This document shows, one piece after another, positions 1-40,218 of a DNA stretch of 40,218 bases (positions within the stretch are counted from its first letter, which is position 1; each line of letters begins with the position of its first letter). Below the pieces are notes generated by a model that had not been told where the DNA came from, searched no databases, and was given only the letters and a program-made list of their open reading frames with translations. The DNA is from Escherichia phage CLB_P1, in sequence record KC109329.1; one strand, written 5' to 3'. A program made the position numbers and the translations under genes.

Positions 1-20
1 CTTTGAGTCTCTATCTGTAT

Positions 21-107
21 AACCATAGGTCCTACAACCATAGGTCTAACAACCTACAGTCTCACTAACCTACAGTCACAACCATAAGACACTGACATCC
101 TACAGTC
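21..107 (+). repeat. Left-end array of ~15-bp-spaced short direct repeats (AACC[A/T]A[C/G][A/G]GTC units)
   Basis: Units at 21-31, 36-46, 51-61, 67-77, 97-107 read directly; analogous in position to the CCTAAAG-type repeat arrays next to the T7 terminal repeat. Confidence 0.6.
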
Positions 108-424
108 ATAGACATACAGCTAATAGACACAAAGCCATAGACTTAAGGTCTAAGACATGTTAGTCAAAGACTATATCCTCTTAGTCACTATGGGGCCGAC
201 GATAGCTTAATCAATATTATTTCAAATTACCTATTGACTATATGTCCAGACTATGGCCTAATAGCTTCCGTCAACACGACACGGCAGTAAACGCTAGGTA
301 ACTAGCAACGACTCACCGAGATGGTGACTCACAGTAGGTCAGGACGATAGGTTGAATGGTCTAGCCAGTACGGAAGATTGCAGAAGGAACTAAGCGTACC
401 GACCTCAGAGCTGAAAGAAAGTAG

Positions 425-453
425 TTGACAAGTAGTAAGACTTAACGTAGTAT
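425..453 (+). promoter_or_regulatory. Strong sigma70-type host promoter (T7 A1-like): TTGACA, 17-nt spacer, TAGTAT
   Basis: -35 TTGACA at 425-430, 17-nt spacer, -10 TAGTAT at 448-453; sits upstream of the first early genes as the A promoters do in T7. Confidence 0.6.
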
Positions 454-538
454 GTACCACATCAACGAGAAACAATCCGGTAAAGTGCAATATATAAGGT
501 GGTGCAATGGAGCAACGCCTATTAATGAGGGTAGCATC

Positions 539-772
539 ATGATCAACCAAATCAAAACTACTAAATCAAATGTTAACGGCAACGTTTCTCACTTTATCGG
601 TGATAACGAAAGAGGCACACCATACGCCGCCGTAACCGTGCAACCAAATGGCGATTATTGGTTTACCGTGTATGGATCATACTCTTTTGGACGTCCGGCG
701 CATGATAAGATCTTGCAAGCGGTTAAGCCTACAGGGAAGAATATTACAGCAGAAAAGTTTTATAAAAAGTAG
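539..772 (+). CDS. Hypothetical early protein (77 aa), first gene downstream of the host promoter
   Basis: ATG at 539 preceded by GAGGG with 7-nt spacing; the track start at 452 overlaps the -10 box and is unlikely to be used; no recognised motif. Confidence 0.5.
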   Translation: MINQIKTTKSNVNGNVSHFIGDNERGTPYAAVTVQPNGDYWFTVYGSYSFGRPAHDKILQAVKPTGKNITAEKFYKK

Positions 773-852
773 CTTGCTTTGTGCGATCTGTTAACTTATA
801 GCGGCCTGACTGATAGTCACTAACACATACTTAACTTTGAGAGGATATAACT

Positions 853-1341
853 ATGGAACGTAACGCTAACGCATACTATGAGCTGCTGGCTGCAACCGTT
901 GAAGCATTTAACGAGCGTATTCAGTACGACGAAATAGCTGAAGGCGATGACTACCACGATGCGCTGCATGAAGTCGTAGACGGTCAGGTCCCGCACTATT
1001 ACCACGAGATTTTCACGGTGATGGCTGCTGATGGTATAGACCACGAGTTTGAGGACGCTGGGCTGATGCCTGAGACCAAGGACGTAACGCGTATACTGCA
1101 AGCTCGCATCTATGAGGCACTGTATAACGATGTGTCTAATAGCTCGGATGTAGTCTGGTTCGAGGGCGAATACTGGGTGGTTGATGCTGAGACAGGGGCA
1201 ATCATTGAGCAGGAGGGATCACTTGAGGAAGCTATTACATGCGCTAAAAAATTCTATCCGATAGGTCGCCACCTGAAGGTCGAGGACATCAACGATAACG
1301 TAGTGTTCGACCCTGCGGCTGCTGAAGAGGACTGCGAGTGA
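853..1341 (+). CDS. Ocr-like anti-restriction DNA-mimic protein (T7 gp0.3 homolog) with a ~60-aa C-terminal extension
   Basis: Residues 1-100 align with T7 Ocr (YD.I...D.HDA.H...[34 protein letters not shown]); RBS GAGAGGA upstream of ATG. Confidence 0.8.
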
Positions 1342-1484
1342 TGGTAACTTATGGTATCTGCCAGTACCACGTCACCAACGCCCGGCTTATGGTCCAGACC
1401 GGGCAGTTAACCCATGACGCGGCTATGCGTCACCTGAAGGCGGTCTACGAGGGACGCAAGCGCATACACGACAGTGAGGATAAG
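1341..1484 (+). CDS. Small hypothetical early protein (47 aa), possibly gp0.4-like
   Basis: ATG overlaps the Ocr stop (TGATG); short ORF in the early-gene position. Confidence 0.35.
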
Positions 1485-1489
1485 TAAAC

Positions 1490-1615
1490 ATGTGCCAGAT
1501 AACTTATAGCAGTGAACAGGCGTTCTACGATGGGTGCTACGAGATGATGAAGCGTGGGGCTTGCTACATAGCTAATCACCAAAGCCTGACCATAACGCTT
1601 ACAGGTGGGTACTGA
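1490..1615 (+). CDS. Small hypothetical early protein (41 aa)
   Basis: ATG at 1490 with upstream GAGGA; short ORF only. Confidence 0.3.
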   Translation: MCQITYSSEQAFYDGCYEMMKRGACYIANHQSLTITLTGGY

Positions 1616-1685
1616 GTGATAGACGAGAGGTCATCGACTGATAGGTGGCCTCAAAGATTACCACTTGCATTAATAGGAGTTAACT

Positions 1686-1853
1686 ATGAAATTTACAGTC
1701 ATCGCACTTTACGTAACCATTATTCTATCCTGGCTAACGGCGGTACTCATTGATGGGAACGCATTACGACTAGGCTGGCTGGCAGTGGACATTATATTCT
1801 CTCCGGTAGGGGTAGTGCGCGGCATCTTGATGTGGATTGGACTGGCGGGATAA
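1686..1853 (+). CDS. Small hydrophobic (membrane) protein, 55 aa
   Basis: RBS AGGAG before ATG at 1686; product MKFTVIALYVTIILSWLTAVLI... has two hydrophobic segments. Confidence 0.45.
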   Translation: MKFTVIALYVTIILSWLTAVLIDGNALRLGWLAVDIIFSPVGVVRGILMWIGLAG

Positions 1854-1856
1854 ACT

Positions 1857-2054
1857 ATGATAGCTGCACTATTGATAGCCATAGGCTATGGGCTTATCGC
1901 CTACGTGCTGGTGAGAGACATTAACAAGGCGCGTAAAGTCTACAAATTAAACTATGTACGTCTGGGTCGCTGGACTGTACGTCAACCTAACGGGCGATTC
2001 ATGCGCAACTTAGCGAACGTCTGGGATATAGCAACACTTGGGAGCAAACTGTAA
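1857..2054 (+). CDS. Hypothetical early protein (65 aa) with N-terminal hydrophobic helix
   Basis: ORF tightly packed after the previous gene; no recognised motif. Confidence 0.5.
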   Translation: MIAALLIAIGYGLIAYVLVRDINKARKVYKLNYVRLGRWTVRQPNGRFMRNLANVWDIATLGSKL

Positions 2055-2380
2055 TGAACAAGTCATACGGGATTAATCTGGTACACTCTATGGACGCAGA
2101 CATGCAAATGTTAAGCCTACTGGCTACCGGGTATCGTCACGGAACGTCAAGTCACTCCGCACGTCAACAGCAGGAGCGGGACCGTGTACTACAGGCACGA
2201 CTCCGGGCTGAGGGCCATAAGTCCGAACTGATGTGTCTGGCGTATGGTGGACGACCAATCACTGATGATGGTAAACTTCTGGTCTCAGGCTGGAAGGCGA
2301 TAGACCAACGGTCAACAATCCAGCACACGACTCATGGTGACTTCAGTCATCTTCACGCTAACCCACTGATATTAAAGTGA
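2054..2380 (+). CDS. Hypothetical early protein (108 aa)
   Basis: ORF start overlaps the previous stop (TAATG); no recognised motif. Confidence 0.5.
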   Translation: MNKSYGINLVHSMDADMQMLSLLATGYRHGTSSHSARQQQERDRVLQARLRAEGHKSELMCLAYGGRPITDDGKLLVSGWKAIDQRSTIQHTTHGDFSHLHANPLILK

Positions 2381-2385
2381 TTCTG

Positions 2386-2408
2386 ACTTAACTATCACTA
2401 TAGGACTC
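2386..2408 (+). promoter_or_regulatory. Phage RNAP promoter copy immediately upstream of the RNA polymerase gene (ACTTAACTATCACTATA/GGACTC)
   Basis: Matches the genome-wide 17-bp promoter core at -17..-1; the initiating region GGACTC differs from the GGGAGA of the strongest copy. Confidence 0.55.
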
Positions 2409-2477
2409 AAGGTCTAAGACTCCAAGTGAAAGACCAAAGAGACTTTAAGTGAAAGACTAATAACAAGGACTTTAAGT

Positions 2478-5159
2478 ATGAGCGTCATCTCTATTGACAA
2501 ACACGACTTCTCTGATGTGTCGAACGCCATTGAGCCGTTTAACCTGCTGGCTGACCACTACGGGCAAGACCTTGCAGTCAAACAGCTTCAGCTTGAGCAT
2601 GAGGCATACACTGAAGGCGAGCGACGTTTCATCAAGAACCTTGAGCGCCAGACTGAGCGCGGAGAACTGGCAGACAATCAGGTCGCCAAGCCTTTGATGC
2701 AGACTCTGGTCCCTAAGATTGCGCAAGCCGTCAAGGAGTGGCATGAAGGTCAAGACGGGAAGCTGTCAACCTCTCGTCCGAGCGTAGCGTTCACCATGTT
2801 GAGCACTGAAGAGAAGGCCGTCAAGGACCGCTCTCTGCGCATCTCCTGTGAGTCTGCTGCGGTTATCATACTGAAGGTCATCCTCTCCAAGCTGGTCAAG
2901 CCTGAAGGGATACCGATTACACCTATGGCCTCAGCGATAGGTCGCACACTTGAGGATGAAATCCGATTCGGTCGCATTCGTGACAAGGAGAAGGAGCACT
3001 TCAAGAAGGTGATAGCTGATAACCTGAACAAGAGAGCCGGGGCATCATACAAGAAAGCCTACATGCAAGCGGTCGAGACATCCATGCTGGAGCAGGGTCA
3101 ACTGGAAGATGCGTGGGGAACTTGGAGTCCGACAGAAGCGGTACACGTTGGCATCAAGATGCTTGAGATTGTCATACAGTCCACACAACTGGTCGAGCTT
3201 AAGCGTTACGGTGCTGGCAATGCAGCTGCTGACGTTGAGATGGTCCACCTGTCAGACTTCTGGGTCAAGAAGATGACACAACGTGGGTTCAGCCTTGCGG
3301 GTATTGCGCCAGTCTACCAGCCTTGCGTCGTTCCACCTAAACCGTGGACTGGTGTCGTAGGAGGTGGGTACTGGGCCAAAGGTCGCAGACCACTACCACT
3401 GATTCGCTTAGGGTCTAAGTCTGCGGTGGCGCGTTACGAAGACGTGTACATGCCTGAAGTCTATGACGCTGTGAATATCATCCAGAATACACCTTGGAAA
3501 GTTAACAAGAAGGTACTGGAAGTGGTGAACACGGTCGAGAAGCTGAACAACACGCCTATTGACGACATCCCTCAGATGGAGCCACTGAAGCCTGAAGACT
3601 ATGCGGGTGAGACTGAAGAGGAACTCAAGGCATGGAAGAAGGCTGCTGCTGGTATCTACCGCCGAGAGAAGGCCCGGCAGTCACGCAGATTGTCACTGAG
3701 CTTTATCGTTAACCAAGCGAACAAGTTTTCTCAGTTCAAGGCCATCTGGTTCCCGTACAACATGGACTGGCGCGGTCGCGTCTACGCTGTGCCGATGTTC
3801 AACCCTCAGGGTAACGACATGCAAAAGGGTCTACTGACTCTGGCAGTCGGCAAGCCTATTGGTGCCGATGGATTTAAATGGCTGAAGGTACACGGTGCAA
3901 ACTGTGCGGGTGTCGATAAAGTCACCTTCGAGGAGCGCATCAAGTGGGTGGAAGACAACCACGACAACATCATGGCTGCTGCTAAGGCACCGATGGACAG
4001 CATTGAGTGGTGGGGCAAGTTAGACTCTCCGTTCTGCTTCCTTGCGTTCTGCTTCGAGTATGCTGGCGTAATGCACCACGGATTGTCTTACTCCTGCTCG
4101 CTTCCGATAGCGTTCGATGGGTCCTGCTCTGGGATTCAGCACTTCAGCGCGATGCTTCGTGACCACATCGGTGGACATGCAGTAAACCTGACGCCTTCCG
4201 GTAAGGTCCAAGACATCTACCGCATCGTGTCTGACCGCGTTGAGGAGGAGCTTAAAGTCCTGCTGGTTAACGGCACGGACAACGAGATGGTAACTCACGA
4301 GGACAAGAAAACTGGTGAGATTACCGAACGTCTCAAGCTGGGGACACGAGAGCTGGCCCGGCAGTGGCTGACTTACGGTATGTCACGCAAGGTTACTAAG
4401 CGCTCAGTCATGACTCTGGCCTACGGGTCGAAAGAGTACGGCTTCGCAGACCAAGTTTATGAGGACATCGTGATGCCAGCGATTGACTCAGGGTCTGGCG
4501 CTATGTTCACCGAGCCAAGCCAAGCGTCTCGCTTCATGGCTAAGATGATTTGGGAAGCTGTGAGTGTGACCGTAGTTGCTGCGGTTGACGCGATGAAGTG
4601 GCTTCAAGGTGCTGCCAAGCTGCTGGCTGCTGAAGTGAAGGACAAGAAGACTGGTGAAATCCTGAAGCCTTGCCTTCCGGTACACTGGGTCACGCCTGAT
4701 GGTTTCCCGGTATGGCAGGAATACCGCAAGAAGGATACCACTCGTCTGAACCTGATGTTCTTAGGGTCCTTCAACCTTCAACCTACGGTCAACAAAGGTA
4801 CGAAGAAAGAGCTGGATAAGCACAAGCAGGAGTCAGGCATTAGCCCAAACTTCGTCCACTCACAAGATGGTAGCCACCTACGCAAGACTGTAGTCCACAC
4901 GCATCGCAAGTATGGCGTGATGTCATTCGCAGTGATTCACGATAGCTTCGGGACCATCCCGGCTGACGCTGAATATCTGTTCCGTGGTGTCCGTGAGACG
5001 ATGGTTGAGACATACCGCGACAACGATGTGCTGCTTGACTTCTACGAGCAGTTTGAATGCCAGCTTCATGAGAGCCAGCGCGACAAGTTGCCTGAGCTAC
5101 CGAAGAAAGGTAAACTGAATATCGAAGACATCTTGTCTTCAGATTTTGCATTCGCTTAA
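2478..5159 (+). CDS. Single-subunit DNA-directed RNA polymerase (T7 gene 1 homolog), 893 aa
   Basis: Full-length alignment with T7 RNAP from recall (DFS...PFN.LADHYG, PCVVPPKPWTG, WFPYNMDWRGRVYAV, HGANCAGVDKV, SPFCFLAFCFEYAGV, IHDSFGT, FAFA C-terminus). Confidence 0.97.
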   Translation: MSVISIDKHDFSDVSNAIEPFNLLADHYGQDLAVKQLQLEHEAYTEGERRFIKNLERQTERGELADNQVAKPLMQTLVPKIAQAVKEWHEGQDGKLSTSRPSVAFTMLSTEEKAVKDRSLRISCESAAVIILKVILSKLVKPEGIPITPMASAIGRTLEDEIRFGRIRDKEKEHFKKVIADNLNKRAGASYKKAYMQAVETSMLEQGQLEDAWGTWSPTEAVHVGIKMLEIVIQSTQLVELKRYGAGNAAADVEMVHLSDFWVKKMTQRGFSLAGIAPVYQPCVVPPKPWTGVVGGGYWAKGRRPLPLIRLGSKSAVARYEDVYMPEVYDAVNIIQNTPWKVNKKVLEVVNTVEKLNNTPIDDIPQMEPLKPEDYAGETEEELKAWKKAAAGIYRREKARQSRRLSLSFIVNQANKFSQFKAIWFPYNMDWRGRVYAVPMFNPQGNDMQKGLLTLAVGKPIGADGFKWLKVHGANCAGVDKVTFEERIKWVEDNHDNIMAAAKAPMDSIEWWGKLDSPFCFLAFCFEYAGVMHHGLSYSCSLPIAFDGSCSGIQHFSAMLRDHIGGHAVNLTPSGKVQDIYRIVSDRVEEELKVLLVNGTDNEMVTHEDKKTGEITERLKLGTRELARQWLTYGMSRKVTKRSVMTLAYGSKEYGFADQVYEDIVMPAIDSGSGAMFTEPSQASRFMAKMIWEAVSVTVVAAVDAMKWLQGAAKLLAAEVKDKKTGEILKPCLPVHWVTPDGFPVWQEYRKKDTTRLNLMFLGSFNLQPTVNKGTKKELDKHKQESGISPNFVHSQDGSHLRKTVVHTHRKYGVMSFAVIHDSFGTIPADAEYLFRGVRETMVETYRDNDVLLDFYEQFECQLHESQRDKLPELPKKGKLNIEDILSSDFAFA

Positions 5160-5171
5160 CAGGAGATAGTT

Positions 5172-5387
5172 ATGAAATTTGCACACAAGCAGGCTGGTGT
5201 TAATGGTGGGACTCAAATCGTGACCGTAACAGAACACAACGGCAAGGGTCTGGTGAAGACCACTGTCATCCCAACTGAGATGTCCAAGCAGCTTAACGTC
5301 CCGTTCAAGACTCTTGTATATCTGGTAGAGTCCAGCCACGAGAAGTACCTAAAGGACGCAGTGTCAAAACTGGAGCAGACCAAATGA
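5172..5387 (+). CDS. Hypothetical protein (71 aa)
   Basis: RBS AGGAGA before ATG; ORF between gene 1 and gene 1.1. Confidence 0.55.
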   Translation: MKFAHKQAGVNGGTQIVTVTEHNGKGLVKTTVIPTEMSKQLNVPFKTLVYLVESSHEKYLKDAVSKLEQTK

Positions 5388-5461
5388 CAGACCTACAGTT
5401 ACTGGCCTTGTGGCTAGGAGCACTCGCAGTATTCACTTTAATCCAACGCAGAAGAGGTTAA

Positions 5462-5484
5462 CCTAAACTATCACTATAGGATTA
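5462..5484 (+). promoter_or_regulatory. Phage RNAP promoter (CCTAAACTATCACTATA/GGATTA)
   Basis: Consensus 17-mer read directly; position corresponds to T7 phi1.1. Confidence 0.65.
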
Positions 5485-5526
5485 GACTCAAGGTCATGAC
5501 TCAAAGTCGTGGCCTTCATGATTAAC
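5483..5526 (+). promoter_or_regulatory. Conserved stem-loop, candidate RNase III processing site (R1.1-like)
   Basis: AAGGTCAT...GTGGCCTT stem that pairs only as RNA (two G-U wobbles); same element recurs at 12568 and 36254 with different loops. Confidence 0.4.
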
Positions 5527-5557
5527 CCTAAATAAACACTACTGGAGATTTAACCGT

Positions 5558-5737
5558 ATGTATCAGAACACTATCAACTTCGAGCGCATCCGTGAACGTC
5601 AGCAGACTGAAGGTTACATTCCTAAGGGCCGCAAGCTGAACAAAACTAAACGTGGTGGTGGTATCAAGGGCGCTTTCCGAAACGCTGAAGGTAAAGACTC
5701 TCTGGTTAACCAAGAGAAATACTTCGTAGGAGCATAA
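5558..5737 (+). CDS. gp1.1-like small basic protein (59 aa)
   Basis: Contains KGRKLNKTKR as in T7 gp1.1; ATG at 5558. Confidence 0.6.
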   Translation: MYQNTINFERIRERQQTEGYIPKGRKLNKTKRGGGIKGAFRNAEGKDSLVNQEKYFVGA

Positions 5738-5741
5738 CCAA

Positions 5742-6005
5742 ATGGGCCGACTTTATAGTGGCAACCTCAACGCTTTCAAAGCAGCGTGTAGCAGGCTTTA
5801 TCAGTTAGACTTCGCTGTTATATCTCAGGAGTTTCAAGACAATGTGTCTCGCCAAGAGTGTATGAAACTCAGGGTGGAGGACCGAGCTGGCAACATCTTC
5901 GCGCTTGAGACCTTCGCACACTACGATGAAGACGTGCTGTATAATACTGCAACCGACTACCTCAACGGTCTCGCTGACCAACTCGATACATGGAGCAAAG
6001 CATAA
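5742..6005 (+). CDS. gp1.2-like protein (T7 dGTPase inhibitor homolog)
   Basis: MGRLYSGNL.AFKAA...LY.LDFAVI... aligns with the T7 gp1.2 N-terminus. Confidence 0.8.
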   Translation: MGRLYSGNLNAFKAACSRLYQLDFAVISQEFQDNVSRQECMKLRVEDRAGNIFALETFAHYDEDVLYNTATDYLNGLADQLDTWSKA

Positions 6006-7057
6006 TGACAACTATTAAAACCAACCCACACCGCGCTGTAGATTACTCTGAGTCTGGCGTTAAGAAGGCACTGGAAGCAGCCGGGTCTCTGGAAGCTGAA
6101 GTGAAGTACGATGGTGTCCGGTTGAATCTTCCGGTATTCCCTACTGGTGAGACTCAATGGTTGAGCCGTGAGTCTAAACATCTCCCAGCACTTGAGTGGC
6201 TGTCAGTCCTTACCAACATCGACAACATCGTTGAGGACCAGCAAAAAGCCAGCGACTGGCGATGGTTCCTGAAGCAGGCTGGCTACGAAGGCACTGGCCT
6301 GATGATTGACGGTGAGGTCATGGTAAAGGGAGTGGACTTCAATACGTCTTCAGGTCTCATCCGAACGAAGTGGGTAAATCAAAAGAACTTTGAGTTTTCC
6401 ACTGGTGAGCACTGGGGTAAGAGCTGGAAGAAAGAGAATCTACCGTTCTGTCTTGACAAGAAGTACATCAAGGTAGTCGTCTACGGTATCGTGGACCTTA
6501 ACGTCATCCTCGACCCCAAGGCCGAAGGTCCTATCCATAGCGTCACCCGCCTGAAGGCCGAAGCTATCGTCCCTCTCCTCCAGAAATACTTCCCGGAAAT
6601 CGAATGGGTTCTTTCGGAGTCACACACGGTCTTTGACCTTGAGTCGCTCCAATCCCTGTACGAAGAGAAGCGAGCAGAAGGTCACGAAGGACTGGTGGTG
6701 AAAGACCCACTGGGCAAGTGGAAGCGTGGCAAGAAGTCAGGCATGTGGAAAATGAAGCCGAGCGAAGAGGCAGACGGCCATGTTGTTCGTCCGGTATGGG
6801 GAACGGAAGGTCTAGCCAACGAAGGTCTGGTAATTGGCTTTGACGTTATGCTTGAGAACGGGATGGAGGTCTCCGCAACTAACATTAGTCGCGCCCTTAT
6901 GTCCGAGTTCACCGAGAACGTCAAGTCGGACCCAGATTACTACAAAGGGTGGGCCTGTCAGATTACCTACATGGAGGAGACACCAGATGGAAGTTTGCGA
7001 CATCCGTCATTCGACCAATGGCGAGGTACTGAGGACAATCCTACAGTCAAGATTTAA
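6005..7057 (+). CDS. ATP-dependent DNA ligase (T7 gene 1.3 homolog)
   Basis: IKTNP, adenylation motif KYDGVR, EGHEGLVVKDP, KRGKKSGMWKMKP, GWACQITYMEETPDGSLRHPSF; start taken at the ATG overlapping the upstream stop (TAATG), not the track's 5990. Confidence 0.93.
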   Translation: MTTIKTNPHRAVDYSESGVKKALEAAGSLEAEVKYDGVRLNLPVFPTGETQWLSRESKHLPALEWLSVLTNIDNIVEDQQKASDWRWFLKQAGYEGTGLMIDGEVMVKGVDFNTSSGLIRTKWVNQKNFEFSTGEHWGKSWKKENLPFCLDKKYIKVVVYGIVDLNVILDPKAEGPIHSVTRLKAEAIVPLLQKYFPEIEWVLSESHTVFDLESLQSLYEEKRAEGHEGLVVKDPLGKWKRGKKSGMWKMKPSEEADGHVVRPVWGTEGLANEGLVIGFDVMLENGMEVSATNISRALMSEFTENVKSDPDYYKGWACQITYMEETPDGSLRHPSFDQWRGTEDNPTVKI

Positions 7058-7091
7058 GGTTGACCGGACGGCTCCTTCTGGAGTCGCCAAC

Positions 7092-7448
7092 ATGAAGGGT
7101 AAGCACTTAGGCTATCGACGCAAGGACGGCTACTGGGTTATAAGCACAACAAAGGGTCAACTCCTTGCTCACAGGGTAGTCTGGGAACTAACTCATGGTC
7201 CGATACCTGAAGGAATGGTGATTGACCATATAAACCGCGACCCTTCTGATAACCGCATTGAGAACTTACGATGTGTAACCCAGGCAGTGAACCTAACAAA
7301 CGTTCCCGTCCGTAGCCACTGCAAGTCTGGTGAGAAGTATGTGAACTTTGAGCCAAGGACTGGTAGATGGCAACTTCGGATAAAGCGTAAGTCATATGGT
7401 ACGTTCGACACCATAGCTGAGGCGGTAGCCTTGAGAGATTCATTATGA
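7092..7448 (+). CDS. HNH homing endonuclease (free-standing)
   Basis: HGPIPEGMVIDHINRDPSDNRIENLRCVTQAVN motif; lies immediately after the ligase gene. Confidence 0.8.
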   Translation: MKGKHLGYRRKDGYWVISTTKGQLLAHRVVWELTHGPIPEGMVIDHINRDPSDNRIENLRCVTQAVNLTNVPVRSHCKSGEKYVNFEPRTGRWQLRIKRKSYGTFDTIAEAVALRDSL

Positions 7449-7452
7449 CGTC

Positions 7453-7487
7453 AACCCAGTGGTCTTAGGACTGCTGGGTTTCTTTGC
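7453..7487 (+). terminator. Putative intrinsic terminator ending the early region (TE-like)
   Basis: 7-bp perfect stem AACCCAG/CTGGGTT (7453-7459 / 7474-7480) followed by TTCTTTG; same relative position as T7 TE after gene 1.3. Confidence 0.5.
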
Positions 7488-7507
7488 GTCTAGGCCACCA
7501 GCTAGAC

Positions 7508-7530
7508 CCTAAGCTATCACTATAGGACAA
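7508..7530 (+). promoter_or_regulatory. Phage RNAP promoter (CCTAAGCTATCACTATA/GGACAA)
   Basis: Consensus core read directly; -12 is G instead of A. Confidence 0.6.
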
Positions 7531-7554
7531 CCATCAACTCAAAGGAGAGACTCA

Positions 7555-7815
7555 ATGTCTAAGAACTTAATGTTTAATCGCTTTACGTCTACCTTCCACC
7601 TGTCCAACAATCCGTTCGCCTGCATCAAGCGCAACGAGAAGGTAGGGTTCTTCGGCAAGGTCGTGAAGCTGTCACCTACAGTCTACGCGCTGTTGACTCC
7701 GGGCAAGATTGAAGAGGCACGCCAGAAGAAAGACTCAGCTGTGCCTGTGGTCTACACTAAGTGGCCTCGCCTGCGTCTGGTCGTAGAGTTCGCGAAGGAG
7801 GCCTACAATGACTGA
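7555..7815 (+). CDS. Hypothetical protein (86 aa), gp1.6 position
   Basis: RBS AAGGAG before ATG; no recognised motif. Confidence 0.55.
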   Translation: MSKNLMFNRFTSTFHLSNNPFACIKRNEKVGFFGKVVKLSPTVYALLTPGKIEEARQKKDSAVPVVYTKWPRLRLVVEFAKEAYND

Positions 7816-8227
7816 GCAACAGGTAGCTATTAAACTGATTGAGCTTAACCCACAAGCCCCGAACGACCAGTGCTGTCCCGGTACTACCTGTCCGGGTATT
7901 TCCTGCGATGAATGCCCATTCGATGAAGGAGACCTGACGTTTGGCGACATTCGAAAGCAGTACGCTCCCAAGCATACGGTAGAAGACGATGGTGTTCGCA
8001 AGCCATCTCACTATCAGGTCTTTGATGGCGTGGAATCCATTGAGATTATCGCTCGGTCCATGACTGTCAGCGAGTTCCGTGGTTTCTGCATGGGTAACGT
8101 CCTTAAGTATCGACTCCGAGCTGGTAAGAAGTCCGAGCTGGCTACTTTGGAGAAGGACCTAAACAAAGCAGCCTTCTATCAGGAGCTGTTCGACCTTCAT
8201 AAAGGTAAGTGCTATGACTCCAAGTAG
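7808..8227 (+). CDS. gp1.7-like protein (putative nucleotide kinase family) with N-terminal Cys-rich motif
   Basis: C-terminal half resembles the conserved gp1.7/DUF3310-type region from recall; CCPGTTCPGISCDECP cysteine cluster. Confidence 0.5.
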   Translation: MTEQQVAIKLIELNPQAPNDQCCPGTTCPGISCDECPFDEGDLTFGDIRKQYAPKHTVEDDGVRKPSHYQVFDGVESIEIIARSMTVSEFRGFCMGNVLKYRLRAGKKSELATLEKDLNKAAFYQELFDLHKGKCYDSK

Positions 8228-8305
8228 CTGGTGCTTTAGACAGTGGGCCTCAACCGGGAATGTGGACTACCTGTCCATGTACCATATGTGGAAGGAGAAA
8301 GGACT

Positions 8306-8464
8306 ATGAGCATTGAAGAAAAGAAATACATCGTGGAGCTTGAGGGTCGCATTCAGTCCTTCGAGGTTCCGGTGTACGCAAAGTCTCTTGAAGAGGCTAC
8401 CCTGAAGTCCCAAGAGTATGAGGATGCAGGGTTTGTGGTAGGACGGATTCGTCCTGAGACCTAA
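8306..8464 (+). CDS. gp2-like host RNA polymerase inhibitor (52 aa)
   Basis: SFEVPVYA...EA....AGF.VGRIRP matches the T7 gp2 core; RBS GGAGAAAGG. Confidence 0.7.
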
Positions 8465-8482
8465 ACTATCACTGTAGGACAG
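8460..8482 (+). promoter_or_regulatory. Phage RNAP promoter variant (CCTAAACTATCACTGTA/GGACAG), -3 G
   Basis: One mismatch to the consensus core at -3; upstream of the SSB gene as T7 phi2.5 is. Confidence 0.5.
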
Positions 8483-8522
8483 ACGTCCAGTTAGTAACTT
8501 TTAAATTAGGAGATTTACACCA

Positions 8523-9224
8523 ATGGCTAAAGAGCAACTGAAGACTTTCACCACTCCGGTAGCTGGTATCGTTGAGCCTTACGCATGGCTGAACAAAGCA
8601 GACACCAAGTTCAACGAGCGTGGTGAGCATAAAGTCAACCTGACATTCGACCTGAGCGACCCGAAGGTCCGCAAGATGATTGATGTCTTGCAGAAGATTC
8701 ACGACGATGCGTATGCGAAAGCACTCGCAGACCACGAGAAGAACCCACCTCAGGTTCAGCGTGGCAAGAAGCCTATCGAACCACGTGAAGGCGACATGCC
8801 GTGGATTGAGAACGGTGACGGCACTGTTACCCTGAAGTTCAAATGCTTTGCGTCTTACTTGAAAGACGGCAAGTCCGAGCCTATCGTATTACGGTTCTAT
8901 GACACCGATGCTAAACTCATCCGTGACGTCCCGAATATTGGCGCTGGGTCTAAGCTGAAGGTCAAGTTTAAAGTCCTGCCGTTTAAGTGGAACGCTGCGA
9001 CTGGTGCAAGCGTTAAGCTCCAACTTGAGTCCTGCCTTCTGGTAGAACTGAAGGAGTGGAAAGGTGATGGCACTGGTGGTGATGGTGGTTGGGGTGACGA
9101 TGAAGACATCGGCTCCGGTGGCTACAAAGCGTCAACCGACGGTGACTTCGGGTCTGATGACTTCGGTGACGATGGTTCCGAAGGTGGTGACGACTCCAGC
9201 TCTGGTGGCGATTACGACTTCTAA
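8523..9224 (+). CDS. Single-stranded DNA-binding protein (T7 gene 2.5 homolog)
   Basis: AEPYA, RGKKP..P.EGDMP...NGDGT...FKC.AS, KWNA.TGASVKLQLES.LLVEL and acidic C-terminal tail ending in F. Confidence 0.95.
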   Translation: MAKEQLKTFTTPVAGIVEPYAWLNKADTKFNERGEHKVNLTFDLSDPKVRKMIDVLQKIHDDAYAKALADHEKNPPQVQRGKKPIEPREGDMPWIENGDGTVTLKFKCFASYLKDGKSEPIVLRFYDTDAKLIRDVPNIGAGSKLKVKFKVLPFKWNAATGASVKLQLESCLLVELKEWKGDGTGGDGGWGDDEDIGSGGYKASTDGDFGSDDFGDDGSEGGDDSSSGGDYDF

Positions 9225-9676
9225 TGACCCAATGGTCTGCAAAACGGGGGCACTCTGTGGGTGCCTACCGCTCTGGACTTGAAGCCAAGAACCAGCAGTG
9301 GCTGGAACAGAACGGCGTCAAAGCGGAGTACGAAAGCCATTATATCAACTATGTGATTCCGGCTTCCGACCACAAGTACACACCAGACTTTATCCTTCCA
9401 AACGGTATCATCGTGGAGACCAAAGGTATCTTCGATAGTGATGACCGTAAGAAGCACCTTCTGGTACGAGAACAGCACCCAGAGTTAGACATCCGGTTCG
9501 TGTTCTCAAGTTCCCGCTCCAAGTTATACAAAGGGTCTCCGACCACGTATGGCGCATGGTGCGAAAAGAACGGCTATAAGTATGCCGATAAGTTCATCCC
9601 GGTTGAGTGGCTGCGAGAGGCGACTGTACGTCTGCCTTCAGGTATACTCATCCCCAAGAAGAAAGGAGTTAAGTGA
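9224..9676 (+). CDS. Endonuclease I, Holliday junction resolvase (T7 gene 3 homolog)
   Basis: GAYRSGLE, YTPDF.LPNGI.VETKG...SDDRKKHLL.REQHPELDIR.VFSSSR.KLYKGSPT.YG near-identical to T7 gp3 motifs. Confidence 0.95.
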   Translation: MTQWSAKRGHSVGAYRSGLEAKNQQWLEQNGVKAEYESHYINYVIPASDHKYTPDFILPNGIIVETKGIFDSDDRKKHLLVREQHPELDIRFVFSSSRSKLYKGSPTTYGAWCEKNGYKYADKFIPVEWLREATVRLPSGILIPKKKGVK

Positions 9677-9900
9677 TGACTCAGGAAGTTAAGGTCGTTC
9701 GTCAGCGTCTGACCATTGATAAAATCCCGGTAGGCTATGCGTTTATCGTCCACGGTAAGCCGGGTGAAGTGTACGTGAAGATTAGTAACTCTCACGTCTT
9801 CAACCATAAGTTACTCCAGATGCACACCACGGATGCTAACCGCTTCCAACGTCATCTGAACCTCGTAGCTGTAGAGCTGGTGGTGTATGATGGTGAGTAA
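9673..9900 (+). CDS. Hypothetical protein (75 aa) between endonuclease I and lysozyme
   Basis: Strong RBS AAAGGAG before ATG at 9673; no T7 counterpart recalled. Confidence 0.6.
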   Translation: MMTQEVKVVRQRLTIDKIPVGYAFIVHGKPGEVYVKISNSHVFNHKLLQMHTTDANRFQRHLNLVAVELVVYDGE

Positions 9901-10348
9901 GGTGCAATTCAACCCACGGTCCCGGACTGACGCTATCTTCGTTCACTGTAGTGCAACCAAACCGTCTCAGGACATCGGGGTAGACACTATCCGCATGTGG
10001 CACAAGCAGCAGGGATGGCTGGACGTAGGCTACCACTTCGTCATCAAGCGAGATGGTACTGTGGAAGAGGGTCGCCCGGTAGATGTAGTGGGGTCCCACG
10101 TTAAGGATTGGAACTCCCGGTCCGTAGGCGTCTGCCTTGTTGGTGGAATCGACGCTAAGGGCAAGTTTGAAGCCAACTTCACGCCTGCTCAGATGAACGC
10201 TCTACGAAACAAGCTGGCTGAACTGAAGGCCCTGTACCCTCAGGCAGACATCAAGGCTCACCACGATGTAGCACCAAAGGCTTGCCCAAGTTTTGACTTA
10301 CAACTCTGGCTGTCTACCAATGAACTGGTAACTTCCGACCACGGTTAA
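9887..10348 (+). CDS. N-acetylmuramoyl-L-alanine amidase / T7 lysozyme (gene 3.5 homolog)
   Basis: VQF..R..TDAIFVHCSATKPSQ, QGWLDVGYHF.IKRDGTVE, HHDVAPKACPSFDL, NELVTSD as in T7 lysozyme. Confidence 0.95.
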   Translation: MMVSKVQFNPRSRTDAIFVHCSATKPSQDIGVDTIRMWHKQQGWLDVGYHFVIKRDGTVEEGRPVDVVGSHVKDWNSRSVGVCLVGGIDAKGKFEANFTPAQMNALRNKLAELKALYPQADIKAHHDVAPKACPSFDLQLWLSTNELVTSDHG

Positions 10349-10372
10349 TAAACTCTAAAGGAGAACAACTAA

Positions 10373-10588
10373 ATGATTAAACTTATTGAATTTCTTGGTC
10401 GTCTGGTGGTGCGTGGTTATCGTCGTGCTGCGGTACTGGAGCGAAAGGTAGAAAAGAAGACTGCTGACGGTGCGGCTGATGCTGCTGCTCTGGCTGACAA
10501 GCTGACCATCGCGTCACTGGAAGCGGGCATGAAGGCACGTCAAGCTGACACCAAAGCTGACCAGTTGGCCCAGTTCTTCAAAGCCTAA
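10373..10588 (+). CDS. Hypothetical protein (71 aa)
   Basis: RBS AAGGAG before ATG; Ala/Lys-rich predicted helical product. Confidence 0.55.
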   Translation: MIKLIEFLGRLVVRGYRRAAVLERKVEKKTADGAADAAALADKLTIASLEAGMKARQADTKADQLAQFFKA

Positions 10589-10606
10589 ACTATCACCTTA
10601 GGGATG
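10584..10606 (+). promoter_or_regulatory. Degenerate phage promoter-like site (CCTAAACTATCACCTTA/GGGATG)
   Basis: Upstream half matches consensus exactly; -4/-3 are CT instead of TA. Confidence 0.35.
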
Positions 10607-10653
10607 GGACCATGAGTCCTGTCCCTTTGTTCGCATTTGTGATTAAGGAGTGA

Positions 10654-12357
<1,704 letters not shown>

Positions 12358-12401
12358 GCGTGATATAGCTGATTATAAGAATTTTATGGAGGACACCATT
12401 A

Positions 12402-12566
12402 GTGTTAAAGAAACTTAAAGCTCGATACCATCGGTTCATGTACAAATGGTGGAGCGAAGAAGCAACCTGCCTGTCGAACATTCTGGGAGACCAAAGGTTC
12501 GACTCTAAGGCATGGAAGAAAGCTAACCGGAAGTTTATGTATCACTTCTTGCGTACAGACTTCTAG
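12402..12566 (+). CDS. Small hypothetical protein (GTG start, 54 aa)
   Basis: GGAGGA with 8-nt spacing before GTG at 12402; an in-frame ATG at 12438 is an alternative start. Confidence 0.3.
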   Translation: MLKKLKARYHRFMYKWWSEEATCLSNILGDQRFDSKAWKKANRKFMYHFLRTDF

Positions 12567-12567
12567 G

Positions 12568-12614
12568 TCTAGACTCAAGGTCATTCACATTGAGTGGCCT
12601 TTATGATTAGACTA
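12568..12614 (+). promoter_or_regulatory. Conserved stem-loop, candidate RNase III processing site (R4.7-like)
   Basis: AGACTCAAGGTCAT-loop-GTGGCCTTTATGATTA; same stem as at 5483 and 36254 with a different loop. Confidence 0.4.
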
Positions 12615-12629
12615 AACGGAGGATTAACC

Positions 12630-13031
12630 ATGTTTGATTGCATTGAGTGGACCGGGTGTCGAGATAGTTTCGGCTACGGTATGCGAAAGGTCAACGGGAA
12701 GGTCCGTAGACTGCATCTGATAGCCTTCGAGGAGGCGAATGGTCCGATACCAGAGGGAATGGTCGTGAGGCACAAATGCGACAACCCAGCGTGCTACAAT
12801 CCAGAACACTTGGAGCTGGGGACAAGGGCTGAGAACAATCACGATAGAGACATTAGAGGTCGAACCGCTAAAGGCGTGCGACATGGAAGCTCTAAGCTTA
12901 CACCTGAAATAGTACAAGAGGCCAAGGTGCTTTACGCAGGAGGTGGCTGGACTCACCGCTCCTTAGGTAAGAAGTATGGAGTGGGTCACCGCACACTGGC
13001 TAGAGCAATTGGAGGAGAAACATGGACTTAA
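12630..13031 (+). CDS. HNH homing endonuclease (free-standing, between primase/helicase and DNA polymerase)
   Basis: NGPIPEGMVVRHKCDNPACYNPEHLELGTRAENNHD motif; GGAGGA RBS 7 nt before ATG at 12630. Confidence 0.8.
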   Translation: MFDCIEWTGCRDSFGYGMRKVNGKVRRLHLIAFEEANGPIPEGMVVRHKCDNPACYNPEHLELGTRAENNHDRDIRGRTAKGVRHGSSKLTPEIVQEAKVLYAGGGWTHRSLGKKYGVGHRTLARAIGGETWT

Positions 13032-15034
13032 GTAACGTATATGGGTCTGACATCGAGACCAATGGTCTACTTGATACAGTCTCCCAGTTTCACTGTGGGG
13101 TCCTGATTAACGCCGAGTCGAATGAGACCCTTAAGTATGGGGTAGCTCCGATGGTCGGTATCGTCGGTGGCTTCAAAGAGTATGTTCATAAAGTGGAAGA
13201 GATTGCCGCATCTCCTGATGGTATGCTGGTATTCCATAACGGTATCAACTATGACGTCCCGGCTATCGACAAGCTGAAGCGTCTGTACTTTGGTAAACGA
13301 TTTAACTTCCCGAAACACAAGATGATTGATACCTTGGTGCTGGGCCGCTTGATGTATCCAAACATTAAGTTCTCAGACATGGGCGCGGTGAAAGCTGGTC
13401 GTCTGCCACCTAAGATGATGGGGCGCCAGTCTCTTGAGGCTTGGGGCTATCGTCTAGGTGAGATGAAGGGTGAGTACAAACACGATTACGTTGCCAAATG
13501 CAAGGCTGAAGGTATCGAATATAAGGCTGGGGACGAATGGTTGTTCCCGTCTCAGGAGATGCTGGACTATAACGTTCAAGACGTTGTGGTCACACTGGCG
13601 TTGTTCAAGAAGTTCCTGACTGACAAGTATTACTTCCAGTCTGAACAGTTCGCTTTCGACCAGATTTATGCGTTGCGTCTGGAACATGATGCTGCGTGGA
13701 CCTGTGCGAAGATGGAACGTAACGGCTATCCGATGAACACCGAGATGGTCGAAGGCTTATATCGTGAACTCACCGTCAAACGTGCAGAGCTGCTGGACAA
13801 GCTGCGTTCGACTTTCGGTAGCTGGTATGCACCGAAGGGAGGCAAGGAGTTCTTCAAGCACCCACGTACAGGCAAGGACCTTCCTAAGTATCCGCGAGTC
13901 GTGTATCCTAAGGTCGGTGGCATCTTTAAGAAGCCGAAGAACAAAGCTCAACGATTAGGTCTTGAGCCTTGCGAGTTCGACTCACGAGACACGATGGAAG
14001 GAGCGCCATTCACGCCAATAACTTACGTTGAGTTTAATCCGGGAAGCGGAGACCACTTAGCGAAAGTCCTGATGGAGCGTGGCTGGGAACCTGTGGACTT
14101 CACTGACACCGGGAAGCCTGTAGTCGATGACGAGACGTTAGAACACGTTAAGTTACCAGACGAAGAGGCTCAGGCTTGCGTAGAGCTGGTCCGTGAGTAT
14201 CTGGTAGTCCAGAAGCGCATCGGTCAGGCGGCTGAAGGTAAGAACGCATGGTTGAAACTTGTAGGTCCAGACGGACGTATGCACGGTTCAATCAACCCAT
14301 GTGGTGCAGTAACCGGACGTGCGACCCATAGTACACCAAACATGGCTCAGGTCCCGGCTAACGGTGCCCCATACGGTGAGACTTGCCGTGGTGCTTTCGG
14401 TGCAGCGTGGAACAAGAAGGACGGCAAGCCAGACCCTTGGATTCAAGTAGGTGTGGATGCCTCAGGTCTTGAGCTTCGTTGTCTGGGGAACCGAGCGGCT
14501 CCGTTTGATGGTGGTGACTATGCGAAGACTGTAGTCGAAGGTGACATCCACTGGGCAAACGCAGTCAACGCTGGACTAGCACCTAACGTCCCACGCGACA
14601 AGTCTAGCCATGACCATGATGCTTTCCGTAATAACGCTAAGACGTTCATCTATGCGTTCCTGTATGGTGCAGGGGCCGCTAAGATTGGACTGATAGTCGG
14701 AGGTGGTAAGAAGGAGGGTTCAGCTCTCATGAAGAAATTCATTGAGGGTACACCAGCTATCAAGGACCTCAGGGAAGCTGTACAGAACACGCTCATCTCC
14801 GAGTCCAAATGGGTGGACGGTGAGAACATCGTGAAGTGGAAACGTCGCTGGCTGAAAGGTCTGGATGGTAGACGCATTCACATCCGGTCGCCACACTCAG
14901 CACTTAACGCTCTACTTCAGGGTGACGGTGCGGTTGTCTGTAAACACTGGATTGTTGAGACTGAACGTATGCTTGAAGAGGCCGGGTATGTCCACGGCTG
15001 GGAAGGAGACTTTGCGTACATGGCATGGGTGCAT
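13022..15034 (+). CDS. DNA polymerase (T7 gene 5 homolog), exon 1 (codons 1-671; a TAA stop follows in the intron)
   Basis: DIETNGLLD exonuclease motif, YNVQDVVVT, PRTGK.LPKYPR, KVGGIFKKPKNKAQR, GRATH, DASGLELRC, NAKTFIYAFLYGAG, GDFAYMAWVH as in T7 gp5. Confidence 0.95.
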
Positions 15035-15632
15035 TAACATCATGGTGCACATTAAATCTGGTGAACTCGGTGAACTCCTAATGGGACAATACCGAGCCAA
15101 GCCATAGGGAGGATGTATGAGAGGCAAGAAGTTAATTCTTGAGGCCACTGAGACTGGCTGCATAATCCCTACGTCACATAAATTGAATCAGGATGGATAC
15201 TTCCGAAAGAGGACTAACGGTGTCCTTGAGATGTATCATAGAACTGTATGGATTAAAGCTAATGGTCCAATACCTGAAGGTTTCGAAGTAGACCACAAGT
15301 GTCGTAATAGAGCTTGTTGCAACGTCGAACATCTACAAGTATTATACCGGGACTCACACTTAGTCAAGACCAACAAAGAGCGATACGCTGCTAGGAAGCT
15401 AGAAGCACGAGACTACTGGGTAGAGACTGGGTGTACTGGAACGAAGTTAGCCGAAGTATTCAATGTGTCGTTCTCAGCCGCCTGTGGGTGGATTAGAGAG
15501 TGGAAGGCGTAGAGACTATCCGAAAGGAGTAGGGCCGTGGGTGAGATTCCCACGTAACCCGAAGCGCCAGACAGTCACCTCAAAGACTGATGATATAGTC
15601 CGACACTTCCAGTAATGGGAGAATACAGAAAG
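15035..15632 (+). mobile_element. Putative group I intron with embedded HNH homing endonuclease gene, interrupting the DNA polymerase gene
   Basis: Exon ends in U (15034); exon GUGCAU pairs with GUGCAC at 15045-15050 (U-G at the splice site); G at 15632; joining 15034 to 15633 restores the conserved polymerase C-terminus in frame. Confidence 0.65.
15117..15512 (+). CDS. HNH homing endonuclease encoded within the polymerase intervening sequence
   Basis: NGPIPEGFEVDHKCRNRACCNVEHL motif; RBS GGGAGG before ATG; lower GC than flanking sequence by eye. Confidence 0.85.
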   Translation: MRGKKLILEATETGCIIPTSHKLNQDGYFRKRTNGVLEMYHRTVWIKANGPIPEGFEVDHKCRNRACCNVEHLQVLYRDSHLVKTNKERYAARKLEARDYWVETGCTGTKLAEVFNVSFSAACGWIREWKA

Positions 15633-15788
15633 GATGAGTTACAGATTGCTTGTCGTACTCAAGAAATAGCAGAACGTACAGTAGAAATTGCTCAACTTGC
15701 TATGCGTAAGGTGGGTGAGTTCTATAACTTTAAATGTGTCCTTGATACCGAAGGTAAGATTGGACCAACGTGGAAGGAGTGTCACTAA
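15633..15788 (+). CDS. DNA polymerase exon 2 (C-terminal 51 aa: DELQIACRTQEIAE...FKCVLDTEGKIGPTWKECH)
   Basis: Colinear with T7 gp5 C-terminus (DEIQVGCRTEEIAQ...FRCLLDTEGKMGPNWAICH); an in-frame ATG at 15615 could alternatively give a separate 57-aa peptide. Confidence 0.7.
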   Translation, partial: DELQIACRTQEIAERTVEIAQLAMRKVGEFYNFKCVLDTEGKIGPTWKECH

Positions 15789-16072
15789 TGGCTATTACTA
15801 AACGTATTCGTGTGAGTTTTGACCTGAAGATGGTCGTTAGCTCAAAGGAAGAGGAGACCATGTGTCGCCAACTGGCTGAGATGACTAAAGCCTACGCTGA
15901 GGGTGAGAAGCTGGATGGACTTCAGTTGGCTCTGGTCAAAGCAGCAATCGAGTCAGGCCCTGAGTCTGCTCTTGAAATTGCCGTCAAGAAGGTCATCAAA
16001 AAGGAGCTGGTAGATGCCTTTGGTGACGACCAGTTCGGTGTGTCAAACCTGCGATTCGAGGTCAAACGATGA
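15788..16072 (+). CDS. gp5.5-like protein (94 aa)
   Basis: Position after gene 5 and similar N-terminus (MA.TKR..VSFD) to T7 gp5.5 from recall; ATG overlaps the polymerase stop. Confidence 0.5.
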   Translation: MAITKRIRVSFDLKMVVSSKEEETMCRQLAEMTKAYAEGEKLDGLQLALVKAAIESGPESALEIAVKKVIKKELVDAFGDDQFGVSNLRFEVKR

Positions 16073-16278
16073 GTGAATACTTACGGGTCCTTGCGGCCCT
16101 TAAGTCCTGCCCGAAGACCTTCCAGTCCAACTACGTCCGCAACAATGCGGCACTGGTGGCTGAGGCTGCGAGTCGTGGACATCTGAGCTGCCTGTCTATG
16201 GACGGGCGTAACAACGGTGCGTGGGAGATTACAGCTGCTGGCACCAAGTTCCTGAACCAACACGGAGGCTGTCTATGA
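16069..16278 (+). CDS. gp5.7-like protein (69 aa)
   Basis: YL.VL.A.KSCPKTFQSNYVRNNA.LVAEAASRGH.SCL...GRN.GAWEITA.GT.FL...GGC matches T7 gp5.7 closely. Confidence 0.75.
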   Translation: MSEYLRVLAALKSCPKTFQSNYVRNNAALVAEAASRGHLSCLSMDGRNNGAWEITAAGTKFLNQHGGCL

Positions 16279-16511
16279 GTGAGCTGGATTTACTGAAGAA
16301 GTTTGACGAACTTATGTCACATCTTAATGGCGAAGAGAACCCACGGGCAGAAGAGTTCCGCGAGGCGCTATGGGCGAAGTTAGACTCTGCCGCCGATGAT
16401 AAACTCTGGCGTGAGTGCCTGGAGTCTGGCGGGGTGGACAACTGGTCTGGGTTCTCTGAGTCACTGTCGGAAGGTGGTTATTACAAGGAGTACGACCATG
16501 ACTTCTGGTAA
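16275..16511 (+). CDS. Small acidic protein (78 aa), gp5.9 position
   Basis: RBS GGAGG 6 nt before ATG at 16275; position matches T7 gene 5.9 but no sequence match was established. Confidence 0.45.
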   Translation: MSELDLLKKFDELMSHLNGEENPRAEEFREALWAKLDSAADDKLWRECLESGGVDNWSGFSESLSEGGYYKEYDHDFW

Positions 16512-17367
16512 GAAGATAGCTCTGGTGCTGGATGGTGACTATCTGGTCTTCTCTTCTATGGCTGCTGCCGAGGACGAGACAGACTGGGGTGATGACATCT
16601 GGACCCTTATCTGCGACCACGAGAAGTCCCGTCGTATCCTTGAGAACACCATCGCTGAAATCATTAAGAAGCGAAAGGCGTGGAAAGACGCTAAGATTGT
16701 GATGTGCTTCACCGACGATGAGAACTGGCGCAAGTCCATCCTGCCTACCTATAAGGCCAACCGTAAAGGTTCTCGCAAGCCTGTAGGTTACAAGAAGTTC
16801 GTAGCCGAAGTGATGGCTGACCCACGGTTCAACAGCTTCCTGCGGCCAACGCTGGAGGGAGATGACTGTATGGGTATCATCGGGACACGACCTCAGATTG
16901 TAGGTTGTGACCATGCGGTTCTGGTATCCTGCGATAAGGACTTCAAGACCATCCCTAACTGTGAGTTCTTCTGGTTAACCACTGGTGAAATCCTGAGTCA
17001 TACGACTGCTGAGGCAGACTACTGGCACATGGAGCAGACCATCAAGGGTGACACTACAGATGGCTACGGCGGGATTCCGGGGATGGGTGAGGACACCACT
17101 CGTGCGTTCCTTGACGAGCCGTACTACTTCGTGCAGGAGAGCCGTGAGCTTAAGACTGGTAAGAACAAAGGCCAGATTAAGACTGAGTGGAAGAAGTATC
17201 CAAAGCGTGAAGACATGACGCTGTGGGACTGCATGGTTACTCTGGCGGCTAAAGCTGGGATGACCGAGGAGGAACTTCTGGTCCAAGCTCAGGTCGCTCG
17301 TATTTGCCGAGCCTCCGACTATGACCCTAAGTCCAAGGAGGTCATCCTGTGGACACCATCCATGTGA
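16498..17367 (+). CDS. 5'-3' exonuclease (T7 gene 6 homolog)
   Basis: LDGDYLVF, CFTDD.NWRK, YKANRK...KPVGY, LEGDD.MG, SCDKDFKTIPNC.F.W.TTG.IL, IKGD.TDGY.GI.G, LWDC, KAGMTEE. Confidence 0.95.
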   Translation: MTSGKKIALVLDGDYLVFSSMAAAEDETDWGDDIWTLICDHEKSRRILENTIAEIIKKRKAWKDAKIVMCFTDDENWRKSILPTYKANRKGSRKPVGYKKFVAEVMADPRFNSFLRPTLEGDDCMGIIGTRPQIVGCDHAVLVSCDKDFKTIPNCEFFWLTTGEILSHTTAEADYWHMEQTIKGDTTDGYGGIPGMGEDTTRAFLDEPYYFVQESRELKTGKNKGQIKTEWKKYPKREDMTLWDCMVTLAAKAGMTEEELLVQAQVARICRASDYDPKSKEVILWTPSM

Positions 17368-17493
17368 TATACTGGGCCGGACTGCTGGCCCTTTACTGCA
17401 TGTACAAGTGGTTCGGGTCGAACAACCGTCCTAAGCACTGAGTCTAACCGATAGTCATATCCTATCAATCCAATAGTCATCCATAGGTGAAAC

Positions 17494-17516
17494 ACTAAAC
17501 TATCACTATAGGGACT
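17494..17516 (+). promoter_or_regulatory. Phage RNAP promoter (ACTAAACTATCACTATA/GGGACT)
   Basis: Consensus core read directly; precedes the gene 6.5-6.7-7 cluster. Confidence 0.65.
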
Positions 17517-17577
17517 TTAGGACCTAAGATATGACTATAAGATAGACTTTAGTCTTAACTTAAAGAGGAGATTCAAG

Positions 17578-17850
17578 ATGGCGATTAATGCTATTGAAAA
17601 CGTTGTTAAGCAGTTACAGGAAGAAAGACTTGATGTCCCGAACATCTCCCAGTCTGCCATCCAGTTCATGCACGTACTGTTCAACGCAAGCTATGCTGAG
17701 AAGACGGGAGCTATCAGCCTCCTCAAGCAGCAAGGCTACAGCGATGCGTTCATTGCCGGGTTCATCAAGGGTCTCCAGTATTGTTCTGACACTCTCGACT
17801 CTGCGATTGCTATGCGTCGTGAGCTGAAAGATACCGTTCAGTTCGATTAA
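17578..17850 (+). CDS. Hypothetical protein (90 aa), gp6.5 position
   Basis: RBS AAGAGGAG before ATG; position after the promoter. Confidence 0.6.
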   Translation: MAINAIENVVKQLQEERLDVPNISQSAIQFMHVLFNASYAEKTGAISLLKQQGYSDAFIAGFIKGLQYCSDTLDSAIAMRRELKDTVQFD

Positions 17851-17864
17851 CTGTAGGAGGGACT

Positions 17865-18089
17865 ATGTGTTTCAGTCCAAAGATTAGCACTCCGAAGCCT
17901 TCGGTCCAAGCACCTGAACCAGCACCTCTGAGTGAGGAAGTTGCGTCAGTTGACATCGGGGCTGAATCGGATGTGGACACAAACGAGACCAAAGGTATCA
18001 AAGACCTTAAGGTTAAGAAGGAGTCTGCACCTAAAGATAAATCGTCAGTGAGCCGCGCTATGCGAGCCTCTGGCGTAAACATGGGGTAA
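17865..18089 (+). CDS. gp6.7-like virion protein (74 aa)
   Basis: N-terminus MCFSPKI.TPK and EPAPL..EV.SV matches T7 gp6.7. Confidence 0.75.
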   Translation: MCFSPKISTPKPSVQAPEPAPLSEEVASVDIGAESDVDTNETKGIKDLKVKKESAPKDKSSVSRAMRASGVNMG

Positions 18090-18093
18090 GACA

Positions 18094-18498
18094 ATGCTAC
18101 CATATCTCAACTCACGCGAAGGTCGCCACATGTGCGCCTGTCGCCTCTGGGAAGACGGGCAGTCTAACTTCAAGTCATTCGAGGACTTCAAGGCTCATAC
18201 TTACCGTATGGCTGACGAGTTCGATGGTGAAGAGTACACAATATACGATGTCTCAGGTCAACCAGTAGCGTATCTCTACATGCTGGCTACCGCATCTTGG
18301 CACCGACCGACTCCCGGTCTTGACCTTTCAATCGTCGCTATTCGCCGTGACTCGCAGTCCTCCCGCAAGGTTCTTGAGACTGTCAGACACATCATAGACG
18401 AAGAGTGCAAGCGTTGGGGTCTTGGCTGGTATTCTCGTGTCAAGCATGTTTCCGGGTCGGTAGACATCGTAACAACTAAGGAGATTAATCGTGGGTAA
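18094..18498 (+). CDS. Hypothetical protein (134 aa), gp7 position
   Basis: ORF in the gene 7 position between 6.7 and 7.3; no motif recognised. Confidence 0.55.
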   Translation: MLPYLNSREGRHMCACRLWEDGQSNFKSFEDFKAHTYRMADEFDGEEYTIYDVSGQPVAYLYMLATASWHRPTPGLDLSIVAIRRDSQSSRKVLETVRHIIDEECKRWGLGWYSRVKHVSGSVDIVTTKEINRG

Positions 18499-18739
18499 AT
18501 CAATCAGTAAGGCCTTCAAGAAAGTGGTGAAAAGTACGCTAGGGACCGTTGGTCTTGGCTCTGACGATGCGCCTAAGGTTGTTGAGGCTCAGACCCCAGC
18601 AGCACCAGTGGAAGTACCGAACGACAAAGTGGAGGATGTGGATACTGAAACAACCGCATCTGATGAGAAGAAAGTGAAGCGTTCTGGTAAGCGTAGCCTT
18701 CAGGTCTCTCGCACCTCTGGTGGCGGTATTTCTATTTAA
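18491..18739 (+). CDS. gp7.3-like tail/virion protein (82 aa)
   Basis: MGK...KA.KKV.KS start and C-terminal SL.V.R.SGGGI.I as in T7 gp7.3. Confidence 0.7.
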   Translation: MGKSISKAFKKVVKSTLGTVGLGSDDAPKVVEAQTPAAPVEVPNDKVEDVDTETTASDEKKVKRSGKRSLQVSRTSGGGISI

Positions 18740-18750
18740 GGAGGTGATTA

Positions 18751-20319
18751 ATGGCTGAACGTGAAGGGTTCGCTGCTGAAGGAGCCAAAGCGGTCTATGA
18801 CCGACTGAAGAACGGTAGACAGCCATATGAGACACGCGCTCAGAACTGTGCTGCTGTCACTATCCCGTCACTGTTTCCTAAGGAGTCAGACAACTCATCT
18901 ACTGAGTATACCACTCCGTGGCAATCCGTAGGTGCTCGCTGCTTGAACAACTTGGCTGCAAAGCTGATGTTGGCGTTATTCCCTCAGTCACCGTGGATGA
19001 GACTGACAGTCTCCGAATATGAGGCAAAGACCTTGAGTCAGGACTCAGAGGCTGCTGCTCGTGTTGACGAAGGACTGGCTATGGTCGAGCGTGTATTGAT
19101 GGCCTACATGGAGACTAACAGTTTCCGTGTCCCATTGTTCGAGGCCCTGAAGCAGCTTATCGTCTCAGGTAACTGCCTGCTCTACATTCCTCCTCCAGAA
19201 CAAGGAACCTACAGTCCGATGCGGATGTACCGATTAGTGTCTTACGTTGTTCAACGTGATGCGTTCGGTAACATCTTGCAGATTGTGACTCTCGACAAGG
19301 TAGCGTTTAGTGCTCTACCGGAAGACGTGAAGTCTCAACTCAACGCAGACGACTATGAGCCTGACACCGAGCTTGAAGTGTATACGCACATCTACCGTCA
19401 AGACGACGAGTATCTACGCTACGAGGAAGTGGAAGGAATTGAGGTAGCAGGGACCGATGGTTCCTACCCGCTGACTGCATGTCCGTACATCCCGGTACGA
19501 ATGGTTCGACTGGATGGTGAAGACTACGGTCGTTCTTACTGCGAGGAGTATCTGGGAGACCTGAACTCTCTGGAGACGATTACAGAAGCTATCACCAAAA
19601 TGGCTAAGGTAGCCTCCAAGGTGGTGGGCCTCGTTAACCCGAACGGCATCACGCAACCTCGACGTCTGAACAAGGCGGCTACAGGTGAGTTCGTGGCTGG
19701 TCGCGTTGAGGACATCAACTTCCTGCAACTGACGAAAGGTCAGGACTTTACGATTGCTAAGTCGGTGGCTGACGCTATCGAGCAACGTCTAGGCTGGGCC
19801 TTCCTTCTCAATAGTGCTGTTCAGCGTAATGCTGAGCGAGTCACTGCCGAAGAGATTCGTTATGTTGCTGGCGAACTGGAGGCGACCTTAGGTGGCGTGT
19901 ACTCAGTACAGTCACAAGAGCTTCAGTTACCTATCGTCCGTGTGCTGATGAACCAGCTTCAGTCTGCTGGCATGATTCCTGACCTTCCGAAAGAAGCGGT
20001 AGAGCCTACTGTCTCCACTGGTCTGGAAGCGTTAGGTCGTGGTCAAGACTTAGAGAAGCTGACTCAGGCAGTCAACATGATGACCGGGCTACAGCCTCTG
20101 CAACAGGACCCAGACATTAACTTGCCGACCCTGAAGCTGCGACTGCTGAATGCCTTAGGTATTGACACTGCTGGGTTGCTGCTGACTCAGGACGAGAAGT
20201 TGCAACGTATGGCTGAACAATCCGCTCAAGGAGCTGTGGTCAACGGTGCGTCTGCTGCTGGTGCTAACATGGGAGCTACTGTTGGACAAGTAGCTGGTGA
20301 GGACGTGGCTCAAGCCTAA
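18751..20319 (+). CDS. Portal (head-to-tail connector) protein, T7 gene 8 homolog
   Basis: 522 aa; position and length match T7 gp8; RBS AAGGAGG upstream. Confidence 0.93.
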   Translation: MAEREGFAAEGAKAVYDRLKNGRQPYETRAQNCAAVTIPSLFPKESDNSSTEYTTPWQSVGARCLNNLAAKLMLALFPQSPWMRLTVSEYEAKTLSQDSEAAARVDEGLAMVERVLMAYMETNSFRVPLFEALKQLIVSGNCLLYIPPPEQGTYSPMRMYRLVSYVVQRDAFGNILQIVTLDKVAFSALPEDVKSQLNADDYEPDTELEVYTHIYRQDDEYLRYEEVEGIEVAGTDGSYPLTACPYIPVRMVRLDGEDYGRSYCEEYLGDLNSLETITEAITKMAKVASKVVGLVNPNGITQPRRLNKAATGEFVAGRVEDINFLQLTKGQDFTIAKSVADAIEQRLGWAFLLNSAVQRNAERVTAEEIRYVAGELEATLGGVYSVQSQELQLPIVRVLMNQLQSAGMIPDLPKEAVEPTVSTGLEALGRGQDLEKLTQAVNMMTGLQPLQQDPDINLPTLKLRLLNALGIDTAGLLLTQDEKLQRMAEQSAQGAVVNGASAAGANMGATVGQVAGEDVAQA

Positions 20320-20337
20320 ACTATCACTATAGGAACA
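20315..20337 (+). promoter_or_regulatory. Phage RNAP promoter (CCTAAACTATCACTATA/GGAACA)
   Basis: Consensus core; upstream of the scaffold gene (phi9 position). Confidence 0.65.
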
Positions 20338-20434
20338 CCGAAAGTAAGAGCGACTAAGCCGACCATATGGTAGCCGTTAGTTCCACACTGCAAGTAGGTG
20401 TTTACCTATTAACGACTTAAAGGAGAACGACTCA

Positions 20435-21322
20435 ATGTCTCAATCAGTTTATGCCGAGTTCGGCGTTAGCTCTAATGCAATCACTGGTTCCGTTGAGGAC
20501 CTGAACGAACACCAAAAGTCTATGCTTGAACAGGACGTAGCTGTTCGTGATGGTGACGACGCTATTACCTTCAAGCAACTGGAAGCCGAAAACGAAGAGG
20601 CTACCGAAGAAGACGAGAACGTCGAAGAGGCTGAAGGTGAAGAAGAAGACCACGAGTCCGATGACGAAGAGTCTGAGACCGATGGTGAGCAGCCTGAGTT
20701 CATTGAACTGGGTGATGCACCGAAAGAGCTGACCGAAAGTGTCACCGCTCTGGATGAAAACGAAGCTGCATTCGACGACATGGTGTCTTCTGCTGTGGAA
20801 GCTGGCAAGGTCACTGCTGATGAAATTACCGCTATCAAGGCTGAATACGCCAAGGACGGTAAGCTGTCTGACGCATCCTACGCTAAGTTGCAGGAAGCAG
20901 GTTACACCAAGCGTTTCGTAGATTCGTTTGTCCGTGGTCAGGAAGCTCTGGCTGAACAGTATGCTGCTGGAGTGGTTCGCTACGCTGGTGGAGCTGAACA
21001 GTTTAACCGCATTCTGTCTCACCTTGAGTCAACCGACCCGTCAACTCGTGAGGCACTGGAAGCTGCTATCGTTCGTAAGGACATTGCGACTACCAAAGCT
21101 CTGCTGAATCTGGCTGGCAAGACTCTTGGTAAAGCTGTAGGCGTTAAACCTCAGCGTACCATCACCAATCAGGCTAAACCTGTGGTAGCACCTAAGGCTC
21201 CTAAGACCGAAGCATTCAGCTCTAAGGCTGACATGATTAAGGCTATGAGTGACCCGCGATACCTGCGTGACGCTAAGTACACGATGGAAGTGCGCGCTAA
21301 GGTAGCTGCATCGAGCCTGTAG
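20435..21322 (+). CDS. Capsid assembly (scaffolding) protein, T7 gene 9 homolog
   Basis: 295-aa highly acidic protein with an EEDE-rich region between portal and capsid genes. Confidence 0.88.
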   Translation: MSQSVYAEFGVSSNAITGSVEDLNEHQKSMLEQDVAVRDGDDAITFKQLEAENEEATEEDENVEEAEGEEEDHESDDEESETDGEQPEFIELGDAPKELTESVTALDENEAAFDDMVSSAVEAGKVTADEITAIKAEYAKDGKLSDASYAKLQEAGYTKRFVDSFVRGQEALAEQYAAGVVRYAGGAEQFNRILSHLESTDPSTREALEAAIVRKDIATTKALLNLAGKTLGKAVGVKPQRTITNQAKPVVAPKAPKTEAFSSKADMIKAMSDPRYLRDAKYTMEVRAKVAASSL

Positions 21323-21323
21323 G

Positions 21324-21346
21324 ACTAAACTATCACTATAGGGAGA
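21324..21346 (+). promoter_or_regulatory. Phage RNAP promoter, best consensus copy (ACTAAACTATCACTATA/GGGAGA), phi10 equivalent
   Basis: Full core plus GGGAGA initiating sequence, followed by an AU-rich leader and strong RBS before the capsid gene. Confidence 0.75.
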
Positions 21347-21448
21347 CCAAGAGACAGACTCAAGGTTTCCCTATTACTTCAGTCCATACGGATTGGGCGT
21401 ACAGTAAGTAATAAACTTTATCTTTCAATTGAATAGGAGAATTATCAT

Positions 21449-22498
21449 ATGGCAAACGTTCCGGGTCAGAAAATTGGTACAGACCAAGGTAAAGGCAAAT
21501 CCAGTTCCGACGCTCTGGCGTTGTTCCTGAAGGTCTTTGCTGGTGAAGTCCTGACCGCATTCACTCGCCGCTCTGTAACGGCTGACAAGCATATTGTCCG
21601 TACCATTCAGAACGGTAAGTCTGCTCAGTTCCCGGTCATGGGTCGCACCTCTGGTGTGTATCTGGCTCCCGGTGAGCGACTGTCCGATAAGCGCAAAGGT
21701 ATCAAACATACCGAGAAAGTGATTACCATTGACGGTCTGCTGACTGCTGATGTGATGATTTTCGACATTGAAGACGCGATGAACCACTATGACGTGGCTG
21801 GTGAGTATTCCAACCAGCTAGGTGAAGCTCTGGCTATCGCTGCTGATGGTGCGGTTTTAGCTGAAATGGCTATCCTGTGCAACCTTCCGGCTGCATCCAA
21901 CGAGAACATCGCTGGTCTTGGCAAAGCGTCTGTGCTGGAAGTTGGTACTAAAGCCGACCTGAACACTCCGGCTAAGCTGGGTGAAGCAATCATCGGTCAA
22001 CTGACCATTGCTCGTGCGAAGCTGACATCCAACTACGTTCCTGCTGGCGACCGTTACTTCTACACCACGCCGGACAACTACTCTGCAATCCTCGCGGCTC
22101 TGATGCCGAACGCTGCTAACTATGCTGCGCTGATTGATCCAGAGACTGGTAACATCCGTAACGTAATGGGCTTCGTGGTTGTTGAAGTTCCACACTTGAC
22201 TCAGGGTGGTGCTGGTGAAACTCGTGGTGATGACGGCATCACTATCGCTTCCGGTCAGAAGCACGCCTTCCCGGCTACTGCTACTGGTGATGTTAAAGTT
22301 GCGCTGGACAACGTTGTGGGCCTGTTCTCTCACCGTTCTGCCGTAGGCACTGTTAAGCTGCGTGATTTGGCGCTGGAACGTGACCGTGACGTCGATGCTC
22401 AGGGCGACCTGATTGTTGGTAAGTACGCTATGGGTCACGGTGGTCTGCGTCCAGAAGCAGCAGGCGCACTGGTTTTCACAGCAGCGTCAGCGGGTTAA
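21449..22498 (+). CDS. Major capsid protein 10A
   Basis: GTDQGKG, LALFLKVF.GEVLTAF.R, GKSAQFPV.GRT, KHTEKVITIDGLLTADV, NHYDV, MPNAANYAALIDPE.G.IRNVMGF.VVEVPHLT.GGAG, GHGGLRPEAAGA as in T7 gp10A. Confidence 0.97.
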   Translation: MANVPGQKIGTDQGKGKSSSDALALFLKVFAGEVLTAFTRRSVTADKHIVRTIQNGKSAQFPVMGRTSGVYLAPGERLSDKRKGIKHTEKVITIDGLLTADVMIFDIEDAMNHYDVAGEYSNQLGEALAIAADGAVLAEMAILCNLPAASNENIAGLGKASVLEVGTKADLNTPAKLGEAIIGQLTIARAKLTSNYVPAGDRYFYTTPDNYSAILAALMPNAANYAALIDPETGNIRNVMGFVVVEVPHLTQGGAGETRGDDGITIASGQKHAFPATATGDVKVALDNVVGLFSHRSAVGTVKLRDLALERDRDVDAQGDLIVGKYAMGHGGLRPEAAGALVFTAASAG

Positions 22499-22761
22499 CG
22501 ACCTTTAAGGCCCTCTCTACCGAGGGTCCTACCTTAGAGACGTATAGTTCTACGGTGGGAACCAGCTTGAAGGTTGACTTCCCTGAGCTTTCAGATGTGA
22601 CCGACTGGTCACTGCTTGATGTTGCTACGCCTGATGGTGTTAGTTACTCCCGTAGAACCAACAGTCTCTACTTCAGGGCCACCTCTGGCGTGGAAGGTCT
22701 AGTGATTGTTGAGTATGACGGTTCGCCTGTGCGTTCCTTCAACGTATCTTTCACAAACTAA
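21449..22761 (+). CDS. Minor capsid protein 10B made by a -1 ribosomal frameshift at G GUU UUC (22471-22477)
   Basis: -1 frame is open from the slippery site to TAA at 22759-22761 (94-aa extension); heptamer is identical to the T7 gene 10 frameshift site. Confidence 0.6.
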
Positions 22762-22764
22762 TTG

Positions 22765-22806
22765 AAACCCCTTGGGTGCCTTCGGGTGCTTGAGGGGTTT
22801 TTTTTG
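22765..22806 (+). terminator. Intrinsic terminator after the capsid gene (T-phi equivalent)
   Basis: AAACCCCTTGGGTGCCTTCGGGTGCTTGAGGGGTTT hairpin followed by TTTTTTTT; closely resembles the T7 T-phi hairpin. Confidence 0.85.
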
Positions 22807-22820
22807 CTTAAGGAGGGCCT

Positions 22821-23387
22821 ATGGCTCAATACATTCCACTAAATGCTAACGATGACTTAGATGCCATCAACGATATGTTAGCTGCTATCGGTGAACCAGC
22901 AGTCCTACAGCTTGACGAAGGTAACGCTGACGTCTCGAACGCTCAACGTATCCTGCATCGTGTCAATCGTCAGGTCCAAGCTAAAGGCTGGAACTTTAAC
23001 ATCAACGAAGCTGCTGTCCTGACGCCTGATGTCCAAGACAACAGGATTCGATTCCTGCCGTCTTACCTTCGGGTCATGACTGCTGGTGCTACCAGTTACT
23101 ACAGCAACATGGGGGGCTATCTCTATGACCTGTCCACTCAGTCCACGACATTCACTGGACCAATTACAGTCGAACTGGTGGAGATGAAACCGTTCGCTGA
23201 GATGCCTGTAGTATTCCGTGACTACATCGTTACCAAGGCCAGCCGTGAGTTCAACGCTAAGTTCTTCGGTAGCCCAGAGTCTGAACTGTACCTTCGTGAG
23301 CAGGAAGCAGAACTCTATCAGCAGGTCATGGAATACGAGATGGACACTGGTCGCTACAACATGATGTCCGACATCGGGAGGGACTAA
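22821..23387 (+). CDS. Tail tubular protein A (T7 gene 11 homolog)
   Basis: A.NDILA.IGEP, NA.RIL...NRQ.Q..GW.FNI.E, GGY.YD...QS, VTKASR.FN..FFG.PE, MEYEMD.G.YNM as in T7 gp11. Confidence 0.9.
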   Translation: MAQYIPLNANDDLDAINDMLAAIGEPAVLQLDEGNADVSNAQRILHRVNRQVQAKGWNFNINEAAVLTPDVQDNRIRFLPSYLRVMTAGATSYYSNMGGYLYDLSTQSTTFTGPITVELVEMKPFAEMPVVFRDYIVTKASREFNAKFFGSPESELYLREQEAELYQQVMEYEMDTGRYNMMSDIGRD

Positions 23388-23614
23388 TGGCTAGTCACAA
23401 CCTGAAGATTCACCGCCGACACTTTGGCCCGGTACAACTAGGTCTAAAGACAGCAGAGCTGAGACTTAACGACCGGGACTTTAAGGTTGGCGACTGGCTT
23501 ATCCTGAATGAGTGGGACAACGGGTATACTGGACAACAGGTAGCGCGTAAGGTTATCCACATTGCTGACGTTGGTGACATCGCTGAAGGATACGTCCTAA
23601 TGAGTATGATTTAA
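23387..23614 (+). CDS. Hypothetical 75-aa protein between tail tubular genes A and B (possible ASCH/PUA-like small domain)
   Basis: ATG overlaps gp11 stop; no counterpart between T7 genes 11 and 12; domain guess is from general resemblance only. Confidence 0.5.
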   Translation: MASHNLKIHRRHFGPVQLGLKTAELRLNDRDFKVGDWLILNEWDNGYTGQQVARKVIHIADVGDIAEGYVLMSMI

Positions 23615-23623
23615 GGAGGGCCT

Positions 23624-25981
23624 ATGCCGCTTATCACACAAAGCATAAAAAATCTTAAGGGTGGCATTAGCCAACAGCCTGACATCCTGAGGTTCTCAGA
23701 CCAAGGCGAGGAGCAAGTTAACTGCTGGTCATCAGAGAGTGATGGCCTCCAGAAGCGTCCACCTACAGTCTTCAAGAGACGTCTTAACATCGACGTTGGG
23801 AGTAACCCTAAGTTCCACCTGATTAACCGTGACGAGCATGAGCAGTATTACATCGTGTTCAATGGGTCCAACATTCAGGTAGTTGACTTGAGTGGTAATC
23901 AATACTCAGTTTCCGGTGCGGTAGATTACGTTACGTCGTCCAACCCGAGAGATGACATCCGTGTCGTTACTGTGGCAGACTATACGTTCGTCGTTAACCG
24001 TAAGGTTGTCGTTAAAGGTGGAAGCGAGAAGTCACACTCTGGTTATAATCGTAAAGCTCGTGCTTTAATTAACCTGCGTGGTGGACAGTATGGTCGCACC
24101 CTTAAGGTAGGAATCAACGGAGGAGTTAAGGTTTCGCATAAGTTGCCAGCAGGTAATGATGCCGAGAATGACCCTCCTAAGGTTGATGCTCAGGCTATCG
24201 GTGCAGCTCTAAGAGACCTTCTTGTTGCTGCTTACCCTACCTTCACGTTCGACCTTGGGTCTGGCTTCCTGTTAATCACTGCCCCTTCAGGTACTGACAT
24301 TAACTCAGTGGAGACGGAGGATGGATACGCTAACCAGCTAATCAGCCCAGTCCTCGACACGGTGCAAACAATCTCTAAGTTGCCTCTTGCAGCTCCAAAT
24401 GGGTACATCATTAAGATTCAAGGTGAGACCAACAGTAGCGCCGATGAATACTACGTGATGTATGACTCCAACACTAAGACGTGGAAGGAGACAGTAGAGC
24501 CGGGAGTAGTCACTGGGTTCGATAACACCACAATGCCGCATGCTCTGGTGAGACAATCTGACGGCTCCTTTGAGTTCAAGACTCTGGACTGGTCTAAGCG
24601 TGGTGCTGGTAATGATGACACAAACCCTATGCCTAGCTTCGTGGATGCTACGATTAACGATGTGTTCTTCTACAGGAACAGGCTAGGTTTCTTGTCAGGC
24701 GAGAACGTAATCATGAGCCGTTCAGCCAGCTACTTTGCGTTCTTCCCTAAGAGTGTGGCGACACTGAGCGATGATGATCCTATTGACGTAGCTGTAAGTC
24801 ATCCTAGAATCTCAATCCTTAAGTATGCCGTTCCGTTTAGCGAGCAGCTACTACTTTGGTCGGATGAGGTGCAGTTCGTGATGACAAGCTCAGGGGTCCT
24901 TACCTCGAAGTCTATCCAGCTTGATGTAGGCTCAGAGTTTGCCTTAGGAGATAATGCCAGACCGTTCGCTGTAGGACGCTCAGTCTTCTTCTCAGCACCT
25001 CGTGGGTCATTCACCAGCATTAAGCGATACTTCGCTGTAGCAGATGTGTCTGACGTGAAGGATGCCGATGATACCACTGGTCACGTACTGTCCTATATCC
25101 CTAACGGGGTGTTTGACATTCAGGGAACAGGAACTGAGAACTACATCTGCGTCAACTCTACAGGTGCATACAACCGAATCTACATCTACAAGTTCTTGTT
25201 TAAGGACGGCGTACAGCTTCAAGCCTCTTGGTCGCACTGGGAGTTCCATAAAGACGATAAGATTCTGGCATCTGCGTCTATTGGCTCTACCATGTTCATC
25301 GTTCGTCAGCACCAAGGTGGCGTGGATATTGAGCACCTTAAGTTCATCAAGGAGGCAACTGACTTTACGTCAGAGCCATATAGACTCCACGTTGACTCCA
25401 AGGTGTCTATGGTTATCCCAATTGGCTCATATAACGCTGACACCTATAAGACTACGGTGGACATTGGTACTGCTTATGGCGGCAACGCTCCGTCTCCCGG
25501 TCGGTACTATCTGATTGACAGTCAGGGTGCTTATGTAGACCTTGGTGATCTGACTAGCACCTCCACTGTTGTTACCGTTAATGGCGATTGGTCAGGACGT
25601 ACAGTGTTCATCGGAAGGGCTTACCTGATGTCATACAAGTTCTCAAGGTTCCTTATTAAGATTGAAGATGATAGTGGAACTCAGTCTGAAGACACTGGTC
25701 GTCTACAGCTTCGTCGTGCTTGGGTAAACTACAAGGACACTGGTGCTCTTAGACTCATTGTCAGAAACGGTGAGAGGGAGTTCGTGAACACCTTCAACGG
25801 GTATACCCTTGGTCAGCAAACCATAGGCACTACCAACATTGGGGATGGTCAGTATCGCTTCGCTATGAATGGTAACGCATTAACCACGAGTCTAACCTTA
25901 GAGTCCGACTATCCTACCCCAGTGTACATCGTTGGATGTGGCTGGGAGGCTTCATACGCTAAGAAAGCTCGTTCCGTCTAA
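23624..25981 (+). CDS. Tail tubular protein B (T7 gene 12 homolog)
   Basis: 785 aa following gp11 with RBS AAGGAGG; length and position match T7 gp12. Confidence 0.92.
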   Translation: MPLITQSIKNLKGGISQQPDILRFSDQGEEQVNCWSSESDGLQKRPPTVFKRRLNIDVGSNPKFHLINRDEHEQYYIVFNGSNIQVVDLSGNQYSVSGAVDYVTSSNPRDDIRVVTVADYTFVVNRKVVVKGGSEKSHSGYNRKARALINLRGGQYGRTLKVGINGGVKVSHKLPAGNDAENDPPKVDAQAIGAALRDLLVAAYPTFTFDLGSGFLLITAPSGTDINSVETEDGYANQLISPVLDTVQTISKLPLAAPNGYIIKIQGETNSSADEYYVMYDSNTKTWKETVEPGVVTGFDNTTMPHALVRQSDGSFEFKTLDWSKRGAGNDDTNPMPSFVDATINDVFFYRNRLGFLSGENVIMSRSASYFAFFPKSVATLSDDDPIDVAVSHPRISILKYAVPFSEQLLLWSDEVQFVMTSSGVLTSKSIQLDVGSEFALGDNARPFAVGRSVFFSAPRGSFTSIKRYFAVADVSDVKDADDTTGHVLSYIPNGVFDIQGTGTENYICVNSTGAYNRIYIYKFLFKDGVQLQASWSHWEFHKDDKILASASIGSTMFIVRQHQGGVDIEHLKFIKEATDFTSEPYRLHVDSKVSMVIPIGSYNADTYKTTVDIGTAYGGNAPSPGRYYLIDSQGAYVDLGDLTSTSTVVTVNGDWSGRTVFIGRAYLMSYKFSRFLIKIEDDSGTQSEDTGRLQLRRAWVNYKDTGALRLIVRNGEREFVNTFNGYTLGQQTIGTTNIGDGQYRFAMNGNALTTSLTLESDYPTPVYIVGCGWEASYAKKARSV

Positions 25982-26005
25982 CTTATTGATTGGCCTATAG
26001 ATTCA

Positions 26006-26028
26006 CCTTAACTATCACTATAGGGACT
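26006..26028 (+). promoter_or_regulatory. Phage RNAP promoter (CCTTAACTATCACTATA/GGGACT)
   Basis: Consensus core; phi13 position. Confidence 0.65.
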
Positions 26029-26067
26029 ATAGGCCCTTTAAGTTATAATACTTTAAGAGGAGACTTT

Positions 26068-26538
26068 ATGTATATTCGTAAAGCTACGGAACCGGATGTC
26101 CACTACTTTCTGTGGCATCTTTCAGCAGATGATGTTAACGAATGCAAAGCAAACTACGGGTCAACCGTGGGTCTCTCTGAGAGACTGCTTAAGCATCTAT
26201 CTCCATCATCTGTGGTTTTAACGAACGGTGTAGGTGAAGTGTTTGCCTATGGTGGAAACCAAGGGGATAACGTATGGTTCTTGACTTCAGGTCTGGTCTA
26301 TAAGCTGAGACCTAAAGAGAAGCGAGAGTTCATAAAGTGTATCTCTGAGTACAGGGACTTAATGTTAGACCAATACGGGACCATCTGGAACTACGTGTGG
26401 TCAGGCAATAAGTCTCACATTAAATTCTTGAAGTTGCTTGGCGCTAAATTCCATGATGATTGGACTGTAAGCCCAGTAACTGGTGAGCGTTTTCAACTAT
26501 TCACTATCTCTAAGGAGGACGTATGTGCGAGCCAGTAA
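26068..26538 (+). CDS. Internal virion protein A-like (gene 13 position), 156 aa
   Basis: RBS AAGAGGAG before ATG at 26068; position between gene 12 and gp14. Confidence 0.55.
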   Translation: MYIRKATEPDVHYFLWHLSADDVNECKANYGSTVGLSERLLKHLSPSSVVLTNGVGEVFAYGGNQGDNVWFLTSGLVYKLRPKEKREFIKCISEYRDLMLDQYGTIWNYVWSGNKSHIKFLKLLGAKFHDDWTVSPVTGERFQLFTISKEDVCASQ

Positions 26539-27107
26539 GTATCGGCATGGGTATTATGGCTGTAGCTGGTGCCACTATGTCCGCATCCCAACAGGCCAAG
26601 GCTGAAGGAGCAGCAATTGACGCTCAGAACCGACAGGCTCAGGAAATGGTTAAGCAGATGAACTACTCTGACGCCAACCTGAGGATGCAGGAGCGAGACC
26701 TGAAGGAGCAGCAGATGGCTGAACTGACAGAGACCACGCTCAACGGTATCCGCAATCAGGGTATGGTCCGAGCTGCGGTGTCTGAGTCCGGTCTGGAAGG
26801 TAACTCTATGGACAGGATTGAACGTCAGGTCGCAGGAGATACAGTCAAGGAGCGAGCAGGGATTACCGAAAGTTACAACCGCGACTATGCGGCTATCTTC
26901 GGGAACCGTATCGCCAACATTGAGAACACCAAGTCTGCTATCCGTGGTCAAGGTAAAATCATCAAGACCAGCCCACTGGCTCATGCACTTAATGTTGCTA
27001 GTGCCGGGATGCAGGGATACGCTGCTGGTAAGTCAATCTCTGGGGCATCAAGCTCTGGTGCTGCACCGATTAGTGCTGCTAAAGGCACGCCTACAGGTCA
27101 TAGCTAA
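26523..27107 (+). CDS. Internal virion protein B (T7 gene 14 homolog)
   Basis: SQQAKAEG, QNRQAQEM, ESGLEGNSMDRIERQV, E.YNRDY.AIF as in T7 gp14. Confidence 0.85.
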   Translation: MCEPVSIGMGIMAVAGATMSASQQAKAEGAAIDAQNRQAQEMVKQMNYSDANLRMQERDLKEQQMAELTETTLNGIRNQGMVRAAVSESGLEGNSMDRIERQVAGDTVKERAGITESYNRDYAAIFGNRIANIENTKSAIRGQGKIIKTSPLAHALNVASAGMQGYAAGKSISGASSSGAAPISAAKGTPTGHS

Positions 27108-27118
27108 GAGGAGGACTA

Positions 27119-29401
27119 ATGGCTAGTAATATTGAATCAGCTCTGGCTAATCGGACTATGGGTCGTGGCAGAGCGCCGGGTAAAACTATCGCCGTCAACT
27201 ATCAAGCAGCCAGCGTTCAGGCTCAGACTGGTGACTCCGGTCTGGCTCGTGCGTTAACCAACTTCGTTGAGTCTGGGACTGGATTGTACAAGCAGTTCAA
27301 GGACGAGGAGAAGACACGGGCCGACGAGCGGTCTAACGAGATTATCCGTAAGCTGACACCTCAGCAAAGACGTGAGGCTATCCAGAACGGCACACTGCTG
27401 TATCAGGACGACCCTTACGCTATGGAAGCACTTCGAGTCAAGACAGGTCGTAACGCTGCCTTTGCAGTGGATGACGAGATTAACGTTAAGATTCAGAACG
27501 GTGAGTTCCGTACACGTCAGGAAATGGAAGAGTATCGCCACCAGCGACTTCAGGACGCCGCTAAGTCCTATGCTGAAGAGGCGGGTATTAACCCTACCGA
27601 TGAGTTCTTCCAGCGCGGGTTCAACGATAACATCACAGACCGCAACATCGCTATCTATGGGTCTTTCAATAAGTATTTCAGCAAGCAGTCTGAAGAGACA
27701 GCAATGTTGAACACTCGTATTGAGATGAACTCGTTCCTTAACGATGGGGACCTGATGCGTTCGCCTGAGTCTGGAAAGACCTTCATGGCCTACCTTCGGG
27801 ATGGGCTGACGACTGCTGCTATCCCTTCGGACCAGCGAGCACGAGAGGTCATCACCCAGACTGTCCGTGACGCAATCCAGAAGTCAGGAGGCTCAAACTT
27901 CCTACAGCAAGTCCGTGGCGAGCGTATCACCCTTAACGGCATTGATGCTACCATCGAAGAGATTGTAGGCCCTGACGTCTTCAATGCTGCTGTGGTTGAG
28001 GCTCAAGGTACTGAGTACAAGCTGGTGGCTAAGTATCAGGAAGACTTATCGTTAGGCGTTCAGTCTGCGATTCTTCAGGACGACCCAACCATCGGTCTGG
28101 CCCAGATTCAGAAACTCAAGGAGCAGAACAACCTGCTTCAACCGGGTGAAGAACTCACTCCCCAGCGTCAGATGCTCATTAACGCCGAAGCCACCTTACT
28201 AGAAGCGGTAAAACGTAAGTCTGCTGAACAGGCGAAGGAGAACACTAAGTTAATCCAGACCCAGAACAAGCAACTGGTCATTGACCAAGTGTATCAGCGA
28301 CGTCTGGCTGGGGACAACGTGTCCACCAACTATGAGGACCTTCCGGTCTCAGATGCTACAGGAGAGTTCAAGCGTTCGGACATGAACAACTATGCGTCTG
28401 CCAAGCTACAGCAGATTGACCAGATGGACATCCCTGAGGCCGCTAAAGACGCTCAGAAGGTGGCATTGTTAAGAGCTGACACTAACAACGGTCCTTTCCG
28501 TAATGCCTTCCAGACGCTGACTCAGGACGCTGCTGGTGAGTGGCAAGCTGCGGTCATCCGTGGGCAGTACGACCCAGACAAGATGCAACGCTTCGAATCT
28601 CTTCGTCGTGCCTACACTCAGGACCCTTCAAGTTTCGCTGCTCTGTATCCTGACCAAGCTCAGTTGTTCTCTACGTTCGACCAGATGGACAAGATGGGTC
28701 TGGACCCTCAGACGATGATTGAAGCTGATAAGCAAGCTGCAAGTCAAAGCCGTGAGATGCGAATGGAGTCAGACAAGGCGTGGCAGGAGTTGAAGAATGA
28801 CTCCAAGAACACCCAGTTGTCTCGCCTACCAACGTCTCTGGACGCAAGTGCTCGTAAGGTCTGGGACTCATGGTACTATCGTACAGGTAACGCTGACGCT
28901 GCAACGCAGCAGACTCAACGCTGGCTGAATGAGAACACCGTAACGTTCCAGTCTGAAGGTTCTGACGGTAAGTCAATCGGCATGGTGTCCAAGCACCAGC
29001 TTATGGTCGGGGATAACCCAGAGTCGTGGCAGGTGGGTCGAGACATTATCGACACAGCTCGTCAGCAACTCATTAAGGCCAACCCTTGGGTAGTGAACTC
29101 TCAGTTGTCCGTTGTTGAACAGAACGGCTCTATCTTCCTCCAAGACGCTACAGGTACTATTCGCATTCGCTACGATAAAGAACTTGTAGGTAAACTCTAC
29201 CGCGAACAACAGCAGAAGGCACAAGATGCCGCATATGCTCAGGCAGAACGTGACGCTAACAAGCGAGCGCGTATCGTCGGGACTAAAGCTGCTGGTGACA
29301 AACGTCGAGCTGACCGAGAGGCCAACATCGAGAAGCGCGGTGGGATGTACAATGACGTCTCACTGGAGGGTATCGCAAACGTACTAATCGGTAAGGAGTA
29401 A
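27119..29401 (+). CDS. Internal virion protein C (T7 gene 15 homolog)
   Basis: 760 aa, RBS AGAGGAGG; position and size match T7 gp15. Confidence 0.88.
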   Translation: MASNIESALANRTMGRGRAPGKTIAVNYQAASVQAQTGDSGLARALTNFVESGTGLYKQFKDEEKTRADERSNEIIRKLTPQQRREAIQNGTLLYQDDPYAMEALRVKTGRNAAFAVDDEINVKIQNGEFRTRQEMEEYRHQRLQDAAKSYAEEAGINPTDEFFQRGFNDNITDRNIAIYGSFNKYFSKQSEETAMLNTRIEMNSFLNDGDLMRSPESGKTFMAYLRDGLTTAAIPSDQRAREVITQTVRDAIQKSGGSNFLQQVRGERITLNGIDATIEEIVGPDVFNAAVVEAQGTEYKLVAKYQEDLSLGVQSAILQDDPTIGLAQIQKLKEQNNLLQPGEELTPQRQMLINAEATLLEAVKRKSAEQAKENTKLIQTQNKQLVIDQVYQRRLAGDNVSTNYEDLPVSDATGEFKRSDMNNYASAKLQQIDQMDIPEAAKDAQKVALLRADTNNGPFRNAFQTLTQDAAGEWQAAVIRGQYDPDKMQRFESLRRAYTQDPSSFAALYPDQAQLFSTFDQMDKMGLDPQTMIEADKQAASQSREMRMESDKAWQELKNDSKNTQLSRLPTSLDASARKVWDSWYYRTGNADAATQQTQRWLNENTVTFQSEGSDGKSIGMVSKHQLMVGDNPESWQVGRDIIDTARQQLIKANPWVVNSQLSVVEQNGSIFLQDATGTIRIRYDKELVGKLYREQQQKAQDAAYAQAERDANKRARIVGTKAAGDKRRADREANIEKRGGMYNDVSLEGIANVLIGKE

Positions 29402-29405
29402 CATA

Positions 29406-32400
29406 ATGGCGACTCGTGGTATTCGCAATAACAATCCGGGTAACATCCGGGTAAGTAAGGACCAATGGGAAGGAATGACTGGAGATGATGGCGCATTCGT
29501 CACCTTCGATAGTCCAGAGTCTGGCGTCCGAGCTTTAGGTAAAAACCTGCTGTCCTACGGTCGCCAAGGTTATGATTCCATCGAGAAGATTATCAACAGA
29601 TGGGCACCTCCTAACGAGAACGACACTAAGGCTTATATTGACTCAGTGGTGGCTGCAACTGGTATTCCAGCTACACAGAGTCTCGACCTATCGGACCCTG
29701 ACACCCTGTCTTCTCTGGCACAAGCTATCAGCTTCCATGAGACAGGCTCACGGTACGACCCTGAAGTCTATCAGAAGGGAGTCGCACGGGCACTCAACGG
29801 CATTAGCCCAAAGACTCCACCAGTAAGCGCTAACGTATTTGACGCACTCACGGAAGGATTAAAGTCGAAACCTAAAGTATCTCTGGGTGAGAACCTTCCG
29901 ACCGCTGCTGGTTTGAACATTGAGGGTCAAGCACCTGAAGCTCCCAACGAATCGTTCGGTGAGATGTTCTATAAGGCTACTGGAGAGACCATGCAGGAGC
30001 GAGAGGAGCGCTCTACGTGGTTCGGTTTTGGTTCTGCTACAGAAGCTGAAGTGAAGAACTCTATGGTAGGCGTGGCTATCCGCGCTGGTCAGACTGAGGA
30101 CTCACTGGATGTCATTGGCGACGTGTTCAACCCGACCCGATGGAACAACCACAAGTGGTCCCGCGAGGAGTTAGACCAGATTCGTAACGCTGGGGTCCTG
30201 CCTCAGTATTACGGGGTTATCACTGGCGGCTCCCCTCAGAACCTGACCGAGCTGATTAACTTGGCGCTGGAGAACCAGAAGTTAGACGCTGAGAAGTCTA
30301 AGGCCGGGACTGGCGCTCAACTGGCTGCTGGTGTAATTGGTGCTGGTGTGGACCCTCTAACCTACGTTCCTATCGCTGGACAGGTAGGCAAAGGTGGTAA
30401 GCTCGTCAACAAGATGTTCACCGTGGCTGCTCAATCTGGCGCTCTGGCTGGTGCCTCTGAGTTGGCTCGCACCTCAGTTGCTGGTGGTGATGCTTATGTG
30501 GCTGAGGCTATTATGGGTGGCGCTCTCTTCGGTGGCGGGATGACTGCTATCGGCGATGCTATCGGCAAGGCCCTCGGTAAGTCTACCAATGAGTTCGCTG
30601 GCCCAGCTACACGTCTGGAAGCCCGCGAGACCGCTCGTAACGTTGATGGGCAGGACCTGTCTCGCCTACCTATTCAGGAAGGTGAGCAGACCTTTAGTCA
30701 CCAAGGCGTTAAGTTCGCTGACGTGCCGAATGAGCCGGGAAGTGTACGACTGGAAGATGGCTCAATCCTGATTGGTGAGAACCCTCTGAACCCTAAGACA
30801 CGTCAAGTCTTTGACGAAGTGATTGAGCCGGAACGTGCCGCTGCTGGTGTGAACCTTGGTGGACTTACCGAGATTGGCCTGAAGCTGCTTCGGTCTGAGA
30901 ACCCTGAGATTCGTGGAGTAGCTGCTGACTTAGTGCGTTCACCGACTGGTATGCAGTCTGGGGCCTCAGGTAAAATCGGGACCACTGCGTCTGACGTATT
31001 CGAGAGACTTCGTGCTGTAGACCATCGGTTCTACAACGACATCGACGATGCGGTTACTGAGGCGCTCAAAGACCCATACTTCCAGACAGCATTCTGGCGA
31101 GACTCTGGAGCATTCCGTCAGGACATCTACCAGCGCGTGTCTATGGCTATCGAAGATGGTAGCGGAAACCTGAAGTCTGAACTGACTCCGGGAGAACTGA
31201 AAGTCTATGACCTACTGAAGAACCAGTTTGACGCCAAGCGTGAGATGATGGAGAACCCAGCTATGTTTGGTCGGCCAGACGCTCAGTCTATCTTTCCGGG
31301 TAGCCGCTTCAAGGGAACCTACGTCCCTCATGTGTATAGCAAACAGATGAAGGAGCTGTACATCAAGGAGCTTGGGAGTCCAGAGGCACTACAGGAGGCC
31401 ATCAAGAAGTCATGGCTTACCAGCTATGCGTCTCGACCTGAAGTCAAGAAACGCGTGGACGAGGCACTCTTAGAGGCTGACCCTACGTTGACTCCAGAGG
31501 GACTTGCTGCTGCGGTCGATAAGTACGCCAATGATAAGGCTTACGGTATCTCTCACACCGAGCAGTTCGAACGCTCCTCCGTAATGGAAGAGAACATCAA
31601 CGGTCTTGTGGGTCTGGAGAACAACAGCTTCCTTGAGGCTCGTAACCTGTTTGATAGCGATATGTCAATCGTTCTGCCGAACGGTCAGACCTTCAGTGTC
31701 AACAATCTGCGTGAGTGGGACATGGATAAGATTGTCCCTGCTTATAACCGTCGAGTTAATGGTGACATTGCTATCATGGCTGGTACAGGGAAGACTACGA
31801 AGGAAATGAAGGATTTAGTTGAGACCATGATGAACAAGGCTGGGGATGACGGTAAGTTGAAAGGTGAGGTATCGACCTTACGTGACACCTTGAAGATTCT
31901 CACTGGTCGTGCTCGACGTGATGGGGCTGATGATGCAGCCTTCGCTACAGTGATGCGCACAATGACAGACCTATCGTTCTTCGCTAAGAATGCCTACATG
32001 GGTGTTCAGAACTTAACGGAGATTGGTGGTATGCTGGCCCGTGGTAACGTTCGTGCGCTGCTGCATGGAGTCCCTATTTTCCGTGACCTAGCCTTCCGTA
32101 ACAAGAAGGTAGGGGCCTCAGAGATTAAGGACCTGCACAATGTTATCTTCGGTAAGGAACTTGATGACTCAATCCGTCCGTCTAAACAGGATGTCATCGA
32201 CCGACTACGAGCTTACAGCGCCTTGAGTAAACCTACGGCTACGGCTTTAGGCTCTGCCAAGTATTACACTGGTGAACTTGCCGTACGCTCTCCGTTCACT
32301 AAAGTCCTCAACGGTACGACCAACTACCTGTTAGATGCTGGACGTCAAGGCTTCCTGTCTGACATCGTGGAGCATAGCCTGACTGGTAGTAAGCGTAAGT

Positions 32401-33293
32401 TCGATGACCGATGGCTGAAGACCGCTGGTATCTCTGACGAGCAGTGGAATGGAATTAAGTCCCTAATCCGTGAGTCAGTGACTCGTGGTCCAGACGGGAA
32501 GTATACCATCAAGGATAAGAAGGCGTTCAGTCAGGACCCAAGGGCTATGGACCTGTGGCGTATGGGCGACACCATCGCTGACGAAACGTTACTCCGTCCT
32601 CATAAGCTGAGCAACATGGACGCCAAGGCTTATGGTCCTCTGGCTAAGACTGTCCTTCAGTTTAAGAACTTCGTCATCAAGTCCATCAATGGGCGTACCA
32701 TGCGAACCTTCTATAACGCCACGAAGAACAACCGAGCGATGGATGCTGCTCTGTCCACTGTGATGTCTATGGGTCTTGCTGGTATCTACTACATGGCTCA
32801 GGCACACATCAAGGCTTACGCTATGCAGGATGGTCGTGACCGTGAGTACCTGAAGCAGGCCCTGAACCCTACGATGATTGGCTATGCCGCTCTGTCCCGT
32901 AGCTCCCACTTGGGTGGACCACTTGGGGTCGCTAACATTCTTGGTGGTATCGCTGGGTATGAGGACACTAAGATGCTCCGTTCATCTATCCTGCCCCGTT
33001 CGCCTACAGAGAAGCCTGAACGTGCCATCGCGTATGGTGCAGCTACAAGTGACCCTGTGATGAATGTTGTTGGTAACTTCTTGGAGCAGGTTCCAGCTTT
33101 CGGATATGCTGCTAACGTTGGCGCTTCGGCTTACAACTTGGCTGGCTACCTCAAGGCTGATACTCGTGTCAACGAGCGTGACTACATGACCGGGATGTAT
33201 AATACGTTCCGTGAACTGGTTCCGAACGACCCAATTACCCAGAAGCTGTTGCTTGGAACGTTTGAGGAGCAAGGTATCCACATCAAGGACTAA
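29406..33293 (+). CDS. Internal virion protein D (T7 gene 16 homolog) with a non-canonical N-terminal ~195-aa domain
   Basis: From about residue 200 aligns with T7 gp16 (STWFGFG..EAE, PTRWN.H.W..EEL, GVDPL.YVP, RLEARETARN, SPTGMQSGASGK, YGISH..QF, GLVG.ENNSFLEARNLFDSD, GNVRAL, RSPFTK.LNGTTNYLLDA); the N-terminus lacks the lytic-transglycosylase motif recalled for T7. Confidence 0.9.
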   Translation: MATRGIRNNNPGNIRVSKDQWEGMTGDDGAFVTFDSPESGVRALGKNLLSYGRQGYDSIEKIINRWAPPNENDTKAYIDSVVAATGIPATQSLDLSDPDTLSSLAQAISFHETGSRYDPEVYQKGVARALNGISPKTPPVSANVFDALTEGLKSKPKVSLGENLPTAAGLNIEGQAPEAPNESFGEMFYKATGETMQEREERSTWFGFGSATEAEVKNSMVGVAIRAGQTEDSLDVIGDVFNPTRWNNHKWSREELDQIRNAGVLPQYYGVITGGSPQNLTELINLALENQKLDAEKSKAGTGAQLAAGVIGAGVDPLTYVPIAGQVGKGGKLVNKMFTVAAQSGALAGASELARTSVAGGDAYVAEAIMGGALFGGGMTAIGDAIGKALGKSTNEFAGPATRLEARETARNVDGQDLSRLPIQEGEQTFSHQGVKFADVPNEPGSVRLEDGSILIGENPLNPKTRQVFDEVIEPERAAAGVNLGGLTEIGLKLLRSENPEIRGVAADLVRSPTGMQSGASGKIGTTASDVFERLRAVDHRFYNDIDDAVTEALKDPYFQTAFWRDSGAFRQDIYQRVSMAIEDGSGNLKSELTPGELKVYDLLKNQFDAKREMMENPAMFGRPDAQSIFPGSRFKGTYVPHVYSKQMKELYIKELGSPEALQEAIKKSWLTSYASRPEVKKRVDEALLEADPTLTPEGLAAAVDKYANDKAYGISHTEQFERSSVMEENINGLVGLENNSFLEARNLFDSDMSIVLPNGQTFSVNNLREWDMDKIVPAYNRRVNGDIAIMAGTGKTTKEMKDLVETMMNKAGDDGKLKGEVSTLRDTLKILTGRARRDGADDAAFATVMRTMTDLSFFAKNAYMGVQNLTEIGGMLARGNVRALLHGVPIFRDLAFRNKKVGASEIKDLHNVIFGKELDDSIRPSKQDVIDRLRAYSALSKPTATALGSAKYYTGELAVRSPFTKVLNGTTNYLLDAGRQGFLSDIVEHSLTGSKRKFDDRWLKTAGISDEQWNGIKSLIRESVTRGPDGKYTIKDKKAFSQDPRAMDLWRMGDTIADETLLRPHKLSNMDAKAYGPLAKTVLQFKNFVIKSINGRTMRTFYNATKNNRAMDAALSTVMSMGLAGIYYMAQAHIKAYAMQDGRDREYLKQALNPTMIGYAALSRSSHLGGPLGVANILGGIAGYEDTKMLRSSILPRSPTEKPERAIAYGAATSDPVMNVVGNFLEQVPAFGYAANVGASAYNLAGYLKADTRVNERDYMTGMYNTFRELVPNDPITQKLLLGTFEEQGIHIKD

Positions 33294-33311
33294 ACTATCA
33301 CTATAGGAAAC
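33289..33311 (+). promoter_or_regulatory. Phage RNAP promoter (ACTAAACTATCACTATA/GGAAAC)
   Basis: Consensus core; phi17 position upstream of the tail fiber gene. Confidence 0.65.
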
Positions 33312-33357
33312 GGGAGGCGCTACCATAGGTCTCCATTTAAATCACAAAGGAGGCATA

Positions 33358-34335
33358 ATGTCCACGATTACACAATTCCCTTCAGGAAACACTCAGTACA
33401 GGATTGAGTTCGACTACCTAGCCAGAACGTTTGTTGTTGTTACGCTGGTGAATAGCTCTAACCCTACCCTTAACCGTGTACTGGAAGTTGGTCGAGATTA
33501 CCGATTCCTTAATCCAACGATGATTGAGATGTTGGTTGACCAATCAGGTTTCGACATCGTTCGTATTCACCGTCAGACTGGAACTGACTTAGTGGTAGAC
33601 TTCAGGAATGGCTCAGTGTTGACAGCTAGCGACCTGACCAATGCAGAGCTTCAGGCTATCCATATTGCAGAAGAAGGTCGAGACCAAACGGTTGACTTAG
33701 CGAAGGAATATGCCGATGCTGCTGGTGACTCTGCTGGCAACGCTAAGGATAGCGAGGACGAAGCACGACGAATCGCTGAGAGTATCAAGGCAGCTGGTCG
33801 AATTGGCTATATTACCCGTCGCTCCTTCGAGAAAGGCTTCAACGTTACAACATGGAACGAGGTCCTGTTATGGGAAGAGGATGGTGAGTATTACCGCTGG
33901 GATGGTACGCTTCCAAAGAACGTTCCTGCTGGTTCAACTCCTAACACCGCTGGGGGCATTGGTTTAGGTGCGTGGGTTGGCGTTGGTGATGCATCATTGC
34001 GCAGCAATTTATCAGAAAATGATGGCGCCTTGATAGTAGGTGGAGCTATTCTTGAATGCCAAACGGTAGCACAGGCGCAAGAGATATCTGGTTTAACGGA
34101 AGGTCGAAAGGTAAGAACATACTATTATAATGTCCCAGTTGTAACAGATTGGGTGTTCACCCCCACCGCGCCGTCCGGTGGGGTTTTCTACATTCCCGCT
34201 GTCGGTGGTTACTTGATATTAATGACGCCTAACTTCGCTTCCGCTGGCATTATTGAAGGTGAATATGTTCCGCTAAACGCCGCACATAACCGTAATGTAA
34301 TTCAAAAAACTGGTAAGAGACACAAGATTCAGTAA
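33358..34335 (+). CDS. Tail fiber protein, conserved N-terminal tail-attachment domain with divergent, shorter C-terminal part (325 aa)
   Basis: N-terminal ~150 aa align with T7 gp17 (F.YLAR.FVVVTL, DYRF, LVDF..GS.L.A.DL, H.AEE.RD); remainder unlike T7 and lower GC from about 34000. Confidence 0.85.
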
Positions 34336-34337
34336 AT

Positions 34338-35636
34338 TTGAATATGGAGCAACAGGTTACTTTTTATGTTCTCGGCTCTATTCATCCATTACGAGATAAT
34401 ATAGAAATACACCACGAAGCTGGGGTTACAGTTATGGGGCGTTACGATGACCCCACGGTAGGTCCAGAAATTATGGGGTTAAACTCCGGCGGTATGTGGT
34501 CCTTTGCACACTTTCTCAACCCTGATGCAACGGTTTGGGATGACAATAACTACACAATTACAGCTGTTATGAAAAATGTTACCTACGTTCTTAACGGAAA
34601 GATAGGTACAGAATATAACTCCATTCATTCTAAACCGCACAACAACAACCCTATTGGTTTCTTTACTTGTGAAAACTGTAGCGTTGTCGGCTCTGGCGGG
34701 GTTATTGGGTCTGACCACCGAGGCATTAACGTAGATGGTGCAGGGGATAATTGCCGTATAGATATCGGGTACGCTACAGGAACCAGCAACAACCCGATTC
34801 AAATGAAAATAAACGCTGAACGCTACGCTTTTGTTAAAGTTGGTGCGGTCTATGGGGTTAAGTTTGATGGCGGTCAAACAAAGGCTGTGGTGTGGTGCGG
34901 CGGTGGGCGTGTTGATGTAGAAGTCGGTAACTACAGGTGGGATGGGGTGAATAAACCAATCCTCGCTTACGGCAACGGTTGCCAGGAAATAACTTTAAAG
35001 GCTGGCATAATATCCGGCGTTTCGCAATTAATACGTCAGTACAATACCCCTGTAGCTAGAGTTCTGTCAGCATGGGTTAATAATACAGACTCTCTCATAA
35101 ACAAAGCAGAAGATTCTGACAAGGAAGGTGTGACCAAGATTTCTGAGATTCGAGGTGTGAACGCCGTCGACACGGTACTAACTAGCGCATTCTATGATGA
35201 AACGAAATTAGCGAATCAAGATGTTGTTACTATAACCGGAAACGATTTCAGAAACGCTGGACCATCATTCCTTTACTTTAAAGGTAAAACAGCTGGTGGT
35301 GCTATTAGGTTGTGGAACGTTAATAACAACCTCGACCCTGTAGGTCTTGCGGACCTTTCAGACTGGAATATTTTGCTGGGGCAAAGTGTCGTTACTACAG
35401 TTTCAGCAACTTCTTTCACGTACACTATGTCCCGTAGATATGAAAATATCACAATTGCCGTAACGGAATCCGCCACCCTACGGTATGTTACGGTTAGCTT
35501 ACGAGCGCACCTGTCGTCGTCAACTACGGCGTCATACATAGTCGGCGGCACGTCTATGACTGTCTCGAGGTCCGGCGATATTTTTACTTTTACGGTTAAC
35601 TCCGGAACTATAAATTTTTACGTATTACATAACTAA
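34338..35636 (+). CDS. Putative separate tailspike / receptor-binding protein (432 aa) in a low-GC module
   Basis: Long ORF directly after the short tail fiber gene; Gly/Asn/Val/Thr-rich; visibly AT-richer than the genome; own terminator. Start may be the ATG at 34344. Confidence 0.55.
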   Translation: MNMEQQVTFYVLGSIHPLRDNIEIHHEAGVTVMGRYDDPTVGPEIMGLNSGGMWSFAHFLNPDATVWDDNNYTITAVMKNVTYVLNGKIGTEYNSIHSKPHNNNPIGFFTCENCSVVGSGGVIGSDHRGINVDGAGDNCRIDIGYATGTSNNPIQMKINAERYAFVKVGAVYGVKFDGGQTKAVVWCGGGRVDVEVGNYRWDGVNKPILAYGNGCQEITLKAGIISGVSQLIRQYNTPVARVLSAWVNNTDSLINKAEDSDKEGVTKISEIRGVNAVDTVLTSAFYDETKLANQDVVTITGNDFRNAGPSFLYFKGKTAGGAIRLWNVNNNLDPVGLADLSDWNILLGQSVVTTVSATSFTYTMSRRYENITIAVTESATLRYVTVSLRAHLSSSTTASYIVGGTSMTVSRSGDIFTFTVNSGTINFYVLHN

Positions 35637-35643
35637 AAAACAA

Positions 35644-35674
35644 AACCCCGCTTCGGTGGGGTTAGTTTATCATC
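35644..35674 (+). terminator. Intrinsic terminator closing the tail fiber/tailspike module
   Basis: ACCCCGC-TTCG-GTGGGGT stem-loop (UUCG tetraloop) followed by a U-rich tract. Confidence 0.6.
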
Positions 35675-35786
35675 AGAAGGGGGTATTGAATCATCGAAGG
35701 TTGTGGAGGTAGAGGCTAACTACACGCTGACCAACGTATGGTAACAACTTTGGGTCACGGACGACCCGCTTTAAACTGGAGGTTTT

Positions 35787-35981
35787 ATGATTGAGTTAGA
35801 CTTCAAGAATGAGGTCCTTAAAGCCTCTCCTATCGTCGGGACCGCTGCGGCTGATGGTGCCAGTCGGTTCTTCTTCGGACTTACACTGAACGAATGGTTC
35901 TACGTTGCAGCTATCGCGTACACCGTTGTCCAGATTGGTGTGCTAGTCTACAAAACGATTAAAGGAGGAGGTAAAACATGA
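35787..35981 (+). CDS. Class II holin (T7 gene 17.5 homolog)
   Basis: LDF.NE..KA.PIVGT...D...R.FFGL.LNEWFYVAAIAYTVVQIG as in T7 gp17.5. Confidence 0.85.
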   Translation: MIELDFKNEVLKASPIVGTAAADGASRFFFGLTLNEWFYVAAIAYTVVQIGVLVYKTIKGGGKT

Positions 35982-36241
35982 CGCAGATGGACTTAGAGAA
36001 GTTCCTCTTAATGCTAGATACTGAACGTGCTCGACTCATGCTGCAAGACCTGCGGGATGACTCTAAGCGTTCACCTCAGCTTTACAACGCCATTGAGAAG
36101 CTACTGGCTCGTCACAACTTCGTGCTAAGCAAGGTGTCTGTTGACGAGAAGACGCTCGCTGATATGGAGGCCCTGAACGCAGAGTACGATAAGGTGCTCT
36201 CCGCTACGGAAGATAATGACACTGGGTATGGAGTGCAATAA
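35978..36241 (+). CDS. Terminase small subunit (T7 gene 18 homolog)
   Basis: F..MLDT, RSPQLYNAI.KLL.RH.F as in T7 gp18. Confidence 0.85.
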   Translation: MTQMDLEKFLLMLDTERARLMLQDLRDDSKRSPQLYNAIEKLLARHNFVLSKVSVDEKTLADMEALNAEYDKVLSATEDNDTGYGVQ

Positions 36242-36253
36242 ATCTCTTAAGTG

Positions 36254-36298
36254 TTAGACTCAAGGTCATTACTGTATGTAGTGGCCTTTATGGTTAAC
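36254..36298 (+). promoter_or_regulatory. Conserved stem-loop, candidate RNase III processing site (R18.5-like)
   Basis: AGACTCAAGGTCAT-loop-GTGGCCTTTATGGTTA; third copy of the motif. Confidence 0.4.
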
Positions 36299-36351
36299 AC
36301 TAACTAGTGGAGGAGACTCTACGTGAAATCTGATAAACCGGGAGGGCACCT

Positions 36352-36804
36352 ATGCTCGAATTTCTAAAGAGAGCGGCTCCGTGGTTACTCGCAGCAGTGA
36401 TGTTTGCTGGGGGCTACCACACCGCTAACAATAAGTGGGAGGCTAAGGTCAATGCAGAATACACCTCGAATCTTAAGGCATCGGAGGATACAAGGCTTGC
36501 TGTCCAAGCTGAAGTCAACAAAGTGTCCAAACGGTTTCAGGACGAAATGTCCTCGCTGGAAGGCAGCACTGATAGGATTATTGCTGACCTTCAGTCTGAC
36601 AATAAGCGGTTGCGCATCCGAGTCAAACCTACGAGTGGAACCACGCAAAGTGACGGTCGATGCGTCATTGATGGTTACGCCGAACTTGACGAACGAGATG
36701 CTAAACGTCTTATCGCCATCGGACTGAAAGGGGACTCTTGGATTAAAGCACTACAGGATACTATTCGAAAACTTCAACAAGACAAGGAGAAAGACAATGG
36801 GTAA
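36352..36804 (+). CDS. Rz-like i-spanin (T7 gene 18.5 homolog)
   Basis: MLEFL, EGSTDRII.DL.SDNKRLR.RVK, DGRAELD.RDAKR, GD.WI.ALQDTIR.LQ as in T7 gp18.5. Confidence 0.88.
   Translation: MLEFLKRAAPWLLAAVMFAGGYHTANNKWEAKVNAEYTSNLKASEDTRLAVQAEVNKVSKRFQDEMSSLEGSTDRIIADLQSDNKRLRIRVKPTSGTTQSDGRCVIDGYAELDERDAKRLIAIGLKGDSWIKALQDTIRKLQQDKEKDNG
36452..36727 (+). CDS. Rz1-like o-spanin lipoprotein embedded in the +1 frame of the Rz-like gene (gene 18.7 homolog)
   Basis: PRWK.ALIGL.L....TISGCASES (lipobox ISGC) and SLMV.PNLT.EMLNV as in T7 gp18.7; start ATG at 36452 inferred. Confidence 0.65.
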   Translation: MQNTPRILRHRRIQGLLSKLKSTKCPNGFRTKCPRWKAALIGLLLTFSLTISGCASESNLRVEPRKVTVDASLMVTPNLTNEMLNVLSPSD

Positions 36805-37588
36805 TATTATTACTTTGAAAACTGACGTAGTTTGGCATTTTGCTACTGGTACACCCTCTGGACTGAAGAACGCATCCGGTCACTTGTTATCTGGTACAAT
36901 ATACGTGAAAGTCCCAGCTAACGCCGAGTCTACAAGGATTACACTAAGCGACGGTACGTCTGCTACTGGTAATTTCTCCGATGGTGGCGGCTGGCCTCTA
37001 CAATCAGGCAGTGTACGTCTGGAAGTGGTTGGTAACACAGAAGACGACTTCCTTATTCTTAAAGTCACCAAGCTGAATGACAGTGGCGTCGGACTTGTTA
37101 AGGTAGAGTATACTTATCGGGAGTCACGTCCTGTATCCCACGCTGAGTATTCTCTGGATACCTTCAACTGGTCAGGAACCCAAGTGTGTGCGGCTGGTCA
37201 GTTCACTAACCTAATGACTCTACCTTTAGTGAAGGGAGTGGATAGCGGCGTCGTTACTATCTCCGAAGGAAAGATGCTGTTCCCAGCTAAAGAGGGACTC
37301 AGTAGTGTAAACTTCGTCGTTCGGTTCGCTGGTGAGTTCCCTACAGCCTCAGCTCATAAGTGGCGATTGCAGCTTCGTAGACCAGATAACACTACCCTAT
37401 CTTCCGTGACGGACACAGATGACCAGCAGTCATTCACCATTCGTGAGGCAGCCATCCATAGCTACATAGCTAATACAGACGACCCGTTCGTTACTACTGG
37501 CATCATGCTTGGCATTGAAGTTACCGGGTCTGAGGACCTTACTCTGTCCTCCCTGACTGTTCGCGTTGACTGCATCTTTAACTCTTAA
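36797..37588 (+). CDS. Hypothetical protein of unknown function (263 aa) between the spanin genes and terminase large subunit
   Basis: ATG overlaps the spanin stop (ATGGGTAA); long uninterrupted ORF with genome-typical composition; no recognised motif and no T7 counterpart at this position. Confidence 0.6.
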
Positions 37589-37599
37589 GAGGTGAAGCA

Positions 37600-39363
37600 T
37601 TGAGTAAAGACTTAGTGGCGCGTCAGGCGCTAATGACTGCACGTATGAAGGCAGACTTCGTGTTCTTCCTGTTCGTCCTGTGGAAAGCTCTGTCACTCCC
37701 AGTCCCGACTCGCTGTCAGATTGACATGGCGAAGAAACTATCGGCTGGGGACAACAGGCGCTTCATCCTACAGGCGTTCCGTGGTATAGGGAAGTCCTTC
37801 ATTACGTGTGCCTTCGTTGTCTGGAAGCTATGGAACAACCCAGACTTGAAGTTCATGATTGTGTCTGCCTCAAAGGAACGAGCCGATGCTAACTCCATCT
37901 TCATCAAGCGTATCATCGACCTCATGCCTCAGCTTCGGGAACTCAAACCTAAGCAGGGACAGCGAGATGCGGTTATCAGCTTCGACGTTGGACCAGCCAA
38001 GCCAGACCACTCACCTTCGGTTAAGTCAGTTGGTATCACAGGTCAGTTGACTGGTAGTCGTGCTGACATCTTGATTGCCGATGACGTAGAGGTTCCGAAC
38101 AACTCAGCGACTCAGGCTGCACGAGACCGTCTGTCAGAGCTTGTGAAAGAGTTCGACGCTATCCTGAAGCCGGGAGGTACAATCATCTATCTGGGTACTC
38201 CTCAGAACGAGATGACCTTGTATCGTGAGCTGGAAGGCCGTGGGTACACCACTACTATCTGGCCTGCTCGTTATCCACGCGACAGGAAGGACTGGCAGTC
38301 TTACGGCGACCGTCTGGCACCGATGCTTCAGGCAGAGCTTGAAGAGGACCCTGAGGCCTTCTACTGGCGTCCGACCGATGAAGTTCGCTTCGACGATACT
38401 GACCTGAAGGAACGTGAGCTGTCCTATGGTAAAGCTGGCTTCGCTCTACAGTTCATGCTTAACCCGAACCTGAGTGATGCCGAGAAGTACCCTCTGAAGC
38501 TCCGTGACCTTATCGTAGCAGACTTGGACCCAGCATCCAGCCCAATGGTCTACCAATGGTTGCCTAACCCTCAGAACAAGCGTGAGGACGTTCCTAACGT
38601 TGGACTCATGGGCGACTCATACCACACGTACCAGACTGTAGGTTCTGCCTTCAGTTCGTACACCCAGAAGATTCTGGTCATTGACCCTAGCGGTCGTGGT
38701 AAGGATGAAACTGGTTATGCGGTACTGTATCAGCTCAACGGCTACATCTTCGCTATGGAAGTCGGAGGTATGCGTGGTGGTTATGAAGACTCTACTCTGG
38801 AAGCGCTAGCTAAGATTGGTCGTAAGTGGAAGGTCAACGAATACGTCATTGAGGGTAACTTCGGTGATGGTATGTACCTTGAGCTATTCAAGCCTGTAGC
38901 GGCCCGTATCCATCCTGCGGCTGTAACTGAAGTGAAGAGTAAGGGTCAGAAAGAACTCCGCATCTGTGACGTTCTGGAGCCTATCATGGGGTCTCACAGA
39001 CTTATCGTCAACGCTGCTGCTATCGTCCAAGACTATCAGACAGCCGCTGATAAGGATGGTGTTCGTAACCCTATCTACTCTCTCTTCTACCAGATGACAC
39101 GTATCTCTCGTGAACGCGGAGCCTTGGCACACGATGACCGACTTGATGCGCTGGCTATCGGTGTACAGTTCTTCGTTGAGTCTATGGCTAAGGATGCCAA
39201 CAAAGGCGAACGTGAAGTCACTGAGGAGTGGCTGGAGGAACAGATGGAGAACCCACGGAAAGGCTTCGAGTCCATCCACACTGAGTTCTGGGACAATGGG
39301 GTCCGGGTAACTCACAATACGGACGACGAGCTGGGACTAGGGGCTTACGTTACGTTCCACTAG
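37600..39363 (+). CDS. Terminase large subunit (T7 gene 19 homolog), probable TTG start
   Basis: Walker A-like [16 protein letters not shown], nuclease-domain region; 587 aa like T7 gp19; GAGGTGA RBS 5 nt before TTG at 37600, no RBS before the first in-frame ATG. Confidence 0.93.
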
Positions 39364-39453
39364 CTGAATAACTATAGGCGAAAACTGAATTAATAAGCAG
39401 TTAGTAACCTATAGTTACTACCAGTCTAACCTACTGTTTTACAAGGAGTTTGG

Positions 39454-39476
39454 ACTTAACTATCACTATAGGGAAG
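39454..39476 (+). promoter_or_regulatory. Phage RNAP promoter near the right end (ACTTAACTATCACTATA/GGGAAG), phiOR equivalent
   Basis: Consensus core read directly; located between terminase and the right-end small gene as in T7. Confidence 0.65.
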
Positions 39477-39656
39477 ACCCCCGGTTACTTATAGTATTAC
39501 TGTAGTGAATATACATATGCAGACTTTATGCAAGACCTTAGGAGGCAGACTCAGAGTTCTTACCTAAGGCTTGCACCGATGGAAGGAGGGTGATATTAAT
39601 CATAATCCCTCCAATACAGATAGTCACCGACCATAGATACAGGAGGTATGTAGCAT

Positions 39657-39815
39657 ATGGAAAAGACCAAAGCTGTACTTAAAGCTCTGGCGACCAATCG
39701 AGCTACATACAGGTTTCTTGCTGCTGTTCTACTTGCTGCTGGCGTTACTGCTGGAAGTAAGTGGGTCGGGTGGGTCGAGACTCTCGTATGTTCTCTGGTG
39801 TCTGAGTGTAATTAA
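39657..39815 (+). CDS. Small membrane protein (52 aa), gene 19.5 position
   Basis: ATG at 39657 with AGGAGG 10 nt upstream; hydrophobic core FLAAVLLAAGVTAG; not in the supplied track because it is under 60 aa. Confidence 0.5.
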   Translation: MEKTKAVLKALATNRATYRFLAAVLLAAGVTAGSKWVGWVETLVCSLVSECN

Positions 39816-39972
39816 CGCAATCATGGTAACAATCAACGAAAGCAAGACCTAAGGTCAGTTCATAGCTGACGCTACTCTACTGACCTTAGCTACTGTAGTC
39901 AAGGACTTTAGGTAACACCTTAAGAGAAGCTCACTTAGGGTCATCCTACTGATTGGTCTATCCTAGTGTCGC

Positions 39973-40016
39973 CTGACCTACGGTCCTTGACCTACAGTGG
40001 CTGTGGCCTACAGTAG
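39973..40016 (+). repeat. Right-end short direct repeats (CCTAC[G/A]GT units)
   Basis: Units at 39977, 39991 and 40008; same motif family as the left-end array at 21-107. Confidence 0.5.
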
Positions 40017-40052
40017 TGACGATGAGTTTTGGACCAAAAGTTTGAGACCACA

Positions 40053-40218
40053 TCTCACAGTTCAAGAACCTAAAGTCTCCCCATAGGCCCTCTTTCAGTC
40101 CAGACCAAAGGCCCTACCCCAGTCTATCATAAGGTTGGACCGATGGTCAAGACGTTAGGTCGACGATAGGTTGAGGCTATGGCTTAGGGAAGGACGATAG
40201 GTTGGGACTATTGGTCTT
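40053..40218 (+). repeat. Probable terminal repeat (one copy present; genome appears rotated so that it lies at the window end)
   Basis: Begins TCTCACAGTT...CCTAAAGT, matching the first bases of the T7 terminal repeat (TCTCACAGTG...CCTAAAGT); exact extent cannot be set from a single copy. Confidence 0.4.

Follow-up and report, generated by a model that had tools for sequence, protein, structure and literature searches.

Organisation of gene 17

The window, by which we mean the whole 40,218-nt stretch of DNA analysed here (KC109329.1), contains a 263-aa ORF that matches AGD81082.1 of Escherichia phage CLB_P1 exactly. CLB_P1 is a Kayfunavirus that was isolated on E. coli 55989 (O104:H4), infects clones of the 2011 outbreak and targets O104. 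As written in the window, the anchor and the receptor-binding domain of its tailspike are divided between two ORFs in different reading frames, while in OZ035730.1, ECO104 4-5-2 and P0047 they form one polypeptide. The initial annotation had reported ORFs of 325 aa and 432 aa here, and both exist at those coordinates. Taken together, positions 33358-35636 would constitute a single gene 17 encoding the 758-aa modular tailspike of CLB_P1. The features of the locus are as follows.

33358-35636, plus strand: gene 17 tailspike, a single 758-aa ORF after removal of an A from 34304-34309 and a T from 34357-34358
33358-34335, plus strand: ORF1, 325 aa, exact match to AGD81076.1, annotated as tail fiber
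34338-35636 from a TTG (432 aa) or 34344-35636 from an ATG (430 aa), plus strand: ORF2, exact match to AGD81077.1, annotated as hypothetical protein
33385-33720, plus strand: T7 gp17-type N-terminal tail-attachment domain, aa 10-121 (Pfam PF03906, Phage_T7_tail, E = 1.8e-16)
33808-33990, plus strand: Tail_spike_N domain (TSP1/Gp66-type), aa 151-211 (Pfam PF18668, E = 1.1e-19), where conservation of the anchor ends, and the presumed left flank for recombination
34026-35636, plus strand: acquired low-GC receptor-binding module of the O104 type, fused aa about 224-758
34304-34309, plus strand: A6 run, one A more than in every homologue (A5); first frameshift, giving the 8-aa out-of-frame tail TGKRHKIQ and a stop at 34333-34335
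34310-34356, plus strand: stretch whose true frame neither annotated ORF uses; 16 residues (fused aa 318-333), stop-free in that frame by three-frame translation
34357-34358, plus strand: TT, a single T in every homologue; second +1 insertion, placing the remainder of the gene in the third frame
34719, plus strand: third and last difference from OZ035730.1, synonymous (CGA in the window versus AGA, both Arg); the window base is common to all other homologues
35640-35700, plus strand: conserved post-tailspike motif with the hairpin AACCCCGC-TTCG-GTGGGGTT (35644-35663), right cassette flank and putative terminator

The conserved front of the protein (aa 1 to about 213), with the T7 gp17-type domain followed by the TSP1/Gp66-type N-domain, would fix the trimer to the tail. 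The match to PF03906 at aa 10-121 bears out the T7-like N-terminus proposed in the initial annotation, and this region has ~95% nucleotide identity with its counterparts in over 150 Kayfunavirus and related records. The Tail_spike_N flank corresponds to motif 1/2 described in PMC10408124.

Two extra bases separate the ORFs

Comparing the whole window with OZ035730.1 ("Kayfunavirus CLBP1") gave three differing positions, all of them in gene 17. Two are 1-nt insertions specific to the window, spaced 49 nt apart, and the remaining one is the synonymous substitution. From the name of OZ035730.1 and the methods of a preprint, rather than from a statement in the record, we infer that it is an Illumina re-sequencing of the same stock. 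The insertion-free gene is one ORF both there and in the independent O104:H4 phage ECO104 4-5-2 (95.5% DNA identity). A5 and a single T are also what each of the six homologous DNAs examined has, two of them from podophages, one from a siphovirus-type source and three from prophages, and searches of IMG/VR returned one match for the A5 string and none for the A6 string. The fused 758-aa protein comes from a 40216-nt re-sequenced genome (P0044; NCBI and Logan) and from another ~40-kb contig (P0047; Logan), and the split proteins are confined to one GenBank record. In most of 40 homologues a single chain runs through the module past the site of the break, no full-length protein homologue is interrupted there, and a search for the split layout among relatives (OZ035730.1, ECO104 4-5-2, P0047 and the homologues) found it in none. 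Contamination by, or recombination with, the 55989 prophage spike (88% identical) was considered as the source of the three differences and, for the insertions, ruled out: that spike also has A5 and a single T and therefore cannot have supplied them.

The break (aa 317/334) lies inside the conserved module, the anchor/module boundary being at about aa 214-225. Among the 16 residues lost, R221 and G228 are invariant and L216, D219, F222, F225 and G231 nearly so (P0002 numbering, which is fused minus 102), and the last 8 residues of ORF1 and the first 7 of ORF2 are out of frame relative to homologues. In the structural model, the break is found at the C-terminal end of helix 203-218, just ahead of the first beta-helix strands, with a local pLDDT of ~95. 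It is thus near a sub-domain junction (neck and helix versus beta-helix) and not mid-strand. When we sought a Shine-Dalgarno sequence before ORF2 by duplex energy none was found, the two ORF2 starts giving −2.7 and −0.7 kcal/mol compared to −7.1 to −13.4 kcal/mol at every annotated late-gene start from 18751 to 37600.

On this evidence, the 325-aa "fiber" and the 432-aa "spike" are very probably halves of one gene and not a biological architecture, the extra bases most likely being base-calling or assembly errors in the original deposit. Error, rather than mutation, is the most likely origin of the insertions.

The receptor-binding module

In a monomer model, the module is predicted to open with a small neck domain of beta structure, to pass through a helix (aa 305-320) into a right-handed beta-helix (~aa 326-647) and to end in a C-terminal beta domain (~aa 651-758). 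The right-handed parallel beta-helix that marks a gp17-type tailspike is therefore present in the model, in line with the initial annotation, which had suggested looking for this fold by structure prediction. Family searches with the 432-aa ORF gave nothing above threshold in Pfam and PHROGs and nothing in NCBIfam, and a PDB sequence search with the module gave no match, so that the fold had to come from the model. A search of the module for a Pfam catalytic family likewise found none. A sub-threshold Pfam match to GT29 sialyltransferases (E = 0.017-0.034) was considered because O104 contains sialic acid, and was rejected as homology because the region is a beta-helix.

Within the phage collection, the module (34026-35636) occurs only in CLB_P1 and one independent O104:H4 phage. 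The host of ECO104 4-5-2 is given in its record as O104:H4. In the homology search against other phages that the initial annotation had called for, the module DNA matched the tailspike of a siphovirus-type contig at 92.6% identity and the tailspikes of P22-like prophages at 86.6%. The module is found on anchors of three kinds: T7-type, P22 head-binding and siphovirus. A search of 5,426 complete E. coli genomes gave 24 matches; 21 of them were prophage spikes of ~88% identity, many of these from strains with O104:H4 in their names and others from 55989 and HUSEC2011.

Fused aa 214-758 share 78% identity, over 546 aa, with aa 114-659 of the O104:H4 prophage spike. With this same prophage segment an R-type pyocin was redirected against O104 and K9 strains, a result that shows specificity only (PMC3303846). 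An RBP has been assigned to the O104 subtype when it has at least 30% identity and at least 60% RBD coverage to an RBP of validated O104 specificity (PMC10408124), which places the CLB_P1 module in that subtype. The module would recognise the O104 O-antigen of host 55989, which is identical to the K9 capsule repeat, and probably also cleaves this polysaccharide. Candidate acidic residues were drawn solely from invariant columns.

Composition and boundaries of the low-GC block

The initial annotation had described an AT-rich block with distinct codon choice from ~34000, and this is upheld on quantitative analysis. The GC content of 34000-35640 is 44.2%, in the lowest 0.1% of all windows of the same size, and that of 34026-35636 is 44.4%, against 50.05% for the genome. 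The maximal-scoring low-GC segment genome-wide is 34209-35822, with a score of 12.6 compared to a maximum of 10.4 over 200 base shuffles. GC3 of the module (0.416) is below that of every other gene (33 other ORFs of at least 80 aa: mean 0.549, sd 0.056, minimum 0.449). The anchor part of gene 17 is likewise low in GC3 (0.45), and the step in composition is for this reason softer than the step in homology. Homology to the Kayfunavirus backbone is lost after 34025 and regained at 35701, in close agreement with the limits given in the initial annotation, and the left junctions against all three partners lie within 34024-34036.

Downstream, the initial annotation had placed a strong hairpin terminator at 35644-35674. 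A hairpin is indeed found at 35644-35663, with 8 bp and a UUCG loop, but its strength as a terminator does not hold up, the tail AGTTTATCAT being a weak U-tract and the fold z-score only −2.3. Nor does genome-typical composition return directly after it, as had been claimed: GC content stays at 47.6-48.5% over 35701-37588 and exceeds 50% again only at the terminase gene. By blastn the post-tailspike motif is 80-92% identical in 175 phage records from many genera, directly after tailspike genes, and is the counterpart of "motif three" of PMC10408124. Within the comparison loci, exact or nearly exact copies of the hairpin were looked for and found in CLB_P1 alone.

Recombination in conserved flanks would carry the module from one phage type to another. 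Upstream the flank is where the anchor-coding region ends, downstream it is the ~60-nt hairpin-containing motif, and we infer that recombination took place at both. The proposal of a host-range cassette swapped by recombination is thus sustained, with the module on three anchors, junctions within 34024-34036 and close copies mainly in strains named O104:H4. The evidence from composition and homology supports the low-GC block being a horizontally acquired host-range module that would bind the O104 antigen.

Alternative explanations for the split

A sequencing error is not the only way to account for two extra bases. They could be real mutations in the stock sequenced around 2012, leaving a broken tailspike gene (a defective or minority variant, or a passage artefact) while the functional phage was intact. 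No position outside gene 17 distinguishes the window from the re-sequenced genome, slippage in homopolymeric A-runs is a common genuine mutation, and position 34719 resembles a genuine between-stock substitution since the window base is common to all relatives. We nevertheless consider such mutations unlikely. That mutation should add a base twice, independently, at sites 49 nt apart and nowhere else in 40 kb is improbable, the second insertion does not restore the frame and is therefore not a suppressor, and the later genome is ancestral exactly at both sites. Moreover, growth on a smooth O104 host would not be expected of a phage that lacks its sole receptor-binding protein. There is a very small chance that the extra bases are genuine and the phage still infects O104 cells, building its spike from a truncated anchor with the neck and a beta-helix protein re-initiated 9 nt past the stop. 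If true, this would be a naturally split tailspike, and the neck/beta-helix junction would tolerate breakage of the chain.

Programmed recoding, by ribosomal frameshifting or by transcriptional slippage at the A-run, might in principle allow the sequence as it stands to produce a full-length spike alongside a short fiber. The capsid gene of T7-like phages is expressed with programmed frameshifting, and the first shift site here is an A6 run. However, A6 is too short for efficient slippage by RNA polymerase, and the relatives have a plain in-frame gene. Two successive +1 shifts would be required, the second at GGTTAC, which is not slippery. Programmed frameshifting was rejected on the grounds that two +1 events are needed, one of them at a non-slippery site, and we regard recoding of either kind as having next to no chance of being correct.

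The initial annotation had favoured an adaptor-like short fiber with a separate docking tailspike. A genuine two-protein system of this kind, in which a truncated gp17 adapter carries a separately translated 430-aa beta-helix protein that docks on it, has also been put forward independently in PMC10408124, where the published analysis took the split as an adapter system. Both ORFs are present in the record, and the ATG of ORF2 is 9 nt past the stop of ORF1, a gap at which ribosomes might conceivably re-initiate. The break lies near the point where the beta-helix begins, and adapter systems occur in K1-5/SP6/K1E and KP34 (cited in PMC10408124). Among the homologues, P0013 (538 aa) consists of the module only. 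Yet P0013 begins at the module boundary and not at the CLB_P1 break, and the experimentally functional unit (aa 114-659 of the prophage spike) crosses the break. Division at this point would leave 16 conserved residues in neither protein, with 8 out-of-frame residues ending ORF1 and 7 beginning ORF2. The split is missing from the re-sequenced genome and every relative, and ORF2 has no Shine-Dalgarno sequence ahead of it. We therefore think it very improbable that two docking proteins exist, and drop the earlier proposal in view of the two record-specific insertions, the ORF2 start lacking a Shine-Dalgarno sequence and the unsplit relatives.

Since the split is gone in the re-sequenced genome and in all relatives, the fused 758-aa sequence should be used. 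The useful result is a correction, and the adapter reading of the 2023 paper should be amended. Those affected include users of the O104 spike for engineering or expression, host-range predictors trained on RBP architecture and counts of adapter systems.

Comparison with known systems

The CLB_P1 RBP has already been listed as O104-specific (PMC10408124; Virol J 2023;20:174), and the same paper describes horizontal RBP transfer among Kayfuna-, Kaguna-, Lederberg- and Uetakeviruses as well as conserved motifs on both sides of the RBD, among them one of 20 nt that resembles a terminator. The cassette is an ordinary case of tailspike module exchange and is already known. Where that paper treats the CLB_P1 split as a real adapter architecture, the present comparison attributes it to two extra bases.

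The closest counterparts by genome position are the single-chain gp17 tailspikes of other Kayfunaviruses (K1F endosialidase and the tail proteins of Baskent_phicoli_1, 718 aa, and P762, 712 aa). These share their N-terminal ~215 aa with CLB_P1 (~95% nucleotide identity; T7-type domain and PF18668), followed by a swapped C-terminal receptor-binding part. Compared to them, the CLB_P1 gene is interrupted in this record, reading through as one ORF when the two extra bases are left out, and its C-terminal module is of the O104 subtype, in contrast to the endosialidase of the K1F type.

By receptor-binding segment, the counterpart is the P22-like prophage tailspike of O104:H4 strains (EGR74047 / WP_000129924.1 / WP_000129896.1, 659 aa), which was used for the AvR2-O104 pyocin. 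It is 78% identical to CLB_P1 over the whole segment and nearly identical over about aa 280-620, and is also low in GC (about 40%). Its C-terminal ~130 aa have diverged from CLB_P1, and its anchor is a P22 head-binding domain (PF09008) rather than the T7 gp17 N-domain. The gene resides in a temperate prophage, where it adjoins an O-antigen acyltransferase.

The adapter or branched RBP systems (K1-5/SP6/K1E gp37, KP34 and KP32 gp37/gp38) resemble CLB_P1 in their annotation pattern, a short N-terminal anchor followed by a separate beta-helix protein. In these systems, however, every protein comes from a complete gene that has its own start, the boundary falls between domains and the layout is kept in relatives. 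In CLB_P1 we found none of the three, neither a separate translation start, nor a break at the anchor/RBD boundary, nor an arrangement conserved in relatives; the two ORFs instead meet at a double frameshift within the module, which a single record shows.

Two extra bases divide the tailspike gene in the CLB_P1 record

The T7-like phage CLB_P1 was obtained on the enteroaggregative O104:H4 E. coli strain 55989 and also infects the 2011 outbreak clones (PMC3594211). The O104 O-antigen is cited in the literature as its target, and its receptor-binding protein (RBP) is listed as O104-specific (PMC10408124). The window comprises an entire T7-like genome that belongs to the genus Kayfunavirus. Two open reading frames lie at the coordinates reported in the initial annotation, and their reading frames differ. 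By protein database match, ORF1 (33358-34335, 325 aa) is identical to AGD81076.1 (tail fiber protein, CLB_P1) and ORF2 (34338-35636), in its 430-aa form, to AGD81077.1 (hypothetical protein CLBP1_17.1). ORF1 carries the proposed T7-like N-terminal domain (Pfam Phage_T7_tail, aa 10-121) and a second anchor domain, Tail_spike_N (PF18668, aa 151-211). More than 150 Kayfunavirus and related records match the gene only over its first ~640 nt.

The circularly permuted, near-identical genome OZ035730.1 ('Kayfunavirus CLBP1', 40216 nt) was probably assembled with SPAdes from Illumina reads of material in the same laboratory's collection. Whole-genome comparison with the window gave three differing positions in 40.2 kb.

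Positions at which the window and OZ035730.1 differ
34304-34309: extra A (window A6, OZ035730.1 A5)
34357-34358: extra T (window GGTTAC, OZ035730.1 GGTAC)
34719: synonymous C/A (window CGA, OZ035730.1 AGA), Arg454 codon, adjoining the invariant S-D-H motif

Lacking both extra bases, OZ035730.1 has a single 758-aa ORF, whose numbering is used below as fused numbering. ECO104 4-5-2, an independent phage from O104:H4 (contig 95.5% identical to the window, 53 mismatches), also has one ORF as far as its contig reaches. Its assembly is broken within the tailspike gene (OR844748.1, OR844708.1), one contig stopping at window-equivalent 34579 and the next beginning at 34878; one possible cause is that phage reads were mixed up with the prophage spike present in the O104:H4 host, which is 88% identical. 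A5 and the single T occur in all six homologous DNAs compared; three of these are P22-like prophages, one of them from host 55989, and the others are re-sequenced CLB_P1, ECO104 4-5-2 and a siphovirus-type contig. At the sole substitution, 34719, the window has the base of all homologues, and it is therefore the re-sequenced genome that bears the change. The third frame between the insertions has no stop and reads through 17 residues. Thus ORF1 is authentic up to K317 and continues for 8 out-of-frame residues, ORF2 becomes authentic at T334 after 7 out-of-frame residues, and residues 318-333 are in neither. Fused 758-aa proteins appear in the protein database in two versions, one found in NCBI and a Logan read assembly (P0044) and one from another contig of ~40 kb (P0047); the split forms are confined to the single GenBank record. 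A string search of IMG/VR gave no match for the A6 string and one for A5.

We consider it very probable that the window holds a single gene with an error in the record, since two non-compensating +1 insertions lie 49 nt apart while the rest of the genome has none, both sites are ancestral in the later genome, and a phage lacking its sole RBP would not be expected to grow on a smooth host. The same three points argue against real inactivating mutations in the sequenced stock, which we regard as improbable. The initial annotation had proposed a short fiber serving as adapter for a separate spike, and an adapter reading of the split also appears in PMC10408124. However, every testable defining feature of such a functional two-protein system (independent start, domain-boundary split, conservation in relatives) fails, making it very unlikely. 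Relatives have one ORF, and the break lies inside the module (fused aa ~224-758). Shine-Dalgarno pairing was absent at the two candidate ORF2 starts (−2.7 and −0.7 kcal/mol), compared with −7.1 to −13.4 kcal/mol for all annotated late-gene starts from 18751 to 37600. The two-protein arrangement is very probably an artefact; recoding we give hardly any credence. The main value of the single-gene reading is the correction of the GenBank record and of one published statement.

Fold and specificity of the module

Searching with fused aa 215-755 found 40 proteins, most of which span the module nearly fully as one chain, on anchors of the P22 head-binding (PF09008), PF18668 and a third kind. One homologue (P0013, 538 aa) begins at the module boundary and carries only the module behind a short N-terminal peptide, without a recognised anchor; it may be a genuine free-standing receptor-binding domain of some phage or result from a gene call that is truncated. 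Genomic contexts include a P22-like prophage, with an O-antigen acyltransferase and integrase nearby, and a contig encoding tail assembly chaperones plus a 769-aa long tail protein, which make up a siphovirus-type tail.

No sequence-level family or solved structure matched the module in Pfam, PHROGs, NCBIfam or a PDB sequence search. An AlphaFold2 model of a 90% identical homologue (P0002; 33-sequence alignment, mean pLDDT 86.4) runs from a small beta domain through a helix (203-218) and a long beta-strand run to a C-terminal beta domain. Foldseek matched it at probability 1.0 to CBA120 TSP2-4, HK620, Sf6 and Klebsiella depolymerases, bearing out the beta-helix that the initial annotation had suggested looking for; from this fold, polysaccharide cleavage is a putative activity. 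As P0002 numbering is fused numbering minus 102, the break maps to where the helix ends on its C-terminal side, and the segment leading into the first beta-helix strand is lost. Model pLDDT is ~95 here, and R221 and G228 are invariant and L216, D219, F222, F225 and G231 nearly so (P0002 numbering).

A sub-threshold Pfam match to GT29 sialyltransferase (~34635-34739, fused aa 426-460; E = 0.017-0.034; 14-15 bits against a cut-off of 23) is present in both the CLB_P1 and O104:H4 prophage spikes. The profile stretch matched presumably resembles the sialyl L motif, and sialic acid is part of the O104 repeat. Since the region folds as a beta-helix, we reject GT29 homology as probably a chance match.

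O104:H4 strain 2011C-3493 has a 659-aa prophage tailspike whose residues 114-659 are 78% identical to fused aa 214-758, the two being almost the same from ~aa 280 to 620. Scholl et al. made a fusion of the R2 pyocin fiber with exactly aa 114-659 (or 118-659) of this O104:H4 prophage spike; it killed only O104 strains and one O9:K9 strain, and resistance mapped to O-antigen loss (PMC3303846). The unit that works in this experiment therefore extends across the break. Module matches occur in 24 of 5,426 complete E. coli genomes; 21 are ~88% identical, many of them in strains named O104:H4, plus 55989 and HUSEC2011.

Boundaries of the cassette

The low GC content noted initially is confirmed: 34000-35640 has 44.2% GC versus 50.05% for the genome (lowest 0.1% of same-size windows), and the top-scoring low-GC segment genome-wide, 34209-35822, exceeds 200 of 200 shuffles. 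Module GC3 is 0.416, whereas none of the other ORFs with 80 aa or more goes below 0.449 (mean 0.549). Composition does not return to typical values immediately after the hairpin as had been stated, since GC of 47.6-48.5% persists up to the terminase gene. The proposed terminator holds as a hairpin (35644-35663, 8 bp, UUCG loop), but its U-tail is weak and its stability modestly above shuffles.

The backbone alignment with Baskent_phicoli_1 ends at 34025 and restarts at 35701, and alignments start at 34024 for a P22-like prophage (86.6% DNA identity) and 34036 for the siphovirus-type contig (92.6%). Three unrelated partners therefore have one left junction in common, within 12 nt. These homology boundaries agree with the composition shift.

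A second variable locus lies further downstream.

Second variable locus
36797-37588, + strand: 263-aa ORF, between an Rz-like gene (36352-36804) and the large terminase (37600-39363)

This ORF is identical to AGD81082.1 of CLB_P1, belongs to PHROG 17779 (function unknown) and is absent from Baskent_phicoli_1 and ECO104 4-5-2; its 'putative protease' label is without support, with no Pfam or NCBIfam match. Providencia phage EPr2 (49%) and Kayfunavirus P762 (87%), whose gp17 differs, carry full-length homologues at this position. For the C-terminal half (~aa 118-262), identity is ~34% to proteins from 41-74-kb phages that infect Salmonella, Aeromonas and E. coli.

The ~60 nt past the tailspike stop codon, hairpin included, have counterparts of 80-92% identity in 175 phage records, where they lie directly after tailspike genes. 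Among these records are siphoviruses, other Kayfunaviruses and phages of 72 kb and 157 kb, and one labels the motif a terminator. Composition, homology limits, the three partners and flank motifs thus bear out the initial observation and its cassette reading. Among the motifs of PMC10408124, the hairpin flank has its counterpart in the 20-nt 'motif three', which follows RBP genes, and the anchor end in motifs one and two, so that the cassette picture is supported and already published.

Follow-up and report, generated by a model that had tools for sequence, protein, structure and literature searches.

A rare cassette between the spanin and terminase genes of Escherichia phage CLB_P1 encodes a predicted TNF/C1q-like knob, possibly displayed on the virion

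The locus between the spanins and the large terminase

The window analysed here is the whole stretch of 40,218 nucleotides from Escherichia phage CLB_P1 (Kayfunavirus, Studiervirinae), and Megablast aligned it with OZ035730.1 at 100% identity. An additional gene, hereafter X, lies between the spanin genes and the gene of the large terminase (Table 1), and its product is identical to AGD81082.1, a "putative protease" of this phage. The original prediction had singled it out as a reading frame of 263 codons whose ATG overlaps the i-spanin stop, and both the ORF list and the sequence agree: the start codon (36797-36799) lies within ATGGGTAA, which also contains the i-spanin stop TAA (36802-36804), and a strong AAGGAG is located 8 nt 5' of the ATG. 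At the other end, the stop codon TAA (37586-37588) is followed by the 11 nt GAGGTGAAGCA and the terminase TTG at 37600. These 11 nt had been thought to separate X from the terminase ribosome-binding site; they precede the terminase start codon instead, and the ribosome-binding site lies inside them. The o-spanin gene is embedded in the i-spanin gene, where an ORF at 36404..36727 includes a lipobox-like LTISGC and SH3 gp44.7 is found at the equivalent offset. The composition of X is like that of the genome, as had been claimed (GC 0.481 vs. 0.501 in the window), and its product is rich in Thr (11%), Ser (10.3%), Val (9.5%) and Gly (9.1%).

Table 1. Positions of gene X, its parts and neighbouring features in the window
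Feature	Position	Strand	Basis
Nearest upstream phage-RNA-polymerase promoter, before gene 17	33285..33309	+	repeat family D1
Repeated element between genes 18 and 18.5	36242..36306	+	repeat families D9, D16; copies 5470-5534, 12564-12584
i-spanin gene 18.5, stop overlapping X start	36352..36804	+	Rz-like spanin annotation in P762, Bas105, EPr2, SH3
o-spanin 18.7, embedded, +1 frame, start uncertain	36452..36727	+	homology to SH3 annotation
Shine-Dalgarno AAGGAG of X, left half of split ancestral terminase RBS	36783..36788	+	sequence; junctions SH3, EcoDS1, Bas105
Gene X, 263 aa, AGD81082.1	36797..37588 (incl. stop codon)	+	ORF list, sequence
N-terminal beta domain, aa 1-115, putative virion anchor	36797..37141	+	shared with paralog Y; all two-domain relatives
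CCCAGCTAA, 9-bp microhomology, copy 1, left end of Bas105 deletion	36913..36921	+	
Predicted C-terminal TNF/C1q-like jelly-roll "knob", aa ~117-263, PHROG 17779	37142..37585	+	
CCCAGCTAA, copy 2, right end of Bas105 deletion	37282..37290	+	
Spacer GAGGTGAAGCA, 11 nt, terminase Shine-Dalgarno (GAGGTG), right half of split RBS	37589..37599	+	sequence, junction comparison
Large terminase gene 19, TTG start	37600..39363	+	99% aa identity to P762 and EPr2 terminases

Late transcription and purifying selection

The phage promoter consensus CTAAACTATCACTATAGGGA was recovered by repeat search as a family of 10 copies. Beyond the copy before gene 17, the next one lies 3' of the terminase gene (39450-39474), and the repeat search with this consensus found no phage promoter between 33285 and 39450. 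No X-specific terminator was found either. Having neither promoter nor terminator of its own, X is expressed from the late transcript that also covers 17.5, 18, 18.5/18.7 and 19, so that its proposed embedding in the late operon is borne out, also by the overlap with the spanin stop and by the AAGGAG. A promoter just 5' of gene 18.5 was considered and rejected: the guessed motif TTAACACTAACTAGTGGAGGAGA is present only once, and the true consensus does not occur near X. For the repeat that separates genes 18 and 18.5, an RNase III processing site is likely, by analogy with R18.5.

Any suspicion that the reading frame is not a gene is countered by its comparison with P762, where the product shares 87% amino acid identity at a dN of 0.079 and a dS of 0.853; the resulting dN/dS of 0.09 is equal in both halves. 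At 90% identity, X clusters with sequences from phage contigs of ~39-40 kb (20 members, nearly all of 263 aa). X is a real gene of the late operon under purifying selection. Its synonymous divergence from P762 (0.85) far exceeds that of its flanks (0.02-0.22), and in EPr2 X is 49% identical to the CLB_P1 version, the terminase 99%. The alleles of X are far older than the flanking sequence, a mosaic pattern that is typical of host-interaction cargo.

An insertion hot spot within the terminase ribosome-binding site

The spanin stop of Citrobacter phage SH3 overlaps the terminase TTG (AAGGAGGTGAAGCATTGA), and the spanin gene ends in ...GATAAGGAGGTGAAGCATTGA there and in most relatives. Against this arrangement, the insert of CLB_P1 is located exactly within the terminase ribosome-binding site, with the left part, AAGGAG, now preceding X and the right part, TAAGAGGTGAAGCATTG, preceding the terminase. 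The position had been predicted to be empty elsewhere, and this holds for most close relatives, as 56 of the 60 records that match best lack the insert. At >=80% identity it is covered by only 3 of ~230 records, and ~98% of the related Kayfunavirus records are without X. A homolog of known function, which would have spoken against the original prediction, was not found at this locus in the relatives.

The comparison of presence and absence that had been suggested thus reveals a hot spot, where several states other than X of CLB_P1 occur: the site may be empty, hold a small ORF (53 aa in EcoDS1), carry an internally deleted X together with an ORF of 56 aa (Bas105), or contain X followed by a second, paralogous gene, Y (Tarrare and two metagenomic contigs). 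The deletion in Bas105 lies between two CCCAGCTAA copies and is in-frame (369 bp, 123 codons, residues 42-164). It leaves a remnant of 140 aa, Bas105_0004, in which aa 1-41 are fused to aa 165-263, and it takes most of the N-terminal domain and the first third of the knob from an isolate that is viable and forms plaques. Moreover, X is frameshifted by a 1-nt deletion close to its 5' end in one metagenomic genome. X is dispensable for viability, given the ~98% of relatives that do without it and the Bas105 deletion, and constitutes a rare, exchangeable cassette that is naturally lost. The hot spot, located precisely within a ribosome-binding site, could be a site for cargo genes in T7-like phages.

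A predicted TNF-like knob at the C-terminus

The C-terminal half of X is the part of the protein with database relatives and a confident model. Residues ~120-260 reached a pLDDT of 81-96 in two AlphaFold runs with different alignments, and DSSP assigned an all-beta structure to both models, in line with what had been proposed from the sequence. X has no match in Pfam and no sequence match in the PDB, in either case even at E<=10. Among the PHROGs, the sole family is the unannotated 17779 (E 2.3e-22, 80 bits), with residues 117-262 of X on positions 56-206 of the 208-position profile; positions 1-45 of the profile, an N4-like anchor, are unmatched by X. The fold search on a predicted structure that had been recommended returned the tail-needle knobs of Sf6 and HS1, PRD1 P5 and BclA as best structural matches. 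Foldseek hits in the PDB comprised the Sf6/HS1 knobs (E 2e-6), ExsFA, BxpB, TNF ligands and two trimeric lectins of the TNF-like type, PLTL and BC2L-C; viral proteins annotated as C1q or knob were matched as well. The models place residues 117-263 in the TNF/C1q-like jelly rolls, with the ten-strand jelly-roll beta sandwich of ~130-150 residues that defines the TNF/C1q superfamily. PHROG 17779, previously unannotated, would thereby gain a structural identity as a TNF-like fibre knob.

This fold bears directly on the enzymatic names that GenBank and UniProt give to the family: "putative protease" in CLB_P1, "protease" in Salmonella phage S5, "putative hydrolase" in Tarrare and a "COG0366 Glycosidases" note in SP-076. 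We consider a protease, hydrolase or glycosidase most improbable, as these names are all that speaks for one. The confidently modelled fold is a non-catalytic jelly roll, invariant positions hold W, G, P, F and Arg/Asp and do not follow the pattern of a Ser/His/Asp or Cys/His triad, and a Peptidase_S74 chaperone domain is absent. The lack of any Pfam or PDB sequence match agrees with this, and likewise with the original prediction that no catalytic motif can be recognised. For this family, neither "protease" nor "hydrolase" is supported as a name.

An exhaustive HMMER search for the knob yielded 271 representatives, the best 150 of which were used to determine domain architecture; a word-indexed homolog search produced 10 matches swamped by collagen words and its single-sequence run 4. 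In all but a few of these best 150 of 271, as in every aligned phage homolog, the knob is located at the C-terminus, and in X it ends at residue 262/263. The family spans at least five phage groups, including Schitoviridae, Chaseviridae, Uetakevirus and other Autographiviridae. What precedes the knob is highly variable: in Chaseviridae it is a "KISEMP..." fibre-type N-terminus followed by collagen GXY repeats, in other relatives T4-long-tail-fibre-like repeats or "Phage tail fiber repeats", and in still others an SGNH-esterase "head decoration" module or a short lineage-specific N-terminus. No relatives were obtained from IMG/VR scans with Kayfunavirus and Tarrare-type alignments, and the PDB yielded no informative match when its sequences were searched with the family profile, the Klebsiella-type anchor, the Chaseviridae protein or P0140. 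The view of X as a lineage-specific protein holds only in part: the knob occurs in many phage groups, the complete two-domain architecture is found again at the corresponding locus of Tarrare, a Teseptimavirus, and X is no stable feature of its lineage. By analogy, X probably forms a trimer, since homologs are carried on collagen stalks and the top structural matches among phage, TNF and C1q proteins are trimeric.

The closest structural counterpart, the Sf6/HS1 tail-needle knob (PF16532; PDB 3rwn, 4k6b), is likewise a C-terminal, distal, trimeric TNF-like jelly roll on a podovirus surface protein. The two share the fold but no sequence homology: X has no Pfam match, and hhalign of its family against Sf6 gp9 gave 0.1%, whereas Sf6 gp9 itself, as a control, scored 394 bits on PF16532. 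Furthermore, the Sf6 knob sits on a long coiled-coil needle plugged in the tail channel, while X has a beta domain of 115 aa and no stalk. An N-terminal tail-plug peptide with a long coiled coil is absent from X, residues 1-115 of which are all-beta in both models. To our knowledge, T7-like tails have no needle. The models thus speak for kinship of X and the Sf6 knob at the level of the fold and not for membership in one family. The PRD1 vertex protein P5 (PDB 1yq5, 1yq8) and adenovirus-type fibre knobs show no sequence similarity to X either; P5 is borne on a collagen-like shaft at the five-fold vertices of a membrane-containing, tailless phage. The layout of BclA, collagen repeats and then a knob, is matched by the Chaseviridae relatives of X, and the N-terminal domain of BC2L-C and the Photorhabdus lectin PLTL illustrate that sugar binding at trimer interfaces is possible in this fold. 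However, BclA, ExsFA/BxpB, BC2L-C and PLTL are bacterial and not phage proteins, and sugar binding by X is putative.

The N-terminal domain and the paralog Y

Residues 1-115 were modelled with a pLDDT of 27-64 over the two AlphaFold runs (55-64 with the deeper alignment), and this domain has no match in Pfam, PHROG or PDB sequence. It is present in all two-domain relatives, the remoter of which are 270-282 aa long and encoded at the spanin/terminase locus wherever the context is readable. It also forms the N-terminus of Y, the paralog found in Tarrare, L011 and L012 (hhalign probability 83-89%; E-values from 2e-6 to 1e-5). In Y, a central region separates the N-domain from a knob homologous to that of X (hhalign 95%, E 2.5e-8). 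This region includes a helical-looking stretch of 57-60 residues free of Pro and Gly with weak PDB matches to coiled coils, and analysis of its heptad periodicity gave peaks at 4.5, 2.1 and 2.2 residues. A coiled coil in Y is a possibility suggested by the Pro/Gly-free stretch and the weak PDB matches.

We regard the N-domain as a new beta domain and as a family-specific, putative virion anchor. The domain is unrelated to anchors of known location, has low pLDDT and lacks structural and sequence relatives, which makes any binding partner conjectural. Between CLB_P1 and EPr2 it is 48% identical and the knob 50%, and this equally fast divergence argues against an anchor on a particle conserved at 99%, for which slower divergence would be expected. 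An origin of the N-domain as a degenerate copy of the knob was rejected, as hhalign of the two gave a probability of <1% in four set-ups. Weak secondary HMM matches and the look-alike motifs VKVPAN and LFPAKE had hinted at such an internal duplication.

Where the knob may be displayed

Three lineages, Ithacavirus, Klebsiella phage S16c and Studiervirinae with X and Y, combine one common anchor with different displayed modules. In Shigella phage B2 (Ithacavirus, Schitoviridae), gp46 consists of an anchor and a knob of the same family as that of X (~32% identity), an architecture of a small anchor plus a displayed module, and shares its first 45 residues with gp45 (49%, E 1e-14). This gp45, the C-terminal part of which matches PF11133 (phi29 head fibres), was shown by cryo-EM and mass spectrometry to be a homotrimeric capsid decoration protein (PDB 9d82_J; PMC11654681) that sits on the capsid hexamers. 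Like X, the genes of gp45 and gp46 directly follow the spanin genes. In contrast, the N-domain of X, with its 115 residues, bears no relation to the 45-residue anchor of B2, and B2 has an N4-like capsid of T=9. No homology of X to a known capsid-binding anchor was found; the gp45 anchor occurs only in N4-like homologs. In S16c, four adjacent paralogs with a common N-terminus of ~85 aa follow the terminase and are themselves followed by an M15 endolysin gene; two consist of the anchor only (88 aa each), the third has an additional Ig_2 domain (28.9 bits; cutoff 27) and the remaining one the knob. Where phages bear Ig-like domains, these typically serve as accessory decorations of the surface, e.g. 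in Hoc, pb10 and N4 gp17.

Comparable extras are well known from other phages. T4 Hoc, T5 pb10, N4 gp17 and the PhiM1 alpha-paw are, like X, non-essential and variably present products of extra late genes, and the Hoc-type proteins combine an anchor with an exposed binding domain, with sets of paralogs that share the anchor (PhiM1 alpha-claw and alpha-paw). They display Ig-like or helical modules, however, whereas X would display a TNF-like knob and its capsid binding is putative. The decoration proteins of HRP29 and PhiM1 are helical and unrelated to X.

A position on the tail instead of the capsid would make X a second receptor-binding protein attached to the gp17 adapter or the base of the tail fibres, comparable to the second tailspikes of K1-5, SP6 and KP32-type phages, which extends or modulates host range. 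CLB_P1 would be suited to this, as its gp17 is split into an adapter (33358-34335) and a tailspike (34344-35636; PMC10408124), and the adapter, which matches tail-fibre PHROGs (E 2e-76), is able to carry other proteins. The knob gene of Chaseviridae follows the tail-fibre genes, many long knob relatives contain tail-fibre repeats, and tail needles and tail fibres are among the closest folds. Yet X is also present in P762, EPr2 and the L014 genome, where gp17 is an ordinary single chain, so the adapter is not required. X itself is without a match to PF03906 (the T7 tail-fibre N-terminal domain) or another docking peptide, and published analyses count one receptor-binding protein in these phages. 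Both lineages in which the partner with the shared anchor offers a clue, i.e. gp45 of B2 and the Ig-bearing paralog of S16c, point to the capsid. We thus judge attachment to the tail to be unlikely, though worth keeping in mind.

The genomic neighbourhood brings up another role. Knob genes adjoin lysis genes in five of six lineages, with endolysin, holin or spanin genes as neighbours in Ithacavirus, Chaseviridae and Klebsiella phages, and X itself is translationally coupled to a spanin gene. X might then be a soluble, unpackaged late protein, i.e. a trimeric lectin freed at lysis that either coats receptors or debris, as an anti-adsorption decoy or in superinfection exclusion, or aids lysis. 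Free TNF-like lectins do exist, and the knob paralog gp46 is absent from the table of B2 virion proteins determined by mass spectrometry, which contains gp45 (PMC11654681). On the other hand, the sequence of X shows neither a signal peptide nor a membrane segment, so that it would have no route to the envelope before lysis; gp45 of B2, a proven capsid protein that shares its N-terminus with the knob paralog, is encoded in the same lysis-adjacent block. Relatives have collagen stalks, tail-fibre repeats and fibre-type N-termini, and late structural operons commonly end in lysis cassettes. A freely released lectin therefore seems a rather poor candidate to us.

On balance, X probably encodes a trimeric adhesin or decoration protein that is optional and displayed on the virion. 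The original prediction, which named an accessory or decoration protein of the virion and a late host-interaction factor as candidates, is upheld in so far as the knob family takes the distal position in nearly all of the fibre- or decoration-like proteins compared, while association with the virion is a matter of inference, as are the attachment site and the ligand. We found no virion proteomics or cryo-EM for CLB_P1, P762, EPr2, Bas105 or Tarrare in the literature, and the published description of EPr2 does not discuss the genes of the X locus. The gene-17 promoter would give rise to a late RNA that carries X along with the holin, small terminase, spanin and large terminase genes, and X would be translated through coupling to the i-spanin stop. 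The protein would be made in the cytoplasm, given the apparent lack of a signal peptide. Its C-terminal 147 residues would form the trimeric knob, as at the tips of needles and fibres, and the N-terminal 115 residues would serve as the family-specific anchor that fixes the trimer on the particle. Attachment would most likely be to the capsid surface, possibly to the tail periphery; the capsid is favoured by the example of B2, by the S16c paralog with its Ig domain and by the polymorphic presence of X among near-identical particles. The exposed knob may bind a surface glycan or a cell-wall component, as suggested by structural relatives, namely the TNF-like lectins, which bind sugars, and the short tail fibre of cyanophage A-1(L), in which a structurally similar distal domain binds host cells together with its stem (PMC10966104). 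Such binding would add weak or reversible adhesion on top of that of the O104-specific tailspike. Being dispensable for plaque formation, X would be a cassette that moves between phages into the terminase ribosome-binding site.

Implications for T7-like phages

Accessory fibre and decoration proteins and TNF-like knobs are already known; what is new is the anchor domain and the unusually precise insertion site. A bolder and rather speculative view holds that X, together with the stalked Y, represents a class of lectin knobs, displayed on the head or tail of T7-like phages, that has so far gone unrecognised, with a new anchor, a cassette at the spanin/terminase locus and a further glycan specificity that does not depend on the tailspike. 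If the reading as a lectin knob is true, mucus, capsule or a secondary LPS epitope, for example, could be targets, with effects on the persistence or adsorption of CLB_P1 in the gut. T7-like coliphages are usually treated as phages with a single receptor-binding protein, and host-range prediction, tailspike swaps and therapeutic cocktails rest on that view. Should X be a second, optional adhesin exchanged as a cassette, then adsorption, gut persistence or immunogenicity of CLB_P1, a phage used in mouse-gut and therapy studies, would depend in part on a factor that has been overlooked.

Genome organization around the late genes

In the CLB_P1 genome, the promoter consensus for the phage RNA polymerase occurs at 11 sites, and these define the transcription units (see table). 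A repeated element occurs three times, always in intergenic positions, and the copy between genes 18 and 18.5, a putative processing site, agrees in position with the R18.5 RNase III processing site of T7. The tail fibre gene 17 is present in two pieces, a split already recorded earlier (PMC10408124), with an adapter followed by a separate tailspike ORF that has no obvious Shine-Dalgarno sequence before its start and no match in PHROG. Immediately 3' of the tailspike gene lies a GC-rich hairpin that has T-runs on each strand. It is the counterpart of "motif three", a conserved terminator-like element described downstream of RBP genes (PMC10408124).

Features in CLB_P1 (window) and in loci of other phages (L-handles)
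Feature	Location	Details
Gene 17 adapter	window 33358-34335	325 aa; T7-type N-terminus; stop TAA 34333-34335
Gene 17 tailspike ORF	window 34344-35636	430 aa; start 8 nt past adapter end
Hairpin	window 35644-35663	AACCCCGCTTCGGTGGGGTT
Promoter copies	window 2387, 5458, 7504, 8456, 10580, 17490, 20311, 21320, 26002, 33285, 39450	CTAAACTATCACTATAGG(G/A)A
Repeated element	window 36242-36306, 5470-5534, 12564-12584	21-65 nt; TTAGACTCAAGGTCAT...GTGGCCTTxATGxTTAAC
Small ORF, EcoDS1	L017 1209-1370	53 aa
Small ORF, Bas105	L002 1437-1607	56 aa
X homolog, Providencia phage EPr2	L003 5001-5786	
X allele, metagenomic Kayfunavirus (SRR10902856)	L014 5877-6030	TTTGAAAAC -> TTTGAAAC
Gene Y, Tarrare (Tarrare_45)	L013 5856-6968	
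Gene Y, metagenomic contig	L011 5601-6716	
Gene Y, metagenomic contig	L012 1048-2205	
Tandem paralogs, Klebsiella phage S16c	L020 3628-5450	88 aa; 88 aa; 178 aa with Ig domain; 238 aa with knob
gp45 and neighbouring gp46, Shigella phage B2	L018 1956-2968	

Relatives and alleles of the accessory gene

The spanin/terminase junction, where CLB_P1 carries its 263-aa accessory gene (X), has received other insertions in the Kayfunaviruses EcoDS1 and Bas105, namely two small, unrelated ORFs. Both terminate in ...KEVKH*, the ancestral spanin C-terminus, which places each insertion just upstream of AAGGAGGTGAAGCATTGA. The X homolog of EPr2 aligns to X from an ATG at 5001, 2 nt past the spanin stop codon, which gives a protein of 261 aa, not 207; for EPr2_0060, GenBank sets the start (locus 5163) too far downstream. 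In the metagenomic Kayfunavirus genome, a 1-base deletion in an A-run shifts the frame over the first 36 codons of X. A sequencing error or else a second natural knockout would account for it.

In some T7-like phages X is followed by gene Y, which encodes 370-385 aa and carries no annotation anywhere. Its product begins with an N-terminal domain as in X (residues 1-115) and ends in a divergent version of the TNF/C1q-like knob; the central region between them contains a helical-looking stretch of 57-60 residues without Pro or Gly. Y resembles a form of X with a stalk.

Shared N-terminal anchors recur elsewhere. The four S16c paralogs, flanked by terminase and endolysin, have one N-terminal domain of ~85 aa in common; this anchor is spanned by PHROG 2725, whose label "acetyl-CoA acetyltransferase" looks like a mis-annotation. 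In B2, the capsid decoration protein gp45, whose structure has been solved, and the uncharacterised knob protein gp46 have their first 45 residues in common. The consulted passages of the B2 structure paper contain no discussion of competition for capsid sites; judging from the common N-terminus, gp46 could compete for those of gp45.
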